A stretch of 64,000 bases of DNA from Escherichia phage slur16: sequence record NC_028248.1, one strand, 5' to 3'. The position numbers were made by a program, and so were the translations under genes. The notes under the pieces are model-generated. The model was not told where the DNA came from and made no database searches. It was given only the letters and a program-made list of their open reading frames with translations. This document shows, one piece after another, positions 1 through 64,000 of this stretch (within the stretch, counting starts at the first letter, position 1; every line of letters starts with the position of its first letter).

Positions 1-1820
1 ACCTTAGCGGTTGATTCTGTCTTGCTTGCCATCCATACGCTAAACCATATTAGATAAGCATCCCTATCTGCAATATAGAACTGCGGCAGCGTGTTTACGC
101 AGTACAGATCAAACAAGCCATTACCTATCTGCCTGTCGCTTAGGCTGAAATCTACAGAGGTGAGCCCCTTAGGATTAGCAAAGAAAGGTTTAATCTCTTC
201 TTCGGTGTGATGAGGTTGTGTCGGATCTAGTTTGAAATCTCCTAGAGTAAGAGTTTCTGTTATCCATTGTCCATTAGTGGCATATAGATCAGCATACCAT
301 AACCACCTATCTTTGTCAAGAAATTTGACCCTTACCATCTCATCATCTGATCGATAAGTTACTGAGTTTAAAGAAATCTCTCTCCCAAAATTGAAAGTTA
401 CTTTACCTCTTGCTATATTACAACGGGTGAAGTTGTCAGAGTGGTTGTAAATGTCGGTATCATACTGCATACTAACACTAGCGCCACCGCTTACGACAAT
501 GTTTTCCTCTTTAGGTAAGAGATACGGATTACCGTCTTTACCAACTACCTCTACGAAATCAGTAACCTTGGCAACTATTTCTGTTACCTCTGCCCCTCCA
601 AAAGGAACCCCTATCCTGTACTGTTTTTTGTTATTGTTGCCATCATTAAGGATGAAATGTGGCTGGAACAGAACCCCTTCTCCTCCGAAATTCATAACAA
701 TTTCAGCATCTCTGCCTATTTTGTATGTAGTCCCTTTTTGAATTATTTCGCAAGGCTGGCGTGCGTTCATTCTAAAATTGATATACCCGTCACTGTCCCT
801 GCTCATGGCAGGAACTGTTCCTGCAACAAGGCAAGTACCATCTGTAAACGGTGCCTTAATCAACGTGGTCTTCCTAAACAGTTTGTCGTAGGCGTTTATA
901 TCACTGAAATTAAGCAATTTGTTGTAAGACTGTTTAAACGCGGTGTAATACTTTTCCTCACCTGTCAAGGTGTAGAGTTGATAACAAGCGTCACACCACA
1001 TTTCTTCCCCGTCCAACTCTGGGGCCTGATTATCTGCAACCACGTTTATAGGATTTACAATTACAGGGGATCCTGCAGGTATCACCGATCCGCCCTGCTC
1101 TTGAGGTAATCTTACACAATAGGTCACCTTGTGGCTGCCTGTAACACCCTTATCTTGTAATTGGATTGTGCCGAACTCTACAGACGTATGACCACTGTCG
1201 GCTATGCTACCGTTAGCCCAATAGCGGTTACCATCCCATGCTATGTACCACTCAACCCACCAACTTAATCCGGATGTTGTCCAATCTGGGTTAGCATCTG
1301 TGCCACCGTAAACATCAGAGTCTACAGTGTTTCTTCCTAACACACCGTTATACGCTTGGAATGCCTTGTCAAGGTATTCTCCCCATGTCGGAGATCCAGC
1401 TGGGATTTTTCCTCTACCGTTGGTAAAAGACACCACCACATCTTTAAACCCACCATGTGATGGAACCCCATCTGTGGATAGGGGGTAGTGGGACAATCTT
1501 TGCATTTTACTTTCTACTGCATATGCACCCAGAAGATGGCTATTGTAAGCTTCCCAAGCATCTTTTGCCCTACCCAGATAGAAATCGCTTTTCGATGCCC
1601 TGTATGCTTCAATGTATCCCAGAATCAACACAGCTTGGGACTCATGCATTGCCCAATCATTATTTATCTTATTACCTGCCCACCCTGCAGCTATAAGACC
1701 ATCAGGGTTTACTAGCTTATTTTGTGTAGGGGTGTTGGTAATACCTGTGTTGTTATCGAGGCACTTCCTGTGCCCCTCAATCATCTGAAATACGTTATCA
1801 ATGTTATGTTGAATACGCAT
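1..1820 (-). CDS. tail fibre / receptor-binding structural protein (partial; N-terminal ~606 codons, continues past window start)
   Basis: Open minus-strand frame from ATG at 1820 (MRIQHNIDNVFQ...) with no stop to the window edge; distal end of the tail gene string; plus-strand ORFs 451-1715 look like antisense noise. Confidence 0.55.
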   Translation of the reverse strand, partial: MRIQHNIDNVFQMIEGHRKCLDNNTGITNTPTQNKLVNPDGLIAAGWAGNKINNDWAMHESQAVLILGYIEAYRASKSDFYLGRAKDAWEAYNSHLLGAYAVESKMQRLSHYPLSTDGVPSHGGFKDVVVSFTNGRGKIPAGSPTWGEYLDKAFQAYNGVLGRNTVDSDVYGGTDANPDWTTSGLSWWVEWYIAWDGNRYWANGSIADSGHTSVEFGTIQLQDKGVTGSHKVTYCVRLPQEQGGSVIPAGSPVIVNPINVVADNQAPELDGEEMWCDACYQLYTLTGEEKYYTAFKQSYNKLLNFSDINAYDKLFRKTTLIKAPFTDGTCLVAGTVPAMSRDSDGYINFRMNARQPCEIIQKGTTYKIGRDAEIVMNFGGEGVLFQPHFILNDGNNNKKQYRIGVPFGGAEVTEIVAKVTDFVEVVGKDGNPYLLPKEENIVVSGGASVSMQYDTDIYNHSDNFTRCNIARGKVTFNFGREISLNSVTYRSDDEMVRVKFLDKDRWLWYADLYATNGQWITETLTLGDFKLDPTQPHHTEEEIKPFFANPKGLTSVDFSLSDRQIGNGLFDLYCVNTLPQFYIADRDAYLIWFSVWMASKTESTAK

Positions 1821-1821
1821 C

Positions 1822-2490
1822 TTAGATAGCTCCTGCGATAATCAGTGCCCCGTACCAAGTTAACCCGTTGTCGTAGGTTTCCAACTTGAAAATATCTGTT
1901 GCACCAGCTGTAAATGTTAGGATAGGATCTCTTCCGTAGGACCATTTAACATTACCAGGCCAATAGACTTTGTTGCCGCCAGAGGTCTGAGTAATGCATA
2001 CGGTTATAGTTCTCGCCACTCCTTCAAGACCTTCTGTTTGATTTTCAAAAGAGATTGTGGTATTTGAAGTTAGTCGAACCTTAAAGGTATCCGCAACTTC
2101 AAGATCCATATCAAGCTGACCACCGATAGATCCGTAATCAACTATTCTGCCAGAAGAAGTTGCAGCAAGCTCACCAAAAACAGACCAGGCATTTGCAGAC
2201 ACACCCCCAGCACCCTCTACAGTGGAGTCTGGGAGGATTATTTTAGGATAATCCCCGTTCCACGTGTAGTAGCGCTTAGTTTCTGGGTCATAAGCAAAGT
2301 CCTTCTTGCTCTTAAGATAACCACCCTCTGTGAAATAGACTATCTTAGTAATGCTAAGATCGTTGACAACATCGTCAATCTTAGCCTTTCTTGTCCCATC
2401 AGTCTGGTTGACAACCAAGAAGTCATCACTCAAGACTGTTTCTGCATCTTCAAGATCTGGAATTGGTATTGTAGGATAAGCTACAGCCAT
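1822..2490 (-). CDS. tail fibre-associated / baseplate structural protein
   Basis: 222 aa ORF tightly packed between baseplate genes and the fibre gene; Gly/Thr-rich; position only. Confidence 0.4.
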   Translation of the reverse strand: MAVAYPTIPIPDLEDAETVLSDDFLVVNQTDGTRKAKIDDVVNDLSITKIVYFTEGGYLKSKKDFAYDPETKRYYTWNGDYPKIILPDSTVEGAGGVSANAWSVFGELAATSSGRIVDYGSIGGQLDMDLEVADTFKVRLTSNTTISFENQTEGLEGVARTITVCITQTSGGNKVYWPGNVKWSYGRDPILTFTAGATDIFKLETYDNGLTWYGALIIAGAI

Positions 2491-2499
2491 GATTTCTCC

Positions 2500-3216
2500 T
2501 TAGTTAACATCAATAGCACGACCAGACTGGTTGGCAATAGCCTCATCATTGGAGGTAGCAATAACACCAGAGTATTCGCGCTCATCTGGAGCAAGCGTCC
2601 AGGTATTGCGGTTAATGGTTTGTTCTGCCTCAGTCATCAGCAGATCTTTATCCTGAGTCAACAGAGAGCCTACAGGGATCGGGTTTTCCATCTCAGGGCC
2701 AGCATACTGGTTCCACCATGTGGCATCTCCTGTTCTAGGCAATCTGAAGTTGATCAGATAGTACAGTTTATTAGCCCACTTAATCCAACCCTCATCATCA
2801 CAGAGAGAGGTTGTCCCAGAATCAGGCTGTGGGTAGGTGAACTGATCAAGACCTACGAAAGCCAGCCTTACAATCTCGTTCTCTTTGGTAACAACCTCGA
2901 AGAACGCTTGGTATGTTCTCGATCTTCGGTCCATGGTAGACTGGAAGTTTATGATGTTTAGCACATCCGGCTCTTGTCTTGCCACTTCCATGATCTTGTT
3001 ATCAAGAACAGTCTTCATGACCTTCTTGCTGAGAAAGTCCATATAAGGGAAGCCAAACAGCTCGTCAAAGTACCAGCTCCCCTTCCACGTATTAAACCTC
3101 ATCCACAAGCGCTGGCGCAGACTTACCTGGTTTGAATCTATCAACTCAAGACCTTTGTCTATCGCCAAATCGCCTGTCTGTGGGTCCATCAATATATCAC
3201 TATAAAGCGTAGCCAT
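2500..3216 (-). CDS. baseplate structural protein
   Basis: 238 aa ORF in the post-tape-measure baseplate string; position only. Confidence 0.4.
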   Translation of the reverse strand: MATLYSDILMDPQTGDLAIDKGLELIDSNQVSLRQRLWMRFNTWKGSWYFDELFGFPYMDFLSKKVMKTVLDNKIMEVARQEPDVLNIINFQSTMDRRSRTYQAFFEVVTKENEIVRLAFVGLDQFTYPQPDSGTTSLCDDEGWIKWANKLYYLINFRLPRTGDATWWNQYAGPEMENPIPVGSLLTQDKDLLMTEAEQTINRNTWTLAPDEREYSGVIATSNDEAIANQSGRAIDVN

Positions 3217-3228
3217 GAAAGCCCTCTA

Positions 3229-3906
3229 TTAGTGCGGTCCACTTGTCTCGCCATCAGGGCAAGAGTGGGTATGACCTTTATATTCTGCATAGAATGAATC
3301 CAAATCCACGCCAGCAGCAGTTATAATTCTACCAGATGGGTCTATTGTAGCACCATTCATTCTGATATTCCCATCCACAGCAGCTCGCAAATTGGCAGCC
3401 CCGTTAGTGAAAGAAAACTCCCCGCTGCTGTCGCACCGTAATGTCCCACCAGGTGTTTGAAGCTCAAAATCGCCAGAAGGTGTCAGTTTAAAATAAACCC
3501 TATCATTCCATAACTCTACGTTATCAGGATCGATCTGTAAGGCGTTTGAGTCTGAATGAACAGAGGTGATTGCCCACCCCGGAAACAGGCCGTGAGTTTG
3601 TTGATCGTCGTTATTGTTTTCATTTCTCTCTGAAAACTGCAATCCTACAACATCTCCAGCCTTAATAGGGAGTGTTAACCTTGCCTTTCCGCTGTTTGCA
3701 GACATCACCTGAATTGGAACGTCATAGATAAGAGGGTATCTCTCCACATCTCCGTCATCAAACGTAGTTTCAGCTATTGGCTGCACGGCTGCAGAAGGTA
3801 TACTGTAGTCTACACTGACAACTCTGGCCCTGATACTGGTGTGGTAGTCCCTCATTATTTTTTCTATAAAAGATCTTACAGCAGCATCTTTCCTATTTAT
3901 TGCCAT
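3229..3906 (-). CDS. baseplate structural protein
   Basis: 225 aa ORF, stop/start abutting neighbours; position only. Confidence 0.4.
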   Translation of the reverse strand: MAINRKDAAVRSFIEKIMRDYHTSIRARVVSVDYSIPSAAVQPIAETTFDDGDVERYPLIYDVPIQVMSANSGKARLTLPIKAGDVVGLQFSERNENNNDDQQTHGLFPGWAITSVHSDSNALQIDPDNVELWNDRVYFKLTPSGDFELQTPGGTLRCDSSGEFSFTNGAANLRAAVDGNIRMNGATIDPSGRIITAAGVDLDSFYAEYKGHTHSCPDGETSGPH

Positions 3907-4910
3907 TATACCTCCTCAGTTTTGTCAACAACTCCACCCACTGTTTCCCCAAGGCCAAGCTCTGTAGTGTAATCACCACCTTCTATGGTGCCCTTATGAT
4001 GCACCGTGATCACCTTATAGAAGCCTGTATATTGCTTGCTTTTAAGATAAATAGTGGACTCTGGGAGGATAGCTCCGTTAAGGCATGTGGTTACAGTAAG
4101 GCCAACATCCTCTCTCGGGTTTTTCTTTTTCTTTTTAGATGTCGAACCACCTTTGGCAGCAGCTTTAGCTTTTCGTTTTTTAGCAGGTTCTGGGTTTTTA
4201 GGGGTAGGAGATCCGTGCATCCCAGACTCTGCACTTATTTCAAACACAGAGTCTTTGAACCTTTTTCCAACCTTGGTCCAATACAAAGCCCCATCCTGAA
4301 CGCTAAATGTTGAGTTGGTCAGCCTTGCAAACCTGCGGAGGTTCTCTGCAGTGTTTCCAGAGAAAGCCATAGAGTATTGCAAAGTCTGGTTTCCAAAACC
4401 AACAACCCTACCTTTTGGCAAGTTCATATCCTTCAGTAGGTCATTAAGCACAGAGTTCAGAGGTGTACCTTTCTGATAAGATCTTGTGCTTTGGCACTTA
4501 ATGATGTTCTCAGTGCCATCCCCAAAGATGAACTTAGTTTTTCTGGTCGGACCTTCCCACCTGTCTTCAACAAACTCCACAGTTCCGGAGAATATCAACT
4601 GGTTCTCATTATCATAGCCAGCTTCAAACATAACTGCAAGGGCATCAGCCTGATGCATATCCAGATAGTTAACTGTATCGTCAGACAGGTTGTAAACTGT
4701 CACATAACCTTTGTTTGGCTCTTTGGTATTGTCCTTTTGTATGTCAAACTCTATATTGGCAGCACCAGTGTCTGAGCTAACTTCATAAACTCCGGAATCA
4801 CTCTCCCCTTTCTTTTCAACAGATTTTGGGATATTGGTTTTTGATTTACCGCCATGTTCTACAGGACGACCAAACAATAATCGCCATGTTCTACGTCTGT
4901 ACTCTGCCAT
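3906..4910 (-). CDS. baseplate protein with Lys-rich low-complexity segment
   Basis: 334 aa ORF overlapping neighbours by 1-4 nt; contains PAKKRKAKAAAKGGSTSKKKKKNPRED. Confidence 0.4.
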   Translation of the reverse strand: MAEYRRRTWRLLFGRPVEHGGKSKTNIPKSVEKKGESDSGVYEVSSDTGAANIEFDIQKDNTKEPNKGYVTVYNLSDDTVNYLDMHQADALAVMFEAGYDNENQLIFSGTVEFVEDRWEGPTRKTKFIFGDGTENIIKCQSTRSYQKGTPLNSVLNDLLKDMNLPKGRVVGFGNQTLQYSMAFSGNTAENLRRFARLTNSTFSVQDGALYWTKVGKRFKDSVFEISAESGMHGSPTPKNPEPAKKRKAKAAAKGGSTSKKKKKNPREDVGLTVTTCLNGAILPESTIYLKSKQYTGFYKVITVHHKGTIEGGDYTTELGLGETVGGVVDKTEEV

Positions 4911-5290
4911 TATTCTAACCCTTGCTGTTCCTTGTAAAGATCAACCGGGGTGCCGTATACAAGTTGTAGCTCAGATCTCGCCCCAAGGTTATATCTTCCA
5001 ACCCTGCCCCAATATTGATCGTCTTTAAACGACAGCGCCATCAATCTACCTTTCGGTAAATCGTCTCTGTAATGCAGTCCGTCTAAAATATCTTGACAAG
5101 CTGTTACTTTTCTGGTTACTAAAGGGCTGTCACCTACCGGACCAAGAGATAACCACCAGGACTCATCCCTCTCATTCCATTGCATACGCATTTCATACGT
5201 CTCATTGTCTAAAACAACACGCATGGTTTGATCAGGAAAGCCGTCAATGTCCCACACAAAGGTGATTATGCACCAATCTTTAAGTTCCAT
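4910..5290 (-). CDS. small baseplate assembly protein (gpW-like size and position)
   Basis: 126 aa ORF coupled to downstream baseplate gene. Confidence 0.35.
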   Translation of the reverse strand: MELKDWCIITFVWDIDGFPDQTMRVVLDNETYEMRMQWNERDESWWLSLGPVGDSPLVTRKVTACQDILDGLHYRDDLPKGRLMALSFKDDQYWGRVGRYNLGARSELQLVYGTPVDLYKEQQGLE

Positions 5291-5302
5291 TACACGCTCC
5301 CC

Positions 5303-6214
5303 TTATTTTCCGTTAACTTTGTTGTAGTTTCCCTGCTCAGATGGGACTATGGTAGAAGGTCTTCCATATTCCTGATAATACCAATCCGCAGCAGATTGAG
5401 TAACACCGTTTTCATCCGTCCACATCATAGATTTGTAGGGCTGCCACTCTTCTGCGGCATTTGTTGATGCAGTGTCTGCAAATGCCCCTGTGTCCCTCTT
5501 GTTACCTACGTTACTGCCATTCTTACAGTCGTTGACAGCACCTTTTTGCTGGGTCTTGCCTACTTTCTTAGGGTTGCTGTATACAGTTGCATTAACAACC
5601 TTGTTCAAGTAGAATGTGCGGAACTCTGTAAGTTCTACATCAAACACCATCGCAGCACCTTCACCAACAGACTTGTTGGCAGAAAGGCTGGTTATGATGT
5701 AGTTCTCAAGGAGTCTCTCCTCGGTAACCAAAGAAACCAACTGGCGCTTATTAATGATCTCAGTCAAAGCCTCCAGTGCAGCGCCTGGTCGCATAGACGC
5801 TGCAGGGTTTTTAGAGTCAGTATTCCTGTCAATGTAGTTTTGCTCATAGATTATATGTGGTGATGTATTTACCCTACCAGTAAAAGAAAATACACCATCT
5901 TTAATTACAGCGTGGTCTGACAGGGTAGATTTATCTTCCACCGCAAACCCAGTCTTATCAACAGAATGTTTGAAAGAGTAATTCTCAACCTGATCGAAGA
6001 TGATGGCAAGATCGTTAGTAAAGTTTTTACCCTTCATCTCCGTATTGCGACCACCATAGTTAAGACCGCTGACAAACATAGTGTACTTTACATCGCTTTC
6101 AGTTTGCTGTTCTGCCTTTTCAGCCTTTGGAGATTTAACCTCTTGAGGCTTGTACAGGTCTTTTTCATCAACTATATTGCTTGGCATAACCTCTCCAGGA
6201 CACTCCGATACCAT
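5303..6214 (-). CDS. tail / baseplate hub protein
   Basis: 303 aa ORF immediately downstream of the tape measure gene. Confidence 0.4.
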   Translation of the reverse strand: MVSECPGEVMPSNIVDEKDLYKPQEVKSPKAEKAEQQTESDVKYTMFVSGLNYGGRNTEMKGKNFTNDLAIIFDQVENYSFKHSVDKTGFAVEDKSTLSDHAVIKDGVFSFTGRVNTSPHIIYEQNYIDRNTDSKNPAASMRPGAALEALTEIINKRQLVSLVTEERLLENYIITSLSANKSVGEGAAMVFDVELTEFRTFYLNKVVNATVYSNPKKVGKTQQKGAVNDCKNGSNVGNKRDTGAFADTASTNAAEEWQPYKSMMWTDENGVTQSAADWYYQEYGRPSTIVPSEQGNYNKVNGK

Positions 6215-6254
6215 CTAAATATTGTATCATAAAATAGCCGTTTTTACAACACCG

Positions 6255-6281
6255 ATAAAATAAAGGGGGCCGGAGCCCCCT
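6255..6281 (-). terminator. rho-independent terminator after tape measure gene
   Basis: Hairpin GGGGGC-CGGA-GCCCCC at 6265-6280; on the minus strand it is followed by a U-run (plus 6257-6264 AAAATAAA). Confidence 0.55.
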
Positions 6282-6293
6282 ATGTGCTGTTTA

Positions 6294-8630
6294 TTACCAA
6301 AGATCTGTTGACATAAAGTTAATATCTTTGTTATTCTCCCACTCAAGTTTTGCATCAAGTATTTTGCTAAACTCACCCTCATCTATTGAAATCGTGATTT
6401 TCCCATCACTAATCTCTAAAGGTAGCATTTCCATAGTTCTTAATTGAGAAGCAAAACCAGGGCCACCTGGCAACGGAAGAGTACCGCCCGGTAAGGTGTC
6501 CAAAGGATTAACAAATCCGTTACCTCCCGATATGATATCTTTGCGAATCATATCGCTGATAGTATCCAGCTGCTGATTTCTTTCACTTAGTGGGTTGTAA
6601 CGGTCATTAAATAATTCCCCGGCGCTTAGTATTGTACCGATAATACCCAGCTTACCGAGCAGACCAACTTTGCCACCAGGTGTCTTGAGGCCACCTCCCC
6701 CTTTTCCTGCCGGAGCGCCACCACCAGATCCTTCTGTAGTAGCGGCACCTGCTACTCCAGCTGCACCCCTTAGAGAGCTAAGGAATTTAAAGGTTTTTAC
6801 AAGCATAGATGCCATGACAAAACCTTTTGTTAGGGCGTTGACGACCAGCATGATGGCAGCAGCAAACCCTGCCCATTTAGCATAGCTAAAGGTGTCATGG
6901 AGCTCTTCAGAATATTCCTTCGTCTTAGCTGTTATGAACCCCCATTTAATCCCCCATTCAAGGAAAAACATGCGGATCTTGACTATAGTGTTGTTCAGTT
7001 CACCAACTACCCAGTTAAGGCCTCTCACAAACCCGCTAACAAAATCACCAGAGGCATCCCACACAAATTGCAGAGTCTCACCAGTGCGGATTAGTGTATA
7101 ATAGAACTCTGTTAGTTCGTCAGACCAACGGGTGAACAGTTTCTGACGAGTCAGTTCGATAAAGGTTTTCAGTCTGTTTTCTGCCAGCACGTTAGACTTC
7201 TGCATTCTTTCATAACCAGCTGCAGATGCCTCGTTCATGTACTTAGCCACATACTTCATGATCTTGGCTGTTTTAACCTCACCTTTCTTCATCATGTCCA
7301 TGAACTGATCCATGGAGAGTTCAGAAAGACCAAAAGCCTCTTTGGTGGCCTTGATAAAAGGTTCGTATGCACCAGGCAATGCTTCAGCAAGTTGTTGCTT
7401 CAGTTCTTCGGACATTACCTGTCCTTTCCCGAGCATCTGTTGGATTGCCATAATACCGCGCTGGTATTTTACCTCATCGGCACCATAAGCAGCAGCATAC
7501 TGGGAGTATGCAGAAAACAGCTCATGCACTTCCTGATTTGTCATCTGGTTTTTGGCGTTTACCGACATCTGGGCGTAACCTTGAAGACCAGATTTGAGAT
7601 CAAAACCAAGACGCATAGCCTCTTGCTGGACAAACGCAACCTCACTGTTGGCTTTGTTTGGATCTCCAGTAACAGCAGTAAGAGCAGCACTTGCCCCCTC
7701 CATCATGTGACCGGATCTGTTAACCGCAGCAAATCCAGAAAAAGCTGTATACGCAGCTGTTGCATTAATAACAGATCTACGTAAGTCTCTCATGGCATCG
7801 CCTAGTGTAAGCGTTTGGCTGGTGGCGCTTTTAAACCCAGACTGCAGCGCTGACAGGTGGGCGTTAAAGGTTGACTTCTTCATCTCCCCGCGAGCAAACC
7901 TGGACTCTAACTCTGAGTATCCTGGCAAGCTTCCACGGAATCCGGCCCCATACTTGGCAGAAAGTCTTATCGCGGAGTTGTAGAGGTGGGTTCTCCTTGC
8001 CTCACGATCCGACATAAGCCTATTATCCATACCAGCTTTACTGTCTCTTCTTAGCTGTCTATGATAACGATTCATAGCGGCTGTCTGAGCTTTCACAAGG
8101 TTAGGGTCGGAAGCCACACCACCCATATTAGGGTTACCGGGGATATATTTGAAAGATTTGGCATTAGCCAAAACTCTTGCCTTAGGTGCCTTATAACCAC
8201 CGTAAGACACTGGTGCAGATTTGGCAGCCTTTTTGGCCTCTTTAGCTTGCTGCTGGTAGAACTTACGCATCCTAGCCATTTCTGGATTTTTAGCGGTAAG
8301 ATTACCTACAGCTTGTTTACGTCTCGCATTCTCCCTACGTTCTATTGCAGCCCTTACTGCAGCCTCTTTCTTGGCCTGTGCTACGCTCTCTCTGTGCAGT
8401 TTAGCATTTGCCTGAGATTGCTGTCTGGCAACCCTCTGCATTGTCTGCTGGGTTTTAACAGCTACCGCCTGCCATCTACTCATTGGGTTGGCTGAGTTAA
8501 AATCCTCGCCCAGTTTCCTGAACTCCCTCCCAATACTGCGAATTTTCTCTACAGCTTTTTTGTAGGAGGAGTTCTCTATCTCAAAGCCAATCTTGTTGAC
8601 TGTTGTGGCAACTATTTTGTTTGTAGCCAT
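6294..8630 (-). CDS. tail tape measure protein
   Basis: 778 aa, longest ORF in the tail module; alpha-helical Ala/Lys/Gln-rich with Gly-rich segment (GGGAPAGKGGGGLKTPGGKVG); follows chaperone pair; GAGGAA RBS. Confidence 0.75.
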   Translation of the reverse strand: MATNKIVATTVNKIGFEIENSSYKKAVEKIRSIGREFRKLGEDFNSANPMSRWQAVAVKTQQTMQRVARQQSQANAKLHRESVAQAKKEAAVRAAIERRENARRKQAVGNLTAKNPEMARMRKFYQQQAKEAKKAAKSAPVSYGGYKAPKARVLANAKSFKYIPGNPNMGGVASDPNLVKAQTAAMNRYHRQLRRDSKAGMDNRLMSDREARRTHLYNSAIRLSAKYGAGFRGSLPGYSELESRFARGEMKKSTFNAHLSALQSGFKSATSQTLTLGDAMRDLRRSVINATAAYTAFSGFAAVNRSGHMMEGASAALTAVTGDPNKANSEVAFVQQEAMRLGFDLKSGLQGYAQMSVNAKNQMTNQEVHELFSAYSQYAAAYGADEVKYQRGIMAIQQMLGKGQVMSEELKQQLAEALPGAYEPFIKATKEAFGLSELSMDQFMDMMKKGEVKTAKIMKYVAKYMNEASAAGYERMQKSNVLAENRLKTFIELTRQKLFTRWSDELTEFYYTLIRTGETLQFVWDASGDFVSGFVRGLNWVVGELNNTIVKIRMFFLEWGIKWGFITAKTKEYSEELHDTFSYAKWAGFAAAIMLVVNALTKGFVMASMLVKTFKFLSSLRGAAGVAGAATTEGSGGGAPAGKGGGGLKTPGGKVGLLGKLGIIGTILSAGELFNDRYNPLSERNQQLDTISDMIRKDIISGGNGFVNPLDTLPGGTLPLPGGPGFASQLRTMEMLPLEISDGKITISIDEGEFSKILDAKLEWENNKDINFMSTDLW

Positions 8631-8684
8631 GGTTTCCTCATAATAAAAAGGGCCAGATCCCAGAAAAGGAATCCGGCCCTTAGA

Positions 8685-8933
8685 TTATCCTCTCCTGCGC
8701 TTAGCTTTCGCAGCAGCTGCGGCAGCCTTCTGCTCCCGCTCCATTTCCCTGTTTTGGACGGTATCTAGGAATTCTTCGATATCAAGATACTCACAGAGCT
8801 TCAGGAAATACGCCATATCTGCAAGATTTAGCGATTCAAAATTTTCCCCTTTGAAATTCTTGAGCACCCTGCACCAAAGAAAGTCGAACCAATTGAGTGA
8901 ACTGTTCTTGGCTGCCCACTCACTGGCCCTCAC
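8685..8933 (-). CDS. tail assembly chaperone, downstream ORF (possible frameshift partner)
   Basis: 82 aa ORF starting with GTG directly after the 157 aa chaperone ORF and before the tape measure gene. Confidence 0.35.
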   Translation of the reverse strand: MRASEWAAKNSSLNWFDFLWCRVLKNFKGENFESLNLADMAYFLKLCEYLDIEEFLDTVQNREMEREQKAAAAAAKAKRRRG

Positions 8934-8944
8934 AACAACCTTGC

Positions 8945-9418
8945 TTATTCCTGCTCTTCCGGAGTCTGATCCAGATTGTTCACCTGCTGAATCATACCCA
9001 TCTGCTGTAACATCTCCAGAAGGCTTCCTAAACCGTCTTGTGTGAAAAAACAGCCGTAGTTAACCTCCAGAACCTTACCTGCCAGCTTAATCATCTCCAG
9101 CAGATGCCCTGCAAACACAACATCCGGGTTAAGCCTATCCACACCATCTACGGTAATATCTTCGAACAAGATTTTAAATAGCTCTTCAATGGAGTTATCA
9201 TCAAGTTCTTGGAACAGGTAAGCCAGGGCTGTAGGAAGGACCTCTGCCATATTCTGACCACCTGAGAGAATAGATCCACCGATAGCACCTAGCGGGACAG
9301 CCACAATCTTACCGATTTTAGGCATGTTTTTCATTGCTTTCATCGGCCCCCAGTGGGTGATCACAAAGTTGTGCCCTGCTAAATCAATCTCTGTTGTAGG
9401 TCTAAAGTTTACAGCCAT
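8945..9418 (-). CDS. tail assembly chaperone
   Basis: 157 aa acidic ORF between tail tube and tape measure genes (canonical chaperone position). Confidence 0.45.
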   Translation of the reverse strand: MAVNFRPTTEIDLAGHNFVITHWGPMKAMKNMPKIGKIVAVPLGAIGGSILSGGQNMAEVLPTALAYLFQELDDNSIEELFKILFEDITVDGVDRLNPDVVFAGHLLEMIKLAGKVLEVNYGCFFTQDGLGSLLEMLQQMGMIQQVNNLDQTPEEQE

Positions 9419-9530
9419 TTTATAGCATCCTTATTAGTCATGTTGTGCACCATATTTGTGTATTTTACCATGATTATGGTGCATTGTCAATTTAACCTTT
9501 CAAGCAATTCAAGAACGTGTGTCAAAACCA

Positions 9531-9563
9531 TAAAAGCAAAAAGCCCCACCCGAAGGTGAGGCT
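9531..9563 (-). terminator. rho-independent terminator after tail tube gene
   Basis: Minus-sense hairpin GCCUCACC-UUCG-GGUGGGGC followed by UUUUUGCUUUU. Confidence 0.6.
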
Positions 9564-9580
9564 TATGCTAAAGTGTGCCC

Positions 9581-10054
9581 TTAGATAATACCTGCAAGAC
9601 CTGCGAGGCCAGTAAGAGCACCAGTGATGTTATCACGGTTGAGCCATGCATCCAGAATACCGATATCCCAGTCCAGCTGACCTACTTCGGTTCCGTAAGT
9701 CAGGTCAGGCTGTTTCTGGATCCAACCAATTGTGGAAATACCAGGGCCCTGGCTACCTTCCAGCAGAACCGGGAAGAATACCAGGCCAGTAATCGATGCC
9801 TGTTTCTGCCAGTCAGAAAGGTAAGCGTTCCATACAGAAGTGTTCTGCAAAGATACAGTCATAACACCAGATTGGTTACGAGACAGGGCAGCAGACATTT
9901 CGCCATCCACACCAACGTGAGGGTAGATGTTGTCTTCGTTTCTTGAAACAACGATCTTGGTGTCAGCAGCGAAGCCAGTGACACGCTGCTGCATCAGATA
10001 CAGTTTGACCTTTTTAGGATCATAAGCATAAGGAGTTAAAATTTGAGTTTCCAT
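9581..10054 (-). CDS. tail tube protein
   Basis: 157 aa ORF immediately downstream of the sheath gene. Confidence 0.55.
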   Translation of the reverse strand: METQILTPYAYDPKKVKLYLMQQRVTGFAADTKIVVSRNEDNIYPHVGVDGEMSAALSRNQSGVMTVSLQNTSVWNAYLSDWQKQASITGLVFFPVLLEGSQGPGISTIGWIQKQPDLTYGTEVGQLDWDIGILDAWLNRDNITGALTGLAGLAGII

Positions 10055-10064
10055 CTAGTCTTCC

Positions 10065-11441
10065 TTATTCAGTCATTGCAACAGCATTGGTGGATTTAGA
10101 ACCAACTTTGTCCAGAAGGACGTTGATCCGGATACGAACGAAGTGCAGGGCGTTGTTATACACCAGTTCTACTTTCACACCTTCCAGAACACGAGCAGCC
10201 AACTGATTGGTTGGAATCTCTGCACGTTTAGGAACTGTGATGATCGGGTCGTAGAACACATTGTTGTCTTCGTCAAAACCTGTCAGGATCGCACCATTCT
10301 TAATGCCAGTGTTGATTGGGTTGTTCATCAGGACAGACTTGATAACCGGAAGATCATCATCAGACATCTTCATGCTTAAACCCATGTTGGAGCGACGATG
10401 CATGTACCCAAACATAGATTCTTCAGATCTGAACTTGATCCAGTGTGCAAAACGAATAGCGTCTGCATACTGACCTGAAGCACACTTACCTTCCCAGAAA
10501 GCGCCAACACCGTTAATCATTCTGTAGAAGTTAACGTGGTTTTCCCAAATAGCCATACGCTGAGTTAAAGTCAGAGACGGTGCAATCACACCTGGCATCT
10601 GTTTTAAGTGCAAGCTGTCGCCGTAGGACGGATCGTTGGATGCCATAGCACCTATGATACCACCCTCCGGGAAGTCCTTATCTGCACGAGGATCGTACAT
10701 GCCAACACTGTCATATTGTGCAGCTTTCAGTTTGGTAGCGATGTTACTATCTTTGCCAGTCACATCTTCTGCAGTAGAGTAGACGTGCAGCTTGTAGTTG
10801 GCCTGAGCCCACTTAGCACATGCTTCAATGTCGGTGTGGTCTTCATGGCACAGGAAGTACCAATTGTCCCGCTCAGCATTGATCTTATCAACTACTGTAG
10901 AAGGTTTTTCAGCATTGGCGATATTTTTAATTGTATAGTTACCAGTATGATAACCTACAGTGCAGTCACCAGTGATGGTGATAACACCGTCTTCAGCCGC
11001 TACAGTGATATCGTCCAAGTTATCATCTGCTTCGATTTTAGTCTTCATGGACTCTGCGATCTGAGTTGCAGCTGTCCCACCAGAGATAGGAACTATCAAA
11101 GAGGTATTGTAGCCACCTTTTGCAATAGTCATTACTACATCGGTATCAGCTGCGGCAGCAATACCTTTAAAATCTACAGTGGTTTTTTCTTTGGCCTGTC
11201 TGCCGATCATAACATATTGTGGAGGGAATACACCACCAAAAGCTTTTGCTGCAAACTCATACGCTGCAGAGCCTTGTGCGAAACCATCTTCCACCATCTG
11301 ATCCAGCTCCGCATATACGCGAGCTCGCTCAGTAAAGTTGTTGTGGATAGCGATGAACAGGGGAGTTTCGAAACCTACAGTGTCAATAGGTTGGGTTCCG
11401 AGGTTAACTGTAACATCTACCACTTTATCTAAATATGGCAT
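10065..11441 (-). CDS. contractile tail sheath protein
   Basis: 458 aa ORF preceding the tube gene; size and order typical of myovirus sheath. Confidence 0.7.
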   Translation of the reverse strand: MPYLDKVVDVTVNLGTQPIDTVGFETPLFIAIHNNFTERARVYAELDQMVEDGFAQGSAAYEFAAKAFGGVFPPQYVMIGRQAKEKTTVDFKGIAAAADTDVVMTIAKGGYNTSLIVPISGGTAATQIAESMKTKIEADDNLDDITVAAEDGVITITGDCTVGYHTGNYTIKNIANAEKPSTVVDKINAERDNWYFLCHEDHTDIEACAKWAQANYKLHVYSTAEDVTGKDSNIATKLKAAQYDSVGMYDPRADKDFPEGGIIGAMASNDPSYGDSLHLKQMPGVIAPSLTLTQRMAIWENHVNFYRMINGVGAFWEGKCASGQYADAIRFAHWIKFRSEESMFGYMHRRSNMGLSMKMSDDDLPVIKSVLMNNPINTGIKNGAILTGFDEDNNVFYDPIITVPKRAEIPTNQLAARVLEGVKVELVYNNALHFVRIRINVLLDKVGSKSTNAVAMTE

Positions 11442-11513
11442 TTGTTTCCTCTTAATATCTGTGCACGGATATCAAACACGCAGTGTAATCATTACACTAC
11501 ACAATTATAACGA

Positions 11514-12065
11514 TTACTGACCACTGTCTGTAACCGATTTATCAGAATTGGGTGAAGGGAAGTGTGTGGTTATTTCAGCCTTAATTCCCTGAAGATCCTC
11601 AAAAGCCCCAATGTCTGTCTCAACAAACCTTACGTTAAATGTCAGCATTACCGTGGCTCTATTTTCATACGTCTGCTTATTCAACGGCACTCTTTGAGGT
11701 GAGATTGTTGAATTGTTAGAGTAGGCAAAGCACGATCCCAGAGGGAAATACTTGTCATAAAACATTGGAAGGTTTATTGCTTGCAATACTCTGCTAAGTG
11801 CAGCATATGCCCTGCCGCGATAAGCTGTTAACAGATAAGTAACAGTGTAACTGTGGGTGACGTAAGCATTACCTTCCGCATCTTGAAACTCATTATCTTC
11901 CCAAGTGGTGGGATTGATCGCCAGGGTTTGCAAAAGTACAAACTCACCTTCCGGCTTCGGTATGGTAGAGCTTTCTGCCAGAACTACAGTTCTTCCTGTG
12001 GCAACCTTGACAAGCTTAGCGATGGTTGTTTCAAGATCAGAAAAAACTTTTTCGAAAGCTTCCAT
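11514..12065 (-). CDS. tail completion / neck protein
   Basis: 183 aa ORF between head and tail modules; position only. Confidence 0.35.
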   Translation of the reverse strand: MEAFEKVFSDLETTIAKLVKVATGRTVVLAESSTIPKPEGEFVLLQTLAINPTTWEDNEFQDAEGNAYVTHSYTVTYLLTAYRGRAYAALSRVLQAINLPMFYDKYFPLGSCFAYSNNSTISPQRVPLNKQTYENRATVMLTFNVRFVETDIGAFEDLQGIKAEITTHFPSPNSDKSVTDSGQ

Positions 12066-12490
12066 CAGTTTTCTCCTTCAGGCTCTTCTACCACAAAAAA
12101 TCTATATCTTCCACCACCAGACGTGACATAAGCATCACATTTTAAAACGGTAAACCACTTCAGGTCACCACGGATGTCAGGCAGTTGAATTTGATCAGCC
12201 ATTGCATATGTTCCTTCGTCTGGACTATACAACTTGGTTGAGGAGTAAACTGTAAAAGCCTCGTACTGTCTGTCACCCTCAGGATTTATCTGGGAGGAGT
12301 AATCTTTAGCTGCCCTTCCTGTCAACGGCTGCACAACACACTCTAAGACATCAAACTCTTCATACTCAAGTTCTAACCCCTCGTTGGCAAAAGGGCCACC
12401 AACTGTTTTGTTATACACTCTGTGGCGACCTTTGAATGTTTTACGAGGTATTAGTCTGTTCTTTCCTATCAGCTTATAACCTGCTGCCAC
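12065..12490 (-). CDS. neck / tail terminator-like protein
   Basis: 141 aa ORF, start overlaps downstream gene. Confidence 0.35.
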   Translation of the reverse strand: MAAGYKLIGKNRLIPRKTFKGRHRVYNKTVGGPFANEGLELEYEEFDVLECVVQPLTGRAAKDYSSQINPEGDRQYEAFTVYSSTKLYSPDEGTYAMADQIQLPDIRGDLKWFTVLKCDAYVTSGGGRYRFFVVEEPEGEN

Positions 12491-12506
12491 TCAACCCCCC
12501 TTATTT

Positions 12507-12977
12507 TTACTGTCCGATTTTAAAGGTTGCAGATTCAAGCAGCACATCGTAATGCCGCATAGCCTCGTTGAAGCCTTTCTCTTGTGCCCACTGCTCGCTA
12601 ACAGTAGGATTACTAAACTGCCCAGCCTCAATAACAAACTGGATAGCTTTGGCCCCTGTGTCCCCCATCTGCTTAAGAATAGCCTCTGCACTCGATCCCC
12701 TAGCCATAGCTCTCAACAATTTTTCTGTCAAGGTCTGTAGTTGAGTACTATGAAATGCAAAAGCTGTCTCCATGAAATTGCGAACAGGCAGCCCGTTCCA
12801 ACCGAAGTTGTGAATGGCTGCCAATGTTGCCATATTTAAGCCTGACGGGTGAGGTTCGTCATAAAAGCCGTAGGTTATTGTTTTACTTTCAAGTCTCACA
12901 AGCTCTTTGTAGAAGCGATCTAAACGCTTTAGGTTGAACCTTGTTTGACATTTAACCTTTAGCATTATATCCCTCAC
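12507..12977 (-). CDS. head-tail joining protein
   Basis: 156 aa ORF in the head-tail connector region. Confidence 0.35.
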   Translation of the reverse strand: MRDIMLKVKCQTRFNLKRLDRFYKELVRLESKTITYGFYDEPHPSGLNMATLAAIHNFGWNGLPVRNFMETAFAFHSTQLQTLTEKLLRAMARGSSAEAILKQMGDTGAKAIQFVIEAGQFSNPTVSEQWAQEKGFNEAMRHYDVLLESATFKIGQ

Positions 12978-13018
12978 TAATGTATTTTACCACAAAGATG
13001 CATCAAAAGCAACAATTT

Positions 13019-13696
13019 TTAAAAACTGCGTTTGCGTCTTGGGTGGCGAGGAGGTTGGTTATTTAGACCACTGATAGGTGTAATCCCCTGGACATCGAAC
13101 GGTCCGTTGCTGTTTTCATTAAATTTAACCCGAATTCCTTCGTCTACACGAACACCACCAATGATAATCATTCTGCTGTAAGCATCTAACTCAGAATCTA
13201 CATAGTCTGGGTGTGCCAGCAGCCAATCAAGAAAATCCTTCCATTGGGCGTAGGAAGATCCACCACGAATCTCTATGGTCTCATCACCTATTTTTTCCAG
13301 ACGGGAAGTTATACTTGCATTACCACTGGACACTTCCTGCATCATCAGCCACCGCACAAGTTGCACAAGAACATTGTACTTAAGCAGCGGTAGCTTATCA
13401 GGATCTGCCGGATAATTTAGTTTCAACTTCTCCATGTCAAGGAATGTTTTAATTACCTCATCAGGGAGAGTTTCCTCATCAACATTGCCAAGCAATAACC
13501 TCATAATATCAATAAGAGGTTGGTCTGGATCAGGTTCCGGAGGCACAGGATCTTCTTTTGGTGGTTCTTCTGGGGTATCGACTACACCATCATGGTTAGG
13601 CGGTGACGGGATAATCTCTTCATCTTCATACCATGCCATTTGAAAATACCTCGTAAAAATAAAGCCCCATTCCTGATTTGGAAGGGGCCTTAACAA
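13019..13696 (-). CDS. head completion / connector protein
   Basis: 225 aa ORF with Pro/Glu/Asp-rich N-terminal segment. Confidence 0.35.
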   Translation of the reverse strand: MLRPLPNQEWGFIFTRYFQMAWYEDEEIIPSPPNHDGVVDTPEEPPKEDPVPPEPDPDQPLIDIMRLLLGNVDEETLPDEVIKTFLDMEKLKLNYPADPDKLPLLKYNVLVQLVRWLMMQEVSSGNASITSRLEKIGDETIEIRGGSSYAQWKDFLDWLLAHPDYVDSELDAYSRMIIIGGVRVDEGIRVKFNENSNGPFDVQGITPISGLNNQPPRHPRRKRSF

Positions 13697-13698
13697 AA

Positions 13699-14526
13699 TT
13701 ATGCCAGTGCAGCCTCAAAATCTTTCATCATATTTTGGAAAGTTTTTGCCTTACTTAAGGTAACACCGTACTCTTTAGCGAAGGTTTGGAGTGCATCTTT
13801 TGAACCACTTTTGTCATCTTCGTTGTTAAGAGCTGCGGCCTGTTTAAGGATTTCATCCTTATTCTCAACGGCTACAAATGAGGAAGAGGATACAGTCACA
13901 TCTTGCGGATCTGCTACAGTAACTTCACCGTCACCACCAGGTTCAGTAGGACCTACAGGTGGCTCCGGCTCTGGTTCAGGCGGTGGAGCTATCGTAGAGA
14001 CCAGTCCAAGATTTACAACCTGAGAACGTTTCTTAGGCCACTCAATGGTGAAAGTTTGGGTATCTTCTTCATAAACAATGTTGCATTGCTCATCGTTTAT
14101 GGTCACTTTTTTAGGCATCCCTACAGGGTCCCATAGATGGCCCTCTGCCACGGAAACTTGGAAAGCCGCATCTACCTCTTTAAACACTGACGGGGTGAGT
14201 GTGATATTGACATCCCCGCTTTGCAGTGTTAAAGTGCTTTCATCAAGGTTCTCTGTGAAGAACAGAAGAATAACACCCATACGGATAGTTGAAATACCAG
14301 TATCAATTGGCAGGCCTGTGTGTTTTGCAATCTTCTCGAAGAAGTCTACAATCGTTCTGCACGGATAGTGAACACTGCCAATAACGAATTCTGTTGGTGG
14401 CAGCAGGGCTGATAAACCAACATTGATTTCTGGATTGTATTGTGATAAAAATTGATAAAAACTTAACTGATTGTTGAAAACTCTTAATAGAGGATCATAC
14501 TCGACTGGATATACAGCTCTCTTCAC
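13699..14526 (-). CDS. head-associated structural protein
   Basis: 275 aa ORF directly downstream of capsid gene and terminator; PEPEPEPP linker. Confidence 0.35.
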   Translation of the reverse strand: MKRAVYPVEYDPLLRVFNNQLSFYQFLSQYNPEINVGLSALLPPTEFVIGSVHYPCRTIVDFFEKIAKHTGLPIDTGISTIRMGVILLFFTENLDESTLTLQSGDVNITLTPSVFKEVDAAFQVSVAEGHLWDPVGMPKKVTINDEQCNIVYEEDTQTFTIEWPKKRSQVVNLGLVSTIAPPPEPEPEPPVGPTEPGGDGEVTVADPQDVTVSSSSFVAVENKDEILKQAAALNNEDDKSGSKDALQTFAKEYGVTLSKAKTFQNMMKDFEAALA

Positions 14527-14550
14527 GGGACACTCCTGTTAAACCCTAAT

Positions 14551-14582
14551 AAATAAAAAGGGGAGGGGAGAACCCCCTCCCC
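14551..14582 (-). terminator. rho-independent terminator after major capsid gene
   Basis: Perfect hairpin GGGGAGGGG-AGAA-CCCCTCCCC; minus-sense U-run from plus 14551-14559. Confidence 0.7.
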
Positions 14583-14606
14583 ATATGGGATGAATCACCT
14601 TAGTGA

Positions 14607-15614
14607 TTATTCACTTTTCAGAGTTACTTTAACAACCAGCTCTGGACGGGTGTTAACTGCCAGCATAGAAGTTTCAGATTCAATCTTCTCTTCACGCAGG
14701 TATGCAGAGTGTTTATACCACATGTACAGTTCCTGTGCTGGAGTGTTTGCTTCGTTAACATCGTCTGCCGGAGCAAAGTGCAGCTGGAACATCTGATCAA
14801 TACCCATCGGCAGAATGCGAGCTTCTTTCTTAGGAATATTGCCAGAGATATCTTCGATAAAGGTGATACCTTTATGCTCAAACACACGGTATACGCTGTC
14901 TTGACCGCCAGCACCCAGACGGCGACGCAGAGGTTCCTGAGCAGAGCCGTAATAGGTGTATGCCAGTTCTACCAGCGGGTGATGAGTAACAGCACTGAAG
15001 AACTCCGGTGAGCACAGGGCTACAATGCGATAGCCAGCTGCGTTATCACCAGCTTGCAGTGCGATGTGCAGACGAGCTTCTTCCAGAACCTCCATAGGAT
15101 CCTGATCTGCTTTTGCAGGGTCGATCTCAACAGACTTCTGAGACACACCCCACAGAGTGTAGTAATCATACTGGCAGGTAGCGTCACCAGGTGCATAGGA
15201 TTTACCCAGAATAGCCTGGAACAGCGCTTTCTCACGCAGTGCTTCATGGGAAACACGGATACGGCGAACAACGCGGGTCACTACGTCCTGAACAGTTTTC
15301 GGAGCATCAGGGGTGAAGTAACGACGGAAGTTCTGGACATCTGCAGCAGTGATGCCTTTATCCAGAGGGAAGAACGGGATGTTCAGGTTTTTAACCTGAG
15401 CACGTTCATTACCAACGTAGTTACGCTCACCACCACGACGGCGTGCTGGAATGTCGGTTACAACTTCATCAACACGCTCAATCTGAGCAATTGTTGAGGT
15501 GCCGAGACGAGTTTCGAACAGATCCATACCGGTAATCAGGCGAAATTGACGCGGAACAAGGTCCAGAGTAGCACCTAAATCGACAATGCCAAATTCATCT
15601 TTACGAGTAATCAT
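14607..15614 (-). CDS. major capsid protein (lambda E-like)
   Basis: 335 aa ORF after decoration and scaffold genes, followed by strong terminator; composition resembles lambda gpE-type capsid proteins. Confidence 0.7.
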   Translation of the reverse strand: MITRKDEFGIVDLGATLDLVPRQFRLITGMDLFETRLGTSTIAQIERVDEVVTDIPARRRGGERNYVGNERAQVKNLNIPFFPLDKGITAADVQNFRRYFTPDAPKTVQDVVTRVVRRIRVSHEALREKALFQAILGKSYAPGDATCQYDYYTLWGVSQKSVEIDPAKADQDPMEVLEEARLHIALQAGDNAAGYRIVALCSPEFFSAVTHHPLVELAYTYYGSAQEPLRRRLGAGGQDSVYRVFEHKGITFIEDISGNIPKKEARILPMGIDQMFQLHFAPADDVNEANTPAQELYMWYKHSAYLREEKIESETSMLAVNTRPELVVKVTLKSE

Positions 15615-15666
15615 TTATTTCTCCAAAGTAAAACTTAAATATTTTTCCCGAACAATTTAGGGCTTA

Positions 15667-16053
15667 TTATTCACCAATAGTCTGGACGTGAACTTTGTTA
15701 CCTAAAGCTTCCAACTTATCCAGAATTCTTTGGTCTGCTTTAGCTCCATCTGCACCTAACAGCATGTCTTTTGCAAAGGTGACACCATGGACGGCAACAA
15801 CCAGGTTATAGGATTGTCCTACTTCTAACGGTTTTGCAAGATGAACCGTACCAGCATCTTTGACAAGAGCACGGTCAACAAGAACGCCGTACACATCAGA
15901 ACCGTCTGCGTTAGCGATGGTCCCGGTTTTTGTTACAACAGTGCCAGCGTGGTGATGCTCTGTCAGTGTTACCTTAATCTCTTTAAAATTGTAGCCAGCA
16001 TCGCTAGAATCAACTTTGCCGAGCACGATATCAGAATATTGAGCGGTAATCAT
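15667..16053 (-). CDS. head decoration protein (lambda D-like position)
   Basis: 128 aa Gly/Val/Ala-rich ORF immediately upstream of capsid gene. Confidence 0.5.
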   Translation of the reverse strand: MITAQYSDIVLGKVDSSDAGYNFKEIKVTLTEHHHAGTVVTKTGTIANADGSDVYGVLVDRALVKDAGTVHLAKPLEVGQSYNLVVAVHGVTFAKDMLLGADGAKADQRILDKLEALGNKVHVQTIGE

Positions 16054-16073
16054 TTATTTCCCCCGTTAATGTC

Positions 16074-17051
16074 TTATTTGTTAGATTCTGCACGTGCACG
16101 AGCAAGTGCTTTTGCAACGTTTTCAGCAAGAATTTCTTCTGCGGATTTTGCAATATCATCCACAACAGGTTCGCCATCATTACCATGTTCAGTGGTGGCA
16201 AACTCTTCTTTGGTTTTATGCACCTCTGCTTCCAGCTCTTCAATTTTTGCTTGAGCTTTCTCCAGCATAGCTACGATAGGTTCGTTAGCTTTTTCCAGCA
16301 TGAAGTCAACTAGGGTTGCATGATCTTCTTCACCAACAAAGCTTAAAGCTTGAGCCTTAGTCAGCATTTTAGCTTTTTCAACTTCAACCTGGGCCTTGAT
16401 GATTTCTTCAGCTTTACTCTGGGTTGCTTTCAGCTCTTCTACTTGCTTCAGCAGATCCAGATACTCTTTAGTTTTGGTTACGTCCACCGGATTCTCCTCG
16501 GTATTTGCGGATTTTGCAACATCATCCACCTCGGCAGTTTTATCCACCTCAGCAGGTTCCTGTACCGCCTTGATCAGGTTCCCTTCTTTATCGAAGAGAT
16601 CAGCGGTTACTTGTTCAAAAATCTGTTGTGTTTTTAACAGGCTGTACTGATCTACCACGCTAAGCTGCTTACCTTCTTTTGCAGCTTTATGAATGGTCAC
16701 GTTATCACAACGCTCTTCCAGCCATGCAATACAAGACTCTGCGTCAGCTTGCGCCCATTCCCAATCAGGATGCTCTTTGGCCCAAGCCTCCTCTTCAATC
16801 TCAAAACCAAGCATGTGTGCAAGTGCTTTAGCATCATCATACCACATATCGAAGAAACGACGCAGGTATTCTTCAAAACTAAGCTCCACAGTAACTTGGC
16901 GAAGTGCCTTAACAATATCGTCTGTTAACTGCTCAGGCTTAAGATCACTCTTCATCAAAAGAGATACAGGTCTGTTGTTAGCGCTATAGCCTTGCGCCTT
17001 ATGGCACAGGGCAATCCCCTTCTCTTTAATAGTAATCGTTTTTTCAGACAT
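16074..17051 (-). CDS. scaffolding protein
   Basis: 325 aa, acidic, C-terminal half is coiled-coil-like (EELKATQSKAEEIIKAQVEVEKAK...); between portal and capsid genes. Confidence 0.5.
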   Translation of the reverse strand: MSEKTITIKEKGIALCHKAQGYSANNRPVSLLMKSDLKPEQLTDDIVKALRQVTVELSFEEYLRRFFDMWYDDAKALAHMLGFEIEEEAWAKEHPDWEWAQADAESCIAWLEERCDNVTIHKAAKEGKQLSVVDQYSLLKTQQIFEQVTADLFDKEGNLIKAVQEPAEVDKTAEVDDVAKSANTEENPVDVTKTKEYLDLLKQVEELKATQSKAEEIIKAQVEVEKAKMLTKAQALSFVGEEDHATLVDFMLEKANEPIVAMLEKAQAKIEELEAEVHKTKEEFATTEHGNDGEPVVDDIAKSAEEILAENVAKALARARAESNK

Positions 17052-17470
17052 TATTCATTGCCCTCTTCTACAACACTGATCCCGAAGTTTACGTTGGTAA
17101 TTTCACCAGTTTCTTCATCAACATTACCTGTTGCCTGAATGCTTAGGCCACCAACAATGCCAGCCTTCTTAGCTTCCCATAATTCAGGATTATTGTATTT
17201 AACTTTAGCAACCCAAGAGCCAGCCTTGATGACCTGCTCAGTGCCAATTACTACAACATCAAACTCTTCTTGAATCCACGTCTTTTCAATAGTGAAAGCA
17301 TCTGTAGAGGTCAAGTGAAAAAGGTTTTCAGAAACTAGGCCTGCGGCGTATGCTGCGTCCCAGTTATCTTTAGCCTTTTTGATGGTGTCTTTACTCATCC
17401 ACTCACCGTGAGCATCTTTAGTGTCAGGCTCGTAGATGATTTCGTAGGAAATCATTTCTTCCTGTGGCAT
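17051..17470 (-). CDS. head morphogenesis protein (possible prohead protease)
   Basis: ORF between portal and scaffold; start placed at internal ATG 17470 to avoid 88 nt overlap with portal gene. Confidence 0.3.
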   Translation of the reverse strand: MPQEEMISYEIIYEPDTKDAHGEWMSKDTIKKAKDNWDAAYAAGLVSENLFHLTSTDAFTIEKTWIQEEFDVVVIGTEQVIKAGSWVAKVKYNNPELWEAKKAGIVGGLSIQATGNVDEETGEITNVNFGISVVEEGNE

Positions 17471-17537
17471 CTTATTCCCCATGTGGATTATTTTATCACG
17501 CCAAAGGAGGTTTTGCAACCCCCTGTGTTGATAATTT

Positions 17538-19094
17538 TTAATTTTCCATGTTGGATATGGAATTATCTCTGGTTGATGACATCTTAGAAGTGCCGTTGCC
17601 AGTGGATCCTGCAGCCATTCCATCACCAGCCCTACTAATGTCCTGGCCCAAGAGCTTCATCAGCTCTTCCTGATCCATGTCCTCGTCAAATCTTTCATCA
17701 AACCCGCCTACTTCAAGAATCTTATTAATTACTGCAGGAGTTTTTGGCAAGTAACCTACAGCACCGATCCTCTGGACAAACTTGGAGAAGCTCTCCATAT
17801 CCACTTCTTCAATCAGACCAGGTTTCAGTTTAGGCATATCATCATCTTCAAGGATGATACCATTCAATGCCAGAAGCTGCGGAATAAGATCTTTATTGAA
17901 GGCCTCAGTGATAATATCTATATCACGCTGAACAAAATGACCATGGATAGACTGTTTTGACTCAGACAGAGAGAAGGACCCAACGTTATCGTTACCGAGG
18001 TTAATAAAGCCAGCACCGAAACGGTCAAGAATCGCCTTCTTACGGGCATCAATCAAATCTTTAGTGGAATACTGCTTACCCATACCGTCAACCCCCTTCA
18101 GGGTCATGGAGTAAAGCTCTTTACCAGACTTATCTCTATCAGACGGAAGTATAAAGAAACTTTGCTCACCACTATGGGCGTTTGCTGCGTCAAGCATAAG
18201 GTCTGCAACCATTCTCCCTTCCATTGAATTCGGGTCAATGCTGGCCTTGTTCAAAATATTGGAAGGAATTTTCAGCTCAAGCACACCACCAAGGTCTTTG
18301 GAACAGCCAACAACCTCAAGGTTTTCAATCAGAACTTTCTCACGGAAAGATCTGTAGCAACCTATCATCGGTGACACACCTGCAGGGTTAGATTCTGTTC
18401 CTGACAGGGTCATGAGCATAAGCTTTTTAGCAGGGATGAAAATTTCAGGCTCATTAAAGCCTTTTGAAGGCATTGCAGCAAGAGGTCCAGCCCAGCGTGC
18501 ATTCTGAGTGTTTAGAAATGCATTAGGTGATTGATAAATACCTGTCAGTGTTCTACTATTCTTGTCAAAGACAAACGGCTCTGATCTGGACAAACTGGCC
18601 TGAGGTCGGAATGCAATTTTATCAATAAGAAGCATCCCGGCATATTTACCTTCTTTCTCTCTGCGGTATACTTTCTCAAACAGTGAAAAACCATACTCGT
18701 TAAAGGTAGCTGCACTTCTTGCAATATCTCGAAGAGTTTGTTGGTTTGCCAAATTACGCAAAGAATACTCTATAAGCTCGGCAGCTTTCTTAGAGTCTTC
18801 ACTTTTAACATTATAAAGGATCTTAAAATCATTAAATGCTTTCGTGATGAAAACATATTTTGTATCTAAGGCAGTAGCAACTGTGGAATCACATTTCATA
18901 GTCTCCACTGTAGCAATCAGCTGAGGCCAACGCAATTCCTCAACCATCATAGATTGCGATTCTGCCATAATTTGGGAAAGTGCGCCAGAACCGATCTCAC
19001 TCATACGAACATTATGAGTTGGTGCGCCTGCGTTCCCAGATTTATTCACAGTTTTGGCTGTGGCGTTGTGTTTCCTGCGGTTCTTTTTGGACAC
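17538..19094 (-). CDS. portal protein
   Basis: 518 aa ORF immediately downstream of terminase large subunit. Confidence 0.7.
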   Translation of the reverse strand: MSKKNRRKHNATAKTVNKSGNAGAPTHNVRMSEIGSGALSQIMAESQSMMVEELRWPQLIATVETMKCDSTVATALDTKYVFITKAFNDFKILYNVKSEDSKKAAELIEYSLRNLANQQTLRDIARSAATFNEYGFSLFEKVYRREKEGKYAGMLLIDKIAFRPQASLSRSEPFVFDKNSRTLTGIYQSPNAFLNTQNARWAGPLAAMPSKGFNEPEIFIPAKKLMLMTLSGTESNPAGVSPMIGCYRSFREKVLIENLEVVGCSKDLGGVLELKIPSNILNKASIDPNSMEGRMVADLMLDAANAHSGEQSFFILPSDRDKSGKELYSMTLKGVDGMGKQYSTKDLIDARKKAILDRFGAGFINLGNDNVGSFSLSESKQSIHGHFVQRDIDIITEAFNKDLIPQLLALNGIILEDDDMPKLKPGLIEEVDMESFSKFVQRIGAVGYLPKTPAVINKILEVGGFDERFDEDMDQEELMKLLGQDISRAGDGMAAGSTGNGTSKMSSTRDNSISNMEN

Positions 19095-19196
19095 AAGCTT
19101 TACCCCTCAAAACAGTATAACAAAATAGCCCTCGTGTTAGAGGGCTAGTATCTCCGATTACTCTATTCTACCACATCTAATTAAGATTGGCAACAC

Positions 19197-20318
19197 TTAG
19201 ATAAAACGCTTGAACATAGAAGGTGATGAGATTGATGGAATCACACAAGGAAGTGCTACTTCCTCTTTCTCCAGGAAATTAATAGCAGAAGCTACACAGT
19301 CAGCCCAGTCGTCTTTTCTGTTAAATGTTGATCTTTCCCCGTTGAATTTTTCAAGTTCAGTCAGAAATGCTTCCAGAGTATCAGGATGGAAACTGGATTT
19401 TACAATCCTCACCATTCCTTGTTGGGCAAGATTGGCAAAAGGTGAGAACCTTGTCAGTTTAGATTTGTTGGAAGGCATTGGGTCTTCTTCAACCCTAAAC
19501 CCTTCGGCAAGCAAGGATCTGGAGGAGGTTAAGAACTCACTCTTACCTGCCTGACCGGGGTCCACAGAGAATACGATTATACAATCATCACCATCAAACT
19601 GCGCCTGTTTCCTGATGATCACATCTCGTTCACCAGCCTTTTTACAGAACTTGCCTTCTAGACCTGTGGAATACCTCCCGTCATCCACGTTCTCAGGACA
19701 ATAATCACCGGACAGGTAATAAAAGCCGTCGCTATCTTTACTTACCTTAACACTGGCGGTAAAGTCAGGAAATTTATTACCGGAAGTTCTCTCGGTTCCT
19801 GCCTTATCCCATGCCCTGCAAGATACTGATCCAAGGGGTACTCTATCGGCATCACGAAGGAAAGATCTTTGAAAATAGTTTGCGCCCTCAGGCTTTGCAA
19901 ACCAGTTACCATGAAGAAGCTGAGCTTTTTCCAGTTCCGGCAGACCTTCAAGGAAAGCAAGGTATTCTGGGTTGTCTCTTAAGCAAACAGGATTATCGAA
20001 TATTGTTGCGCCTATAAACGAGAATGACAACGGTCTTGGCTTGATCTCCACACCAAGTCCGTTAACCGTGGTGTATTTCTCTATCAACTCTTCTTTAGAG
20101 TCCCCCCAGATAAATTCACCGTCGCGTCGGATAAAATATCTTTTCTTACCGCATTTCTCCGGATCTGGATACCCTTCATCGTCCAACCACCACCTAACCA
20201 GTTTGGCAAGCATGTGTTCTGAATCGGGGTTACAGCTGATAACCATTCTTGATGGATACTTTGACTGAGATCGCAGACGAGACATCAGATAGTCTATCTG
20301 CTCCCATTCGAATTGTGT
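19197..20318 (-). CDS. terL: terminase large subunit, exon 2 (nuclease domain)
   Basis: Contains ISCNP coupling motif and acidic nuclease-type C-terminal domain; frame stays open upstream of the ORF-track ATG to ~20321 (TTQFEWEQIDYLMSRL...); 3' splice site approximate. Confidence 0.75.
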   Translation of the reverse strand, partial: TQFEWEQIDYLMSRLRSQSKYPSRMVISCNPDSEHMLAKLVRWWLDDEGYPDPEKCGKKRYFIRRDGEFIWGDSKEELIEKYTTVNGLGVEIKPRPLSFSFIGATIFDNPVCLRDNPEYLAFLEGLPELEKAQLLHGNWFAKPEGANYFQRSFLRDADRVPLGSVSCRAWDKAGTERTSGNKFPDFTASVKVSKDSDGFYYLSGDYCPENVDDGRYSTGLEGKFCKKAGERDVIIRKQAQFDGDDCIIVFSVDPGQAGKSEFLTSSRSLLAEGFRVEEDPMPSNKSKLTRFSPFANLAQQGMVRIVKSSFHPDTLEAFLTELEKFNGERSTFNRKDDWADCVASAINFLEKEEVALPCVIPSISSPSMFKRFI

Positions 20319-20637
20319 CGTTTATGTTCGGGCAAGGTCGCTAGTCTTGCCCCGCCATTTTCAGGCAGCTGCATGTCTCCATGCAGACCAGACTATATCT
20401 TATAAGCGACAACAACCGCTTATCCTCCCGTTTCGAATCGCTTGATTCTACGTCTTTCGACTAGTCGTTGAACGTTCATCCTCTCGGATGCTTCGCTGCG
20501 GATTATCTAAATTAACACACTGTTACCATACCTTCGATCTCTCTTCGAAGCCTCTATCATGTTACCATGACAGGTTGGTGGTATTAATAGTAAAGATTTC
20601 CCCGCAATTAGGGAGGTTTTACGAGAGCTACAAATTA
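20319..20637 (-). mobile_element. group I self-splicing intron (ORF-less) in terL
   Basis: Minus-sense conserved elements in order: P AAUUGCGGGGAA (20609-20598), Q AAUCCGCAGC (20504-20495), R GUUCAACGACUAGUC (20473-20459), S AAGAUAUAGUCUGG (20401-20388); no ORF; splits Walker ATPase from nuclease domain. Confidence 0.8.
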
Positions 20638-21063
20638 ACCCTCATCGAAGCAAACCATGGTGTACTCAAGCCCTTGATGGTTAAGCTTATCTTGTACATA
20701 CTCCATGTGGCAGTATTTTACAACAGCTCCCTTTTTGCTTCTATCCCACTTGCCAGTGTTCGGATCAAACCGTGGAAAAATGAACTTATGATCCTTCTCT
20801 CTGAACTTTGGCTTAATGTTTTCAGGCAGATCACTATAAATAGCTACCGCTTTAGGCCATAGTCCACCCTCACCTTCCAACTGCGGGGTTGTTCTTCGGA
20901 ACATAACCACAGAGCTGTGGGGGTCATCAATAATTTTAAGTGGCATCAATTGCAAGAGGAACGACTTGCCAGACCCTGCGGCACCGCCGATTACCAAAAT
21001 ATCTGCATCGTTTTCGAGGATCATCTTCTGCTTTTCAGAACACGGTCCGTAAATCTTAGACAT
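20638..21063 (-). CDS. terL: terminase large subunit, exon 1 (ATPase domain)
   Basis: Walker A GGAAGSGKS and Walker B-like VCFDE; ORF-track stop at 20635 lies in intron sequence. Confidence 0.8.
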
Positions 21064-21350
21064 TAACCGCTCTCCTTTGGAAACAGTGTTCTAATATAGT
21101 CTTGCAAAATGATCAATTTAGCTCTATCATTGCTACAAGACAGATTATTATCCCTCATAATGCCAGAATTCACTGCATCTGGCGCACCTTTCTTCAAAGG
21201 CATAGCTTTAGCAGGTGGTTTCATGGCACCTTCCGGGGGTTTAACAATCAACCTTCCTACATCCGGAGGGTCAATCTTGTATTCTCTCTCAACGTTGGTT
21301 GCACACCCACATAATAACAAGCACACAATAAACAGTGTAGCAACTCTCAT
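21063..21350 (-). CDS. o-spanin (outer-membrane lipoprotein, Rz1-like)
   Basis: 95 aa; signal peptide with lipobox LLLCGC; Pro-rich mature region; coupled to upstream i-spanin. Confidence 0.65.
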   Translation of the reverse strand: MRVATLFIVCLLLCGCATNVEREYKIDPPDVGRLIVKPPEGAMKPPAKAMPLKKGAPDAVNSGIMRDNNLSCSNDRAKLIILQDYIRTLFPKESG

Positions 21351-21745
21351 CGATCCTCCTGATTGATACTCTCATTATAAATATCTATAAGCTGATCAGG
21401 GAGTGTTGACTTCTTGCCTTCAGGTGACTGGAGGTAGATAATCTGCTTTTCTTTACCTGCCTTCTCAGCCATATTTAATTTATCCTGCAGATCAGAAAGG
21501 GATTTTTCAAGGTTTTTAACCTCCTCTGCGTGGCCCATTTTAATTTTGTCGGCCTGCTTTTGTTGCTGATCAAGGATCCGTTCCCACTTTAACTCTGTTG
21601 CTGACACACCCTCTTGGTAGGCTTCATTAAGCTTAAAGTTAAACCAATATACGGCTCCAAGATAAGCTGTACCTAGCGCAGCTGCAAAAACTAAACCTTT
21701 TATGATCCCTCTATACCTACTCAGCCATGTTAAAACTGAAATCAT
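21347..21745 (-). CDS. i-spanin (Rz-like)
   Basis: 132 aa; N-terminal transmembrane segment (LVFAAALGTAYLGAVYWF) then charged coiled-coil-like periplasmic domain; overlaps o-spanin start. Confidence 0.65.
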   Translation of the reverse strand: MISVLTWLSRYRGIIKGLVFAAALGTAYLGAVYWFNFKLNEAYQEGVSATELKWERILDQQQKQADKIKMGHAEEVKNLEKSLSDLQDKLNMAEKAGKEKQIIYLQSPEGKKSTLPDQLIDIYNESINQEDR

Positions 21746-21850
21746 TTTAAGGCTCCAGAAACGAAAAAACCCCGCAGCTATACAGCTAACGGGGCGGGTT
21801 AAAATTGAGTAACCTAAATAGATCGAAACTAACTAAAAGGAGACTAATAC

Positions 21851-22120
21851 TTATCGAGGCACTCGGTGGATGATTCTAACAGTAACTGCATTTTCATTCA
21901 TCAAGTATGCATCTACATCTCTGTAAATATAAAACTTCTGCTCACTATCAACAACACAAGCTACCGCCCCTTCAGAGTTGTCTTCAAAAAAGACCACCAC
22001 TGCATCGCAGCTGAGTTCATGATATGACTCTCGAAGATTTACAGCCAGAGGATTGAAATCGTCACGAAAATCTACGGTATGGGTTGGATTTACACGCTCT
22101 ACAATTTTAAGTGTATACAT
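21851..22120 (-). CDS. hypothetical protein
   Basis: Start moved to internal ATG 22120 (AGGAA RBS 8 nt upstream) so it does not overlap tRNA-Pro. Confidence 0.45.
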   Translation of the reverse strand: MYTLKIVERVNPTHTVDFRDDFNPLAVNLRESYHELSCDAVVVFFEDNSEGAVACVVDSEQKFYIYRDVDAYLMNENAVTVRIIHRVPR

Positions 22121-22166
22121 TTTAAAGGTTCCTTTTGTTTGTATATGTTTAAAGTATAACTGAAAG

Positions 22167-22243
22167 TGGTCTCCACGGAGTGATTCGAACACTCGACCTC
22201 CTGATCCCAAATCAGGCGCTCTACCAAGCTGAGCTACGCGGAG
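22167..22243 (-). tRNA. tRNA-Pro (anticodon UGG)
   Basis: Cloverleaf with C1:G72, anticodon loop UUUGGGA, T-arm GAGUG-UUCGAAU-CACUC, CCA encoded. Confidence 0.85.
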
Positions 22244-22254
22244 TATTTATTATT

Positions 22255-22329
22255 TGGTGGCCCTGGGTGGAATTGAACCACCGTCTGGCGATTATGAGTC
22301 GCTTGCTTGAACCTTCCAGCTACAGGGCC
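22255..22329 (-). tRNA. tRNA-Met (anticodon CAU; elongator, initiator or Ile-lysidine type not resolved)
   Basis: Acceptor GGCCCUG/CAGGGCC, anticodon loop CUCAUAA, T-arm GGUGG-UUCAAUU-CCACC, CCA encoded. Confidence 0.8.
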
Positions 22330-22330
22330 A

Positions 22331-22406
22331 TGGTGCTGATGGCAGGACTTGAACCTGCAACCTATTGATTACAAATCAATTGCACTACCAATTGTGCTAC
22401 ATCAGC
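22331..22406 (-). tRNA. tRNA-Thr (anticodon UGU)
   Basis: Acceptor GCUGAUG/CAUCAGC, anticodon stem AUUGA/UCAAU with loop UUUGUAA, T-arm GCAGG-UUCAAGU-CCUGC, CCA encoded. Confidence 0.85.
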
Positions 22407-22412
22407 AAAAAA

Positions 22413-22511
22413 GGTGCTAGGTGATGGAATCGAACCACCTATGTATTCAACGACTACCTCGTCTATTTTCAGGATTAAAAATCCTCGCCCTTGCCAAAGG
22501 GCTTACCTAGC
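22413..22511 (-). tRNA. aberrant tRNA-like gene (possible pseudo-tRNA; Lys-UUU-like anticodon loop but oversized variable region)
   Basis: Perfect 7 bp acceptor GCUAGGU/ACCUAGC, D-arm GCCC-UUUGGCAA-GGGC and T-arm GGUGG-UUCGAUU-CCAUC, but ~47 nt between D- and T-arms; only CC encoded at 3' end. Confidence 0.3.
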
Positions 22512-22609
22512 TCAGTATGTTGACCATGTTGCTAGTCGGCGATGACGACTGTAACATTTGATAATCCGGTTCTGCTTCCGGCTTTCGCTTAATTACAAGG
22601 TCAACAATA

Positions 22610-22700
22610 TGGCTGAGGGTAATGGAATCGAACCATCATCGAGTCATCCTCAACGGGACGGTTTTCAAGACCGCTTGAGCACCATTGCTCCCTACCCTCA
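22610..22700 (-). tRNA. tRNA-Ser (anticodon UGA), type II with long variable arm
   Basis: Anticodon arm GCGGUCUUGAAAACCGU nearly identical to E. coli tRNA-Ser(UGA); T-arm GAUGG-UUCGAUU-CCAUU; discriminator G; CCA encoded; position 1 is U. Confidence 0.8.
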
Positions 22701-22814
22701 TTTATAAACAATACTGATAATGACACTGATTTTCGAGCAGTTAGTGACTAGTATAAACGACGATAAATATCAATGCCATTATCTGTATGATTTATGCATT
22801 TAAAACTATAAATT

Positions 22815-22901
22815 TGGTGGGGAGTGGTGGAGTCGAACCACCCGAGTCGTAATGACAATAGATTTACAGTCTACACCGCTACCTCTACGGGATAACTCCC
22901 C
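22815..22901 (-). tRNA. tRNA-Tyr (anticodon GUA), type II
   Basis: Acceptor GGGGAGU/ACUCCCC; anticodon region AGACUGUAAAUCU as in E. coli tRNA-Tyr; long variable arm; T-arm GGUGG-UUCGACU-CCACC; CCA encoded. Confidence 0.85.
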
Positions 22902-22905
22902 AATT

Positions 22906-22980
22906 TGGCACCCCGTACTGGACTCGAACCAGTGTCAACGGCTTAGAAGGCCGCTGCTTTATCCACTAAGCTAACAGGGC
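22906..22980 (-). tRNA. tRNA-Arg (anticodon UCU)
   Basis: D-arm GCUU-AGUGGAUA-AAGC, anticodon stem GCGGC/GCCGU with loop CUUCUAA, T-arm ACUGG-UUCGAGU-CCAGU, CCA encoded. Confidence 0.8.
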
Positions 22981-23076
22981 ACTGGGTGGCTTTCTTTTAC
23001 ACCTTAGCCGCCAGAAAAGGTGGGAGACCATGTTTACAATATTACACTGTTAAGCAAAGTTTGTCAAGAAAATATT

Positions 23077-23415
23077 TTAGCTATTGCTAACAGGTTGTAT
23101 TTCTGTGGTAAATGGCATAAAAGGTGCTGGTTTTTCAGCCTCTTCTACTACCACCTCTTCCTCTTCACCAAACATCTCATCATATTCTTCCTGCATTCGG
23201 TCTGCCTTATCAAGAACATACTCTGCAATGCTTTGACGAATATTTTGTTTGGTTTTCGGGTCCAACATCAGCTCTCTTAGAACTTTGTGAGCTTCTGGAA
23301 CCATCGCTATAAAAGATTCCTTCATATCGAGGATGTTCTTCTCTAGCTGAATGGCGTTGGACTCCTCTTTCAGAGGTCTGCCTCTACGGCGACGCTTTTT
23401 AGTTGTATCCGCCAT
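23077..23415 (-). CDS. small basic protein with AT-hook-like RGRP motif
   Basis: Start at ATG 23415 with GGAGGA RBS; N-terminal KKRRRRGRP, acidic C-terminus; ORF-track upstream extension has no RBS. Confidence 0.45.
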   Translation of the reverse strand: MADTTKKRRRRGRPLKEESNAIQLEKNILDMKESFIAMVPEAHKVLRELMLDPKTKQNIRQSIAEYVLDKADRMQEEYDEMFGEEEEVVVEEAEKPAPFMPFTTEIQPVSNS

Positions 23416-23763
23416 GTTTCCTCCATTATCACGTGATAGGTGGATTTTATCATAGCAAATACTGATTGTCAAGTTCGCCGCAGGGTGGTATTCCCTGCGA
23501 CTTGTCCAGCGTCCTGGACCAGCAAGACCCAACAAGTGGGTTTTCCAGCTATACCCATTACCGCGCACAGGCTCGACCTTATTACAGGTTGGCTGGGGTC
23601 ACATCGTCATGTGCTGGCTGCCCCTACCATTTTAAGTGTGGTGCACTATCAAGCCCTCTAAGGGGAACTCAGCTTTCTCCGAACCCTGTTTCAAAGCATC
23701 CGGAGATAAAGCCATCAAATTCATCTTTAAATTGGATATTCATCATGATACACGAAAACAACC

Positions 23764-24006
23764 TCATTGTAAAGCACAAATAAATAAAACATACTTGATT
23801 TGTTTGTTATCGGGCTCAGGGTAGAAGTAGAAGATCTTGCTATCACCGATCTGAACACCACCATCCCAACAGCATAGCCCATAACCCGTATTCATACAAG
23901 CTAAGTCGTTGGCAAAATCTATTGCATCATCCAGTGCACGAAATTCACCTTCATCTTCTAAATAATCCTCATTCATGGAACGAAAAACGAGCTTAACCTT
24001 AAACAT
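23764..24006 (-). CDS. hypothetical protein
   Basis: 80 aa ORF in minus-strand gene string. Confidence 0.35.
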   Translation of the reverse strand: MFKVKLVFRSMNEDYLEDEGEFRALDDAIDFANDLACMNTGYGLCCWDGGVQIGDSKIFYFYPEPDNKQIKYVLFICALQ

Positions 24007-24082
24007 AGCATTACCTGTAGACCTCGTAAGTTAAAATTGTATCACATCATATTGCAGATCTTATCAGGTAACATTATTTTTG

Positions 24083-24292
24083 TCAACAGATTCCGGCCTT
24101 ATCCCTCCTGTCTGCGTATTCTTTAATCGCAACCTCATCTGCATTGGTGACTAAATCTTCAAAGTAACTCTCAAGCTCCTCGTCAATGTCAGGAAACCAA
24201 CTCTTTTTCCTGTCAGTGTGAATCGCAGACTTGTTGAATTTATTACAGTTCTTTGCTACCGGATTGTTCATTAATCGCCCCTCAGCGTTCAT
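24083..24292 (-). CDS. hypothetical protein
   Basis: 69 aa ORF overlapping upstream gene end by 11 nt. Confidence 0.35.
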   Translation of the reverse strand: MNAEGRLMNNPVAKNCNKFNKSAIHTDRKKSWFPDIDEELESYFEDLVTNADEVAIKEYADRRDKAGIC

Positions 24293-24860
24293 AGTAAATC
24301 TTATTTAACATTACCTCATCCTTTGCAGAAAGAATACCGAGATATGCATCACCGAACCTACCTGCAACAACCTCTACATGATACATAACTTCGTTAATAT
24401 CGTCAAGAGTGATAACTGGATGACCGTACCTCTCTGAGTATTGTCTCAGAGTGCGATGTAGGGAATCATCATCGTAGGCAGACTTTTTAATATCACAAAC
24501 ACGACGAATAGCCTTGATGTCGAAAAACCCTGTGCGATACCAACCAAGAAAAAGGTTTCGTACAGTGTCAACACCTACATCAACACCGTCAAGAACCTTA
24601 TCTACAAGATAGCTGTCATCCTTTGGACCTGCTTCCTTAGTTCGAATGTAGTTGCCATCTTTTCCTGGTGACAGCTCCTTCTCATCACCAACCTGAATGC
24701 CATCATTTGGCGGTGTTAACCACTTATCCGGATGCTTACGATCACGAGCGTTAGAATGATTACGCTGGAAACCTGGCTTCCACTTGAAAGTTTTCTCCAT
24801 CTGTTCTTCATTCTGATAACGTTTTGCAATCTTTTCACGGTCATCTTTGCGTGGACTCAT
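24282..24860 (-). CDS. hypothetical protein
   Basis: 192 aa ORF with strong RBS (GAGGAGG 5 nt before ATG at 24860). Confidence 0.5.
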   Translation of the reverse strand: MSPRKDDREKIAKRYQNEEQMEKTFKWKPGFQRNHSNARDRKHPDKWLTPPNDGIQVGDEKELSPGKDGNYIRTKEAGPKDDSYLVDKVLDGVDVGVDTVRNLFLGWYRTGFFDIKAIRRVCDIKKSAYDDDSLHRTLRQYSERYGHPVITLDDINEVMYHVEVVAGRFGDAYLGILSAKDEVMLNKIYYER

Positions 24861-25365
24861 AGCTGCCTCCTCTTCAAGTTATAGAAAAACTCACTGTATC
24901 GCTTTGTAACGAGCTTTTCTATCAAACTGGTGCGATTGCCTTACCTGGTATAGTTTATATAGCTGTGGAGCGATTTAGGGGCCTTCTTGTCCGTTTCCAC
25001 ACATAAACTTCATCCAAGCTCGCGCGGGAGACTCTCAACCGACTCCTTACGGCGCTGGCAAGCTTTCGTCGGTGGTCCACATCAGTGCTCGGCCTTTGGC
25101 CTGCGCTATCGCTTCGCTCCCACACATGTTAACAGACCTTCATGTATGCACTTCTGTTATTGTGTGCACCAAGGAGGCCCGGCATCTCGCCCCTCGTAGG
25201 CGAGTGCCAATGAAGGGCCGACACTACCTATAGTAAGTAATAAATTTAAAACATGGTACTTAGGATCTAGTATATTCTACATAAGTTAAGTATATGTATT
25301 TAGTACCATAAGTACTAGATCTTTTATTTTTTTTATTATTTAGTTATTTTAGTTATATTCTTTAT

Positions 25366-25448
25366 GTGTCCGTATCACGGACAGTTAGTGTCCGTATTAC
25401 GGACAGATGTGTCCGCGTGACGGACAGTAGTGTCCGTATCACGGACAG
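25366..25448. repeat. four tandem palindromic sites (core TGTCCGT-NNN-ACGGACA), spacing 21-22 bp
   Basis: Copies at 25366-25384, 25388-25406, 25409-25427, 25430-25448; copies 1 and 4 identical; flanked by AT-rich DNA (25321-25365). Confidence 0.9.
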
Positions 25449-25522
25449 TTACTAACCTCTGTTCCAGAGTGAACATAAAACATACGAATCCTTATAGTAC
25501 AGATATTTAAGTTTTTACTGGT

Positions 25523-25873
25523 CTAACCAGTTGTTGACATTCGAATAACTTCTTCTGGTGGCAAAACTTTGGAAAATGTGCATCTTTTACCTCTCCCTTG
25601 TGTGGATATTTCAACCACTCCTGCACATTCTAAAGTTTTAACGCACGCTGCTGCTTTTGTTTTCTTTATCCCAATATCTGCTGCAATTTTCCTTGTGCTG
25701 GGCGTGAAGCGTGAATTTCCTCCAAGCTTATACCAGTTGTGCAGGTAGCAGTATACGATCTTGTCATATAAGTCAAGAACAACAACCTCACCAGTTGTGT
25801 CATTCAAAACTTTTGACATAGACAGTATTTCAAGGGGGACTTTAAGATATAGCAGCTTATCCCCATCTTTCAT
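25523..25873 (-). CDS. winged-helix / HTH DNA-binding protein
   Basis: 116 aa; segment FTPSTRKIAADIGIKKTKAAACVKTLECAGVVEI resembles a winged-helix recognition unit; ends ~75 bp from the palindrome array. Confidence 0.45.
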   Translation of the reverse strand: MKDGDKLLYLKVPLEILSMSKVLNDTTGEVVVLDLYDKIVYCYLHNWYKLGGNSRFTPSTRKIAADIGIKKTKAAACVKTLECAGVVEISTQGRGKRCTFSKVLPPEEVIRMSTTG

Positions 25874-25920
25874 ATCTCCTGATTCTCCTTGTGTGGCAAT
25901 TTTCTTTAAAATAGCAGGGA

Positions 25921-26475
25921 TTACTCCACGCTGTCAATAGCAAGACTCATTGCAATACGGTATGCCTCTTCTAATGGTAAGAGTCTCCCCCACACATCCC
26001 AACCGACATCAAACTGCCTGCCAAACAACTGCTGTGTGGTTCCGTGAGCATGACCGAACAGTTGGACCGATCCGTGAGGCTTTCTGTTCCACTTTGCAAA
26101 CTGGTAATGGCTCATACAGATCAAATTCTTGTTGTGGCGAAGCTCGTAATAATCTACAACCTCATGACCGAACTCTTTCATAATTCTGACAGTCGTCCTT
26201 GTGTCATGGTTACCACGAACAAGAATAATATGTCCGTTCAACATATTTAGAACATCTGGGAGCAATTTGTTAATATTCTTATCATTAGTGCACGCAATAT
26301 CTCCTAAGTGAAACACAGTGTCTGCAGGTGACACAACAGAGTTCCACTTGGTGATGATCCCCGCATTCATACTGTCAAGATTGTGATCATACTGAGATCT
26401 GTGTTTTTGACATGAGTCAAACTCCATGACCCGCTGGTGGAGAAAGTGTGTGTCGCTTGTTACAAAGTATTTCAT
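25921..26475 (-). CDS. calcineurin-like metallophosphoesterase (candidate RNA-repair phosphatase)
   Basis: Motifs DTHF, GDIACTND, GNHD, GHAHG; start set to ATG 26475 (GAGGAA RBS) just after the kinase stop. Confidence 0.65.
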   Translation of the reverse strand: MKYFVTSDTHFLHQRVMEFDSCQKHRSQYDHNLDSMNAGIITKWNSVVSPADTVFHLGDIACTNDKNINKLLPDVLNMLNGHIILVRGNHDTRTTVRIMKEFGHEVVDYYELRHNKNLICMSHYQFAKWNRKPHGSVQLFGHAHGTTQQLFGRQFDVGWDVWGRLLPLEEAYRIAMSLAIDSVE

Positions 26476-26482
26476 ACATTCC

Positions 26483-26950
26483 TCATTTAAGTTTAATGCA
26501 GTTTTTAAGCTGGCGTTCCATACGATCCACAACCCTGTCTGGAACATCATGAATGCTTTTACTACCATGGCGGTTTTCAACCACGATTACGGTATAACTA
26601 TACCTATGACTGATCGCCATGTCAATATATTCTTGCACATATTTTTCTTTTGTAAATGTATTACTTACCACGATACGGTCGTATCCCATACGCATCATAT
26701 CTTCTACGTTATCTTTGCACCATTTTGCTGCAAGTGTTACTTTACTTGCATCCCAGTTGTAATTTCCATCATCGTCGTACCAGAACATGTCGTTCTCAAA
26801 ATGTGGATACAGACCTTCTAAAGATAGCGCACTTGCCAGTGTTGATTTGCCAGACCCTGGTAGACCACGCACGATATATAGCATTTTAGACATAGTAATC
26901 CTCCGTTTTAATTTCAACGATAGTATACCTAACTGTTTTGTTAATTTCAA
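26483..26950 (-). CDS. polynucleotide 5'-kinase, P-loop (T4 Pnk kinase-domain-like)
   Basis: Walker A GLPGSGKST near N-terminus; ~150 aa kinase-only size; adjacent to phosphoesterase and RNA ligase. Confidence 0.6.
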   Translation of the reverse strand: MKLTKQLGILSLKLKRRITMSKMLYIVRGLPGSGKSTLASALSLEGLYPHFENDMFWYDDDGNYNWDASKVTLAAKWCKDNVEDMMRMGYDRIVVSNTFTKEKYVQEYIDMAISHRYSYTVIVVENRHGSKSIHDVPDRVVDRMERQLKNCIKLK

Positions 26951-27011
26951 GTGTTGACACTAGGTTATTTGTGTGGCAGGATAGACTGACAAAATGACAA
27001 ATGAGGAACGT

Positions 27012-27929
27012 ATGATGAAGTATTTTAATGCAGACGACCTAGTTGACAAAGGTCTTGTAACCAGCAGATATCACCCAGACCTTGGGTTAAAGATCTATAA
27101 ATATGCCAGAAAAGTATTCTACAACAACTTATGGCATTTGTCTCCTCGATTACTGGAGTGCCGAGGCATTGTTGTCGGTAATGAAGGAAATGTTGTGGCA
27201 TGGCCCTTTACAAAAGTGTTTAACTTGGGAGAAAACTCCACCAACCTGCCTGACAATAAGCTTGTGACGGCGGTAGAGAAAAAGAACGGATTCCTTGGTG
27301 TGGTGTCATCTCATAAAGGTGAACTATTGTTCTCAACAACCGGGTCTCTTGATTCTCCATATTGTAACCTTGCAAAGGAAACCATCCAGGAGCAATGTGG
27401 TAATTTAGATCTTATCAAGAAGGTTATGGGCAATGAAAATATGACATTCATGTTTGAAATTTGTCACCCCTCAGATCCGCATATTGTTCAGGAAGATCAT
27501 GGCGCATATTTGATAGGTTGCAGATATAATGATTCTGGAATAATGCTACCAGAAGCAGCTTTAGATGGGATTGCCAAATACCTTGGTGCAAAACGTCCTC
27601 ACACTGTGCGTGAAATTCCGTTCAGTTATGCAAAAGAATTAGCTGCAGAAACAAGAGGTGAAGGGTATATGATTCGTAAGCCTTACTACCCTTATGATCT
27701 GCAGCTGAAGATTAAGTCTCCATACTATCTGGCACGGAAGGCCGTAATGAGGGGTAAAGCTTGGAAGATTTGGGATGATGATATCTTTAAACGTGTTGAC
27801 GAAGAGTTTTACGGCATGGTAAACTTCATTCGTAACAACTACACAGAGGATGTATGGAACTGCCTCCTGGAGCAGGAACGCCGTGAGATACTCGATTACT
27901 ATTTCCACAACGAGAACTATATGCAATGA
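27012..27929 (+). CDS. rnlA: RNA ligase 1 (T4 RnlA-like)
   Basis: LLECRGIVV, KVFNLGEN and motif I KKNG match T4 Rnl1 ALECRGIMF, KFFNLNEN, KEDG; start at ATG 27012 with GAGGA RBS (ORF-track ATG 26994 also possible). Confidence 0.75.
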   Translation: MMKYFNADDLVDKGLVTSRYHPDLGLKIYKYARKVFYNNLWHLSPRLLECRGIVVGNEGNVVAWPFTKVFNLGENSTNLPDNKLVTAVEKKNGFLGVVSSHKGELLFSTTGSLDSPYCNLAKETIQEQCGNLDLIKKVMGNENMTFMFEICHPSDPHIVQEDHGAYLIGCRYNDSGIMLPEAALDGIAKYLGAKRPHTVREIPFSYAKELAAETRGEGYMIRKPYYPYDLQLKIKSPYYLARKAVMRGKAWKIWDDDIFKRVDEEFYGMVNFIRNNYTEDVWNCLLEQERREILDYYFHNENYMQ

Positions 27930-28276
27930 AGAAGTTGATTGTGTGGCTAGATGACTTGAGAGATCCGTCAAAGTACGGGCTCCAAGACGCTGTTTGGCTA
28001 AAGAATTCCTCCGAGTTTATAGATTTTATTAACGATAATAGAAAGCTCTACAGACGCGTTTCTGAGTGGCATATGGACAACGACCTTGGAGAGGTATTCG
28101 AAGGGTACGATTGCCTATCTATGTTGGAGGAAAAATTTGTATTTGGTAAGCCTCCTGTAGTTGACAACGTGAAGATTTTCGTGCATACTTCTAACCCATC
28201 AGCGGCTCGTAAATTCATGCTTGCAGCTGACTCGTTTAAAAAGTTTGGAATAGAGATTAAACAAAACATCTACTGA
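27926..28276 (+). CDS. hypothetical protein
   Basis: 116 aa ORF, ATGA-coupled to upstream gene, immediately upstream of Sir2 gene. Confidence 0.45.
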   Translation: MKKLIVWLDDLRDPSKYGLQDAVWLKNSSEFIDFINDNRKLYRRVSEWHMDNDLGEVFEGYDCLSMLEEKFVFGKPPVVDNVKIFVHTSNPSAARKFMLAADSFKKFGIEIKQNIY

Positions 28277-28284
28277 GGACACTT

Positions 28285-29046
28285 ATGCGACGACTGATTA
28301 TTATCTCCGGTGCTGGTTTGAGCGCTGAATCTGGTATTCCCACTTTCCGATCTGGTAGCACTGCAATGTGGGAGAATTTCAGCATCGATGAGGTGTGCAA
28401 CATCCACACCTTTGCCAAGAACTACTATAAGGTGCATGACTTTTACAATGCACGTCGTGTAGCTTTAGGCAGTGTTGAGCCTAACCTTGCACATCTTCGG
28501 ATCGCTGAGTGGTATTCCCGCTGGTCTGGTCGTGTGATCAACCTTACCACCAATGTAGATGATTTGCTGGAGCGTGCTGGTGTAAAACATGAAGATATTT
28601 TACATGTCCACGGGTATTTGCCAGAAATAGTCTATGAGGACGATGAAGGAAGTGACGTCATTAAGGACATTGGATACTCTGAGGTAGACGCAGGAAAGTA
28701 TACCTGGGTTAAGCCTAATGTGGTGTTCTTCGGAGAAGTAGCTCCGAAGTATACAGACATGTATGACCTGTTGACTTCTCTTACGAGCAATGATATGGTT
28801 ATCCTTGTAGGGTGCTCCAACACAGTTATCAATTTTAACTGGGAGCTATTCCCTGCCTGCAATAAGGGAACCAAACTACTGATCGTTAATAAATACGACT
28901 CACAGCATCTAGAGGAGAATGGCATTTCACGTAGTGATATTTACCAGTATGAGGATCGTGGCATCCCAGTTTGGTTTAACGGTGCGGTTGATGCCTTCTC
29001 TGATAAAACATTCATTGAGACTGTAGAAAACTTTATGGAACTTTAA
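28285..29046 (+). CDS. Sir2-family (sirtuin-like) NAD-dependent enzyme lacking zinc ribbon
   Basis: GAGLSAESGIPTFRS (Sir2 Rossmann/NAD motif), TTNVDDLLERAG, catalytic HG in LHVHGY; no CxxC pairs. Confidence 0.75.
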   Translation: MRRLIIISGAGLSAESGIPTFRSGSTAMWENFSIDEVCNIHTFAKNYYKVHDFYNARRVALGSVEPNLAHLRIAEWYSRWSGRVINLTTNVDDLLERAGVKHEDILHVHGYLPEIVYEDDEGSDVIKDIGYSEVDAGKYTWVKPNVVFFGEVAPKYTDMYDLLTSLTSNDMVILVGCSNTVINFNWELFPACNKGTKLLIVNKYDSQHLEENGISRSDIYQYEDRGIPVWFNGAVDAFSDKTFIETVENFMEL

Positions 29047-29059
29047 AAGGAGACCTTTA

Positions 29060-29773
29060 ATGCTGAATACTAAACTGATCGACAACCTGGAAAAACTGTC
29101 TCAGCCTGAAAACTACCTTTGGTCTGCCAACTGGGTGGAAAACTGGAACCGTGTGGCAGCTAAAGTGAAAAAATCATACACACCATTCGAATTACAGCTT
29201 AGCTTCATTGAGGAAGAGTTCAATGAGGTTTTGGAAGAGCTGGAGAAAGGTGATGGTGGAGATCACCTGCTAAAAGAGGCCTGCGATCTTCACGTTGTCA
29301 CAAGTTATGCCGCTTATCTTGTTAATGATAATCACGAAAAGTGGTCAAACCTGTTTGATAATCCACGAGGTCTTAAGTTCAAGATCGGTGAGTTCTATGA
29401 TACACTGATCGCTGCGAAAAACACATCCAAGCAAAGAGCGTCAGCTTACCGTTTAGCTGAGTTGTCAACAGCTTTGCTGTTCCAGCTTCGCGGCGATGTG
29501 TGCGGGATGATGCGTAAGGTTCTCAAATCGAATGACAGCAAGTTTGCACGGGTCAACCATCTACGGTATTCACACGGTGCCAGTGCAGATATGCCTGCTG
29601 AACAACTCATAGAGTTGGAGATTAAAGATCTTGAGCGACGCTTTGATGGTCGATATGAAGGTTTTGTTGCTAAGGAAGAATTCTACAACGGTAATAAAGT
29701 TATCATATTCCTTGACAGTAAAGGTAAGATCATGAAGCCTTCGAGCTTCAAGGATGTAGCAGAGTATATTTAA
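29060..29773 (+). CDS. hypothetical protein (possible MazG-like NTP pyrophosphohydrolase fold)
   Basis: 237 aa; EEEFNEVLEELEKGDGGDHLLKEACDLH resembles MazG-type E-x-x-E ... E-x-x-D; weak. Confidence 0.3.
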   Translation: MLNTKLIDNLEKLSQPENYLWSANWVENWNRVAAKVKKSYTPFELQLSFIEEEFNEVLEELEKGDGGDHLLKEACDLHVVTSYAAYLVNDNHEKWSNLFDNPRGLKFKIGEFYDTLIAAKNTSKQRASAYRLAELSTALLFQLRGDVCGMMRKVLKSNDSKFARVNHLRYSHGASADMPAEQLIELEIKDLERRFDGRYEGFVAKEEFYNGNKVIIFLDSKGKIMKPSSFKDVAEYI

Positions 29774-29806
29774 CAACATGGCCGGGATTACCCGGCTTTA
29801 CTTGTT

Positions 29807-30145
29807 GTGGAAAGTATGCAAGTGAGGCAGATAGTTATGTACAAGCACTCTAGAGATCTTGAAAACGATGCTGTGTTTGGGGATCAGATGAAAGAGTTGG
29901 TTAAACTTATAGGCAGGATAGAGGATAAGTTTGACACTAAGATCTACATCGACAGCAAAGTATTCAACCACAAAATATGGACAAATCTGTGTGTTGGACT
30001 ACATGGAGATAAAGATGTGGTAAATTTAGTTGTAATTAAGTTCATAGTGTGGCAGAATAAAACTATAAATTATTACGATCCACACCTGCTTGTTTACCCA
30101 ATAAAAGATCTATTAGATAAGGAGGACTGCAATGCCGTTATTTAA
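29807..30145 (+). CDS. hypothetical protein
   Basis: 112 aa ORF. Confidence 0.4.
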   Translation: MESMQVRQIVMYKHSRDLENDAVFGDQMKELVKLIGRIEDKFDTKIYIDSKVFNHKIWTNLCVGLHGDKDVVNLVVIKFIVWQNKTINYYDPHLLVYPIKDLLDKEDCNAVI

Positions 30146-30401
30146 TCTTGCTAAACCTGTAGAAGCACACCAGTTTGACGGAAGCTCTTCATCAGTATCT
30201 GATCTGCAACGGTGGATTGATACAGGTGTGTTTACATCGTCACCTGTTCGGACCAGAGATCTTCGTCGCATGTGTGAGCTTGTAGAGCCGTTTGGTAACC
30301 TAGTCTTGTACCAGGGTGATTGGCTTGTTGATTTTATGGGGGACTGGTTGGTAATGAGTAAAGAAGAGATGTTTAAAATTTTTAAGGAAGAGGCCGAGTA
30401 A
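30132..30401 (+). CDS. hypothetical protein
   Basis: 89 aa ORF, stop overlaps ligase start. Confidence 0.4.
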   Translation: MPLFNLAKPVEAHQFDGSSSSVSDLQRWIDTGVFTSSPVRTRDLRRMCELVEPFGNLVLYQGDWLVDFMGDWLVMSKEEMFKIFKEEAE

Positions 30402-31684
30402 TGCATCAAATCAAAACAACACTGTACGCACTGAACAAAGATGGCAGCTACCAACAGTGGAAAGTATTCACGGATGGTGATAAGGTTATCGTAGAGTTTG
30501 GCAAGCTTGATGGTAAACTGCAATACAAAGAGACGATCTGCACACCTAAGAACGTGGGTCGCGCCAATGAAACTACAGCTGAGCAACAGGCCGAGCTGGA
30601 AGCGATCAGTAAGTGGGAAAAACAGGTCCGACTCGGGTACGTGGAGAGTATGGAAGATTGTGAGCAAGGTGTTGATCTTTTACCCATGTTGGTGCATGAC
30701 TACCTGAAGCGTGGCAAGGCACTTAAATTACCTTGCTGGATCTTGCGTAAGTTAGATGGCCTTCGTCTACTTGTTGTTTTCCAGAATGGTGAGCCTAAAT
30801 TTATTTCCCGTGGTAATAAGTCCTACCCTATTCAAGGAAAGCTTCTGGAGCAACTTCGCTCTTTCCACCTAACCACCGGGATTAAACAGCTCGACGGAGA
30901 GCTCTATATTCATGGTCTACCTCTGCAGAAAATAGTGTCTCTTGCTAAACGGTGGCGCACACAGGAAGAAATTCAGGCCGAGATCGATAAAGACTACAAG
31001 GCAGATAAAAAACGCCGTCAGGCTGCGATTAAAGCAGGTTTAGCAACATACAAAAACTTCAACAAGGTGGACATTCCTGTTGATGTTGAGCCTGTTCGTG
31101 ATGATTTGCGTTACGGAGGGTACTGCAGCTACGACTTAGAGTATCATATTTTCGATATTCCTAGCGATAAGGTGTGGTGGGATCCTGAAACAGAGTCTGG
31201 TCGCTGTAAGGATCTTATGGAGGCAAACGGTGCTATTACTTCTTTGATGCTTGATCATATTAAGGTTGTTGATGCAGAGCTTGCATATACGGTTGATCGG
31301 TGCGAAGAGTCTGTTGGTATATTTATGTCTGAAGGATATGAAGGTACCATTATGCGTAACTTCTGTGGTAAATATGAGTATGGTCAGCGAACATCTGAAG
31401 CATTGAAATGGAAAAAGTTCAACGACGCAGAGGTGAAAGTTATTGACGTTGAGAAAGATAAGAATGATGAAGGTGTTCTTATCTGTGTTGACAAGGAAGG
31501 TGTTGTTGTTAAAATGAAGATGAAAGGCACGCACGAGGAGCGTAGCTATGACAGGATGCAGGAAATGATCGGCAAGTTTGTCACCTTCAAATATCAAGCA
31601 AGGACAGAAGACAACAACTACCAATTCCCTGTCGGTATCTGCGTCCGAAATGTTAACCCAGATACTTGGGAGGTTCTGGAATGA
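30401..31684 (+). CDS. ATP-dependent DNA ligase
   Basis: Nucleotidyltransferase motif I KLDGLR (KxDGxR) in WILRKLDGLRLLVV; 427 aa. Confidence 0.7.
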   Translation: MHQIKTTLYALNKDGSYQQWKVFTDGDKVIVEFGKLDGKLQYKETICTPKNVGRANETTAEQQAELEAISKWEKQVRLGYVESMEDCEQGVDLLPMLVHDYLKRGKALKLPCWILRKLDGLRLLVVFQNGEPKFISRGNKSYPIQGKLLEQLRSFHLTTGIKQLDGELYIHGLPLQKIVSLAKRWRTQEEIQAEIDKDYKADKKRRQAAIKAGLATYKNFNKVDIPVDVEPVRDDLRYGGYCSYDLEYHIFDIPSDKVWWDPETESGRCKDLMEANGAITSLMLDHIKVVDAELAYTVDRCEESVGIFMSEGYEGTIMRNFCGKYEYGQRTSEALKWKKFNDAEVKVIDVEKDKNDEGVLICVDKEGVVVKMKMKGTHEERSYDRMQEMIGKFVTFKYQARTEDNNYQFPVGICVRNVNPDTWEVLE

Positions 31685-31808
31685 TGTAGGATGGTTTAGT
31701 AGGTAACGGTAGCCAATTGAATGATGGTTTTTCAATTGGCACCTACATAACCACACTATGCAGTGTTGTTGATCGGGTTAGTTATGAGCAAACTGGAGAG
31801 TATGAAAA

Positions 31809-32279
31809 ATGAAACTTGATAAAAATGTTCAACGAAAAGCTTTCTTGGATATGATCGCATATTCGGAAGGAACAGATAATGGTAGACAACCTACCAAGGA
31901 TCGGGGGTACGATGTCATAGTCGGCGGCAAGCTGTTCAGCGATTACAGCAAGCATCCAGGTGTTTACGTTAAGCTAAATGCTAAACTTACCTCCTCCGCT
32001 GCTGGTCGTTACCAGGTTTTGGAGAAGTTTGCTAAACACTACATGAAACAGTTAGGATTACCAGATTTTGGCCCTGCCAGTCAGGACAAGATTGCGTTGC
32101 AACTGATCCGTGAGTGCAAGGCTCTCGCCGACATTGACGAAGGGCGTATCCACGAAGCTATCCGCAAATGCCGTTCCCGCTGGGCTTCGTTACCCGGCGC
32201 TGGATATGGTCAGCATGAACAGAAGATCGAGAAGTTGATCGAGGTGTTTAAAAAGGCAGGCGGCATTGTCCTGGATTGA
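31809..32279 (+). CDS. endolysin (lambda R-like lytic transglycosylase)
   Basis: Close match to lambda R: NVQRKAFLDMIAYSEGTDNGRQ, GYDVIVGG, AAGRYQ, WASLPGAGYGQ. Confidence 0.85.
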   Translation: MKLDKNVQRKAFLDMIAYSEGTDNGRQPTKDRGYDVIVGGKLFSDYSKHPGVYVKLNAKLTSSAAGRYQVLEKFAKHYMKQLGLPDFGPASQDKIALQLIRECKALADIDEGRIHEAIRKCRSRWASLPGAGYGQHEQKIEKLIEVFKKAGGIVLD

Positions 32280-32342
32280 TCATTGACATAACCACACGGA
32301 CGTGGTATTGTTACCTCATAAAATGTTATGGAGTGTTTAACC

Positions 32343-32549
32343 ATGAAAGATTTTCTGTTGGCAATTTTGTTCATGGCAGCATGTCTGGCCTGTGGTGTCG
32401 TGTTTGCAGGTGAAACAGCGTATCTTGTCGATGTGTATCGGGACAATGGTAAACGTATTTGCCTTTATGAGACAAGCCAAGGTGAGCTCTACGAGCTTGT
32501 GAAACAAGGTGAGGCAGGTTCCTGCCCTCGCACCCATTTCTTTGAATAA
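32343..32549 (+). CDS. small secreted protein / putative lipoprotein
   Basis: N-terminal signal-like MKDFLLAILFMAACLACGVVFA; start at ATG 32343 (GGAG 9 nt upstream). Confidence 0.4.
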   Translation: MKDFLLAILFMAACLACGVVFAGETAYLVDVYRDNGKRICLYETSQGELYELVKQGEAGSCPRTHFFE

Positions 32550-32558
32550 GGGGGATAC

Positions 32559-33023
32559 GTGGAAGACGGACGTTTAATGAGGTCTGAACGCAGGCTTATT
32601 GTGCAACTGATCCCAGAAACAGCTTGGTATAATAACCTCCGAAACGCTGTGAAGAAGAGTGAGTGGGATAAGATCCGTAAGAAGTGCTACAGAGAGGCAA
32701 ACTACACTTGCGAGGTGTGCGGCGGTAAAGGCAGCAAACATCCAGTGGAGTGTCATGAACTTTACACTTTCGAAGAGGGAGTGATCCGGCTTGTCGGACT
32801 GATAGCGTTGTGCCCAGATTGTCACACATCGGTACATCCTGGATTAGCAAATATCCGTGGAAAGTATGCTCAGGCAGTTAATCAGTTGGCTAAGGTGAAT
32901 AAGATCACCAGAGGTATGGCAGAGGCGTATTACCGAGACTGCTTTGCAGAGTGGCGCGAGCTTAGTAAAGTTCCAGAATGGAAGACTGACTTTTCGTGGA
33001 TAGAGGGTTACCTTGATGGCTAA
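32559..33023 (+). CDS. HNH-type zinc-finger nuclease (free-standing)
   Basis: CEVCGG...HPVECHELY...CPDCHTSVH cysteine/histidine pattern; GTG start with GGGGGA RBS. Confidence 0.45.
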   Translation: MEDGRLMRSERRLIVQLIPETAWYNNLRNAVKKSEWDKIRKKCYREANYTCEVCGGKGSKHPVECHELYTFEEGVIRLVGLIALCPDCHTSVHPGLANIRGKYAQAVNQLAKVNKITRGMAEAYYRDCFAEWRELSKVPEWKTDFSWIEGYLDG

Positions 33024-33306
33024 GAGATCTGTAAAAGAGAAATTCGATAAGACAGCTTTTGTATTCGATACACCTCTGGACGATATCATCAGGGGTATGC
33101 AAGCCTTGTATCGGAAGGCTGAATCTGAGCAGTTGTCTGAATCAGAACTTTACTGGCTTGGTTGGTGGGAGTTAAACCTGCCTAAAGCTGAAAGCTCTTG
33201 TCTGAGAACTGTTAAAACGTGCGCCCAAGAAAACGCTGCACTTGGAATCTACCACAAAAGGAAAAGATCAACAAAAAGCTCTCCAAGAAAGACTAAAAAG
33301 TCTTGA
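33013..33306 (+). CDS. hypothetical protein with basic C-terminal tail
   Basis: 97 aa; C-terminus HKRKRSTKSSPRKTKKS. Confidence 0.4.
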   Translation: MMAKRSVKEKFDKTAFVFDTPLDDIIRGMQALYRKAESEQLSESELYWLGWWELNLPKAESSCLRTVKTCAQENAALGIYHKRKRSTKSSPRKTKKS

Positions 33307-33332
33307 CAAAAGTGTTATTAATCTGATATTAT
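33303..33332 (+). promoter_or_regulatory. sigma70-like promoter
   Basis: TTGACA (33303-33308), 18 nt spacer, TATTAT (33327-33332); AGGAG RBS and ATG 33366 downstream. Confidence 0.55.
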
Positions 33333-33365
33333 CGGTCAGATATCTATAAACTAGGAGAACTAGGT

Positions 33366-33674
33366 ATGCTTAAAATTTTTATTGTTGAAGATAAAGATAT
33401 TGTCCAGTTGTATGCAAACGAGAATCATAAAGGTATGATTCTGAAGAAGGCAAGCAACCTTCATGAAAACACAATTCAACCTGGCGATGTAATTAAGATC
33501 TGTGGTTATATGATACCAGACTCCTTGATGAAAATAACCCACCACTGGGGGTCTAATCCGTTCCTTTTTGAAAAGTATTGGGATGTTGAGTCACTTATTG
33601 CAGAGAGTGATGATGCATTCCATTACAGCATCCAACCATCTTGCAGAATAACTAACAGGAGGGTCTTTGAGTAG
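33366..33674 (+). CDS. hypothetical protein
   Basis: 102 aa ORF behind promoter and RBS. Confidence 0.45.
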   Translation: MLKIFIVEDKDIVQLYANENHKGMILKKASNLHENTIQPGDVIKICGYMIPDSLMKITHHWGSNPFLFEKYWDVESLIAESDDAFHYSIQPSCRITNRRVFE

Positions 33675-34806
33675 AGAATATCCACTTATTGAGTCCATAG
33701 ATTGTCTGGCTGATCTTCTTGAACCTGACGCTATAGTTTATTATGACTTCGATCAGGTTGCATATCAAGCTGCAGCAAGTTGTGAAAAAAGGACAATTGA
33801 GGTAACACACAAAGCCTCCGGACGTAAGAAGATGTTTAAAACACGAACAGAGTTCTGGGGGCGGCAGAAGAACACCGTTGGTGGTTGGCTAAAAGCTGAG
33901 AATACCAACCGTGAAGCCGCATGTAAAAAGTCTGGTAAGGAGTTTATTCCGTGGACACGTGAAGATTTTGATGTCTTGGATATCCAAACACCTGACCCTG
34001 TAGAGAACTGCTTGCACACAATAAAATGTAAGGCAAATGCAGTTCTTAACTATCTTGGTATTCCGGAAGAGCGATGTGTCGGGGTGTTGGGAGGCACAGG
34101 TAACTTCAGACTAGATCTTCCAATGCCGGAAAGATACAAAGCCAACCGTAACAATACTCTTCGACCACTGCTGCTTGGAGATGCAAGACAGTATCTCCAA
34201 AAGCAGTATAATGCTCAAGTGATCAACGGTATCGAGGCTGATGACTGGTTAGCTATCCAGCAATTTGAAGGTTGGAACCACTACCAAAAAACAGGTAAGT
34301 TCAACAAGTTTATTATCTCTATTGATAAGGACCAAAGAACACTACCGGGGCTTGTGTTCGATCCCATGCGAAACGATAAGGGAGATTTTGTAAGGGAAAC
34401 CCCTATGCTGATCGATAACGGTATGGGGAACATCTTCATGAAGCCTAATGGAGAGGTTGGTGGTTACGGAATGCTGTTCTTCGGATACCAAATGCTGTGT
34501 GGTGACTCTGCTGACAACATCAAGCCGTATCAAGGACTTATCGGTAAGGGTAAGTTCGGAGATGCCTCAGCATTCTACCTACTGTCTCAGTGCAGCACTC
34601 CAAAGGAGATGTGGGTGGCTATTATTGATCAGTACAAGAAGTGGTTCCCGAAAGGTGTTGTTAAGTATACTGACTTCAATGGTATTGATCGTAGAATCTC
34701 CGTAGGTCAATGGATGAGTATAATTTTTGACTGTTTGTATATGAAGCGAACATTCAATGATCAAACAAAACTTGTTAACGTTCTTAGAAATGTTGGAGCA
34801 ATTTGA
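33667..34806 (+). CDS. 5'-3' exonuclease / flap endonuclease (T5 D15 / T4 RNase H family)
   Basis: Signature GIEADDWLA (FEN-family G-x-EADD metal site); 379 aa. Confidence 0.65.
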   Translation: MSREYPLIESIDCLADLLEPDAIVYYDFDQVAYQAAASCEKRTIEVTHKASGRKKMFKTRTEFWGRQKNTVGGWLKAENTNREAACKKSGKEFIPWTREDFDVLDIQTPDPVENCLHTIKCKANAVLNYLGIPEERCVGVLGGTGNFRLDLPMPERYKANRNNTLRPLLLGDARQYLQKQYNAQVINGIEADDWLAIQQFEGWNHYQKTGKFNKFIISIDKDQRTLPGLVFDPMRNDKGDFVRETPMLIDNGMGNIFMKPNGEVGGYGMLFFGYQMLCGDSADNIKPYQGLIGKGKFGDASAFYLLSQCSTPKEMWVAIIDQYKKWFPKGVVKYTDFNGIDRRISVGQWMSIIFDCLYMKRTFNDQTKLVNVLRNVGAI

Positions 34807-35138
34807 TGACTAAAAATTCTGTAGATAACGCAATTATGGAAGCTGTTTTTGAGGATGATCACACAACAGGGACACTTAAAACAAAAAATACATTCGTTGT
34901 TGCCACAGGTATGTGGCGGTTGTATGAAGATGACACCATTTCATACATCCTGTACACGGATGATTACGCAGATGACCGTGTATGGTCTGCTGTTTTAAAA
35001 GAGGATTGTGAGCTGATTGAGGGCGAGCGGTTATGCATGTTCACCAGTGTGGAAACAGATGTTAAGCTTTGCTCTCTCGTATTGTTCAAAGATAAGGCTT
35101 ATGCTCCTGATGAAGGAGAGGAGGATGAGGAAGCATGA
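34803..35138 (+). CDS. hypothetical acidic protein
   Basis: 111 aa; ATGA coupling both sides; C-terminus EGEEDEEA. Confidence 0.4.
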   Translation: MMTKNSVDNAIMEAVFEDDHTTGTLKTKNTFVVATGMWRLYEDDTISYILYTDDYADDRVWSAVLKEDCELIEGERLCMFTSVETDVKLCSLVLFKDKAYAPDEGEEDEEA

Positions 35139-35764
35139 GAGAGCGTCTATTATCCATAGACCAGTCGTTGACACACACAGCTTGCGTTGTATGGGACGAT
35201 GGAAAGCCTGTTCATAAGGTTGTGTTACGAACTCAAAGCTCATCTGCAAAAGAGAAGAAACCAGGGACGGTTTCTTTTGCAACAGCTGCTGAGCGTATTG
35301 ACTGGATCTGCAAACAGGTCAGATATTATATCCACACGCACGGCGTTGACACTGTAGTTATGGAAGGGCTTTCCTTTGGATCACGCGGGGATGCCACACG
35401 TGAACTGGCTGGGTTGTTTTACGGTCTTGAAGTTATGCTTTGGGATGCCTTAGCTGATTGTGAAAATGACGGCCTGTTTAAGGTCCACACAGTGACACCA
35501 ACAACTGCCAAAAAGTTTGCTCGTGGTCATCTTCCTGAGGAACTTGCTTTCGAGGAGAAGAAAAAGCTTGACAAAAAGACAGGTAAAGAGCATACTGTGA
35601 AGAAACCTGTTACGATGGATAAAAAGTTGATGGTTAAGGCCTGCGAAGTATCTGAACCTGGGTTCCTAGATGGGATCAATTTGGTACAAGGTAAGGCCGA
35701 TCTCGCAGATGCTTATTGGATAGGCAGGGCGCATCTGGAGGGATTATCGCAAAGCGTAAAATAA
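35135..35764 (+). CDS. RuvC-like Holliday junction resolvase
   Basis: LSIDQSLTHTACVV (Asp motif), VVMEGLSFG (Glu), DLADAYWIGRAHL (C-terminal Asp pair). Confidence 0.5.
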   Translation: MRERLLSIDQSLTHTACVVWDDGKPVHKVVLRTQSSSAKEKKPGTVSFATAAERIDWICKQVRYYIHTHGVDTVVMEGLSFGSRGDATRELAGLFYGLEVMLWDALADCENDGLFKVHTVTPTTAKKFARGHLPEELAFEEKKKLDKKTGKEHTVKKPVTMDKKLMVKACEVSEPGFLDGINLVQGKADLADAYWIGRAHLEGLSQSVK

Positions 35765-36321
35765 GAAAGAAAGCTGTCAAAGCCCCCGTTCATAACGGGT
35801 GGTTAAAAGATTCTAAGGACATAGCCAACTTTCGAAAAGAATTGTCAGAGGAGCAGGATGGTCTTGATCCTATCTTGTGCGAGCCACTTCGTAAGCCTTG
35901 TTTGGATCATGACCATCTGACTGGTCGTTGCAGGGGTGTTTTGTCCCAATGCACTAATACCTTTGAGGGGTATGTGCTTAAATACTGGATGAAATACTGT
36001 AACGAGTATACAGATTGCAGTTTATCAGAGGCGTTGCGCCGGATGGCTGACTATTTGGAGAAAGACTACAGCGACTTCCCGCTCCACAAAAACTACAGAG
36101 ATGATATGACAAAGTTCTTGAGGAGATGCTCTAAAGCTACGATCATTGCACGAGCAGAATCAGATCTCAATCTTGTCATTAATCCGGAGTGCACCAAGCA
36201 TGAGGCTATTGAGTTCTACATGCAGGAGTTTATAAAGAAAACTGAGGAGAGAGATTTCTATGGGGATGAAAAAGGTATTCAATCCTTGCGATTCAGTTCT
36301 GATCAGGATGAAATACCGTAA
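35716..36321 (+). CDS. His-Me finger endonuclease (T4 endonuclease VII-like)
   Basis: CLDHDHLTGRCRGVLSQCTN matches endonuclease VII core. Confidence 0.6.
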   Translation: MDRQGASGGIIAKRKIRKKAVKAPVHNGWLKDSKDIANFRKELSEEQDGLDPILCEPLRKPCLDHDHLTGRCRGVLSQCTNTFEGYVLKYWMKYCNEYTDCSLSEALRRMADYLEKDYSDFPLHKNYRDDMTKFLRRCSKATIIARAESDLNLVINPECTKHEAIEFYMQEFIKKTEERDFYGDEKGIQSLRFSSDQDEIP

Positions 36322-36481
36322 CTGGAAAGGTGTTGTTGCAGATCGCTGCGTTACTGAGCCTAATTTATGGTTTGGCTCTACAGAGTATCATAAAGAAGAG
36401 CAGTGGTTGATGCGTGCCTTCGATGTAGACAAGGGCGAATATCGTGACTTCGCTTTAAAAGACATTCTTCAGTTTTACTAA
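36260..36481 (+). CDS. hypothetical protein
   Basis: 73 aa ORF; start may be the ATG at 36266. Confidence 0.35.
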   Translation: MGMKKVFNPCDSVLIRMKYRNWKGVVADRCVTEPNLWFGSTEYHKEEQWLMRAFDVDKGEYRDFALKDILQFY

Positions 36482-36493
36482 GGAATCTTAACG

Positions 36494-37477
36494 ATGATGA
36501 CAAAGTTAACTCTTGAGCAAATTTTAACACTAAAGCAACAGGGATACACTAATAGACAAATTGCTCGTGAATTTTTAGGCCGTGAGTCACGTGAGAGCTG
36601 GATCCGACTACAGCTTAAACGTGCACAAGAGAATATGTCAGAGATTGTAGGAGAAGCAACGGAGCGCTTCCTTGAAGAGCACAAAGGTGCTAAAGTTTGG
36701 GTGTATGATACAGAGACATCTCCAACAAACGGCTGGTTCTTTGGGCACTATAAGACCAACATTCAAACCTGCGGTATTGAAATTATGCCCTACATGCTAA
36801 CTTTCGCAGGTAAGTGGTTAGACAGTCCTAGTGTGGTTGACTGCGCTCTTCCTGATTACAAAATGTGGGATGAGGATATTCACAATGATCTCGAATTGAT
36901 TCAGGATTTGTGGTATTATCTGGATAAATGTGATGTCGCAGTAGCCCACAATTCAGGTTTTGACTGTGGGTGGGCCAACCAACGATTTGCATTTCACGGA
37001 TTGCCTCCAACAAGCCCCTACAAAGAGGTTGACACCCTTAAAATGATCAAGAAGGCATTCCGTTTGAATGCAAACACTTTGGAGTATGCATGCAAATACT
37101 TCCAACTTGCCCGACAGAAACTGATTGACCACACATTTGAAATGTGGATCAAGTGTGTTCACGGTGATCTTGAGGCGTTTAAACAGATGCGGGAGTACAA
37201 TGTTGGCGATATCCTATCTCTGGAAGGCCTGTATTTGCTGGCTCGCCCGTTTGCTAAGCAGCACCCCAACATGTCATTGTACTACCAGGATGAGGAGCCA
37301 AAAGTTCGTTGCCCACGCTGTGGTGGAGAACACCTTCACGAGGAAGAAGCTTTGGCGTATACTCAACTGAGTGCATTTAAAACATACCGCTGCGAAGGTT
37401 GTGGATCTGTTGTTCGTGACCGTAACAACATCCGCACCAGAGAAGAAATGAAAAATACCCTGATTCAGATAATCTAA
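36494..37477 (+). CDS. DnaQ-like 3'-5' exonuclease with C-terminal zinc ribbon
   Basis: Exo I VWVYDTETS, Exo II AHNSGFDCGW; C-terminal CPRCGG...CEGCGS. Confidence 0.6.
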   Translation: MMTKLTLEQILTLKQQGYTNRQIAREFLGRESRESWIRLQLKRAQENMSEIVGEATERFLEEHKGAKVWVYDTETSPTNGWFFGHYKTNIQTCGIEIMPYMLTFAGKWLDSPSVVDCALPDYKMWDEDIHNDLELIQDLWYYLDKCDVAVAHNSGFDCGWANQRFAFHGLPPTSPYKEVDTLKMIKKAFRLNANTLEYACKYFQLARQKLIDHTFEMWIKCVHGDLEAFKQMREYNVGDILSLEGLYLLARPFAKQHPNMSLYYQDEEPKVRCPRCGGEHLHEEEALAYTQLSAFKTYRCEGCGSVVRDRNNIRTREEMKNTLIQII

Positions 37478-37492
37478 CAATTATAGGGAGGC

Positions 37493-38341
37493 TTGCGCCT
37501 CCCTTTTCCTTTTGGAGGCACTTTGAGCAAGAAAGAGTCCAACGACAAATACTACACAAACCCTGAGTATGCAGAATATCTTGTTGGTAAAGTAAAAGAT
37601 AAGTATGGGAATTGTGCATACGTTGAGCCTTCTGCTGGAAGGGGTTCTTTTTCAAAACTATTTTCAGAGATACTGTCGTACGATTTAGTACCAGATCCTG
37701 AATTTGAAGGACCAACACCGTGCATTCAGGCAAACTTCTTGGAGGTGCATCCCAAGGCAGATGTCTTCATAGGTAACCCACCATTTGGCAAGAATTCATC
37801 CTTAGCTTGCAAATTCTTTAACCATTGTGCATCATTGCTAGAGCTTGGAGGGGCTATAGCCTTCATCTTGCCACGGACATTTGAAAAAATATTTTTTGCA
37901 AACAAACTGGACATGTCGATGCACCTTGTCTACAGCGAAAGGTGCCCTAAGAATTCGTTTTTACTTAATGGCAAACCTTATGACGTGCCATGTGTTTTCC
38001 AAATTTGGGAGAAAAAGGCGTGCAATAGGGATCCTGTAGAGATTGGAGAGAATAAGTTATTTTCTTTTAGCACACCAGATGACTACGACTTCTGTGTAAG
38101 ACGTGTTGGGTATAATGCTGGAAAAGTATTGGGGGATGATGACCCAAAATCTGAAGAATCAACATATTTCATAAAATCTTTAGTTAACGGTGTTGACAGA
38201 GTGTTTGCTGAATGCTATTCTTCTTTTCAAGAAGAAGCAGGTAAGACTGCTGGAATGAAGAGTATAGGTAAGAAAGAACTACAATACATTTTGGAGACCA
38301 GGTATGATCAAAAGCATAGACTTGACCAAAGAACTTACTGA
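37493..38341 (+). CDS. DNA N6-adenine methyltransferase
   Basis: Motif I VEPSAGRG and motif IV NPPFG; non-ATG start in ORF track, start uncertain. Confidence 0.55.
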   Translation: MRLPFPFGGTLSKKESNDKYYTNPEYAEYLVGKVKDKYGNCAYVEPSAGRGSFSKLFSEILSYDLVPDPEFEGPTPCIQANFLEVHPKADVFIGNPPFGKNSSLACKFFNHCASLLELGGAIAFILPRTFEKIFFANKLDMSMHLVYSERCPKNSFLLNGKPYDVPCVFQIWEKKACNRDPVEIGENKLFSFSTPDDYDFCVRRVGYNAGKVLGDDDPKSEESTYFIKSLVNGVDRVFAECYSSFQEEAGKTAGMKSIGKKELQYILETRYDQKHRLDQRTY

Positions 38342-38762
38342 TGCAAAAGCTTTTGGTGAGACAGCGGTACAAAGAGGACAGGCGATGGGACTGGCACTAC
38401 CTTTTGTCTTAAAAGAGCACTTTACAGATTTTCAACTTATCAAAGGTGATAAGGGAATGCTTATCCTGGAGCATAAGTTGAGTAAGAAACGCTATAAAGT
38501 CGTTTTTAATTCTAAAGCTCCAACAAAACTGGGATTCAGAACTTACAATCTTAACCCATCCTACACTAAGGGTGTTGGAAGGGTAGAACAACAGCATTTC
38601 AGTGCCAGAGCTTCTTTAGCCCCTTTGATGCTAAATTTCTCAGGGGTGGCTTTAGGATACCTTGATAAGAAAAGGGTTCTTCATGTTCGTTTCACAGACT
38701 TTGTAACGCTTTTAGCTAACAACGAGGTTGATGAGAAGGGACGTGTAAAAACAAACTTCTAA
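38304..38762 (+). CDS. hypothetical protein
   Basis: 152 aa ORF. Confidence 0.4.
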   Translation: MIKSIDLTKELTDAKAFGETAVQRGQAMGLALPFVLKEHFTDFQLIKGDKGMLILEHKLSKKRYKVVFNSKAPTKLGFRTYNLNPSYTKGVGRVEQQHFSARASLAPLMLNFSGVALGYLDKKRVLHVRFTDFVTLLANNEVDEKGRVKTNF

Positions 38763-38777
38763 TAACGCATAGTATGA

Positions 38778-38981
38778 TTGGAGACCGAAATGACACTAGA
38801 GTTAACAATTCCAGACAGCTTTTCAGAAAACTTTATCCCAGAAATGATGAGTAAGATGCGATCATTGCTTGATCAGATTGAGGAGGCTGTTTGGGAAGAC
38901 GATGCTGTAGTGGCTAACGAGCTGGTAGATAAGTGTAAAAGTATTATTGATGCAGTTGAAGAATACCACGGAGGTTTTTAA
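38778..38981 (+). CDS. hypothetical acidic protein
   Basis: 67 aa, ATGA-coupled to next gene. Confidence 0.4.
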   Translation: METEMTLELTIPDSFSENFIPEMMSKMRSLLDQIEEAVWEDDAVVANELVDKCKSIIDAVEEYHGGF

Positions 38982-39595
38982 TGGATATTATTGTTCTTAA
39001 CGCCCCACCCAGCAGTGGTAAGGATCACATTGCAGATCTCTTGTTGGAAGCTATTCCTAACTCACACCACCGTGAGGTTAAGGAAATGCTCTTCAGTGTG
39101 GCAATTAAGGCAGCTGGTGTAACTCCTCAACTCTGGAATGCACTTTATGACCGCCACTACAAAGAAGAGCCTTGCCCTTTCTTAATGATAGACGGCAAGC
39201 ATGTTTCTCCGCGAGAATGGATGATCCATTGTAGTGAAAATCTGATTAAACCTATCTTTGGTGAAGATGCTTTCGGTAAAGCCGCAGTCGCATCTTTGAA
39301 GAAAGATTTCCCTGAAGGTAAAGGGGTTATTGTTTACTCCGATGGGGGATTCAAAGAGGAGCTGGCATGCCTTAGCGAGTACGCATACAGCACAGGTGGA
39401 GATCTGTTGTTGTTCCGTATTCACCGTGTAGGATATGACTGGGGAAATGATTCCAGAACCTATCTAAGTCTGGAAAAGAACGGAATAAAAGGGGTTGAGT
39501 TTGATGTTGTAAACCCTGAAGGCGCACCTTGGGAGTGTGCATCGGAGATTGTGTGCAAGTATATTGATGCTAAAGAGGCCCAAGAAGAATGTTAA
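38981..39595 (+). CDS. deoxynucleoside monophosphate kinase-like P-loop protein
   Basis: N-terminal P-loop NAPPSSGKD resembles T4 gp1 dNMP kinase GVKRSGKD. Confidence 0.5.
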   Translation: MDIIVLNAPPSSGKDHIADLLLEAIPNSHHREVKEMLFSVAIKAAGVTPQLWNALYDRHYKEEPCPFLMIDGKHVSPREWMIHCSENLIKPIFGEDAFGKAAVASLKKDFPEGKGVIVYSDGGFKEELACLSEYAYSTGGDLLLFRIHRVGYDWGNDSRTYLSLEKNGIKGVEFDVVNPEGAPWECASEIVCKYIDAKEAQEEC

Positions 39596-40182
39596 TCGGA
39601 ATTGATGTAGATCTGACACTGGTAGATTCAGGAACAGCATGGTGGGAGTGGTTGGAGCGTTTGTATGGTCCAGCCAGTAAGACAGTAGCTAAACCTTCTA
39701 ATGGGCTAATGTATTACGATCTGTCAAAGTATTGGCCTGATCGTCCCAAAGAAAACATCATAGGACCTTTTGATTTCTGGAGTGATCCGTTCCTCTACGA
39801 CTTCCTTAAGCCTGAAGAGGGGGCTATTGAGGTTATGAAAGATTTGGTGGCTCGTGGTCACAAGCTTGCATTTATCTCGGTATGCAAGAAAGGTCACCTT
39901 GCATCTAAATCAAGGTTCTTAAAGCGTTGGACCAGTGATTTTATGGATCTGGACGATCACACCCAGGGCCACGGCTTCTACGCCACACATTTCAAAGGGA
40001 ATGTGGCTGTAGATGTTATAATTGACGACAGGCATGAATACCTGAACCAATTCGCTTCACGACCTGAAGTTATTAAAATCCTAAAAGATACACCTTATGA
40101 GCAATTCGAGGAGTTAAAGGTCAGTGTTGACTATACCGCTAATAGCTGGTATAAAATAGGAAAATTTTTAGAAGGTATTTGA
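39589..40182 (+). CDS. HAD-superfamily hydrolase (possible 5'-deoxynucleotidase)
   Basis: N-terminal HAD motif I in LIGIDVDLTL (DxDxT). Confidence 0.45.
   Translation: MLIGIDVDLTLVDSGTAWWEWLERLYGPASKTVAKPSNGLMYYDLSKYWPDRPKENIIGPFDFWSDPFLYDFLKPEEGAIEVMKDLVARGHKLAFISVCKKGHLASKSRFLKRWTSDFMDLDDHTQGHGFYATHFKGNVAVDVIIDDRHEYLNQFASRPEVIKILKDTPYEQFEELKVSVDYTANSWYKIGKFLEGI
40127..40155 (+). promoter_or_regulatory. sigma70-like promoter
   Basis: TTGACT (40127-40132), 17 nt spacer, TATAAA (40150-40155). Confidence 0.45.
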
Positions 40183-40183
40183 A

Positions 40184-40384
40184 ATGGGCAGATGTTCTAA
40201 AGGTGGCGATCCTGTAGTCAGATACGGTGACTGGCTAGAGGTGTATGATCTAGGAGGTAAGCTAGTGTATGCCTCTAGGATCACCCAAGATATGTGCTCT
40301 GACATGTTCAACAGATACCTTGCATTTAAGGCCAACATAAACCCAGACGAAATTTCCAAAATTAAAACAAGGAGAGCTAAATAA
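40184..40384 (+). CDS. hypothetical protein
   Basis: 66 aa, ATGA-coupled to thyX. Confidence 0.4.
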   Translation: MGRCSKGGDPVVRYGDWLEVYDLGGKLVYASRITQDMCSDMFNRYLAFKANINPDEISKIKTRRAK

Positions 40385-41367
40385 TGCTAAAACTGTGCAC
40401 TGCAAAGATTATTGCTGACAGCATTTCCGAGAAAGGTAAGCGTATCACCACTTTTGAACTAGAGTATCCTCGAATTATTCACTCAGAGCTTATGACGCAC
40501 CGAGTGTTCAGCCGAAACGCCATGTCTTCCCGTGCAGTACCTGTCGGCAAGATGCTGCAACAGATTGTGGAGAATCCGGCAATGCCAGTTCGCTTCGGTG
40601 TAAATAAGCGAGGAATGGAAGATGGTGGGGAACACGATCAAAAGATCCGTGTAGAGTACACTGACATGGAGCTAACTCCTGAAGAGTTTTGGAAAGAAGC
40701 TGCAAAAAACGCCGCTTGGCATGCAGAGAAGTTCGCCCTTGCTGGTTACCATAAGCAAGTATGTAACCGCTTAGTGGAGCCGTTCCAGCGCATGAAAACA
40801 GTTGTAACAAGCACCGAGTGGAATAATTTTTTCCACCTCCGTTGCTGGCACGATGCGGATCCTACGATTCAGATGTTAGCTAATTGTATGTGGGAGGCTC
40901 TTGAGAATAGCACTCCTGAAATCCTTAAACCGGGTCAATGGCACACCCCATATGTAGAGCACGTTTATTTGGACGGAGAGTTTAACTACGCTGTACGTGA
41001 CACAGAAGGAAAGCTCTGCATTCTCGATACTAAAGAAGCTCTGTCTATCAGTGCTAGTTGCTGTGCACAAGTATCTTATCGAAATATTGACAGCACGTTT
41101 GAAAAGGCAGATAGTGTGGCTAAAAAATTGATTGGTGGGGATCGTATTCATGCAAGCCCTTACGAGCACCAGGCAACACCTATGGATCACGATAACGCAA
41201 TGGAACGTTTAAACTACTACCTGTCTTCATGTGAAATCACACAAGACATCAGTACTTGGCAGGAAGGTGTAACCCATCAAGACCGTGATGGTAAATTCTG
41301 GTCTGCCAACTTTTGTGGGTGGGTTCAGCACAGACAACTGCTTAATAACCACTTCGTGAAAGGTTAA
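40384..41367 (+). CDS. thyX: flavin-dependent thymidylate synthase ThyX
   Basis: ThyX-like motif THRVFSRNAMSSRA (cf. RHRxxSxxxxSSRY); ~327 aa. Confidence 0.7.
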   Translation: MLKLCTAKIIADSISEKGKRITTFELEYPRIIHSELMTHRVFSRNAMSSRAVPVGKMLQQIVENPAMPVRFGVNKRGMEDGGEHDQKIRVEYTDMELTPEEFWKEAAKNAAWHAEKFALAGYHKQVCNRLVEPFQRMKTVVTSTEWNNFFHLRCWHDADPTIQMLANCMWEALENSTPEILKPGQWHTPYVEHVYLDGEFNYAVRDTEGKLCILDTKEALSISASCCAQVSYRNIDSTFEKADSVAKKLIGGDRIHASPYEHQATPMDHDNAMERLNYYLSSCEITQDISTWQEGVTHQDRDGKFWSANFCGWVQHRQLLNNHFVKG

Positions 41368-41396
41368 TCCTATCACAGCGATAGGTAACTTTTGTG

Positions 41397-41425
41397 TTGA
41401 CTAATAGTATTAGATAATCTATAAT
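41397..41425 (+). promoter_or_regulatory. sigma70-like promoter (near consensus)
   Basis: TTGACT (41397-41402), 17 nt spacer, TATAAT (41420-41425). Confidence 0.6.
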
Positions 41426-41465
41426 AATGGCTCACTTTGTTGGTGAGCCAGAAATGGAGACAGAT

Positions 41466-41927
41466 ATGAGTAATGTTATGATTCCTAAAAAGACATTTAT
41501 TTCAGTTACTTTAGATTTTCTATCTACCGTCCCTGGGTTTAACGTTCGCACACGAAACGGTCTCCGAGCTGCACTCTTTGCCGTAGGGTTTGATTTAAAA
41601 AGTATTGATGTTCTTCGTGGAAAAAACGTTCGATGCAAAAATAAGCCAACACATTATCGAAAGGCAGATGTATTTGCTGGTGTCATGCGTGCAGACTTTA
41701 GATACCCACAAATGTATAACGGTGTAGATATTTTAGATGTAGATAAAGCACCTGGTGAGGCAATGCTTGTTCAAGATCTCCCGTATGATATCCCTGTAGA
41801 GGATCGTGTTAATGTAAGAAAGTATACAAAACAATCTGAAAAGGCTGAAGATATTCATATTGTTGATGAACCTTTCAATTTTGAAGATCTGCATCGCCTG
41901 GAAAAATTATTCGGTATTGAAAGCTAA
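41466..41927 (+). CDS. hypothetical protein
   Basis: ORF-track ATG 41427 sits 2 nt after the -10 box; start moved to ATG 41466 with GGAGA RBS. Confidence 0.4.
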   Translation: MSNVMIPKKTFISVTLDFLSTVPGFNVRTRNGLRAALFAVGFDLKSIDVLRGKNVRCKNKPTHYRKADVFAGVMRADFRYPQMYNGVDILDVDKAPGEAMLVQDLPYDIPVEDRVNVRKYTKQSEKAEDIHIVDEPFNFEDLHRLEKLFGIES

Positions 41928-41937
41928 GGTGGTGAAG

Positions 41938-42168
41938 ATGAGTCATAACTCCAAGTGGAAGGATCTTGGTTTTGCAAGTCGGGCAGAGTATGTTGGTTGG
42001 CTTTGGTTCAATGGCCTGACAAACGATATTAAAATGTATGATGATGTCTATTATGACGAGTATACAGGTAAAATTATAAATATCTCTGTAGAAGAGGATA
42101 CTTTTATCCAGCAAGATACTGATACCTGTCTTGATAAATACGTTAGTGAAGTGGAGGAAGCAAATTGA
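41938..42168 (+). CDS. hypothetical protein
   Basis: Start at ATG 41938 (AAGGTGGTGAAG RBS); ATGA-coupled to nrdA. Confidence 0.4.
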   Translation: MSHNSKWKDLGFASRAEYVGWLWFNGLTNDIKMYDDVYYDEYTGKIINISVEEDTFIQQDTDTCLDKYVSEVEEAN

Positions 42169-44480
42169 TCACCAAGGTAATTAAAAGCAACGGATGTGAA
42201 GTGGCATTCGATCCAGAACGTTTAAATAAGGCAGCTATTTTCGGTGACGATGGTAACGGCAATTGGTCACATATTGCACTGGATGCCTACAAGCGGTTGT
42301 ATGATGGATGTACAACCAAAGAAGTTAACCAAGCTATTATAGACTCTTGTGTTAGCCGTAAAGACGAAGCACATTCCCGTATGGCTGGTCGTGTTCTCAT
42401 TGGTCAGATCTATAAAGAGGCTTTTGGAGGGTTTACAAAGATCCCTTCCTTACCATTATTTTACAATGACATGGTTGAGAAAGGTTATTGGGAGGATATG
42501 GGTTATAGCTTTACCGAGCTAAACACTTTAGACGCTGTTATTGACCACAGTAAAGATCTCGGTTATGGCTATGCAGTCCTTAAACAGTTTCGCGACAAAT
42601 ACGGGATCAAGGATACTCTTAAAGACACCTTGTTTGAATCTCCCCAGATGATGTTTATGGGGATAGCAATGGCTGTCATGAAGAATATGCCGAAAGAACG
42701 TCGTATCAACGATGTTGTAAAATTATACACTTATCTGTCCGACTTAAAGATCAATGCCCCAACACCGTACTTAAACGGGCTGCGCACAGGTAAGACAGGG
42801 TATGCATCTTGTTGTGTAATAAAAGCTGACGATACAGCAAAATCTATTGGTGTGGCACGTGAAGTTGCGTACACAATGACGGTTAACCAGGCAGGTATCG
42901 GCTACTATTTATCCTCAAGATCTGCAGGCGATGGTGTTCGTGGTAACACTATTAAACATATGGGTAAGATTCCATATTATCGAGGTATTGATGCTGGGGT
43001 TAAGGAGAACAGACAACAATCACGTGGCGGTTCTGCAACAGTATCATTCCTTGCACTGGATCCGCAGATTGATGAGCTAATCCGTTTGAGAAACCCTATG
43101 ACTGTTGCTTCAAAAAGAATCAACACCATGGACTACTCTATAGGTATTAACAGGTCGTTTATCAACCGTGTGGCTAAGAATTTAGATTGGATGCTTGTTT
43201 CTTATAAGCACGCGCCTCAACTGCATGAGGGTATCTTCACCATGTCTATGGAGGAGTTTGATGCAGAGGTTGATCGTATCGCTAAAGATGACAGTATTCC
43301 TAAAACATGGATCCGAGCTAGAGATCTTGCTGTTGAACTGCTCACGCAGCGTACTGAGGTTGGAAGGCTGTTCGTATACTGGACAGACGAGATGAATAGA
43401 CATACACCTTTTAAAGATGTGATCTATTCAAGTAACCTGTGTGCAGAAATAGCCCTCCCGACAAAAGGCTATTCAGATATGCGTAATATCTTCAAGCACG
43501 ATGTTGATGATGGCGAAGTTGCATTGTGCTTCCTGTCATCCCTTGTAGCTGGAAGGGTTACCCCAGAGGAGTATGAGGATGTTGCATATTACACTGTGCT
43601 TATGATTGACAATGTTATGGAAATCATGACATATCCGTATGAAAATATGGAGAGCACTGTTAAAAAACGCAGATCCATCGGAGTTGGCCTTACCAATGTT
43701 GCACATTTTATTGCCAGCCACAAGGTTACTTACGGATCTCCTGAAAGTAAACAGCTTGTTCACGATCTTGCAGAACTTCACAGCTACAGTTTGCATAAGG
43801 CAAGTTTACGATTGGCAAAAGAGCGTGGTGTCTGTGAGTGGATGCATAAAACAAAATACCCGGAGGGTTGGTTACCAATCGACACCTATAACAAAGAGGT
43901 CGATAGCGTGGTGAAAGATCCTTCTCTTAAACAGGATTGGGAAGGGTTACGTAAAGAAATCATTGAAAATGGTGGGCTACGTAATAGCGTTCTTGAAGCA
44001 TATATGCCTAATGAAAGCTCTTCGCTGGCAACAAACACCACTAACGGGGTTTATCCTGTCCGTGAGCACATTATCTTTAAAAAGTCGCCACAAGGGCAGG
44101 TGCTGTTTATCGTTCCTGACTATGATGAGTTGAAAGAGTATTACACTTCGGCTTGGGACGTTGATACTAACGACATGATCGATATGTATGCTGTGATTCA
44201 AAAATTCACAGGTCAGGCAATCAGCGCGGATTTATACATAGACTACACCAAGTTGAAAGATGGTAAAATTTCAATGAAGGAGCAGCTAGGGTACCTTATC
44301 CGTGCCACTAAATTCGGGATGAAGACATGGTATTATTTAAACTCTAGGGTTGGTGCTGGTGACTCCTTGGCAGAGGAACTTCATGCCAAGAAACAGGCTG
44401 AAGATGAAACCAGAAAGAACTACCCTTTGATTGCAGATAGTTCAGTTGAAGATCCGTATTGCGAAAGCTGTGCACTATAA
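42165..44480 (+). CDS. nrdA: ribonucleotide reductase class Ia large subunit
   Basis: 771 aa; catalytic NLCAEIALPT; C-terminal CESCAL; followed by nrdB. Confidence 0.9.
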   Translation: MITKVIKSNGCEVAFDPERLNKAAIFGDDGNGNWSHIALDAYKRLYDGCTTKEVNQAIIDSCVSRKDEAHSRMAGRVLIGQIYKEAFGGFTKIPSLPLFYNDMVEKGYWEDMGYSFTELNTLDAVIDHSKDLGYGYAVLKQFRDKYGIKDTLKDTLFESPQMMFMGIAMAVMKNMPKERRINDVVKLYTYLSDLKINAPTPYLNGLRTGKTGYASCCVIKADDTAKSIGVAREVAYTMTVNQAGIGYYLSSRSAGDGVRGNTIKHMGKIPYYRGIDAGVKENRQQSRGGSATVSFLALDPQIDELIRLRNPMTVASKRINTMDYSIGINRSFINRVAKNLDWMLVSYKHAPQLHEGIFTMSMEEFDAEVDRIAKDDSIPKTWIRARDLAVELLTQRTEVGRLFVYWTDEMNRHTPFKDVIYSSNLCAEIALPTKGYSDMRNIFKHDVDDGEVALCFLSSLVAGRVTPEEYEDVAYYTVLMIDNVMEIMTYPYENMESTVKKRRSIGVGLTNVAHFIASHKVTYGSPESKQLVHDLAELHSYSLHKASLRLAKERGVCEWMHKTKYPEGWLPIDTYNKEVDSVVKDPSLKQDWEGLRKEIIENGGLRNSVLEAYMPNESSSLATNTTNGVYPVREHIIFKKSPQGQVLFIVPDYDELKEYYTSAWDVDTNDMIDMYAVIQKFTGQAISADLYIDYTKLKDGKISMKEQLGYLIRATKFGMKTWYYLNSRVGAGDSLAEELHAKKQAEDETRKNYPLIADSSVEDPYCESCAL

Positions 44481-44484
44481 TTTT

Positions 44485-44506
44485 AAAGGGGCTTCGGCCC
44501 CATTTT
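44485..44506 (+). terminator. rho-independent terminator / attenuator between nrdA and nrdB
   Basis: GGGGC-TTCG-GCCCC hairpin then ATTTT. Confidence 0.55.
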
Positions 44507-44518
44507 AGAGGTAGAATA

Positions 44519-45607
44519 ATGGCTGTATTTAATGCTGAGAACACCGCTCATAAAACTGGTGACTATCCGCTGTTTCTGGGACAGCAAATGGGTATGTACG
44601 ACTCTATCAACAAAAAATATCCACAACTGTTCGAACTGTACAAAAAACAAAAAGAACAAGACTGGGCAGAGGATGAAGTGGATTTGTCGCAATCTATTTC
44701 AGATTTTGTAACATGCTCCAAGTCAACTTATGATGTGATGGTGCAGACCTTGATGTGGCAATGGGAGGCTGATAGCGTTGCGGCAAGATCGATCATCTGC
44801 CTCTTTTCACCATTCATCACTAATAGTGAGCTTTTCACTCTATTGATGAAACAGTCAGAGATTGAAGTTCTTCACGCACTAACTTACTCAGAGATTGTTA
44901 GACAATGCCTCCCCAATGCCCGTGAGATTATAGAAGAGATTCAGGAAAACCAAAACGTTCTGAGCAGATCTGGCGTTATTGTCAAATACATGCAAGAGCT
45001 TGAGGTTATTGGTGCAAAATACCGACTGGATCCTTCTAGTGTTGAAGAGGATATTGTGCGGAAATGCATTCTTAGAGCGCTTTTTGCACTTTTAGCCCTG
45101 GAAAGTATTGAGTTTATTGCAAGTTTTGCATGCACTTTCGCAGTAGCTGAACAGGGTATTTTTGTTCAGGTGGCGCAGCTTGTTCAAAAAATCATGCTTG
45201 ACGAAATGCTACATTCGAAAGGTGATTTTGCCATCATTGATATCCTGCTTAATGATCCGGCATGGGAGAAAAGCTTCCTTGAGATAAAAGGGGAGTTAAA
45301 AGAGATTCTTGATGAAGTACGAACCAAAGAGTACGGTTGGAGTGACTATATTTTCAGCGAAGGAAGAGCGATTATAGGTCTTAACTCACCGTTGCTTAAA
45401 GAATGGGTTGACTATAACTGCTCACCGATTTATGATTACTACGGCATCGACAAAGACTTTGTGCCGCCAACAAAGGACCCTCTACCGTTTATGCAGGTGT
45501 GGATGAAACCTTCATTGCAACAGACGGCGAACCAAGAAATGTCGAACACTGACTACCGCGTCAACACAACTGTTAATGACGCTGAAGAAGAAATTTGGGA
45601 GTTTTAA
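44519..45607 (+). CDS. nrdB: ribonucleotide reductase class Ia small subunit
   Basis: Di-iron ferritin-like helices; start at ATG 44519 (AGAGG RBS), ORF-track extension overlaps nrdA. Confidence 0.85.
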   Translation: MAVFNAENTAHKTGDYPLFLGQQMGMYDSINKKYPQLFELYKKQKEQDWAEDEVDLSQSISDFVTCSKSTYDVMVQTLMWQWEADSVAARSIICLFSPFITNSELFTLLMKQSEIEVLHALTYSEIVRQCLPNAREIIEEIQENQNVLSRSGVIVKYMQELEVIGAKYRLDPSSVEEDIVRKCILRALFALLALESIEFIASFACTFAVAEQGIFVQVAQLVQKIMLDEMLHSKGDFAIIDILLNDPAWEKSFLEIKGELKEILDEVRTKEYGWSDYIFSEGRAIIGLNSPLLKEWVDYNCSPIYDYYGIDKDFVPPTKDPLPFMQVWMKPSLQQTANQEMSNTDYRVNTTVNDAEEEIWEF

Positions 45608-45610
45608 TAC

Positions 45611-45889
45611 ATGAGCTGTGAAAAATCTTTTTTCTTTATTATTTACGGTAAAGATAACTGCCCACATTGTGTAAGAGCAAAAGAATTTGCAGTCAGTAAA
45701 GGTCTGCCTTTTGTATATAAGACACTTGGCGAGGGTTACACAAAAGAAGAGCTTATTGAGAAGTGCAGTCCAATCGTACCCAGAACGTTGCCGCAGATCT
45801 TCTTAGAAAGCAATCTTGAAAGTGTCCATATAGGCGGTGCCGACGATTTCATCTCTTTTGTTAAGAATGGTTTTGGAGAGAAAAAGTGA
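45611..45889 (+). CDS. glutaredoxin / NrdH-like redoxin
   Basis: 92 aa with CPHC active site (YGKDNCPHCVRAKEF); between nrdB and nrdD. Confidence 0.7.
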   Translation: MSCEKSFFFIIYGKDNCPHCVRAKEFAVSKGLPFVYKTLGEGYTKEELIEKCSPIVPRTLPQIFLESNLESVHIGGADDFISFVKNGFGEKK

Positions 45890-46746
45890 AAGTTGTAAAA
45901 CGGGACGGTAGAGAAGAGGTCTATAACGGAATTAAGGTGATCAAGGCGGCAGAGTCCGCCTTACTTGAGTCTGGACATACTGAAGAAGAAGCTTACCGGA
46001 TCGCCTGTGCGGTTAATGAAGTTGTTGCTAACAATCTACCAACCGATCAGTGCACGATCTCTGTAAAAAATATCCATATCCTTGTTGAAGATGCTCTTAT
46101 GGATATGGGTTTAAAATGTGCAGCCAGAGAATACATCCAGTATAGGCAGACAAGAGATAATAACAGAGAGGCAGGTGGAAAACTGCTTGCAGATATTAGT
46201 GGCTTCTTGGATCGCACTTGTGATGAATTTACAAAAGAAAACGCAAATAAGCCTACCAATCATGTACACACTCATCGTGACCTGCTTGCAGGCATCCTTA
46301 GCAAACACCTTGCATCAACACAGATCCTGCCAGACCGTGTCTCAGAAGAGCACAATAAAGGCTTCATCCATGTGCATGATCTTGACTACTTGATCAGTCC
46401 GTTAACAAACTGTTGTTTGGTAAATTATCCAGATATGTTGGAAAACGGATTCAACATTGGCAACGCCCATGTCAGTAAGCCGAAGTCAATAGGGGTTGCA
46501 ACAACAATCCTTAGCCAAATCTCTAGTGCGGTAGCTAGTGCTCAATATGGTGGTCAGACTATGAGCCATATTGATCATTATCTGGCACAGTATGCTGAAG
46601 CAACCTATGAGAAGAACCTTAAATTTTGCCAGGAACATTGGTTGCCGGATGCTGAAACTGTTGCAATGCAAATGACAGATAAAGACGTATTTGACAGCAT
46701 GCAGACTTTGCTCTATCAAATCAATACGTTAACTTCTGTCAACGGT
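45886..46746 (+). CDS. nrdD: anaerobic ribonucleotide reductase, exon 1
   Basis: N-terminal ATP-cone-like start (MKVVKRDGREEVYNGIKV); frame ends in intron; 5' splice site approximate. Confidence 0.8.
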
Positions 46747-46749
46747 TAA

Positions 46750-47560
46750 CAAACTGGCCGTTGTAAAACTCTCCTAACCTCATAAGAGGGGTCGGTAAAT
46801 CCGGCTAACGGGGAACGCTAAGGCGAAAGCTATGCCAATCCCGTGACTAGTTCTTACAGGAGTTGGAACGGTTGTAACGACTAACGAAAGGCAGAGATGC
46901 TTGACAAACATTTCTGAACCAAGTAGTGTAGGGGTTAGTTGAAATACTAACTTCGAAATGGAGAGGCTCTATGAAAAAGATCATTCTTAATGGTGAAGAA
47001 TCAAACTATGTGATTGATGAAGTTGGAAACGTATACGGAAAACGTGGAATGCTGCACCCAATATTGTGGGGAGGTTATGGAAAAGGTAATAAGCATGTTA
47101 AACGCCGTTATATGTACTCTTTCAACCACAAAGGTAAAAAGATTCGAATCCAAACCTCAAGGGTTGTTGCCTTGTATTGTTTGCCAGATGTCCCAGAAGA
47201 CCCTGAAAACTGGGAAGTGAATCATAAAGATGGCAATACATTGAATGATCATCCGTCTAACCTAGAGTGGGTTTTGCCGGAAGATAATAAGAGACATGCT
47301 TTCCGAACAGGACTTTGTCCAGGTAAGTGCTATAGGAAAGTGCAGGCATACAAAGGGAAAATCTTGGTGGGTGAATATCCTTCACTCTACGCCTGTGCAA
47401 AAGCCTTAAATTTGAACGTAGGTAACGTTCACAGGGCTATCGAAGGAAATGCCGAAGGTAAGCATCTCACAATAAAGGGTTATTATCTTATTGAAGTAGA
47501 GTAAGAGATAGTCTGGCCCTGTGGAAACACAGGGAGGAGACAGCAGACTCCATTCATCAC
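46750..47560 (+). mobile_element. group I intron in nrdD carrying HNH homing endonuclease
   Basis: Q-like AATCCCGTGAC (46848-46858), R-like GTTGTAACGACTAACG (46871-46886), S-like AAGAGATAGTCTGG (47503-47516) flanking the HNH ORF; splits one nrdD reading frame. Confidence 0.8.
46971..47504 (+). CDS. HNH homing endonuclease (intron-encoded)
   Basis: 177 aa; HNH core EVNHKDGNTLNDHPSNLEWV; lies inside nrdD intron. Confidence 0.8.
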   Translation: MKKIILNGEESNYVIDEVGNVYGKRGMLHPILWGGYGKGNKHVKRRYMYSFNHKGKKIRIQTSRVVALYCLPDVPEDPENWEVNHKDGNTLNDHPSNLEWVLPEDNKRHAFRTGLCPGKCYRKVQAYKGKILVGEYPSLYACAKALNLNVGNVHRAIEGNAEGKHLTIKGYYLIEVE

Positions 47561-47561
47561 A

Positions 47562-48806
47562 TTGAGTTTAGGACTGGATACCTCGGTCTTTGGTAGAATG
47601 ATTACCAAAAACTACCTGAAAGTCCACAAAATGGGTCTTGGTGAAGAACGTATCACACCTGTGTTCCCTAAAGTGCTGTTCTTCCTGGAAGAGGGTGTCA
47701 ACATGAACCCTGGGGATCCTAACTATGATTTGAAACGATTAGCTCTGGAATGCTGTGCAGAACGTATCTATCCTGACTTCGTATCTGTACCACTAAATAG
47801 AAAAGTGACAGGCTCGACAGATGGCAAAGTAACTAGCATGGGTTGCAGGAGTTTTCTTAGCAAATACAATGACTTGGAAACAGGCGAGGAGAAATACCTT
47901 GGCAGATTTAACTTAGGCGTTGTTAGCCTTAACCTGCCAATGATTGCGGCAAAAGCCAAGACGGAAGGTGTTGATTTCTTTGCAGTTCTTGACGAATACT
48001 TGGATCTTGCATACGAGGCTCACCTTGTAAGGGTTAATCGTCTAAAAGGAACAAAGGCAGGGCAGAACCCCATCATGTGGTGTGAAGGCGCTCTTGCTCG
48101 CCTGGATCCTGAAGAGAGTATTGATAAACTCTTCTATGACGGGTACGCTTCCATCAGTATTGGGTATATCGGTGTGTATGAAACCTGTCAGATTTTGGGC
48201 AGAGAGGGTGACAAGGCTTTAGCTCTTGGAATCCTTCAGCACATGAGAGATGCTTGTGAGCGATACAAGAAGGAAAGTAGACTAGCATTTAGCTTGTACG
48301 GCACTCCTTCTGAGAGTCTATGCTATAAAGCTGCAACCTGTCTGGATCGTGAATATCCGGAAGTGTTGAAGCACGAGCATGAATATCTCACCAACAGTTT
48401 CCATCAGCCAGTATGGATAAATAGCTCTCCTTTTGATAAGTGGGAGTATGAGGAAGGTTTTGCTATAATCTCCTCTGGTGGCAACATCGGATACGTAGAA
48501 ACACCTAACCTGAAAAACAACCTGGATGCTTTAGAGGCTCTTGTTGACTTCGGGTATAAACACATTATGTATTTTGGTATTAACCAACCTGTGGATAAAT
48601 GTCTCAAGTGTGGTTTCTCTGGTGAGTTCAGTGCAACAGCTAAAGGCTTTGTATGCCCAGAGTGTGGAAACCATGAAGAGGGAACGATCAGTGTAATTCG
48701 ACGTGTGTCTGGATACCTTTCCAGTCCTAACTCCCGTCCTTACAATAAAGGTAAGCAAGCGGAAGTTATCGAGCGAGTTAAGCACTACGGAAGTTGTGGT
48801 TGCTGA
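47562..48806 (+). CDS. nrdD: anaerobic ribonucleotide reductase, exon 2
   Basis: GRFNLGVVSLNLP; C-terminal zinc ribbon CLKCGF...CPECG and glycyl-radical motif RRVSGYL; exon probably begins 10-40 nt upstream of the ORF-track TTG. Confidence 0.8.
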   Translation: MSLGLDTSVFGRMITKNYLKVHKMGLGEERITPVFPKVLFFLEEGVNMNPGDPNYDLKRLALECCAERIYPDFVSVPLNRKVTGSTDGKVTSMGCRSFLSKYNDLETGEEKYLGRFNLGVVSLNLPMIAAKAKTEGVDFFAVLDEYLDLAYEAHLVRVNRLKGTKAGQNPIMWCEGALARLDPEESIDKLFYDGYASISIGYIGVYETCQILGREGDKALALGILQHMRDACERYKKESRLAFSLYGTPSESLCYKAATCLDREYPEVLKHEHEYLTNSFHQPVWINSSPFDKWEYEEGFAIISSGGNIGYVETPNLKNNLDALEALVDFGYKHIMYFGINQPVDKCLKCGFSGEFSATAKGFVCPECGNHEEGTISVIRRVSGYLSSPNSRPYNKGKQAEVIERVKHYGSCGC

Positions 48807-48869
48807 TTCTTGACAAAAGCCACAAGGATGTGGCATATTATTGACACACAGTGAGCTAGGAGGTGCAGT

Positions 48870-48986
48870 ATGTCATCAGGTATTTATAAAATTTGCAAGT
48901 GCGGCTGTAGTTGTAATCTTCGTTGGTGCAAGGCACTAGACGATTTTATTTGGCATTGCCCTAAATGTGATGCGGAGTATCTATGA
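48870..48986 (+). CDS. small Cys-rich zinc-ribbon protein (38 aa)
   Basis: MSSGIYKICKCGCSCNLRWCKALDDFIWHCPKCDAEYL; AGGAGG RBS 7 nt upstream; stop overlaps nrdG start; below ORF-track size cutoff. Confidence 0.4.
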   Translation: MSSGIYKICKCGCSCNLRWCKALDDFIWHCPKCDAEYL

Positions 48987-49456
48987 ACATTGCTGGATAC
49001 ACAGAAATATCTTACACCGAAGGACCAGGTATTAGAACTGCCTTGTGGGTATCTGGGTGCCCACACGCTTGCCCTGGTTGCTTTAATCAGGCATTTTGGT
49101 CAAAAGATAAGGGGAGGAAGTTCACTGAAGAAGACTTGCAAAAAATCTTGTCAGATTTAGATAACCCGTCTGTGTGCGGTATCTCTCTACTGGGTGGAGA
49201 ACCCTTAGCATACTATAATGAGCCAGATATTATTAGCCTGATGGAGAAAATTAAGGAAAAATTTGGTGACAAGAAAACTATTCTTGTATATACTGGGTTC
49301 ACATTTGACCATATCTCTAGTGATGTTCTTAAACTGGCTGATATCATCATTGACGGTAAGTATGTAAAAGATTTACCAACCAAGAAACCGTTCCGAGGCA
49401 GTGATAACCAAAGAATGTTTAAAAAAGTATCAGGCGGTTGGGTTCAGGTAGACTAG
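48983..49456 (+). CDS. nrdG: anaerobic ribonucleotide reductase activating protein (radical SAM)
   Basis: Cysteine cluster CPHACPGC near N-terminus; ~157 aa; follows nrdD. Confidence 0.8.
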   Translation: MNIAGYTEISYTEGPGIRTALWVSGCPHACPGCFNQAFWSKDKGRKFTEEDLQKILSDLDNPSVCGISLLGGEPLAYYNEPDIISLMEKIKEKFGDKKTILVYTGFTFDHISSDVLKLADIIIDGKYVKDLPTKKPFRGSDNQRMFKKVSGGWVQVD

Positions 49457-49459
49457 TTG

Positions 49460-49489
49460 TTGACAAAGCTTTGTTGAGTTGGTTATAAT
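49460..49489 (+). promoter_or_regulatory. sigma70-like promoter (near consensus)
   Basis: TTGACA (49460-49465), 18 nt spacer, TATAAT (49484-49489). Confidence 0.6.
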
Positions 49490-49518
49490 TGCCGTAATGA
49501 AAGCAGAGGAGGTGCCAA

Positions 49519-49632
49519 ATGGCTAAAAAAGCCTTGAAGAAGGCGTACAAGAAAGAGATTGCGCTTGAGCTTAAGAAAAAACACAAGCGTGAAAAGAAAC
49601 ATCATGAAGATGAAGAGGGGGTGCAACAGTGA
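49519..49632 (+). CDS. small highly basic protein (37 aa)
   Basis: MAKKALKKAYKKEIALELKKKHKREKKHHEDEEGVQQ; strong RBS GAGGAGG; overlaps next ORF start. Confidence 0.35.
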   Translation: MAKKALKKAYKKEIALELKKKHKREKKHHEDEEGVQQ

Positions 49633-49979
49633 CACAAGAACGTATCGATTTGGCTAATAAGTTTGTAGATCTCATTTTGCCACGGTTAGTTACTCAACAT
49701 GCAGATGCTATTTCTACTAATCTTGATGGCTTACGCCTAATGCTGAATCGCACAGATGACCCTCGTATTCGGGCTGATTTAGAAGCCTCTGCCAACAAAC
49801 TGGAAAAGTTCTTGCAAGTAGACACGCAAGAAGCCTTGCACAAGATTATGGTGGAAGGTTTCTCTAAAGAATTTACCATTAAAGAGCTTAAGGAGCTGAT
49901 CCACCAAGAAGAGATGAATATCCGAGTTCAGGCTGTTGCAAGCAGCATGGAAGCGGCTATTGAAAAACTGTTGCAGTAA
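49629..49979 (+). CDS. hypothetical protein
   Basis: 116 aa helical ORF, GTG start. Confidence 0.4.
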   Translation: MTQERIDLANKFVDLILPRLVTQHADAISTNLDGLRLMLNRTDDPRIRADLEASANKLEKFLQVDTQEALHKIMVEGFSKEFTIKELKELIHQEEMNIRVQAVASSMEAAIEKLLQ

Positions 49980-50017
49980 AAGTACTTGGCACATCTCAAT
50001 CTGAAAGGAGTCCCAAC

Positions 50018-50806
50018 ATGGGTCGAGCTAAAGAAACAAAACGCATGCGTGATGAAGCTAGAGAGGCTCGCAAATCTGATCGCCTGCGTAAGGCTGCTGA
50101 GAAATTTGCTGACGAAAGAGAGCACACCGCTCCAGCTCTCCGACCAATGAATAAGAAGCAGCAAAAGTATCTTGATTATCTAGGGTCACGTAAGATTATT
50201 ATTGTAAACGGTGTGTTTGGATCCGGTAAGACATTCATGGCATCTGCATATGCAGGTGATCTTCTGCGTAAGAACGAGATTGATAAGATTATTGTTGCAC
50301 GTCCTTACGTTCAGACAGGAAAGACTTCAGGATTTAAACCTGGAAATGCAATGCAGAAACTGTGGCCCTATCTTCGAAGCATGATGGACACGATTTGTCG
50401 TCGTGTTGGCAAAGGTGCTTTTGCCGCAATGCTGGGAGACGGTCAGAACAGCCGTATCGAGATTTGTGAAGTTGAAAGCATTCGTGGTCGTAGTTTCGAT
50501 GAGCGATGCTTTGTCCTGATTGACGAGGCACAGCAAACTAACCCTGAAGAAATGTTGTCAATTATCACAAGGATCTCTGATCAAGCCACCCTTGTAATTA
50601 TGGGTGATAATAGCCAACGTGACATCCCTGGTAAATCTGGCCTTGCATGGGTGACGGATTTCTTTACTCGTCATCCAGATCCTGAGGTTGGAATGATCAG
50701 CTTTGATAGTCCAGACGATGTCGTTCGTTCTGGGTTGGGTCGTCAGATCGCACTCAATCTTATTGAGGATCGTGCAAATCATATTTGGACCCCTGTTTCC
50801 GAGTAA
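50018..50806 (+). CDS. phoH: PhoH-like ATPase
   Basis: Walker A GVFGSGKTFMA and Walker B-like VLIDEAQQ; ~262 aa. Confidence 0.8.
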   Translation: MGRAKETKRMRDEAREARKSDRLRKAAEKFADEREHTAPALRPMNKKQQKYLDYLGSRKIIIVNGVFGSGKTFMASAYAGDLLRKNEIDKIIVARPYVQTGKTSGFKPGNAMQKLWPYLRSMMDTICRRVGKGAFAAMLGDGQNSRIEICEVESIRGRSFDERCFVLIDEAQQTNPEEMLSIITRISDQATLVIMGDNSQRDIPGKSGLAWVTDFFTRHPDPEVGMISFDSPDDVVRSGLGRQIALNLIEDRANHIWTPVSE

Positions 50807-50850
50807 TACAGAAGGGTGGTTATTCCACCCTTAAATATCTAAAACAGTTG

Positions 50851-50879
50851 TTGACAAATAGGTAAGCTTTAGATATTAT
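50851..50879 (+). promoter_or_regulatory. sigma70-like promoter
   Basis: TTGACA (50851-50856), 17 nt spacer, TATTAT (50874-50879); same TATTATCGG downstream motif as promoter at 33327. Confidence 0.55.
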
Positions 50880-50907
50880 TATCGGACAAAACAGAGAGAA
50901 GGACAGT

Positions 50908-51219
50908 ATGGCTACAATACAAGAGAAACTGAATAAAATATACTGCCTGTTTGTCTATAACGGCGAGACAATTTTGGCAAATAAGGGATCCAAGAATGTG
51001 TGGACCAAGGACAGCGGTGGTAATATAATTAACTTAGCGTTGCTACGTGAGCGCCGACACAGATTCTTTATCGAGTCTCGAATTATTGAAAGCAGCACTT
51101 GCTACAGAACAGGCGATAAAGTAATTGTTGACAATGATACGTGGTATGTGGTAGACTGGCAATCATTGAGCTGTGATGCTTCTGACAATCGTAAGTATTC
51201 CATAGTGATTGCTAAATAA
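50908..51219 (+). CDS. hypothetical protein
   Basis: 103 aa ORF behind promoter. Confidence 0.4.
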   Translation: MATIQEKLNKIYCLFVYNGETILANKGSKNVWTKDSGGNIINLALLRERRHRFFIESRIIESSTCYRTGDKVIVDNDTWYVVDWQSLSCDASDNRKYSIVIAK

Positions 51220-51279
51220 AGGTAAATGTGAATCAGGTTTAAATAAATAGCTTTCAACTTCCAATATTAAGGATTTCTC

Positions 51280-52329
51280 ATGAATTTAACACCTCGCAGA
51301 ACCATGGTACACGGCATGAAAGAAAAACAGAACGGTTTCGAACCTATGAGTAATAAAATGTTTGGTATGCCGGGCGGTATCATGGAAACATACAGCTACC
51401 CAACACCTGTTGTTGACCACGTTCTTTATATCGACGATTTGGAAGACTTACAAGATCATATGTCTCGTCTGCAGACGATCCGTATGGCTCAGCCGGAAGA
51501 AAGCATTCGGGTGATCATCAATAGCCCTGGGGGTTGCGTGCACATTGCAATGGCTTATCTGCAGGCATTCCGAGAGTCTCAGGCAAGCGTTGTTGCACAT
51601 GCTGAAGGGATGTGCTGCTCTGCTGGAACAATCTTATGGCTTGGTTGTAAAGAACGTACTGTGGCTCCGGACACAGAGTTTATGTTCCACTACTATCAAG
51701 GTGGCACTTATGGTAACGGTGTGAACATGAATACTCAGGTCAGCTACTGGAAAAAACGTTTTGAACGCCTGATCGAAAAATACTACGGTGGGGTGCTGAC
51801 AGAAGATGAGATCGCATCCATCACAGCTGGTGGCGAAGTGTGGTTGGACGGAGAAGAGCTGGCAGCACGCACTGGAGCTATTATTCTGGATGAAGGCAAC
51901 ATACAACGCATCCAGAACGGACAAAAACCGAAAAAGCTTCTGGCAAAAGGTGATGAAGAAGGCGTGTTAGGTGAAGCAGGTCTTCCGGAGATTCACCAGT
52001 GCACATCTTTAGATGAGTTAGTTCATGCTGTTGAATCTGCAAAAGCGGGTGGTTCGAAAGGTGATGTTCACACTGTGTTCCTGAATCTGCAGATGGAAAG
52101 TGGCGAGACCGTCAGAATTGCCCTGAGTGAGATTACTTCAGAAGATCTGCAGAGATTCTCTGTCGTTGAACTTCAGGATATTCTGTCTCAATTGAAGACT
52201 ACTCTGAACGGCGGTGAAGAGGTTAAGGTGAAAGATAAGACTCGCAAGCGTCTGGTGGACAATATTATTAAAACAGCAAAAGAGCTCAATGAAAAAATCC
52301 TGGGTGCAGGAATTGTCGAAGAAGCTTAA
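51280..52329 (+). CDS. ClpP-like serine protease with ~150 aa C-terminal extension
   Basis: ClpP motifs INSPGG, Ser-site-like EGMCCSAGT, His-site-like MFHYY; located in early region, not head module. Confidence 0.65.
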   Translation: MNLTPRRTMVHGMKEKQNGFEPMSNKMFGMPGGIMETYSYPTPVVDHVLYIDDLEDLQDHMSRLQTIRMAQPEESIRVIINSPGGCVHIAMAYLQAFRESQASVVAHAEGMCCSAGTILWLGCKERTVAPDTEFMFHYYQGGTYGNGVNMNTQVSYWKKRFERLIEKYYGGVLTEDEIASITAGGEVWLDGEELAARTGAIILDEGNIQRIQNGQKPKKLLAKGDEEGVLGEAGLPEIHQCTSLDELVHAVESAKAGGSKGDVHTVFLNLQMESGETVRIALSEITSEDLQRFSVVELQDILSQLKTTLNGGEEVKVKDKTRKRLVDNIIKTAKELNEKILGAGIVEEA

Positions 52330-52341
52330 ACATTAATTCTA

Positions 52342-52364
52342 AAGCCCTCTTCGGAGGGCTTTTA
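52342..52364 (+). terminator. rho-independent terminator after ClpP-like gene
   Basis: GCCCTC-TTCG-GAGGGC hairpin then TTTT. Confidence 0.6.
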
Positions 52365-52380
52365 TGATCTGGAGATTTGC

Positions 52381-52914
52381 ATGACTTGTGCTAGAAAACC
52401 TGATGAACAACGTAACGCCTACGATGAGTATGTGACACCGGAGTGGTGTGCAGAAGGGCTGTATGACCTTATTCCGTTCCCAGAAGACTGGACCTACTTA
52501 GAGCCTTGCAGGAATAGTGCCTCAGGTGTGTTCTACTCCCGTATGCCGTTAGGATCTGCATGGGGAGAAATACAAGAAGGTGTTGACTATCTGAATACAG
52601 AATACAACCATGTTGACTGTATTATCACCAACCCACCATACAGCCTGGCTCGTGAGTTTGTAGACAAGGCGTTGAAAGATGCTGACGTAGTTATTATGCT
52701 TTTGCGTCTTAATTTTCTGGAAAGCAAAGCCAGATTTGAATGGTGGCTTGATAATGCACCTACTACTGTGATCACAATATCTAAGCGTCCATCATTTCAA
52801 TCAAACGGCAGAACTGACGGGCAAGCATATGCATATTTTGTGTGGGATAAGAAAAACCGTTTAGACTTGCCGCCGTTTATGTGGTTGGCACCCCCAGAGG
52901 TAGACCTGAAATGA
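52381..52914 (+). CDS. small DNA methyltransferase (NPPY motif)
   Basis: IITNPPYS catalytic motif; 177 aa. Confidence 0.5.
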   Translation: MTCARKPDEQRNAYDEYVTPEWCAEGLYDLIPFPEDWTYLEPCRNSASGVFYSRMPLGSAWGEIQEGVDYLNTEYNHVDCIITNPPYSLAREFVDKALKDADVVIMLLRLNFLESKARFEWWLDNAPTTVITISKRPSFQSNGRTDGQAYAYFVWDKKNRLDLPPFMWLAPPEVDLK

Positions 52915-53195
52915 AAATGAGTGCTAAGGACAAATTACACCAGCTAGCGCTAAAACGCCCTGTAACGCTCCCTGACGAGCTTAACTCCATTTATGATGCG
53001 ATTGTAGGGGAGATACAAAATAAAGCGTTAGCAGGCTTTCTGGGGTGCGGATTTTCGATAAATCTACCCTCGCATCTCTCAGATTACTTCCCGCACATTG
53101 TTGGAGATTTAAGGGCAGGAGGTCTGCAGGTAGATGTTGTTGGCATCTCCCCAGAGAAAAATAATACGGTTGCCTACTTGACAGTAACCTGGTAG
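52911..53195 (+). CDS. hypothetical protein
   Basis: Start at ATG 52911 overlapping upstream stop (ATGA). Confidence 0.4.
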   Translation: MKMSAKDKLHQLALKRPVTLPDELNSIYDAIVGEIQNKALAGFLGCGFSINLPSHLSDYFPHIVGDLRAGGLQVDVVGISPEKNNTVAYLTVTW

Positions 53196-53471
53196 TTGTG
53201 TATTGTTGTTTTCAACAAGAGGGGGTCATTTATGTACAAGTCATTTTCAATCTACTCAAGACAGGCGAAACACTACACAGAGATCCTGATCACTCAGAAA
53301 AAATCTGTGGAAGGTGAGTGGGAATATCACCATAAAATGTTGCGTCCAGACTGGGTTTTTGATAGACTTATTGCTATGATCCCTCTCGGAGAAGTATACC
53401 CTCTGACAGCCCATCGCGATGCTTGGGATTTAATTGATTACATAGATTCATTTAAGGAGCCTAGATTATGA
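53196..53471 (+). CDS. hypothetical protein
   Basis: 91 aa ORF, coupled. Confidence 0.4.
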   Translation: MCIVVFNKRGSFMYKSFSIYSRQAKHYTEILITQKKSVEGEWEYHHKMLRPDWVFDRLIAMIPLGEVYPLTAHRDAWDLIDYIDSFKEPRL

Positions 53472-53866
53472 AGATTGAGATTACTAAAGAAGGTAAGAAA
53501 GTGTCCGGCAACTATGCAACAGTAATTCGGGATTTAATGTTTGAAGCCACCAAGATCGGTACATCTAAAGTTGGTCAAACTGTTAGTGTGAAAAGTAATA
53601 TCTCCACAGGAGAGAAGGTATTCATTGTGGTCAAAGGGCAGGATCCCGTGGAAGGAACAGTGGGCCGAGGTGGCTACCTGTGCATTTCTGAAGAGCCGCG
53701 TATGTTAGTGGCTGACGCTACTATGGGTGGGAAACGTGTGTGCGAGGCGGATGAGGTAATGATTATCCAACCTGTTGATCCAGATGACCCAGCAACTTGG
53801 GTGGTAGGAAATGAAATCTTCTCTTTAGAAGAGTTATCCTTCCCAGCACCGCGCTCTGTTCAGTAA
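53468..53866 (+). CDS. hypothetical protein
   Basis: 132 aa ORF, ATGA-coupled. Confidence 0.4.
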   Translation: MKIEITKEGKKVSGNYATVIRDLMFEATKIGTSKVGQTVSVKSNISTGEKVFIVVKGQDPVEGTVGRGGYLCISEEPRMLVADATMGGKRVCEADEVMIIQPVDPDDPATWVVGNEIFSLEELSFPAPRSVQ

Positions 53867-53903
53867 TAATTTATCTTACCAGGGACGGTAGGTAGGAGGT
53901 AGC

Positions 53904-54137
53904 ATGAAAGTTAAATTTCTTACAGATTTAGGGTACCCTTCCTTGGTTGACTGTGTTGGTAAAATTGTGGAAGCAAAACGGCTATCTGCAAACGAGAATG
54001 TTGTCCTGGTTAAAGGGAAGGATTTACTAGCTGCAGGTGCAGAGTCTGGCAGGATCTCTCCTGATTATATGTATTACCTATCTTTAAGTAATCTGCCAGA
54101 GCGAGGCGGTAAAGGCCTTGAAGTTGTGGAGGAGTGA
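53904..54137 (+). CDS. small protein, paralog family A
   Basis: MKVKFL...LVKGKDLLAAGA...LEVVEE; shares N-terminus, KG-DL-AAGA core and VVEE-type end with 57463, 57680 and others. Confidence 0.5.
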   Translation: MKVKFLTDLGYPSLVDCVGKIVEAKRLSANENVVLVKGKDLLAAGAESGRISPDYMYYLSLSNLPERGGKGLEVVEE

Positions 54138-54667
54138 CAGGTATGCTTCTGATTAACTGGGAAGACCTCTATGGGGACAAAGACCCTGTTGCGTTTGTTG
54201 ATCGTAGGTGGAGATACACTGAAGAACAACTGGCGGCAAAAAATTTAACTGCAAAACGCAGAAAGATCATCCAGTGCAAGTACAAATACGCACAGTTTGC
54301 TGCAAAAGTGTCTCCACAAATCGAGAGCTTTGTGCTTAAATTGTATGACGAGTACCTCAAATTCAAATTGGATTTTGTGCAGGTGTACCGTGCACAGGTA
54401 CGACCAGATACCAACATATGTAGATGGAAGGTTGTTTGTGAAGGTAAAGATTTGCCGCTCAGCTTGACAATTGAGTGGCGTTATGGGTATCATGAGTGTG
54501 GTCTGTATGATATTTGGGATGTCATTGTAGATCCTGCTAAGCATCTGAACACAGAGGAGCTGGAATATATCAATAAGGTTATTCTCGATATGTTTTTCAG
54601 CTACACACATGAAAACTCTGAGAAAGAACGGGATAATTTTCTTGACACCCTCAGCGACCATTTGTAG
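54134..54667 (+). CDS. hypothetical protein
   Basis: 177 aa ORF. Confidence 0.4.
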   Translation: MTGMLLINWEDLYGDKDPVAFVDRRWRYTEEQLAAKNLTAKRRKIIQCKYKYAQFAAKVSPQIESFVLKLYDEYLKFKLDFVQVYRAQVRPDTNICRWKVVCEGKDLPLSLTIEWRYGYHECGLYDIWDVIVDPAKHLNTEELEYINKVILDMFFSYTHENSEKERDNFLDTLSDHL

Positions 54668-54697
54668 TATACAATTTAACCTACAAAGGGAGGACCA

Positions 54698-54925
54698 ATG
54701 AGTATAAATGTTGTGCTAATAGGTTACCTGGTAATGTCCGTTATAACAGCGGTATTCTTGACAGGTGTATGCATCGTGTCCAGACGAAGGGTGAAGTTTG
54801 ATGATTTTATCACCATCATCACTGCTGCACCTTTTTGGCCTGTTGTTATCTTCATCGTAATAATGTGCCTAGTTGATTACTACAAGAATATCAGGAAGGA
54901 GAGTAGGGATGGAGACCGCACCTAA
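54698..54925 (+). CDS. small membrane protein with two predicted TM helices (holin-like topology)
   Basis: Hydrophobic stretches VVLIGYLVMSVITAVFLTGVCIV and ITIITAAPFWPVVIFIVIMCLV, charged C-terminus. Confidence 0.4.
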   Translation: MSINVVLIGYLVMSVITAVFLTGVCIVSRRRVKFDDFITIITAAPFWPVVIFIVIMCLVDYYKNIRKESRDGDRT

Positions 54926-55061
54926 AACTATCTATACTGTTCTTAAAGAGATTGCGTTCTACGCAGATCTTAGCCAGGCACCTTTATGGGAAAAGAGCAT
55001 GTATTTAAAATGGTGCGTTAATTTAGGGAGACCTTCCAGTGTTTCAAGCCATGTTTATTGA
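54909..55061 (+). CDS. hypothetical small protein
   Basis: ATG 54909 with AGGAAGGAGAG RBS; overlaps upstream gene end. Confidence 0.3.
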   Translation: METAPKTIYTVLKEIAFYADLSQAPLWEKSMYLKWCVNLGRPSSVSSHVY

Positions 55062-55144
55062 GATGCTATCTGGGATATTGTTACTGGTAGCCATCTTAGG
55101 TGGTGCAGTTCTGATGTATAACTATCTTGAAAAAGGAGACAGCA

Positions 55145-55330
55145 ATGGTAAAAAATAAATCTTTAGAGCAGGCTGAAAACCTTCTCCACGAGCTGGTAAA
55201 GGAGTGGAAAGTTGAATACTCAGATTTTAATGCACGAGAGGGTGAAGATTATTGGCCTACGGAGCGCTCAGAGGGCGAATGGTATCAAGATTTTATAGAG
55301 TGGTTATATCAGACGTGCGATGAGGGGTGA
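55145..55330 (+). CDS. hypothetical acidic protein
   Basis: Start at ATG 55145 with AGGAG RBS. Confidence 0.4.
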   Translation: MVKNKSLEQAENLLHELVKEWKVEYSDFNAREGEDYWPTERSEGEWYQDFIEWLYQTCDEG

Positions 55331-55797
55331 CGATGTTTGTTAAATATGTAAAAACGTGCCTCAACAGTCTTGGCAGAGAGCATTGGTACACCTTGCTTGA
55401 AAAAGGGGAAATTTTAACAAAATCTGGAAAGATAACTTTGATACCTCTTGATAGTAAAGGTAAAGACCCGTCACGACTTGTTATAGATGATTACGTTACA
55501 GGTGTGACGTTCGAGGTCTCTGTGGAGAGGTTAATACGCAGAACTGGCGGCCCTTATGACCGAAGAGAGTATGTTTTCGATTCCGTTACAGAGATGGGGG
55601 AGCATCCGTCTTTAATGTTCAGGATGGTAATCAGAGATATGAGGTCATCTATAGATAGGATCGTAAAGGACATTAAGGAACCTTTTAGAGTAAAAGTTAA
55701 GAAGTTTTTCGATTCTAAGATTAACATACTCGCCGTTGCACTAGGTGTAGTTCAACTTCTGTTAATTTTGCACTATTTTGAACTACTATTTAAGTAG
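55327..55797 (+). CDS. hypothetical protein with C-terminal TM segment
   Basis: 156 aa; C-terminal hydrophobic ILAVALGVVQLLLILHYFELLF. Confidence 0.4.
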   Translation: MTMFVKYVKTCLNSLGREHWYTLLEKGEILTKSGKITLIPLDSKGKDPSRLVIDDYVTGVTFEVSVERLIRRTGGPYDRREYVFDSVTEMGEHPSLMFRMVIRDMRSSIDRIVKDIKEPFRVKVKKFFDSKINILAVALGVVQLLLILHYFELLFK

Positions 55798-55859
55798 TAG
55801 TTGAGATATGGCACAAAGGATGTGCCATAGTGAAATAAACTAAGAAAGAGGTAGAGAGA

Positions 55860-56207
55860 ATGCCAAAGATTAAAACGTTATTACTGTGGGTAGCTGTTTT
55901 AGCTTTTATAGGGTACTGGACTTGGGAAACTGAATTAAAAGATATCGGATATACCAGTCTTGAGAGCAAGGCGTGCATTGGCATAACCGATGCGTTCAGG
56001 CAAAATGCTATGGATCACGAATGTGTTGATGCAGATATAGATGAGAAACTGTCTAAGGACAAAGATTTTTACCATGGGCATGCTTTACTTGATAGTGGTG
56101 ACACTGTAGAGTTCTGGTCGTGGTTTCGTGAAGATGGAACAATAAAAACAGCAGTAAAGATCTCTAACAAAGAGTTAATGCTGTTGCAGCAAAAGGAGGC
56201 TCAATGA
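55860..56207 (+). CDS. hypothetical protein with N-terminal signal/anchor
   Basis: N-terminus MPKIKTLLLWVAVLAFIGYWTW. Confidence 0.4.
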   Translation: MPKIKTLLLWVAVLAFIGYWTWETELKDIGYTSLESKACIGITDAFRQNAMDHECVDADIDEKLSKDKDFYHGHALLDSGDTVEFWSWFREDGTIKTAVKISNKELMLLQQKEAQ

Positions 56208-56491
56208 TCTGGATATCCTATGCTGATGGCACCATGCTGTATACTGCAGGTACCAGATATGAAGTTCAGGAGAACGATAAAAAATTTATCGTAAAAACAT
56301 TTGACAAGGACGACAACCTTTTGCTAGAATTGACTTACAAAGTTGGAGAGGTATCCAATATCCAGTTGGATTGTGGTCATAAAGATAATCCACTCAAAAA
56401 ACCTGGAGTAGGTAAGGCTTCAGAAGAACGTCTGTCTCGTATTGCAGAAAGCGTTTCTCCCCAAAAATCTAAGAAGAGGACTAGAAAATGA
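56204..56491 (+). CDS. hypothetical protein
   Basis: 95 aa, ATGA-coupled. Confidence 0.4.
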   Translation: MIWISYADGTMLYTAGTRYEVQENDKKFIVKTFDKDDNLLLELTYKVGEVSNIQLDCGHKDNPLKKPGVGKASEERLSRIAESVSPQKSKKRTRK

Positions 56492-56682
56492 AAAACTTAC
56501 GTTTTAACACTTATTACTACAACACATTGAATGATTTGTATTATATTGTTCGAAGTAAAAGTCCTGAAACAGTCCTATTCTGCCGCGAACCTTTCAAAGG
56601 GGAGGAAGTAGAGTCTGAGATGAATGTTAGCCAGATCACCTCTTTGTTGCTCTCAGGCGCAATGGAAGAAGCAATATTCTAA
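56488..56682 (+). CDS. hypothetical protein
   Basis: 64 aa, coupled. Confidence 0.35.
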   Translation: MKNLRFNTYYYNTLNDLYYIVRSKSPETVLFCREPFKGEEVESEMNVSQITSLLLSGAMEEAIF

Positions 56683-56700
56683 ACCAGGCAGGAGGGTTTT

Positions 56701-56889
56701 ATGAAGCACTATTGCCTGTCTGGTAGAATGGGTGCAGATTGTGATTGGGTTTTCTTAAAACTTGTCAGCATTCGAGAGTTCATCCCAGAGGAAGAGCAAG
56801 AAAGCGAGCTGATGTCATGGATCAACCATTACGGTAACACTTTTCGGCATGTTAAGGTAGAAGAGTTGCCAAGCGAGGCTGAATTATGA
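56701..56889 (+). CDS. hypothetical protein
   Basis: 62 aa. Confidence 0.35.
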   Translation: MKHYCLSGRMGADCDWVFLKLVSIREFIPEEEQESELMSWINHYGNTFRHVKVEELPSEAEL

Positions 56890-57182
56890 AACTTTTTGAG
56901 TGGTTTAAAAAGTTTAAATATAAAGCTGTAGCCATCGTGCCGTGGTCCATTCAGTGGGTTGATGAAGGTGGTCTACCGATACCTGGTGACAAAGATACTG
57001 GGTACTGGATTATGATGGAGAACGGGTTTGGAAAGCGAAAGTATACGTGCACAAACTCTACTCGATCTGCACTTAATAGAGTGCCTGGTTACAAACTTAT
57101 GGTTGTGTGGAAAATGTCAGGCGTGCCTCCAGCCAATGCTCAATTTCTTACTGACAATCCGACCACGGTAGAGGGAGATTGA
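56886..57182 (+). CDS. hypothetical protein
   Basis: 98 aa, coupled. Confidence 0.4.
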   Translation: MKLFEWFKKFKYKAVAIVPWSIQWVDEGGLPIPGDKDTGYWIMMENGFGKRKYTCTNSTRSALNRVPGYKLMVVWKMSGVPPANAQFLTDNPTTVEGD

Positions 57183-57466
57183 TAATGAAAAAGATTAACA
57201 GTAGTGAAGTAGAGTTTAAACTTGTCGGAAAAGGCACTTACTGGGAAGTTCGTCAAAAGGTATATTTGTTCGGTCTTATTCCCTACTGGTCTAAATTCTA
57301 CTGGGGAGCTAACGAGTTGGGAAGATACGCCACCAAATCAATGGCACTTATTGGTATAGCAGAGTACATTGCAGCCCGAGACAGGGTTGGAACCACTTAT
57401 TACTACACTGCTGACGATATTCGTAACAGTGTTTACGTCCCACAACCACCTGATGGAGACCGTTGA
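57179..57466 (+). CDS. hypothetical protein
   Basis: 95 aa, coupled. Confidence 0.4.
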   Translation: MIMKKINSSEVEFKLVGKGTYWEVRQKVYLFGLIPYWSKFYWGANELGRYATKSMALIGIAEYIAARDRVGTTYYYTADDIRNSVYVPQPPDGDR

Positions 57467-57690
57467 TGAAAGTTAAAGTTTTAGATTCAAGCTTCTATAT
57501 TGGTCAGGAGCCTTTAGTAGGAAAAGTGTTTACTGCTGTCCCTAACGAAGATTACCCTGACCTTTTAAAAATAAAAGGAGCAGATCTTATTGCCGCTGGT
57601 GCATCTCAGGAATGCTTTGACAGTCAGTGGACCTATAACTTTGCCCTAGGTGAGGATGTAGAGGTAGTGGAGGACGATCATGAAGGTTAA
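57463..57690 (+). CDS. small protein, paralog family A
   Basis: MMKVKVLDSSFYIGQEPLVGKV...IKGADLIAAGA...VEVVEDD. Confidence 0.5.
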   Translation: MMKVKVLDSSFYIGQEPLVGKVFTAVPNEDYPDLLKIKGADLIAAGASQECFDSQWTYNFALGEDVEVVEDDHEG

Positions 57691-57934
57691 AATTCTTGAT
57701 TCTAACGTCTACTTGGGACAATCCTTCCTGAATGGAAAGGTCGTTCCTGCGGTATACTTTGAAGGGTTGCCGTGGGATGATCCTGTGCGGCAACATCACA
57801 GTTATGTAGGCCACAACGTGGTGTTTATCTTGGGATCAGACCTGATCACCGCTGGTGCACCTGAATATTATTTCGGGGAAGAGTCCTACTATGCCTTTGG
57901 GGTAGGGTCAGATGCAGATATTGTAGAGCTGTGA
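57680..57934 (+). CDS. small protein, paralog family A
   Basis: MKVKILDSNVYLGQSFLNGKV...ILGSDLITAGA...IVEL. Confidence 0.5.
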   Translation: MKVKILDSNVYLGQSFLNGKVVPAVYFEGLPWDDPVRQHHSYVGHNVVFILGSDLITAGAPEYYFGEESYYAFGVGSDADIVEL

Positions 57935-57946
57935 TGGGTAACCGTT

Positions 57947-58345
57947 GTGAAAAATAAACTGTTTAAAGTTACAATGAAAATTCGCGGGGCTTGGAGCGTA
58001 AAGCAAGGGCGTATTCCAGAATTTGAGAAAGACTTCTACGTAGTCTCCACCTCGGAGGAGGCTGCATGCTGGCAGGCTGGCTATGCCTATGCAAGAACCT
58101 GGTACGAAGGATACCAGACTGGGGGCTATGACGGAGAAATTATCAGCAAGGGTGTAGAAGAAATTAATGTGTTGACAAGTGAAAAAGTTTTTGTTATAGT
58201 GCATCCAGATTCCAGAGTGAAGCATTACTGGAATGCCAGAACAAAAACTTGGACACCGTTTGCAGATTCTGCTACGCCACTTTTAAACCAGAAAGCTCTT
58301 GACTCTGCCCCAAGTTATGGGGTTGTTGAAGAAAAGCTAAACTGA
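57947..58345 (+). CDS. protein, paralog family B
   Basis: Shares FYVVSTSEEAA...HP...YW...WTP...ATPLL pattern with ORF 60157-60552. Confidence 0.5.
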   Translation: MKNKLFKVTMKIRGAWSVKQGRIPEFEKDFYVVSTSEEAACWQAGYAYARTWYEGYQTGGYDGEIISKGVEEINVLTSEKVFVIVHPDSRVKHYWNARTKTWTPFADSATPLLNQKALDSAPSYGVVEEKLN

Positions 58346-58362
58346 AACAGTGAGGTGTCACC

Positions 58363-58653
58363 ATGATGGATTTAATTCTAAATATTGATAACGCAGGAGA
58401 GTTTAAAGACGATGGTGTAACAAGCATGGACAAACCCTGCTCTGCTAAGGTTGACTCAAAATGGACCTACAAGTTTGACGGAGAGATCTTCGCAAATGAT
58501 GAGAAGGTTGTAGATGCTGCAGCCATTTTAAACGCTCTAGGGTACGACCCTGTGAATTCTTTGATCAAGGATCCTGTTGAGTTTGCAGAGTATGTTCGAA
58601 AAATGGCAGATCTTGCTGTGGATATTTTAAAAACTATCGACAACAAGCTGTAA
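58363..58653 (+). CDS. hypothetical protein
   Basis: 96 aa. Confidence 0.4.
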   Translation: MMDLILNIDNAGEFKDDGVTSMDKPCSAKVDSKWTYKFDGEIFANDEKVVDAAAILNALGYDPVNSLIKDPVEFAEYVRKMADLAVDILKTIDNKL

Positions 58654-58659
58654 AAACTG

Positions 58660-58688
58660 TTGACACAACGCTTCAGATTTAGTATCAT
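58660..58688 (+). promoter_or_regulatory. sigma70-like promoter upstream of HPF-like gene
   Basis: TTGACA (58660-58665), 17 nt spacer, TATCAT (58683-58688). Confidence 0.5.
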
Positions 58689-58737
58689 TGTTTTCAAAGA
58701 GAGATAGTTATTCCCTCTTCCTTAAAAGGAACACGTT

Positions 58738-59058
58738 ATGCAAATTGAAATCACTGGCAACAATGTAGAAATCACAGAAGGTATGGTATCTTTTATTTCC
58801 CGCAAAATGTCCAAGCTGGAGCGTTTACATCCCTCTGTTAACTATGCACGTGTGAGTGTAAAAGTTGAAAATGATCACCAGGAAGTTATGGCGTTCATTT
58901 TTGACAATTCTGGAAAAGAAGTTATTGCCAAGGCTAAAGGCAGTGATGCTTACGAGGCAACTGACCGTATGGTAGATGTTGCAGCACGTCAGCTGGCTAA
59001 ATGCGGTGGAAAGAAAGGTAAGGGGAAAGGCAAAGTAAAGATTGACTTTGGAGAATGA
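58738..59058 (+). CDS. hpf: ribosome hibernation promoting factor homolog (RaiA/HPF family) with Lys/Gly-rich C-terminal tail
   Basis: MQIEITGNNVEITEGM...KLERL...VSVKVE...GSDAYEATDRMVDVAARQLAK aligns with E. coli HPF MQLNITGNNVEITEAL...KLEQY...VVLKVE...GQDMYAAIDGLIDKLARQLTK. Confidence 0.75.
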   Translation: MQIEITGNNVEITEGMVSFISRKMSKLERLHPSVNYARVSVKVENDHQEVMAFIFDNSGKEVIAKAKGSDAYEATDRMVDVAARQLAKCGGKKGKGKGKVKIDFGE

Positions 59059-59195
59059 GGTGCTACAATGGGTGTGATTAAGAAATTAGTCCCAAATGTA
59101 GAGATTGCATGCTTTGAAATTATGTTTGCAATCGCAGTTGTAGTTAATGTGTTAGGTTACGGCTATTAATATCAAATAATTGAGGAGACCTCTAA

Positions 59196-59465
59196 ATGAA
59201 AATTAAATTATTCCAAACTGAGCTGGCAGACAAAAATTGTGGACTGGTTGAAGGCATGATTGTTGAAGCACAACCAGTGGACTATATGAAGGTGGTTCGT
59301 GATGCCCTAGGTGAAGGTTTTGATCTGATGGAGCCAGCTCTGCGAGAAGATGTTATCGAGATGGCTAAAAAGCACACACCTGAAGGTTTGGTGGTGTTTG
59401 TTGCACCGGGTAACGGAGAAGAGTTGATTGTAACTCCTGATGTGTATGAGATTGTAGAGGAATAA
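59196..59465 (+). CDS. small protein, paralog family A (divergent)
   Basis: MKIKLF...LVVFVAPGNGEELIVTPDVYEIVEE. Confidence 0.45.
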   Translation: MKIKLFQTELADKNCGLVEGMIVEAQPVDYMKVVRDALGEGFDLMEPALREDVIEMAKKHTPEGLVVFVAPGNGEELIVTPDVYEIVEE

Positions 59466-59556
59466 TCCTGCTTGGATTAGCATACTTCCTCGCTAAGGAA
59501 GATTTGTAATTATTTGTGGGAAAGGAGTCCCAATCTCTTACCAGAGGTGATACTAT

Positions 59557-59820
59557 ATGATTGTTTATTTTAAAACTTCAGGTGGATACCCTGATTCTCA
59601 AAGCTTGATCGGAAAAACGTGCACAGCATACTCACCTCTTGATGAGGAGGTAAGCGATATTTTACGAAATATGTATCGGATTGACCCCCAAGAAGCCTTT
59701 GATCAAAACCTTGTATTTGTCAAGGGCTCAGATATGAAGTCTTTGGGAGCATTCCCTGAAGCAGATGATGATGCCGTTTATTCGTTCATGACTCCTTTTG
59801 AAGCTATGGTTGTTGGGTGA
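59557..59820 (+). CDS. small protein, paralog family A
   Basis: YFKTSGGYPDSQSLIGK...LVFVKGSDMKSLGAFPE...MVVG. Confidence 0.45.
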   Translation: MIVYFKTSGGYPDSQSLIGKTCTAYSPLDEEVSDILRNMYRIDPQEAFDQNLVFVKGSDMKSLGAFPEADDDAVYSFMTPFEAMVVG

Positions 59821-59824
59821 TAAT

Positions 59825-60157
59825 ATGAAAGTACGCTTTATTGGTGAAACAATTCCTGTGCATCTCCGGTCGCCTGAGGATTCTGCAGATCTTGCATCTA
59901 AAAAGGCGAGAGGTTATGATAAGAAAGTAACCTCAACCGATGTAGTGCTTGAGGCTACTAGTCTACCTGACCCTGCTGCATTCTTTAATCATTATGGGTA
60001 CTATTTCAGCAATCTGATGAATATCGGTGAGCTTGTGTTTATTAGTGGTGGAGAAATTGTTAGCAAGCTTGGCGGCGATCCGGATGTCTTTCATGAAACC
60101 TGTCCTTTTGCATTTGTGGTGGGTTCAGATGTGGAAGTTATTGAGGAGGTGCGGTAA
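59825..60157 (+). CDS. small protein, paralog family A
   Basis: Start at ATG 59825 (MKVRFIGE...); FAFVVGSDVEVIEEVR terminus. Confidence 0.45.
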   Translation: MKVRFIGETIPVHLRSPEDSADLASKKARGYDKKVTSTDVVLEATSLPDPAAFFNHYGYYFSNLMNIGELVFISGGEIVSKLGGDPDVFHETCPFAFVVGSDVEVIEEVR

Positions 60158-60552
60158 TGGTAAGCCTATACCGTGTTGAGTATAGCTCAGATACTGTATA
60201 CAACGTAAGAAGCAAAGATCGCAGCGACAGAGTGCAAGAAATGTATGTTCTTGCCGACAGTCCGTTATCTGCAGCGTTCAAGGCAGGGGCTCTTGCATCT
60301 CGTTGGAAATTTGAAGGCGGATCTTTCTATGAAGAAACCCTTGAAGATTCTGTTGTTATTTCTTCTGTAGAGGTTTCAGATGACTACGAAGGGAAAAAGT
60401 TCGTAATGCGGCACCCACACAGCAACATTGCGTACTACTGGGATGTTCTGAACAACGAGTGGACCCCAGATCTTCAGAAGGCTACTGTGCTAACACCGTT
60501 TTTGGCAGATAAGTTCCCACCAGAAGGTAATTTATCCGCACTGTTTCAGTAA
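60157..60552 (+). CDS. protein, paralog family B
   Basis: Paralog of 57947-58345 (YVLADSPLSAA...HPHS...YW...WTPDLQKATVLTP). Confidence 0.5.
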   Translation: MVSLYRVEYSSDTVYNVRSKDRSDRVQEMYVLADSPLSAAFKAGALASRWKFEGGSFYEETLEDSVVISSVEVSDDYEGKKFVMRHPHSNIAYYWDVLNNEWTPDLQKATVLTPFLADKFPPEGNLSALFQ

Positions 60553-60628
60553 TTTTCTTGCACACAGGTGTTGACAACACCAACCCTGTGTGAAATAATA
60601 CCTTCATCTTAACAAGACGGGAGACTGA

Positions 60629-60889
60629 TTGATGAAGATTAAACTGAAAAACCTTGAAATGGCAGAGATTCAGGATGGTGTTGATTTCCGCTCTAAAGAT
60701 GGTGACATCTTGGAGGTAAATCTTCCAACCTACGAGCTGATTAAAGGTTTTGGCAACGTTCAGGAAGAGGATATTCCAGAAACTCTTATGATGTTGATTC
60801 TTGACGGAACTGTGTTTGTAGGTGAAGGTGAGAACGCTATTGCAATCCCAGGCCATTTTTATGAAGTAGTTGACGAAGAGGTGCTGTAA
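60629..60889 (+). CDS. small protein, paralog family A (divergent)
   Basis: MMKIKLKNL...VFVGEGENAIAIPGHFYEVVDEEVL. Confidence 0.4.
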   Translation: MMKIKLKNLEMAEIQDGVDFRSKDGDILEVNLPTYELIKGFGNVQEEDIPETLMMLILDGTVFVGEGENAIAIPGHFYEVVDEEVL

Positions 60890-61240
60890 ATGAAAGTAGA
60901 AATTACTGGTTTTGATGTTAGTGTGGTTCCGGAAGATATTTTAGCTAACTTACCGGAAGGTTTTGGTAACGGTGTTGTGGTGGATGCTGTTCCTCCTACC
61001 AAAGACATTCTGCTGCAGTATGGTGTAGCAGAGGAAGATGTCGATAAAGTTCTTACAATGATGGCAATCGATCGTGTTGTCGTTGTTAAAGGTCTCGATA
61101 ATTTTGAGAGTGATCCTCTGATTATTCGCGGAGATGACTACAAAATCATCGATAATGAAGGCCAAGAGTTCTATGAGCCTTGTGCAGAAGATATTCTTAA
61201 CTTATTACTGGAAGCAGGCACCGAAGAGGAGGACGAATAA
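60890..61240 (+). CDS. small acidic protein (family A-like)
   Basis: MKVEITGFDV...VVVVKGLDNFESD; acidic C-terminus. Confidence 0.4.
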   Translation: MKVEITGFDVSVVPEDILANLPEGFGNGVVVDAVPPTKDILLQYGVAEEDVDKVLTMMAIDRVVVVKGLDNFESDPLIIRGDDYKIIDNEGQEFYEPCAEDILNLLLEAGTEEEDE

Positions 61241-61569
61241 TGAAGATTGACCCGTTACTGAAGGCTCGTGCAGAAAAAGCGTACACCATTAAGCTGACCA
61301 ACCTGGTTCCTACTTGTCATCCAGATGTAGGTTGGCCCGAAGGTTTGGTGGAGGGAACTGTAACAGCTGCATACCTTCCTAACATCAAATACCTTATGGA
61401 AATCTTGGAGCTGGATGAGGAAACGGCAGAAGAGTTACAGTTGGACATGAAACAAAGTGGGACTCTGGTTATTCACGGGTGGTATAATACTAAAGATGCA
61501 GAAGACCCTCTGGTAACTTCTAATCTGGCATATGAAATCTTAGGACCTTTGAACCTGGAGGAAGACTAA
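61240..61569 (+). CDS. hypothetical protein
   Basis: 109 aa, ATGA-coupled. Confidence 0.4.
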   Translation: MKIDPLLKARAEKAYTIKLTNLVPTCHPDVGWPEGLVEGTVTAAYLPNIKYLMEILELDEETAEELQLDMKQSGTLVIHGWYNTKDAEDPLVTSNLAYEILGPLNLEED

Positions 61570-61856
61570 TGAAAGATTTGGTTAAGATTAAGATTAAAGA
61601 TACCAATGGAGAACTCAGCCATTTTGGAATTAAGGATGGTGACGAGCTGATCGCACACTTGCCTACTAAGGAGGTTGTAAGCAAAGCAGTTGCCGGAGAA
61701 GAAGCTGCAATGCAGGCTGCAGGTGTGGATGAAAACTATGTAGCTATGTGCATGTGCCGAGATCAGGTTGTTCTGTATAAAGCGTATCGACCAAACGGAG
61801 CCACGGAGTGGCTTGTATTCCGACCCGAAGGATATGAAATCTTAGAGGCACTATGA
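61569..61856 (+). CDS. hypothetical protein
   Basis: 95 aa, coupled. Confidence 0.4.
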   Translation: MKDLVKIKIKDTNGELSHFGIKDGDELIAHLPTKEVVSKAVAGEEAAMQAAGVDENYVAMCMCRDQVVLYKAYRPNGATEWLVFRPEGYEILEAL

Positions 61857-61945
61857 TAAATCTTGCCAAGGTTGCAACGGCACTGTTAATTATTTGCTGG
61901 TCTGTAACCTTAACACTGTGTCTTGTATTTCAGTGAGGTGCTTGT

Positions 61946-62209
61946 ATGAACATCCTGATGTGGGTTATAGCAGTGGCGTTTGTTGCATGTTTTTGCTGCT
62001 GGGTTGCGGTGAGGATTTCTGTAGCTACCCTTCGGAAGTTGGGGTTCTCAGAATGGGATATTAATATCCTTTCTTTTCGCAATGAAACAATCTCAGCCGC
62101 CCTGCTTTGTAAGAAATTCAAGTGGGAACCTTGTGAGGTCATGAGCTATCTAAGAACAGGCGATATCCCTGAAAGATTTAAAAAAGTTCTTGACGGCAAG
62201 GATAAATGA
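61946..62209 (+). CDS. small membrane-anchored protein
   Basis: N-terminal hydrophobic NILMWVIAVAFVACFCCWVAV. Confidence 0.4.
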   Translation: MNILMWVIAVAFVACFCCWVAVRISVATLRKLGFSEWDINILSFRNETISAALLCKKFKWEPCEVMSYLRTGDIPERFKKVLDGKDK

Positions 62210-62364
62210 CAGTATAGTGACTAACAAGAGGTGAGGAGTGACTGATTTTACTGAAGCTTTAATGATGGCCTTGTCTGTTTTAGCGCTATCGGTGTGTTTT
62301 GGGGCGTTATTCACATCTCTGGTTAAAGTTTTACATACAGTATTATTACCCAAGGAGCGCAGTA

Positions 62365-62616
62365 ATGACGAAGATTGACTTGAATGCTGGTGATCATGTT
62401 GTTGTCAAATGCATTGGAGATTATCTTGGATTCACAATCGGCAATACTTACGAGGCGGTAGTGGCGAAGGTTTATCATGATAAAGTCCTCAGTCTTGTAT
62501 TTGACTGCGATGATGATGGGGATGACCGATACGTCTGTGAGGTGCTGGCACGAGACGATAGTGAAGACCAGAAATTCCTGGTTATTGAACTGAACGGTAT
62601 TTTTGTAGAACGTTAA
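62365..62616 (+). CDS. hypothetical acidic protein
   Basis: Start at ATG 62365 with AAGGAG RBS 7 nt upstream. Confidence 0.4.
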   Translation: MTKIDLNAGDHVVVKCIGDYLGFTIGNTYEAVVAKVYHDKVLSLVFDCDDDGDDRYVCEVLARDDSEDQKFLVIELNGIFVER

Positions 62617-62644
62617 TTTAAAACAACATAAGGAGACTCTTACT

Positions 62645-62950
62645 ATGGCTAAATCTAAAGTTGAACTGTTCACCTCTCTTCCTTCTGACACTGCAGAACG
62701 TGATCGCCTTCGCAAAACAATTGAAGAACTGGTGGAACTCCAGCTTCAGATTAAAGATTTGAAAGATGCCATCAAGGATATCATTCTTGTTGAGAAGCAG
62801 GATCATCTGTATTCTCCTAAATTCATCAAATCTCTGGTGGCTACCGAGTTCGATATTCGATATGAGGCTGAAAAACGTCGAGCTAAAATCGAAGAAGAGG
62901 TTGAGCACATGTCTGAGGCAGACATTCTGTTCAAACGCTCTGTAGAATAA
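62645..62950 (+). CDS. hypothetical coiled-coil protein
   Basis: 101 aa, charged helical; RBS AAGGAGA; followed by terminator. Confidence 0.45.
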   Translation: MAKSKVELFTSLPSDTAERDRLRKTIEELVELQLQIKDLKDAIKDIILVEKQDHLYSPKFIKSLVATEFDIRYEAEKRRAKIEEEVEHMSEADILFKRSVE

Positions 62951-62956
62951 TGACAA

Positions 62957-62982
62957 AGAGGGGGGCTTAGGCCCCTCTTTTT
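62957..62982 (+). terminator. rho-independent terminator
   Basis: AGAGGGG-loop-CCCCTCT hairpin then TTTTT. Confidence 0.6.
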
Positions 62983-63005
62983 ACTATCCATGAAGGAGAC
63001 TTGAG

Positions 63006-63338
63006 ATGGGTATACCGATCACTGTAAAAGAATTGAATGAACGTGATGCAGGTGGTCTATGGCCTGCACGAAAAATACGCTGCATCCGTATGAAAGAGAA
63101 CCTTCAGCATCTTGAGCAACAGAAACGGATTGAGGTTGGTGATATTTTCGAAGTATTTTATTCTGATCGCCGTAACTGGGAAACCATTCAACCTTCCGGT
63201 TTTGTTCTTGCTAAGCTTGACACTGGAGAAGTGATTGTTCCTGGGTTGGATATTGTCTTCGAAATTATACAGGAGTGGGATCCGGACAAGATTAGATACG
63301 AAGAGCTATTCGGTGAAGGTATTATCAAACCTGTGTGA
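63006..63338 (+). CDS. hypothetical protein
   Basis: 110 aa. Confidence 0.45.
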   Translation: MGIPITVKELNERDAGGLWPARKIRCIRMKENLQHLEQQKRIEVGDIFEVFYSDRRNWETIQPSGFVLAKLDTGEVIVPGLDIVFEIIQEWDPDKIRYEELFGEGIIKPV

Positions 63339-63646
63339 GGTGGATTATGTCTACAAAGGCGGCTAAATACTCCTATATGCCATCAACCTCTGCAGAGGTA
63401 GACTTTAGTTTCGATGTGTTTCCACTGTTTGAGGTGGTTCTGGCATACCCAACAATACTATCTACTCCTGAATCACTTGTGCCTGTTAAGTTGCAGAACG
63501 CTATGCATTCCATGCACTACAACAACAAATGTAGGCACAGATGGTGTCAGGACGAGGAAAAAGATTTGGATAGTTTGAGAGATTTTGACAGTCACCTTTT
63601 GACACCTTTCAGCTACTCCAACCTTGATAAGCCCTCGTGGGTATAG
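63335..63646 (+). CDS. hypothetical protein
   Basis: 103 aa, ATGA-coupled; followed by terminator. Confidence 0.4.
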   Translation: MRWIMSTKAAKYSYMPSTSAEVDFSFDVFPLFEVVLAYPTILSTPESLVPVKLQNAMHSMHYNNKCRHRWCQDEEKDLDSLRDFDSHLLTPFSYSNLDKPSWV

Positions 63647-63670
63647 CAAAATATCAAATTTAAGACACCT

Positions 63671-63697
63671 AGGACGCTCTGTGGCGTCCTTTTCTTT
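63671..63697 (+). terminator. rho-independent terminator
   Basis: AGGACGC-TCTGTG-GCGTCCT hairpin then TTTCTTT. Confidence 0.6.
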
Positions 63698-63859
63698 ATC
63701 TGGTGCACGATTGCATACCTTGGGTAGTTAATTTCATTACAGAGCGTTTAAGAGCTCCCTACAAACAACTCCATATTTCGAGCGTAGCGAGAACGCACGT
63801 CCGTTTTGACCCAAATCACCATACGCTCGGATTTTAACCAAACCCTCGCGGCGTTTCTG

Positions 63860-63888
63860 TTGACACATTACCGATCCAGTGATAGTAT
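63860..63888 (+). promoter_or_regulatory. sigma70-like promoter
   Basis: TTGACA (63860-63865), 17 nt spacer, TAGTAT (63883-63888). Confidence 0.5.
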
Positions 63889-63908
63889 CCACACATCGTT
63901 TGGAGAAT

Positions 63909-64000
63909 ATGGGATACACAATGAAAACATTGTCAGAGGTTTTGGTGGTGATCCTGATGATCATTACGTCCATAGTGGCTGTTGCCGGAATACTCACGGG
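63909..64000 (+). CDS. membrane protein (partial; runs off window end)
   Basis: ATG 63909 or 63921 after GGAG; hydrophobic LVVILMIITSIVAVAGIL; no stop before window end. Confidence 0.35.
   Translation, partial: MGYTMKTLSEVLVVILMIITSIVAVAGILT

Follow-up and report, generated by a model that had tools for sequence, protein, structure and literature searches.

A nuclease cluster of rV5-like Escherichia coli phages with adjacent genes for a RuvC-like enzyme and an endonuclease VII homologue

We analysed a window of 64,000 nucleotides from Escherichia phage slur16 (NC_028248.1), which its sequence identifies as a Vequintavirus (rV5-like) phage, a myovirus. Over positions 33000-38400 the sequence shows 100% identity with Escherichia phages slur12 and WalterGehring, and 119 database records match at 90% identity or more, with at least 80% of the region covered in 119 of 119. 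A preliminary description had reported four nucleases within 4 kb of this region. All four open reading frames lie on the + strand where it placed them, with the motifs that it quoted present and the catalytic residues complete in each. The features considered here are as follows.

32559-33023, + strand: HNH endonuclease gene, 154 aa (phrog_5200, E = 1.6e-72; motifs CEVCG, ECHE and CPDCH)
33303-33332, + strand: predicted sigma-70 promoter-like site (TTGACA-18-TATTAT with an extended -10 TG; 11/12 matches)
33366-33674, + strand: orf102, which opens the predicted unit (E = 2e-72 to phrog_14449, a family labelled 'transposase')
33667-34806, + strand: FEN-superfamily 5'-3' exonuclease of the T7 gp6 / T5 D15 type, 379 aa (phrog_107 'exonuclease', E = 5.4e-71)
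34803-35138, + strand: orf111, a small, very acidic protein (phrog_7583, E = 6e-57)
35135-35764, + strand: RuvC-like Holliday junction resolvase, 209 aa (phrog_159, E = 2e-40)
35716-36321, + strand: endonuclease VII (EndoVII) homologue, 201 aa (PF02945, 31.6 bits; phrog_423, E = 6e-37)
36260-36481, + strand: orf73, a small conserved protein (phrog_3715, E = 2.6e-26)
36494-37477, + strand: DEDDy 3'-5' exonuclease (Exo), 327 aa; HTH at the N-terminus, CxxC...CxxC zinc ribbon at the C-terminus (phrog_403, E = 1.4e-110)
37485-37513, + strand: predicted intrinsic terminator-like hairpin (AGGGAGGC-TTGC-GCCTCCCT followed by a T-run)

An ATP-dependent ligase is annotated upstream of these genes, ThyX and ribonucleotide reductase are annotated downstream, and a T7-like family A polymerase and a primase/helicase are encoded elsewhere in the genome. 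These neighbours are in keeping with a replication and nucleotide-metabolism module, and the block is an ordinary DNA replication, recombination and repair nuclease cluster of rV5-like E. coli phages. Its single mildly unusual trait is the presence of two different junction-cutting enzymes side by side. Much of this is already known, in that each of the four enzymes falls in a named PHROG family and some GenBank records annotate them, and public records already carry 'packaging and recombination endonuclease' as an annotation for these genes.

The genes from orf102 through FEN, orf111, RuvC, EndoVII and orf73 to Exo probably form one transcription unit, running from a promoter near 33303 to a terminator near 37485, with both signals called as consensus matches only. 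The promoter-like site occupies the gap 5' of orf102, and PhagePromoter predicts a promoter at the equivalent position in phage Gotham; the region as a whole holds 21 promoter-like sites as compared with 16.7 ± 3.9 in shuffled sequence, which is not above expectation. The hairpin begins 8 nt past the Exo stop codon, has 8 pairs of which 6 are G-C, and is the top-scoring terminator-like site within 30000-39000. ARNold predicts a terminator at the equivalent place in phage Gotham. As to the small genes of the unit, we distrust the 'transposase' label of orf102 because no Pfam family reaches threshold for this protein. The product of orf111 has Asp or Glu at 27 of its 111 residues and an acidic C-terminal tail, and its gene is kept between FEN and RuvC in closer relatives. 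Wherever it is detected, orf73 lies directly 3' of EndoVII and before Exo, mostly adjoining Exo, with a gap in one locus (L015); its product weakly resembles an SH3/WYL-like barrel, with WYL_2 at a sub-threshold E = 0.02. Just upstream of both the operon and the interval covered by the preliminary description, the HNH gene is a fifth conserved nuclease gene, found 5' of FEN in most related loci by synteny comparison.

The FEN and RuvC-like proteins are both divergent, and their assignments rest on PHROG profiles, PDB profile matches and predicted structure. For the FEN-type protein, no Pfam family matches at E<=0.1, 5_3_exonuc included. A profile built from 12 homologues matches only 5'-3' exonucleases in the PDB, and does so weakly (9l56 at E = 4.8e-4, T5 D15 at E~0.1), with its motifs aligning to the 5'-nuclease core of those structures. 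The motif GIEADD, from which a 5'-3' exonuclease of this type had been proposed, occupies aa 188-193 (nt 34228-34245), and D27, D29, E190, D192, D193, D220, D222, D280 and D283 are invariant in the alignment of 12 homologues. Together with the phrog_107 match, these invariant carboxylates, of the clustered kind that holds two metal ions in such enzymes, support the proposal.

The RuvC-like protein likewise matches no Pfam family at E<=0.1, and hence does not reach the gathering score of PF02075, a family found only in two distant homologues (P0030 and P0032). Its profile finds RuvC in the PDB at E = 0.24 only, with D9 and E77 aligning with RuvC motifs, and several records label the gene 'hypothetical protein' or 'RNaseH'. 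These observations would suit an RNase H-fold protein with some other role, or a degenerate copy, rather than a nuclease. The AlphaFold model of the protein, however, has a pLDDT of 91.9, and when it is compared with the PDB using Foldseek the 13 best matches are all RuvC, with TM scores of 0.70-0.77 normalised to target; the top match is 4ep4 (E = 6.7e-8, TM 0.72), and phage bIL67 RuvC (4ktw) is also among them. The catalytic residues D9, E77, D189 and D192, which correspond to the reference tetrad D7, E66, D138 and D141 of E. coli RuvC, are kept across 23 homologues: E77, D189 and D192 are invariant and D9 is present in more than 90%, the exception being an N-terminally truncated sequence. 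Taken with the PF02075 matches of the distant homologues and a dN/dS of 0.035, these results make a non-nuclease very improbable. The preliminary description had named reassignment to a non-nuclease fold as the result that would overturn its RuvC-like call, and in this structural comparison the call stands. Lysine-rich insertions specific to the lineage lie at approximately aa 36-50 and 131-160. The RuvC-like gene, which most Vequintavirus records still list as 'hypothetical protein' or 'RNaseH', can be confidently renamed.

The last 49 nt of the RuvC gene are shared with the EndoVII gene, which is read in the -1 frame. The EndoVII product scores above the PF02945 gathering cut-off of 23.6 (E = 1.5e-7), and carries CLDHDH at aa 62-67 (nt 35899-35916) and, after it, CRG and CTNTFEG. 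The active-site residues D64, H65, H67, N81 and E84 do not vary among 25-29 homologues, and all the corresponding T4 residues align, as expected for the endonuclease VII-like His-Me nuclease that had been proposed here. The protein matches T4 gp49 in the PDB (1e7d, E = 3.5e-4), and phmmer aligns its aa 61-167 to T4 37-147. Foldseek aligns 148-152 columns to T4 EndoVII, including the C-terminal helical domain, which in T4 EndoVII serves dimerisation, and returned no significant matches other than T4 EndoVII in this fold search. None of the four positions of the T4-type Cys4 zinc site (T4 C23, C26, C58 and C61) is a conserved Cys in the rV5-like clade; the T-even gp49 used for comparison, from a database record (L054), has CxxC...CxxC. 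The missing zinc site is a small new detail, and shows that the fold can do without the T4 site. Since this structural site is absent, the stability and dimer architecture of the rV5-like enzyme may differ from those of T4 gp49.

For the fourth enzyme, RNase_T scores 21.8 bits in Pfam, below the cut-off of 24, and the profile of the enzyme's own homologues matches Pol III epsilon at E = 3e-6. The alignment shows D72, E74, H152, N153, F156, D157, Y235 and D239 to be invariant, spanning Exo I (DxE), Exo II (NxxFD) and Exo III. Because Exo III has the form Yx3D (Y235-x3-D239), the enzyme belongs to the DEDDy subtype and not to the DEDDh subtype of DnaQ. Thus, of its earlier designation as a DnaQ-like exonuclease with a zinc ribbon, the superfamily and the ribbon (CPRCG/CEGCG at aa 273-277 and 300-304) hold, and the DnaQ subtype does not. 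The gene lies approximately 50 kb from the T7-like polymerase gene; the PHROG label of the exonuclease would make it the proofreading subunit of the phage DNA polymerase.

The order FEN-RuvC-EndoVII-Exo is kept across Vequintavirinae. In approximately 25 IMG/VR loci, with RuvC identity down to 36-40%, we observed FEN-RuvC-EndoVII-orf73-Exo, mostly with HNH upstream, and the same nuclease order with extra genes interspersed occurs in Aeromonas phage phiA009 and Vibrio phage 496E54-1, at identities down to approximately 30%. The RuvC and EndoVII genes are both present in 119 of 119 close relatives, and are adjacent or one ORF apart in the approximately 25 diverged IMG/VR loci and in the Aeromonas and Vibrio phages. 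The dN/dS values of the four nucleases are 0.016-0.075 at dS 0.6-0.8, and that of the HNH gene is 0.026 in comparison with one relative (L003). Purifying selection acts strongly on the two junction enzymes, at 0.035 for RuvC and 0.075 for EndoVII, and the pair is ancestral and fixed.

These findings bear on whether the EndoVII-like or the HNH-type gene could be a selfish homing endonuclease inserted in the replication module. Homing endonucleases can indeed have PF02945 or HNH domains, many such endonucleases and introns are present in these phages, and the upstream HNH gene is named 'putative homing endonuclease' in the WalterGehring annotation. However, the whole block is carried by 119 of 119 close relatives (at least 80% coverage) with no sporadic presence or absence, gene position is fixed across genera, purifying selection (dN/dS 0.03-0.08) is the opposite of what a mobile homing gene would display, and the homology of EndoVII to the resolvase T4 gp49 is full-length, extending beyond the nuclease core. 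Because the RuvC/EndoVII pair is ancestral and fixed, we reject homing, which we regard as the most improbable of the explanations considered here. It had been suggested that one of the two junction nucleases might serve another purpose, such as packaging, homing or anti-defence. Homing fails on the presence of the pair in every relative, its fixed order and purifying selection, and for anti-defence no such family was matched. Packaging is not a different role at all; T4 EndoVII is well established as acting in it, this being the textbook role of the enzyme, and these genes are already so annotated.

Why, then, are both enzymes kept? In a survey of 224 jumbo phages, RuvC and EndoVII were described as 'nearly complementary' (PMC7824862). 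The earlier claim that carrying both is unusual is therefore partly fair, by comparison with jumbo phages, but in this lineage the pair is ancestral and fixed. One possibility, which we put forward tentatively, is that the pair, with its zinc-less EndoVII, has been kept across a supergroup of ~115-150 kb myoviruses (Vequintavirinae, Plateaulakevirus and Vibrio relatives) because the two enzymes are non-redundant. For example, RuvC might act on true Holliday junctions during recombination-dependent replication and EndoVII might carry out concatemer debranching and mismatch cutting for packaging; alternatively, the two might work as a coupled pair, their genes being translationally linked by a conserved -1-frame overlap. 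The two enzymes might instead be simply redundant, acting on the same branched intermediates as backup without specialisation. Both active sites are intact, the overlapping genes lie in one predicted operon, and resolvases of phages generally show little selectivity among branched DNAs, as the work on bIL67 RuvC indicates (PMC3864405). Nevertheless, compact phage genomes usually shed truly redundant genes, both genes persist under purifying selection at divergence to approximately 30% identity, and a jumbo phage mostly has one of the families in place of the other (PMC7824862). We consider simple redundancy rather unlikely. If the enzymes are indeed non-redundant, the lineage would be a natural system for asking why one resolvase suffices in most phages. 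It is a clear exception to the pattern of one resolvase per phage, and is tractable for studying the RuvC/EndoVII division of labour (E. coli K-12 hosts, BASEL phages). Beyond this, the significance of the cluster over its annotation is small, as it is a standard module of much-sequenced therapeutic-candidate coliphages.

For the block as a whole, it is likely that we are dealing with a DNA-processing nuclease operon in which tasks are split as in the characterised homologues, a proposal built on folds, intact catalytic residues, gene order, purifying selection and predicted operon signals. By analogy with these homologues, the FEN enzyme would remove RNA primers and flaps and resect 5' ends, and a RuvC-like dimer would cut Holliday junctions arising from recombination-dependent replication. 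The EndoVII homologue, with a wider range that would include branched and mismatched DNA, could strip branches from concatemers so that headful packaging proceeds, as with T4 gp49. The DEDDy exonuclease might serve in 3' end trimming or proofreading. What each enzyme acts on, when it acts and how RuvC and EndoVII share the work are our inferences. For the related Certrevirus CB7, circular permutation as in T4 has been reported, suggesting headful packaging (PMC7344957), and the role of T4 EndoVII in removing branched DNA for packaging is cited in both the CB7 (PMC7344957) and Septuagintavirus (PMC11370258) papers. The RuvC and EndoVII genes share one predicted operon, an arrangement that gives no sign of differing expression times and that we counted against the proposed split.

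A different assignment of function would have one junction enzyme, or FEN and one endonuclease, mainly degrade host DNA or counter host defence. In T7, gp3 and gp6 degrade the chromosome of the host, and the operon studied here includes a T7 gp6-like exonuclease, adjoins nucleotide-salvage genes (ThyX and ribonucleotide reductases) and encodes the acidic orf111 protein, which might mimic DNA or regulate a nuclease; each of these points is circumstantial. No anti-defence family was matched, and both the full-length similarity of EndoVII to T4 gp49, C-terminal domain included, and the canonical RuvC tetrad point to junction resolution, making host-DNA degradation or counter-defence improbable as the main role.

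The closest known systems can be compared enzyme by enzyme. The FEN-type protein is like T7 gene 6 exonuclease and T5 D15 flap endonuclease, both PIN-like 5' nucleases, in its carboxylate clusters and in the motifs YK.NR, G(I/V)EADD, DKD and GD..DNI, with the specific resemblance to T7 gp6 presumed from the gp6 motifs; it differs in being longer (379 aa), with an insertion of approximately 60 aa after the first acidic motif. The RuvC-like protein shares the RNase H-like fold and acidic tetrad of bacterial RuvC (T. thermophilus 4ep4/4ld0, E. coli 1hjr) and of bIL67 4ktw and, like RuvC of Lactococcus phage bIL67, appears to be a phage enzyme that stands alone: among the genome genes surveyed, none is annotated as RuvA or RuvB. 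Its identity to known RuvC is 13-18% in the Foldseek alignments and, unlike known RuvC, it is approximately 50 residues longer, and a beta-hairpin is predicted within its lysine-rich insertions, at aa 139-158. The DEDDy exonuclease shares Exo I, II and III motifs with Pol III epsilon/DnaQ and the family A proofreading domains and differs from DnaQ in its subtype and in being fused to an HTH at one end (N-terminal) and a zinc ribbon at the other (C-terminal). Finally, the EndoVII homologue has the beta-beta-alpha-Me core and C-terminal helical domain of T4 gp49 (1en7, 1e7l and 2qnc; TM 0.62-0.69 normalised to T4), and T4 D40, H41, H43, N62 and E65 correspond to D64, H65, H67, N81 and E84 here. 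Unlike T4 gp49, with which it shares approximately 24% identity, it has a Lys/Arg-rich N-terminal tail of approximately 30 additional residues.

The nuclease block at 33667-37477 is confirmed: all of the ORFs named in the preliminary description are present on the + strand, and the motifs quoted for them lie at the claimed places. The main features are as follows.

33667-34806, + strand: FEN, a FEN-type exonuclease of 379 aa; matches phrog_107 ('exonuclease', E=5e-71)
34803-35138, + strand: orf111, between FEN and RuvC; phrog_7583, of unknown function
35135-35764, + strand: RuvC, a RuvC-like ORF of 209 aa; matches phrog_159 ('RuvC-like Holliday junction resolvase', E=2e-40)
35716-36321, + strand: EndoVII, an endonuclease VII-like ORF of 201 aa; matches PF02945 above the Pfam threshold
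36494-37477, + strand: Exo, an exonuclease of 327 aa; matches phrog_403 (E=1e-110)

Over 33000-38400 the sequence has 100% identity with Escherichia phage slur12 (LN881735) and WalterGehring/Bas51 (MZ501111), and 90% identity or more with 119 records of rV5-like phages (genus Vequintavirus). The block is already in public records and is correctly annotated in several, the existing labels being 'RuvC-like Holliday junction resolvase', 'packaging and recombination endonuclease', 'putative 5'-exonuclease' and 'DnaQ-like 3'-5' exonuclease'. Identity of 97-99.5% to E. coli rV5-like phages across the block is also seen in twenty records that bear the name 'Campylobacter phage' and list C. jejuni as host (phage collection matches H16-H18, H27, H28, H39, H66 and H69); over the 5.4 kb the DNA identity is about 98.5%. 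Such values suggest mislabelled or contaminating coliphage genomes.

The window carries myovirus structural genes (portal, large terminase, major capsid, sheath and tape measure) and a + strand replication and nucleotide-metabolism arm with RNA ligase, DNA ligase, endolysin, ThyX and ribonucleotide reductases. GC skew turns from negative to positive at about 26000-28000, where gene orientation changes as the structural genes on the - strand give way to + strand genes for replication and nucleotide metabolism. A cluster of six tRNAs (22170-22980, - strand; Rfam RF00005, two of the six near threshold) adjoins the spanin and terminase genes. Within the large terminase gene lies a group I intron (20369-20647, - strand; Rfam RF00028, 84 bits), flanked by exon ORFs at 19197-20285 and 20635-21063. 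The slur16 intron has no homing endonuclease ORF, and WalterGehring TerL is annotated as two joined pieces around a homing endonuclease. Terminase-gene introns were reportedly described earlier, in the rV5 paper.

Direct searches of the PDB were nearly empty for FEN and RuvC, so we relied on profiles and predicted structure for these two assignments. FEN matched no Pfam family and nothing in the PDB by direct sequence search. Nine acidic residues (D27, D29, E190, D192, D193, D220, D222, D280 and D283) and the motifs YK.NR, GIEADD, DKD and GD..DN are invariant among 12 aligned homologues from related loci, and a profile built from them drew weak PDB matches, all of them 5'-3' exonucleases (9l56, E=4.8e-4; T5 D15, about 0.1). 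For RuvC we observed no Pfam match, a single chance-level non-RuvC match (E=1.2) in the single-sequence PDB search, and a marginal RuvC match (E=0.24) in the profile search. Its catalytic tetrad is conserved among 23 homologues, E77, D189 and D192 being invariant and D9 nearly so. The AlphaFold model has a pLDDT of 91.9, and its best 13 PDB structural matches are all RuvC, phage bIL67 RuvC among them. Given this confident model and its RuvC-only best matches, reassignment of the ORF to a non-nuclease fold, the outcome that the preliminary description had set as its own refutation, is not what we observe.

EndoVII aligns to residues 37-147 of T4 gp49, with all five T4 active-site residues invariant (here D64, H65, H67, N81 and E84). 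T4 endonuclease VII is the only significant PDB match to its model (pLDDT 85.5), over about 150 columns. EndoVII is therefore a full-length gp49 homologue, extending beyond the His-Me domain by which it had been recognized.

Exo had been described as a DnaQ-like 3'-5' exonuclease with a zinc ribbon. At the superfamily level this stands; its profile matches Pol III epsilon (E=3e-6), and the ribbon is present. The subtype requires revision: no variation is seen in the Exo I, II and III motifs (D72, E74, D157, Y235 and D239), and the Yx3D of Exo III marks a DEDDy enzyme. The N-terminal HTH is strongly conserved, and the CxxC...CxxC ribbon is lost in some relatives. The phage DNA polymerase lies outside the window (WalterGehring locus L050, 20665-24284) and is a T7-like family A enzyme, matching T7 DNAP over aa 633-795 (E=6e-15); its gene is split by an intron carrying a homing endonuclease. 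With a possible proofreading role of Exo in view, Pfam and PDB searches for an exonuclease domain in the polymerase itself located only the T7-like polymerase domain, the N-terminal 600 or so residues having no Pfam match.

A near-consensus sigma-70 promoter-like site (33303-33332; 11/12 positions, extended -10) occupies the gap before the small ORF orf102, and the terminator-like hairpin with the region's best score (37485-37504) lies 8 nt past the Exo stop. In phage Gotham, independent predictors also call a promoter and a terminator at these positions; promoter-like sites are no more numerous in the region than expected from shuffling. These predictions are most simply read as one transcription unit comprising orf102, FEN, orf111, RuvC, EndoVII, orf73 (a further small ORF) and Exo. 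The 'transposase' label of orf102 (phrog_14449) has no Pfam support. The orf111 product, which has no Pfam match and is kept in closer relatives only, is extremely acidic (27 D/E versus 10 K/R in 111 aa, with a C-terminal EGEEDEEA) and could be a DNA mimic or nuclease regulator. Several RefSeq product names at one related locus (L002; NC_041869, phage APECc02, 3017-8763) look moved one gene downstream: 'Putative exodeoxyribonuclease' is on orf111 and 'putative HNH endonuclease' on orf97 (no Pfam match), a 57-aa ORF behind the genuine EndoVII bears 'EndoVII packaging and recombination endonuclease', and the ORF that follows the methyltransferase bears 'DNA N6-adenine methyltransferase'.

RuvC and EndoVII share 49 nt (35716-35764, +), the EndoVII ORF starting in the -1 frame before RuvC ends; this relative frame recurs at each of the 10 loci with abutting genes. 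The context of the RuvC stop is A_AAA_TAA. We rejected a programmed -1 frameshift fusing the two proteins because no common slippery motif is found at the stops of nine other adjacent-pair loci. The annotated TTG start of EndoVII (35716) has no Shine-Dalgarno sequence, and a strong GGAGG (35737-35741) stands ahead of in-frame ATT/ATC, where translation may begin instead. The overlap and start context suggest that translation of the two genes is coupled, or that a potentially toxic nuclease is given a weak, non-canonical start.

Scanning IMG/VR with the RuvC alignment gave 45 loci, about 25 of which keep the order (HNH-)FEN-(orf111-)RuvC-EndoVII-orf73-Exo, down to 36-40% RuvC identity. Aeromonas phage phiA009 (Plateaulakevirus) and Vibrio phage 496E54-1 also carry the RuvC-EndoVII pair, which is about 30-35% identical there and has FEN and ThyX on its flanks. 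Measured against one relative (dS 0.6-0.8), dN/dS is 0.016 for FEN, 0.035 for RuvC, 0.075 for EndoVII and 0.017 for Exo. Both junction enzymes are, on this evidence, ancestral, fixed and constrained. The HNH endonuclease gene upstream of FEN (32559-33023, +), a 'putative homing endonuclease' in the WalterGehring annotation, keeps its position across genera with a dN/dS of 0.026; it behaves as core rather than mobile, and would be a fifth conserved nuclease of the region.

The preliminary description regarded the presence of both junction enzymes as unusual and proposed that one may have another role, such as packaging, homing or anti-defence. This proposal holds only in part. Distribution and selection together exclude homing. 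That one of the two acts in anti-defence or host-DNA degradation is a remote possibility, for which we found no direct support. Packaging is no different role, being already the textbook function of T4 gp49. Thus, the best explanation is that the block is an ordinary operon for replication, recombination and repair. As distinct from the observed folds, active sites, synteny and selection, we infer the substrates and division of labor within this operon: FEN would remove primers and flaps and resect 5' ends, RuvC would resolve Holliday junctions, EndoVII would debranch DNA and cut mismatches ahead of headful packaging, and the DEDDy Exo would trim 3' ends.

Our literature searches found no paper on RuvC in rV5-like phages; in the papers on Vequintavirinae that we found, EndoVII is the only junction enzyme mentioned, and the T4 gp49 packaging role is cited for these phages (PMC7344957, PMC11370258). 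The related phage CB7 is reported to be circularly permuted like T4, which fits a packaging role (PMC7344957). Small new details include lysine-rich insertions in RuvC, one of them a predicted beta-hairpin (aa 139-158), and a basic N-terminal tail that is often present on EndoVII of the rV5-like clade. An alternative Cys4 zinc site in the window EndoVII (C55, C62, C72 and C79) was rejected, two of these residues being missing from relatives at 76% identity. T-even gp49 has four zinc-ligand cysteines, CxxC...CxxC, seen in T4 and in a database record of Mosigvirus gp49, whereas no clade member has them at those positions; the absence of this zinc site from the rV5-like EndoVII is a further small new detail that sets it apart from its T4 counterpart.

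Follow-up and report, generated by a model that had tools for sequence, protein, structure and literature searches.

The window, meaning the whole 64,000-nucleotide stretch of DNA that was analysed, belongs to an rV5-like Vequintavirus in which nrdD, the gene for the anaerobic (class III) ribonucleotide reductase (RNR), is split by one 797-nt insert. The features concerned are the following:

45886..46746, plus strand: nrdD exon 1, 287 codons, with the ATP-cone and N-terminal part of class III RNR
46747..47543, plus strand: very probable group I intron, 797 nt, with boundaries from intron-less alleles and support from structure and covariation
46971..47504, plus strand: predicted HNH homing-endonuclease gene, 177 aa, I-HmuI-like, in the P8 loop
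47544..48806, plus strand: nrdD exon 2, 420 codons and a stop codon, with the glycyl-radical domain
48983-49456, downstream of nrdD: nrdG (Fer4_12, E value = 1e-42)
20369-20647, minus strand: terL group I intron (RF00028, 84 bits), which splits terL in the window

The sequence-only reading of this DNA had described nrdD as two pieces around an insert, which was borne out by collinearity with NrdD structures and with intron-less alleles; the insert, put there at about 810 bp, measured 797 nt (46747-47543). Its first exon (45886-46746) was correctly delimited, but the second, taken to run from about 47560, truly starts at 47544, at QTPF. The GTG start codon of exon 1 is shared in an overlap with the glutaredoxin stop codon. 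The exon-1 open reading frame (ORF; 45886-46749) corresponds to NrdD residues 1-287 and contains the ATP-cone (Pfam, E value = 1.7e-14) and NRDD (E value = 2.2e-41) domains, with a match to PDB entry 9d3x (E value = 1e-53). Its TAA stop codon is formed by intron bases 1-3 (46747-46749), and exon 1 thus ends at 46746. Exon 2 opens with CAG ACT CCA TTC (QTPF) at 47544, the ORF listed for it beginning later, at an internal TTG (47562); it matched 1h78 (E value = 2.4e-108), NRDD (E value = 2.6e-111) and Gly_radical (E value = 4.9e-23).

By protein alignment, the end of exon 1 and the start of exon 2 correspond to residues 190 (G190) and 191 of T4 NrdD and to residues 302 and 303 of 9d3x. The computed splice product is a 707-aa NrdD (coding sequence [CDS] of 2124 nt) that is collinear, gap-free, with solved NrdD structures and joins the glycyl-radical domain to the ATP-cone and NRDD domains in a single protein; aligned with uninterrupted NrdD, a check that the earlier reading had proposed, the two halves were collinear with no gap. 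At the DNA level, the computed junction aligned unbroken with the nrdD of many sister phages that lack the intron (up to 99.3% identity), with zero indels between the spliced CDS and APECc02 nrdD (2124 nt); one intron-less allele reads ...GTCAACGGGCAAACTCCATTC... across the target site. The intron is inserted after the Gly287 codon and before that of Gln288, within the conserved NGQTPF motif. The exon and ORF E values and the covariation test described below exclude chance.

Within and around the insert, we could place these structural elements:

46740..46763, plus strand: P1, exon CAACGGU (46740-46746) with guide GCCGUUG (46757-46763)
46769..46774, plus strand: P3 5' strand CUCUCC, pairing with 46960-46965
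46778-81/46786-89, plus strand: P3.1, in the P3-P4 interval, named by position, with compensatory changes
46791-95/46801-05, plus strand: P3.2, in the P3-P4 interval, named by position, with compensatory changes
46808-13/46839-44, plus strand: P4, invariant, opening the P4-P6 domain (46808..46873)
46817-18/46834-35, plus strand: P5, invariant, P4-P6 domain
46822-24/46829-31, plus strand: P5a, GAAA loop, P4-P6 domain
46845-53/46866-73, plus strand: P6, P4-P6 domain
46879..46883, plus strand: P7 5' strand GACUA, pairing with UAGUC 47509-47513, part of the R-like element, invariant in nine sequences
46892-99/46909-16, plus strand: P7.1, subgroup IA peripheral hairpin, with compensatory changes
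46931-39/46946-54, plus strand: P7.2, subgroup IA peripheral hairpin, with compensatory changes
46960-65, plus strand: P3 3' strand GGAGAG, within GGAGAGG (46960..46966)
46967..46972, plus strand: P8 5' strand CUCUAU, pairing with GUAGAG 47496-47501
47503-13, plus strand: J8/7 plus P7', AAGAGAUAGUC, the S-like element
47517-23/47528-34, plus strand: P9, GAAA loop, both sides changing at 5 of 7 pairs
47536..47551, plus strand: hairpin over the 3' splice site, intron GGAG (47536-39) with exon 2 CUCC (47548-51)

The layout is of the IA type: P2 is missing, P3.1 and P3.2 as well as P7.1 and P7.2 are present, and the ORF sits in the P8 loop. The intron begins with UAAC and ends in a terminal G (47543) that is shared by all homologues. 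P3 and P7 together make a pseudoknot. Both group I elements named from the sequence were found, the R-like GTTGTAACGACTAACG at 46871-46886 (J6/7 and P7; the J6/7-P7 "R" element itself, GUAACGACUA, at 46874-83) and the S-like AAGAGATAGTCTGG at 47503-47516 (J8/7 and P7'). Compared with the RF00028 consensus AAGAUAUAGUC, the S-like element at 47503-13 has a single mismatch, a one-base deviation in J8/7 (GAGAUAG here, GAUAUAG in the consensus). P7.1 and P7.2 follow each other between P7 and P3' in the order seen in the T4 nrdD intron, and their presence there is reportedly the criterion of Michel and Westhof (1990) for subgroup IA (IA2-like). P4-P5 shares about 87-90% identity over ~44 nt with Listeria and Bacillus phage introns.

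We then evaluated these helices in a covariation set of nine homologues with the ORF trimmed off. The proposed helices pair in 94.6% of cells, versus 35-49% after a shift of the partners by 1-3 columns; both sides change in 34 of 83 pairs, and none of 500 shuffles reached any observed measure, counts that are not fully independent in that the structure was derived from the same sequences and several of the nine are closely related. P4, P5 and P7 are invariant, and P1, P3, P3.1, P3.2, P5a, P6, P7.1, P7.2, P8 and P9 covary. All 7 pairs of P1 are kept in all nine homologues, with the first varying by homologue (C-G, A-U, U-A or U.G), the other six invariant and U46746.G46757 as the splice-site pair. 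P8 is paired in 100% of cells and changes on both sides at 5 of 6 pairs, and in P3 a C-G pair becomes G-C in ORF-less variants. The hairpin over the 3' splice site, the loop of which holds the terminal G and the first four exon bases, changes on both sides at 4 of 4 pairs (GGAG/CUCC, GGGG/CCCC, GGGCA/UGCCC and GGCG/CGCC); we found no description of it for this intron family in the literature searched. A possible P10 (CUG 46754-46756 with exon 2 CAG 47544-47546) amounts to just 3 bp in the window and to 2 bp in most relatives (74% paired across the nine homologues).

At the gathering threshold of Rfam family RF00028 (50 bits), there was no match to the nrdD intron in the window (best, 28.8 bits), and the threshold was also missed by the ORF-less relatives and by L019, a distant one; one ORF-less relative aligned over its full length with 29.8 bits (E value = 6e-6, small search). 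Among the controls, the annotated LP-114 intron and L019 fail gathering, and the T4 nrdD intron scores 105 bits. We do not count the miss against the intron, given that it is shared by other annotated phage introns that carry ORFs or extra hairpins; with the score below gathering, the group I call is founded on manual and comparative structure. The P3 implied by Rfam, whose 5' strand lies in the P3.2 3' strand, was rejected (~3 bp versus the 6-bp CUCUCC/GGAGAG, which holds 6 bp in all nine sequences, including the G-C/C-G swap). We also discarded the idea that P3.1 and P3.2 are novel, as the same layout occurs in introns of unrelated genes (L010, L012, L023, L025 and Bacillus phage S4-2), and PMC3873408 includes P3.1 among the optional helices of group I introns.

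The group I intron reading is thus supported by a complete anatomy and by compensatory changes across nine homologues, and we infer from the sequence that the insert is, with high probability, a mobile IA-type group I intron that splices from between the Gly287 and Gln288 codons of nrdD. In the proposed course of splicing, the guide sequence would pair with the last seven exon-1 bases to form P1, and RNA folding would assemble a catalytic core of the P3/P7 pseudoknot, P4-P6 and P8. Two guanosine-initiated transesterifications would then ligate 46746 to 47544 to give the 707-aa NrdD; on unspliced RNA, translation would end at the intron's opening TAA.

The 177-aa HNH ORF had been placed exactly (46971-47504), and its TAA stop overlaps J8/7. 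Its product matched Pfam HNH_3 above the cutoff (29.5 bits, cutoff 24.8) and I-HmuI_NUMOD-like under it (18.4, cutoff 27). I-HmuI (1U3E) was found by sequence (E value = 1.8e-4, residues 8-160, about 22% identity) and was the sole significant structural match of the predicted model (mean pLDDT 87.5; Foldseek E value = 1.2e-9, probability 1.00, TM 0.51 over 188 columns). The model has the I-HmuI architecture of an N-terminal beta-sheet DNA-binding domain, the HNH and a C-terminal helix-turn-helix. Within the HNH (beta-beta-alpha-metal) motif, eight homologues all keep N84, H85, N97, N106 and H109; H85, N97 and N106 align with I-HmuI H75, N87 and N96, and Asn84 aligns with Asp74. By sequence and model, the intron ORF is an I-HmuI-type HNH homing endonuclease of predicted activity. 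I-HmuI, from the DNA polymerase intron of Bacillus phage SPO1, is of nearly the same length (174 versus 177 aa), and both lie inside a phage group I intron, but host gene and target differ, and the window enzyme has Asn where I-HmuI has Asp preceding the catalytic His. I-HmuI nicks one strand. In a mixed infection, the endonuclease of the window would nick or cut intron-less nrdD near the insertion site, and repair templated by the intron-bearing genome would carry a copy of the intron, together with neighbouring exon bases, into the recipient (homing).

We next looked at how the intron is distributed. About 118 Vequintavirus records divide into 26 with intron and ORF, about 14 with an ORF-less intron and about 78 with an empty site. 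The ORF-bearing intron is 94-100% identical in sister Vequintaviruses (WalterGehring, FFH2, FV3 and others), at the identical site. The ORF-less version (AlexBoehm, CM1, navn and others) is 257 nt long and occupies the identical nrdD site; it shares 86% identity over the first 139 nt, differs in the P7.1-P8 segments and lies in a diverged flanking exon tract. In some Vequintaviruses, nrdD has a further intron site, 300 nt downstream of this one. Relatives of the endonuclease show 46-88% identity, and the four homologues (51-65% identity) that we traced to DNA all lie in nrdD; the NG|Q insertion site is common to three of these four and to the L019 homologue, which was located via its intron (5' junctions available). 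The same-site carriers are L019, L031, L032 and L034 (the sequence of L035 is that of L034), with L019 and the window sharing 46% identity in the endonuclease and 38% in the host NrdD exon 1 protein. Thus, the element is polymorphic for presence at one exact site in close relatives and recurs in distant hosts at the corresponding site. The flanking bases differ by allele: every intron-bearing allele has T as its last exon-1 base (position 0) and all five intron-less alleles examined have G, position +3 is G exclusively in ORF-bearing alleles, and ORF-less alleles show 15-19 substitutions in the 100-nt junction bin, clustered from -57 to +12. Co-conversion of flanking exon markers may account for these differences.

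It is improbable, if less so than the alternatives below, that the intron splices and the ORF is inactive or has another role, with the patchiness due to ordinary recombination among co-infecting Vequintaviruses. Asn84 in place of the I-HmuI Asp74 may suit this, as would the spread of the ORF-less variant to about 14 genomes without an enzyme of its own. Countering it, the codon changes between slur12 and FV3 (17 synonymous, 2 nonsynonymous) point to strong purifying selection on the endonuclease, the HNH motif is invariant, and the same lineage occupies the same nrdD site in phages with NrdD 38% identical, a pattern expected of site-specific homing.

Two readings that deny efficient splicing are both very unlikely. 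One holds that nrdD has been split by a homing-endonuclease cassette that does not splice, and that its two polypeptides are translated independently and then reassemble, as reportedly happens in nrdA of Aeromonas phage Aeh1, which is split by mobE. The GenBank records of slur12, FV3 and CM1 do list two separate NrdD ORFs, and an in-frame TTG (47562) could start a C-terminal fragment; that start, however, would lose the conserved QTPFIT residues, and the closest Shine-Dalgarno-like sequence is 21 nt upstream of it. Non-splicing endonuclease insertions are known in this phage subfamily (PMC7344957), but a covarying, complete ribozyme core is kept around the ORF, exon bases covary in P1 and in the 3'-splice-site hairpin, and the persistence of a 257-nt version lacking the ORF at the same site would be senseless if the insert were just an endonuclease cassette. 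The other makes the intron a decayed relic with inefficient splicing and slur12 nrdD a pseudogene, with dNTPs coming from the upstream class I RNR (nrdAB). The subthreshold Rfam score and the short P10 would fit decay, but both exons are intact and followed by nrdG, slur12 and FV3 differ at just 3 of ~224 positions of the ribozyme 5' core (about 20 changes in the ORF, mostly synonymous), and compensatory changes keep the helices where the endonucleases are just 46-65% identical. An intein is ruled out by the in-frame TAA at intron codon 1, by the RNA structure and by the fact that no reading frame runs through from the exons.

With the mobile, splicing intron as the preferred reading, we compared it with known systems. 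The T4 nrdD (sunY) intron, which the earlier reading had cited as a parallel, lies in the same gene and conserved region, is likewise a mobile-intron type element in a phage RNR gene, and is of IA type, with P7.1/P7.2 but no P2. UAAC opens both introns, UAAAA lies between P1 and P3 in each, and CGAAAC/U comes right before P3'. The parallel holds for the gene and fails for insertion site, enzyme family and ORF position: T4 is interrupted after nt 538, 32 nt upstream of the equivalent of the window site (T4 nt 570), and its enzyme is the GIY-YIG I-TevII, encoded downstream of P9 rather than in the P8 loop. The T4 intron also differs in a P3-P4 interval without hairpins and in its RF00028 score (105 bits versus 29 for the window intron). 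Global identity to the T4 core (68-72%) is no better than that to the unrelated terL intron (63-65%) and thus uninformative, so the relation to T4 is argued from architecture alone. The DNA polymerase intron of Listeria phages LP-114/P70 also carries an HNH ORF, with P4-P5 about 87% identical over 44 nt and the shared layout P1 - UAAAAA - P3 - UAAA - P4, but it lies in another gene, lacks P3.1/P3.2, and has its ORF start about 45 nt past P4', by position in or just after the P6 region. The terL intron, of the kind described in rV5 (Kropinski et al. 2013, PMC3606486), comes from the same phage group, but its gene differs, and it is ORF-less with an ordinary P3-J3/4-P4 junction.

The ribozyme elements overlap the expression signals of the endonuclease. 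GGAGAG (46960-65) is both the P3 3' strand and the endonuclease Shine-Dalgarno sequence, and the P8 5' strand holds the AU of the AUG start codon, its GUAGAG partner being the ORF's last two sense codons. In the full-length pre-mRNA, P3 would sequester the Shine-Dalgarno sequence and P8 would tie up the start and last codons; the ribozyme fold should thus repress endonuclease translation. One further feature may offer a way around this:

46901..46929, plus strand: sigma-70 promoter-like site (TTGACA, 17 nt, TAGTGT), candidate endonuclease promoter

Its TTGACA lies in the P7.1 loop, ~40 nt 5' of the endonuclease start codon, and a transcript begun there would be shorter, lack the P3 5' strand and provide a translatable endonuclease mRNA. 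The pattern TTGACA-N16-18-TANNNT has 25 matches in the window, the intron site among them, versus 2.9 expected. A stricter generic promoter scan did not call the intron site, owing to a -10 that agrees at 3 of 6 positions; the site was recovered solely by the looser, genome-specific pattern. The site is kept at the equivalent position in FV3, L031, L032 and L034 and is missing from ORF-less variants, but its -10 overlaps the conserved RNA motif GUAGGG, so that this conservation is not promoter-specific evidence. No intron-internal promoter was described for this intron family in the literature searched. We tentatively suggest, as a possibility that we rate somewhat below even, a dedicated element of the nrdD NG|QTPF site in which ribozyme and endonuclease are unusually closely wired together: the pre-mRNA fold would silence the endonuclease, the P7.1 loop would hold a conserved promoter of sigma-70 type, and a covarying hairpin would span the 3' splice site. 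If this is true, the hairpin (exon-2 bases +5 to +8) could govern which 3' splice site is used or could tie splicing to the exon context.

The nrdD intron itself is already known, since BASEL records give a joined nrdD CDS with an internal "putative homing endonuclease". Our literature search for a published description of the Vequintavirus nrdD intron gave the rV5 terL introns and general statements, and a phage RNR survey searched for nrdD introns had general statements at most. The intron is real yet ordinary and will not surprise specialists. For slur12 (LN881735.1), the annotation "nrdD_1", "hypothetical protein" and "nrdD_2" can be corrected to a joined 707-aa NrdD and an HNH endonuclease. 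The intron is a further example of selfish introns that target RNR genes in conserved stretches of catalytic importance, with one ~35-nt stretch of nrdD invaded at two positions by elements with unrelated endonucleases (GIY-YIG in T4, HNH here). Vequintavirus nrdD, which exists in three allelic states across more than 100 nearly identical genomes, is a natural experiment in intron gain, loss and co-conversion.

We compared the nrdD locus (gene order nrdB, glutaredoxin, nrdD, a 38-codon Cys-rich ORF, nrdG) with related phages. The interval 45886-48806 matched the rV5-like Vequintavirus Escherichia phage slur12 (LN881735.1) at 100% identity, and 25 further records at 94 to 99%. The sequence-only reading had proposed that nrdD is split by a group I intron encoding an HNH endonuclease; the HNH ORF (46971-47504) and the two sequence elements that it had picked out were found at the positions it gave.

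Coding segments of nrdD
45886-46749, + strand: nrdD 5' ORF, whose product is the ATP-cone plus the N-terminal NrdD portion
47544-48806, + strand: nrdD 3' frame, the remaining NrdD including the glycyl-radical domain

The exon 1 alignment reached T4 NrdD residue 190 (9d3x residue 302) and that of exon 2 opened at residue 191 (9d3x residue 303), so that the halves are exactly collinear with uninterrupted NrdD, with no residue missing or duplicated. When phage genomes were searched with it, the predicted spliced junction, ...GTCAACGGT|CAGACTCCATTC..., matched many sister phages in one piece, at up to 99.3% identity; intron-less nrdD alleles, e.g., those of phages inoa and rV5_ev147, read ...AACGGGCAAACTCC... 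at the site. Furthermore, the predicted spliced CDS (2124 nt) and uninterrupted nrdD genes of equal length, such as that of APECc02, aligned with no indels. The single-piece matches and the indel-free alignment define an insert of 797 nt (46747-47543). The reading of an intron was supported, and its approximate boundaries were refined to these positions. In some sister records nrdD opens at an internal ATG (46099 in window numbering), a start that would remove the ATP-cone. We consider the GTG at 45886 the likelier start: it overlaps the glutaredoxin stop and yields a complete ATP-cone (Pfam, residues 1-91).

The Rfam group I model matched the insert below threshold only (28.8 bits in the window versus a threshold of 50), as it did an ORF-less relative, there along the full length (29.8 bits versus 50). 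The T4 nrdD intron, used as a control, scored 105 bits, but the polymerase intron annotated in Listeria phage LP-114 and one distantly related nrdD intron also fell below threshold, indicating that the low score reflects the model's reach. We therefore give a secondary structure drawn by hand, which has no P2.

Helices of the nrdD intron
P1: exon CAACGGU with GCCGUUG, U.G at the splice site
P3: CUCUCC/GGAGAG
P3-P4 interval: two hairpins
P4-P5-P5a-P6: P5a with a GAAA loop
P7: GACUA/UAGUC, knotted with P3
P7.1 and P7.2: 3' of P7
P8: CUCUAU/GUAGAG, enclosing the ORF
P9: GAAA loop; the last intron base is G

Covariation was evaluated on nine sequences with the ORF trimmed out. The alignment included 257-nt, 86%-identical ORF-less relatives at the same site (AlexBoehm, CM1, and about 12 other records), a third ORF-less variant (IMG/VR contig L009), an AT-rich phage contig that shares the intron and carries an ORF homologue (L019), and three metagenomic contigs reached through endonuclease homologues (L031, L032, and L034). 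Standard pairs filled 94.6% of cells, compared with 35 to 49% after partners were slid by 1 to 3 columns, and 34 of 83 pairs changed on both sides (0 of 500 shuffles reached any observed measure), the structure being taken from the same sequences tested, several of them close relatives. Covariation was strongest in P8 (5/6 pairs) and P9 (5/7 pairs); P4, P5, and P7 were invariant across the nine sequences. P1 covaried with the exon, GUC/G becoming GUA/U in the ORF-less form, with a U-A pair in L019 and L032. These alignments identify the nrdD insert as a group I intron.

The 177-aa product of the ORF matched Pfam HNH_3 over its cutoff, and I-HmuI (1U3E) aligned with its residues 8-160 (E value = 1.8e-4). 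I-HmuI was also the sole significant PDB match of its AlphaFold model (pLDDT 87.5; E value = 1.2e-9, probability 1.00). The HNH motif residues N84, H85, N97, N106, and H109 were unchanged in all eight homologues compared. Between the slur12 and FV3 ORFs, 17 of the 19 differing codons were synonymous, which indicates that the endonuclease gene is under purifying selection.

The ORF is interlocked with the ribozyme: its Shine-Dalgarno sequence GGAGAG is the P3 3' strand, P8 is built from the AU of its AUG plus its last two sense codons, and its TAA stop overlaps J8/7. This layout recurred in all ORF-bearing homologues, with a different P8 sequence in each. With the Shine-Dalgarno sequence in P3 and the start and end codons in P8, the folded ribozyme should block endonuclease translation. 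A second element lies within the intron:

46901-46929, + strand: promoter-like site, TTGACA in the P7.1 loop, 17 nt, TAGTGT

FV3, L031, L032, and L034 all have the TTGACA in the same position, around a P7.1 stem that varies, and the ORF-less variants do not have it. Transcription from this site would omit the 5' strand of P3, so that the Shine-Dalgarno sequence would be unpaired. The candidate -10 is a poor match and coincides in part with a structural motif. The proposed arrangement resembles that known for T4 I-TevI. Across the window, TTGACA-N16-18-TANNNT occurred 25 times, whereas shuffled sequence gave 2.9 on average and never more than 7, which argues that these sites are mostly real promoters, presumably the phage's host sigma-70 early promoters. 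Examples are 23039-23067 (- strand), 49460-49489 (+ strand), and 50851-50879 (+ strand); many of the 25 open with TTGACAA and have TG ahead of the -10.

Next, we looked at distribution. Among 118 Vequintavirus-type records with this part of nrdD, 26 carried intron plus ORF, about 14 carried the ORF-less form, and the remainder were empty. Diverged endonuclease homologues (51 to 65% identical) that were traced to DNA lay inside nrdD in 4/4 cases; L031, L032, and L034 had the 5' junction at the same NG|Q site, and metagenomic contig L033 stops upstream of it. The L019 and window endonucleases were 46% identical, against only 38% for the NrdD exon 1 proteins of the two hosts, so the element is more conserved than its hosts. 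The final base of exon 1 was T in every intron-bearing allele and G in 5/5 empty alleles examined, the T being required by the P1 U.G pair. ORF-less alleles had 15 to 19 substitutions in the 100-nt bin at the junction, clustered from -57 to +12, a tract that looks like co-conversion from a divergent donor. About 19 "Campylobacter phage" records (MG0656xx; C2, C12, A147, and others; 137 to 143 kb) shared 96 to 99% identity with E. coli Vequintaviruses over nrdD, with all three intron states represented; the named host is probably a mislabelling or the result of contamination.

Further insertions were seen in and near nrdD. Comparison with phita32 (L001) and "Campylobacter phage C2" placed a second insert of some sister phages (762 nt with a 170-aa ORF) at 47843|47844 (nrdD CDS nt 1161), directly ahead of the TGC in the MGCRSF motif (catalytic Cys by T4 alignment). 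The window has none there; in L019 the corresponding position is occupied by an insert that looks like an intron. FV3 lacks this insert yet shows 26 substitutions per 100 nt there (phita32, 21), which suggests past co-conversion or intron loss. In WalterGehring, a separate gene of 993 nt annotated "putative homing endonuclease" (L002 4459-5451) stands free between nrdD and the Cys-rich ORF; it is not in the window at the equivalent place (~48810-48870). Several metagenomic relatives have nrdD in at least three pieces (L031 153-1278, L032 70-1270, L033 638-2047), and L031 has an additional HNH ORF upstream. nrdD thus looks like an insertion hot spot, entered several times independently. The Cys-rich ORF itself (48870-48986, + strand; MSSGIYKICKCGCSCNLRWCKALDDFIWHCPKCDAEYL), lying between nrdD and nrdG, overlaps the nrdG start with its stop (ATGA), is annotated as a 117-nt hypothetical gene in sister records, and looks zinc-ribbon-like.

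At the 3' splice site, the intron tail pairs with exon-2 bases +5 to +8 (GGAG/CUCC here, 47536-39/47548-51; GGGG/CCCC, GGGCA/UGCCC, and GGCG/CGCC in relatives), and 4/4 pairs change on both sides. The hairpin loop holds the intron's terminal G together with the opening bases of exon 2. P10 has only 3 bp in the window and 2 bp in most relatives.

The sequence-only reading's comparison with the T4 nrdD (sunY) intron was corrected. Both have the IA architecture overall, and several of their junction strings are identical, but the T4 intron is inserted 32 nt upstream, encodes the GIY-YIG endonuclease I-TevII after P9, and lacks hairpins between P3 and P4. We rejected these hairpins as a new feature, since other phages' introns in other genes have the same layout; P3.1 is a listed optional helix (PMC3873408). 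The window holds one more intron:

20369-20647, - strand: second group I intron, ORF-less, in the large terminase gene (RF00028, 84.3 bits)

It splits the terminase into 20638-21063 (Terminase_6N) and 19200-20285 (Terminase_6N/6C) and agrees with the terL introns reported for rV5, the only introns in that paper (PMC3606486). Six tRNA genes cluster at 22170-22980 on the - strand (Rfam), two of them marginal (35.5 and 29.9 bits versus a threshold of 29).

No publication on a Vequintavirus nrdD intron was found in the literature searched. The intron is already in the public annotation of sister genomes: in the BASEL records the nrdD exons form a joined CDS, which encloses a "putative homing endonuclease" in WalterGehring and spans the ORF-less intron in AlexBoehm. 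The nrdD element is a mobile group I intron of an ordinary, familiar type, and the proposed regulatory wiring and the 3'-splice-site hairpin, the sole points of novelty, are mildly novel.

Follow-up and report, generated by a model that had tools for sequence, protein, structure and literature searches.

Three short intergenic spacers (sites 1–3) in the early gene cluster of an rV5-like Escherichia phage are probably composite elements of the PeSL kind, in which a promoter and a stem-loop are combined, and they would thereby punctuate the cluster. The palindromes in these spacers look like RNA stem-loops within early promoters rather than DNA repressor sites. Judged by its sequence, site 1 is one copy of a cassette that also occurs in T4 and in many other phages of enterobacteria. 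The evidence comprises promoter-like elements and their common register, selection for pairing of the arms, wobble substitutions in the stems and the identity of the site 1 spacer with that of T4.

A PeSL is defined by an upstream stop codon, a sigma70-like promoter, a stem-loop between or overlapping the -35 or -10 box, and a Shine–Dalgarno (SD) sequence with a start codon; the stem-loop may also sit just upstream or downstream of the promoter boxes (PMC2839356). Its stem-loop acts as an attenuator of read-through, and PeSL cassettes serve as points of recombination (PMC2839356). The consensus of the T4/PST PeSLs is TTTACW-N17-TAYWAT, with variable stems (PMC4122927). In the arrangement that we propose for sites 1–3, the spacer would begin a few bases 3' of the upstream stop, carry a sigma70-type promoter and end with the ribosome-binding site and the next start, and the extended -10 (TGTGn plus the first -10 bases) would be complementary to a stretch a few bases upstream. 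As DNA, the spacer would act as an early promoter serving the downstream gene. As RNA read through from upstream promoters, the same bases would form a hairpin immediately 3' of the upstream coding region. On read-through RNA this hairpin could be an attenuator, a 3'-end protector, an insulator or a protein-binding site; its action may thus be attenuation, protection or binding of CsrA. Short conserved cassettes of this type might also favour the insertion or exchange of adjacent genes.

Three promoter-like spacers in the early gene run

The window, that is, the whole analysed stretch of 64 kb, was 100% identical to Escherichia phage slur12 (LN881735.1, reverse complement), an rV5-like Vequintavirus. 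All genes from about 27 kb to the window end lie on the + strand, and this run is composed of nucleotide-metabolism genes and small genes with no function assigned. Sites 1–3 are short gaps within this long one-directional run. Site 1 separates the nrdD stop (48806) from the ATG (48870) of a 38-aa Cys-rich ORF, which is followed by nrdG. Site 2 (stop 55797, ATG 55860) and site 3 (stop 60552, start 60632/3) each lie between two hypothetical genes. The distance from the upstream stop codon to the element is 9–13 nt at the three sites, and an SD and ATG follow 30–45 nt 3' of the elements. The features of the three sites and of related promoters in the window are as follows.

48810..48815, + strand: site 1 -35 hexamer TTGACA, detected by promoter scan; invariant in six Vequintavirus sequences and kept in phages JEP1 and Mangalyan
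48819..48834, + strand: site 1 stem-loop GCCACA-AGGA-TGTGGC (dG -7.8), containing the 14-mer CCACAAGGATGTGG common to T4 early promoters
48831..48839, + strand: site 1 extended -10 TGg-CATATT, overlapping the 3' arm of the stem, in the same register as the T4 copies
48858..48872, + strand: SD AGGAGG and ATG (48870) of the 38-aa Cys-rich ORF before nrdG
55807..55829, + strand: site 2 stem-loop TATGGCACA-AAGGA-TGTGCCATA, 9 bp (dG -11.7)
55823..55831, + strand: site 2 possible extended -10 TGc-CATAGT; the -35-like TTGAGA at 55801-55806 is not conserved
60561..60592, + strand: site 3 stem-loop CACACAGG...CCTGTGTG with four inner pairs (dG -16.3), enclosing the -35 TTGACA at 60571-60576
60591..60599, + strand: site 3 extended -10 TGa-AATAAT, which belongs to published rV5 promoter P150; its TGTG forms the end of the 3' arm
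32283..32311, + strand: P090 homologue promoter TTGACA-taa-CCAC[ACGGAC]GTGG-TATTGT, 5-bp stem (dG -5.4)
33321..33341, + strand: stem-loop ATCTGAT...GTCAGAT, overlapping the -10 of a P093-type promoter (TTGACA at 33303)
41428..41450, + strand: 8-bp stem-loop just 3' of the -10 of a P107-type promoter (TTGACT at 41397)
50812..50832, + strand: 8-bp stem-loop 5' of the -35 of a P121-type promoter (TTGACA at 50851)

The three inverted repeats reported in a preliminary description of this DNA were all recovered at the positions given there. The site 2 palindrome proved longer than described, with a perfect 9-bp stem, and the inverted repeat said to bracket the third promoter consists of the eight outer pairs described plus four inner pairs. 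The relatedness of sites 1 and 2 was borne out by a common core, CACA-(A)AGGA-TGTG. Site 3 resembles them in TGTG/CACA dinucleotide repeats only. An alternative reading of site 1 is CCAC[AAGGAU]GUGG, in which a stem carries an ANGGAX hexaloop.

The palindrome of site 1 lies, as had been noted, between TTGACA and the -10 (TTGACA-18-TGg-CATATT, a good sigma70-type match). Site 3 lies inside a promoter (TTGACA-17-AATAAT with TGa) that is annotated in rV5 as sigma70 promoter P150. The placement of the site 2 palindrome in a promoter before 55860 held in part: an extended -10-like TGc-CATAGT is present, but the -35 is poor, and the promoter scan missed TTGAGA with its 19-nt spacer. From these sequence matches, the predicted promoter role for the downstream gene is well supported at sites 1 and 3 and doubtful at site 2, because the -35-like TTGAGA is not conserved. 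All three sites have TGTGn directly 5' of the -10 hexamer, in one common register; in each inverted repeat the 3' arm is therefore the extended -10. The published rV5 promoter and terminator lists include neither site 1 nor site 2.

All three sites are intergenic from the upstream stop to the downstream SD and start, and each stem-loop occupies one of the five PeSL positions. An AT-rich UP-like stretch upstream of the -35, a further PeSL feature, was absent at sites 1 and 3: site 1 is preceded by GGTTGCTGATTC (the nrdD end), and the -35 region of site 3 by TTTTCTTG and then a G/C-containing arm. A survey of 32 intergenic spacers revealed all five positional subclasses in the cluster, with the stem-loop between the boxes at site 1 and P090, over the -10 at site 2 and in the P093-type promoter, over the -35 at site 3, upstream in the P121-type and downstream in the P107-type promoter; two promoters were without a stem-loop.

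The chance level of the motif, one part of the refuting outcome named in the preliminary description, depended on the pattern used: loose CACA-N4-5-TGTG was not enriched (5 observed vs 2.9 expected), whereas the shared core was. CACA-N0-1-AGGATGTG gave two matches against 0.02 expected, and none of 100 shuffles reached two. These copies, sites 1 and 2, are the only ones in the whole 136,898-bp genome, apart from one degenerate relative. A third GCCACA/TGTGGC stem (34902-34917, loop GGTA) lies within a coding region and is probably a chance occurrence. As RNA, sites 2 and 3 folded far better than shuffled sequence (z = -4.9 and z = -3.1, respectively). The site 1 hairpin is present in the minimum-energy structure, yet the energy of its spacer is unexceptional (z = -0.6). 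Hairpins with GGA in the loop were also counted across the 32 spacers (stems of at least 6 bp, 3 vs 0.68, P = 0.03; stems of at least 5 bp, P = 0.08); the enrichment was marginal only, and the idea of an enriched class of such hairpins in this phage was dropped.

Conservation of the element and pairing of its arms

The sequence TTGACAAAAGCCACAAGGATGTGGCATATT at site 1 was invariant across six Vequintavirus sequences, and the site 2 core GGCACAAAGGATGTGCCAT was invariant even in a contig with a spacer only 77% identical overall. Both sites are invariant islands, with flanks that diverge to 77% identity at site 2; there, the hairpin is constant despite drift in the -35 and in the 3' half of the -10. 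In phage 12A_SA_NWU, T-7 of the site 2 -10 is lost and the hairpin is unchanged. Deep homologues of the site 2 context were scarce: the downstream gene is confined to Vequintavirus, and IMG/VR held few relatives.

Variation within the stems retained pairing as RNA. The most divergent isolate, EPFV3-03/2025, has GTCACA in place of GCCACA at site 1, which is a U·G wobble as RNA and a mismatch as DNA. At site 3, a C-to-T change in the 5' arm of one IMG/VR contig and an A-to-G change in the inner stem of two phages likewise produce wobbles. Three of the four natural stem substitutions yielded G·U wobbles, by which RNA pairing is kept and the DNA palindrome is broken.

Gene content changes immediately 3' of site 1, where rV5 carries ORFs 114-116, JEP1 a 312-aa gene and Mangalyan another gene. 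Homology of JEP1 and Mangalyan ends right after the site 1 hairpin, and in both phages the -10 is replaced, with TTGACA and the hairpin intact. A second cassette was sought at the far junction of the JEP1 insertion and none was found; a clean PeSL-to-PeSL exchange was therefore ruled out for this phage.

Variants from other genera were collected and aligned, giving 24 sequences in total. The inner five pairs of most non-Vequintavirus variants were preset by the search patterns; a fair test is therefore offered by the -12 base and its partner, the base immediately 5' of CCACA. This pair, constrained by none of the searches, was A-U in 12 sequences, G-C in 8 and G·U in 4, and unpaired in 0 of 24. 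The neighbouring pair was C-G in 18, G-C in 5 (all site 2) and U·G in 1 of the 24. The covariation score was 0.227 vs 0.102 shuffled, and 0 of 500 shuffles reached the observed value, these figures being inflated by relatedness and ascertainment. Sliding the register collapsed the pairing. The direction is clear: the arms are selected to pair, and wobbles on the sense strand are tolerated.

A family of co-varying stems around the AGGA loop was considered and rejected: when the arms were left to vary around a fixed -35, loop and -10, pairing was confined to CCACA/TGTGG, and the roughly 100 other matches paired at chance level. With the arms fixed and the loop free, CCACA-loop-TGTGG-TATAAT was found with assorted loops in many unrelated viral contigs. 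In a control set of 135 unbiased TTGACA-N12-TGTGGTATAAT promoters, stems of at least 4 bp numbered 5–7 vs 2.9 expected, which is near chance. Spacer hairpins are therefore not a general design of phage promoters, and the special feature is this particular conserved element.

The first match to the 14-mer outside Vequintavirus came from a short-query BLAST and was borderline; it lies just 3' of gene 43 in the Serratia T4-like phage CBH8 (GTTTACA-ata-CCACAAGGATGTGG-TATATT). Viral contigs (IMG/VR) were then covered by a pattern scan for the 14-mer plus YATANT (about 37 bits), in which the -10 was required by the pattern. The scan recovered 18 stretches with the exact 14-mer and a -10, several contigs contributing two different loci, and in each of the 18 the site lies 3' of a stop codon and 5' of an SD and ATG. 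In 484 phage records, among them T2, T4 and T6 as well as phages of Shigella, Yersinia, Salmonella and Klebsiella, the 35-nt T4-type version was present with at least 99% identity, mostly with two loci in a genome, and the element is concentrated in phages of Enterobacterales. The site 1 spacer CCACAAGGATGTGG also occurs in a Rosemountvirus in the same register.

One T4 locus precedes rIIA.1 (...TAG-TTTACT-tta-CCACAAGGATGTGG-TATAAT...) and the other lies between nrdC.4 and nrdC.5; both T4-type loci carry the annotation "predicted early promoter" in some records. The other early promoters of those genomes have spacers unrelated to the 14-mer, so the element represents a subclass and not a general consensus. 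Within the present window, the P090-type promoter is a degenerate relative of site 1 (TTGACA-taa-CCACACGGACGTGG-TATTGT), with the same register and 12/14 bases identical. The 14-mer cassette either moved between phage families or was retained in all of them. A literature search for the 14-mer returned unrelated primer sequences only.

Alternative readings of the hairpins

The preliminary description had interpreted the palindromes as operators of a regulator that gates subsets of early transcripts. As double-stranded DNA operators, they would recruit a dimeric regulator of phage or host origin, which would occlude or remodel RNA polymerase at some of the early promoters; this is a reading that the sequences did not support and that we consider improbable. 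The site 1 dyad is indeed centred between the -35 and -10, where a bound protein would block polymerase; the sequence itself, beyond its structure, is strongly conserved across phage families; and all retrieved copies are promoter-linked in a fixed register (a -10 was demanded in the pattern scan but not for the BLAST-derived variants). The way in which T4 early promoters are shut off has also been stated to be unknown (PMC2988021). Against these points, the arms are spaced by 4, 5 and 16 nt, which departs from fixed half-site spacing, and the conserved centre AGGA is asymmetric, the (A)AGGA loop being kept in one orientation. Half-sites are not preserved as DNA: G·T variants break the DNA symmetry at two stem positions in 5 of the 24 sequences, and also elsewhere, including site 3, and none is unpaired as RNA. 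The change from G-C to A-T at the -12 pair tracks the -10 hexamer, as expected of base pairing and not of protein contacts. A genome carries two or three sites only, and a genome-wide operator motif was rejected, with the core found only twice in 137 kb. The T4-like, rV5-like and Rosemount-like phages have no obvious common regulator, and the consensus sites of common E. coli regulators (CRP, DnaA box, MalT box, marbox, MerR-type long spacers) do not appear to fit. The same window contains an operator-like array of four perfect 17-bp palindromes (TGTCCGT-ATC-ACGGACA) with a 21–22 bp period in a gene-free gap. This array shows the textbook operator-like pattern, unlike sites 1–3.

It is very improbable that the palindromes have no function, the 3' arm being simply the extended -10, the 5' arm a chance match and the identity between phages a strong promoter copied during co-infection. 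The assorted loops between CCACA and TGTGG-TATAAT in many unrelated viral contigs, the near-chance complementarity in the unbiased promoter sample and the ordinary stability of the site 1 spacer would all accord with this reading, but the 5' arm and loop stay invariant amid diverging flanks, most clearly at site 2; two stem pairs covary, with 0 of 24 unpaired; and the core pattern exceeds its expectation of 0.02. Intrinsic terminators were likewise rejected. Site 1 was flagged by a simple terminator scan, but the tails 3' of the stems (ATATTATTGA, GTGAAATAAA and AAATAATACC) contain no T-runs, the stems are weaker, and the published rV5 lists omit sites 1 and 2.

A reading that shares the RNA hairpin with our preferred one concerns the host RNA-binding regulator CsrA. 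By SELEX, the CsrA consensus reads RUACARGGAUGU, in which ACA and GGA show 100% conservation and a hairpin loop contains the GGA (PMC4347634); the target form of highest affinity has the hexaloop ANGGAX placed directly on a stem (PMC4005645). We regard it as unlikely, albeit worth setting out, that CsrA binds the hairpins in early transcripts that read through. By bridging from the loop GGA to the downstream SD GGA, it would repress the next gene's translation from such mRNA, and transcripts from the embedded promoter would be without the hairpin and hence escape CsrA; alternatively, the hairpins might titrate CsrA or protect RNA from decay. The sequence of site 1, ACA-A-GGA-UGU, matches 10 of the 12 consensus positions, and ACARGGAUGU is exact. 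The ANGGAX hexaloop on a stem is exact at both site 1 (CCAC[AAGGAU]GUGG) and P090 (CCAC[ACGGAC]GUGG), and the two differences of P090 from site 1 fall on the N and X positions. Among the 24 variants, no change touches the GGA, the A preceding N or the CAC/GUG stem, all four bases are represented at N, and U, C and A at X; the loops seen include AAGGAU, AUGGAU, ACGGAC, AGGGAU and AAGGAA. An SD GGA stands 33 nt (site 1) and 32 nt (P090) 3' of the loop GGA, which would probably be within the bridging distance of CsrA. The concentration of the element in phages of Enterobacterales also agrees with such a partner. The sole Rfam match with E <10 at site 1 was to a stem-loop of RsmV, an RsmA-titrating sRNA, and was very weak (10.6 bits, E = 0.53); no match at the three sites reached the gathering score, and site 2 and P090 gave no Csr/Rsm match. 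A phage-encoded CsrA was rejected as the partner, since none was found (best tblastn E-value 1.5), so a host factor would serve.

Several features speak against CsrA. A hairpin in the promoter spacer is missing from the promoter's own transcript and would occur only in read-through RNA, and the fixed register with the -10 in every retrieved copy (the pattern scan demanded a -10) is needless for an RNA-only site. The loop of site 2 has 5 nt (or 7 nt) and its SD has no GGA; compared with the SELEX consensus, this site has GGAUGU and one A of ACA in register. The GTG of the 3' arm is equally explained by the extended -10, and hairpins with a GGA loop are only weakly enriched in the 32 spacers. 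The composite promoter/stem-loop reading has a difficulty of its own, in that a structural hairpin alone leaves the base-for-base conservation of the loop GGA and the 14-mer unexplained. It is conceivable, at low probability, that CCAC-ANGGAN-GUGG is kept in T4-like, rV5-like and Rosemount-like phages for the binding of host CsrA on read-through RNA. When csrA is knocked down, fitness during attack by several phages changes (PMC7553319), and what CsrA does in phage life cycles has been described as untested (PMC11879866). If the CsrA reading is true, translation of the next gene would vary with the promoter from which its mRNA was made, or these sites would serve the phage to capture CsrA. This would directly link a global post-transcriptional regulator of the host to early expression in lytic phages, T4 included, would address CsrA's part, if any, in the lytic cycle and might bear on the switch-off of T4 early genes.

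Comparison with known systems

The elements share with the intrinsic terminators of rV5-like phages (rV5 Table S4) the position of a hairpin just 3' of the stop codon. They differ in composition: the true terminators of this phage have G/C-rich stems of 6–10 bp (-11 to -25 kcal/mol) followed by T-runs, whereas no T-run occurs at sites 2 and 3 and site 1 has only AUAUUAUU. CsrA/RsmE targets, including the GGA stem-loops of CsrB/RsmZ-type sRNAs, are alike in ACA and GGA, in the placement of GGA in the loop of a short stem and in the variable N and X positions, and unlike in location, which is a promoter spacer here and not the 5' UTR of the promoter's own transcript.

The closest relatives in sequence are the rIIA.1 and nrdC.5 promoters of T4. 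They contain the identical 14-mer CCACAAGGATGTGG in the same register to the -10, lie directly after the upstream stop codon and have a GGA-containing SD downstream. The T4 promoters have a GTTTAC -35, a 17-nt spacer and TATAAT, and site 1 has TTGACA, an 18-nt spacer and CATATT; the sixth stem pair is A-T in T4 and G-C at site 1.

The PeSLs of T4-type phages (Arbiol et al. 2010, PMC2839356; Comeau et al. 2014, PMC4122927) differ from sites 1–3 in several respects. They have been described solely for T4-like myoviruses, whereas sites 1–3 are in a Vequintavirus, and a literature search found no report of promoter/stem-loop cassettes in Vequintavirinae and no transcript map for this phage group. 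Their stems are typically G/C-rich (GGGG...CCCC) and have been shown to terminate transcription. The present stems are not G/C-rich, are weaker (-5 to -16 kcal/mol, below the real terminators of this phage) and have no T-run, so terminator activity of the hairpins is only putative. The stem-loop, including its loop, is conserved here base for base across phage families, for which the PeSL papers describe no parallel. If sites 1–3 are PeSL-like, as we consider probable, a cassette design thought to be specific to T4-type phages would also organise the early genes of unrelated therapeutic E. coli phages, with a bearing on the insulation between early transcription units and on the sites of gene insertion, both in nature and when these phages are engineered. 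The likeness to PeSLs lies in the same order of elements and in the tolerance of G-T pairs in the stems, and perhaps also in their repetition along clusters of small early genes with adjoining differences in gene content; moreover, the T4 early promoters that contain the element of site 1 themselves fit the T4/PST PeSL consensus.

Further hairpins in the window

Besides site 1 (the stem-loop GCCACA-AGGA-TGTGGC within the promoter before the Cys-rich ORF and nrdG), the following hairpins were recorded in the window, including ANGGAN loops of the type that resembles the high-affinity target of the host RNA-binding protein CsrA.

34902-34917, inside gene slur12_00067: GCCACA/TGTGGC stem with loop GGTA
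35253-35278, sense strand, within a coding region: AGAAGAAACC-AGGGAC-GGTTTCTTTT, AGGGAC loop closed by 10 bp of stem
53875-53892, sense strand, intergenic: CTTACC-AGGGAC-GGTAGG, ANGGAN loop
59517-59532, sense strand, intergenic: TGGGA-AAGGAG-TCCCA, ANGGAN loop

The next start codon lies shortly downstream of each of the two intergenic hairpins. The stem inside slur12_00067 is exactly that of site 1, carries GGTA as its loop instead, and is probably a chance occurrence. An Hpf/RaiA-like ribosome hibernation promoting factor is also encoded by the phage (58738-59058), within the long plus-strand run of early genes; one published paper bears the title 'CsrA coordinates the expression of ribosome hibernation and anti-sigma factor proteins' (PMC10746276).

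Interrupted genes and a palindrome array

Two interrupted genes and one repeat array were located as follows.

20369-20647, minus strand: group I catalytic intron, scoring 84 bits against Rfam RF00028 (E = 5.5e-20)
25366-25451: 17-bp perfect palindrome TGTCCGT-ATC-ACGGACA in four tandem copies, period 21-22 bp
45886-48806: nrdD, annotated as two pieces with a 177-aa ORF in between

The group I intron lies within the gap separating two 'Terminase-like' CDS fragments, and the large terminase gene is therefore split by an intron. In phage EmilHeitz, the nrdD pieces are joined and the intervening ORF is annotated as a homing endonuclease. The non-coding stretches flanking the 177-aa ORF show strong structure (z = -2.8 and -2.1), and no Rfam intron model scored above threshold there.

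The four palindromes lie in a gap of approximately 660 bp without genes (record 43352-44015), the counterpart of which is drawn as a 'non-coding' box on the rV5 map. The array resembles a set of iterons or operators, and may represent an origin or a regulator-binding site.

Related records and the cassette in a Rosemountvirus

Approximately 19 GenBank records titled 'Campylobacter phage' (host C. jejuni) share 97-99.9% identity with this E. coli rV5-like phage, and their C. jejuni host labels look unreliable.

The 14-base cassette of the site 1 type was found in Salmonella phage LPSEYT (MH181876.1 15054-15084) as TATACT-tta-CCACAAGGAAGTGG-TATAAT, with a recombinase gene on one side and a helicase gene on the other. 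LPSEYT is a Rosemountvirus of 53 kb; thus, the cassette is present beyond the large myoviruses too.
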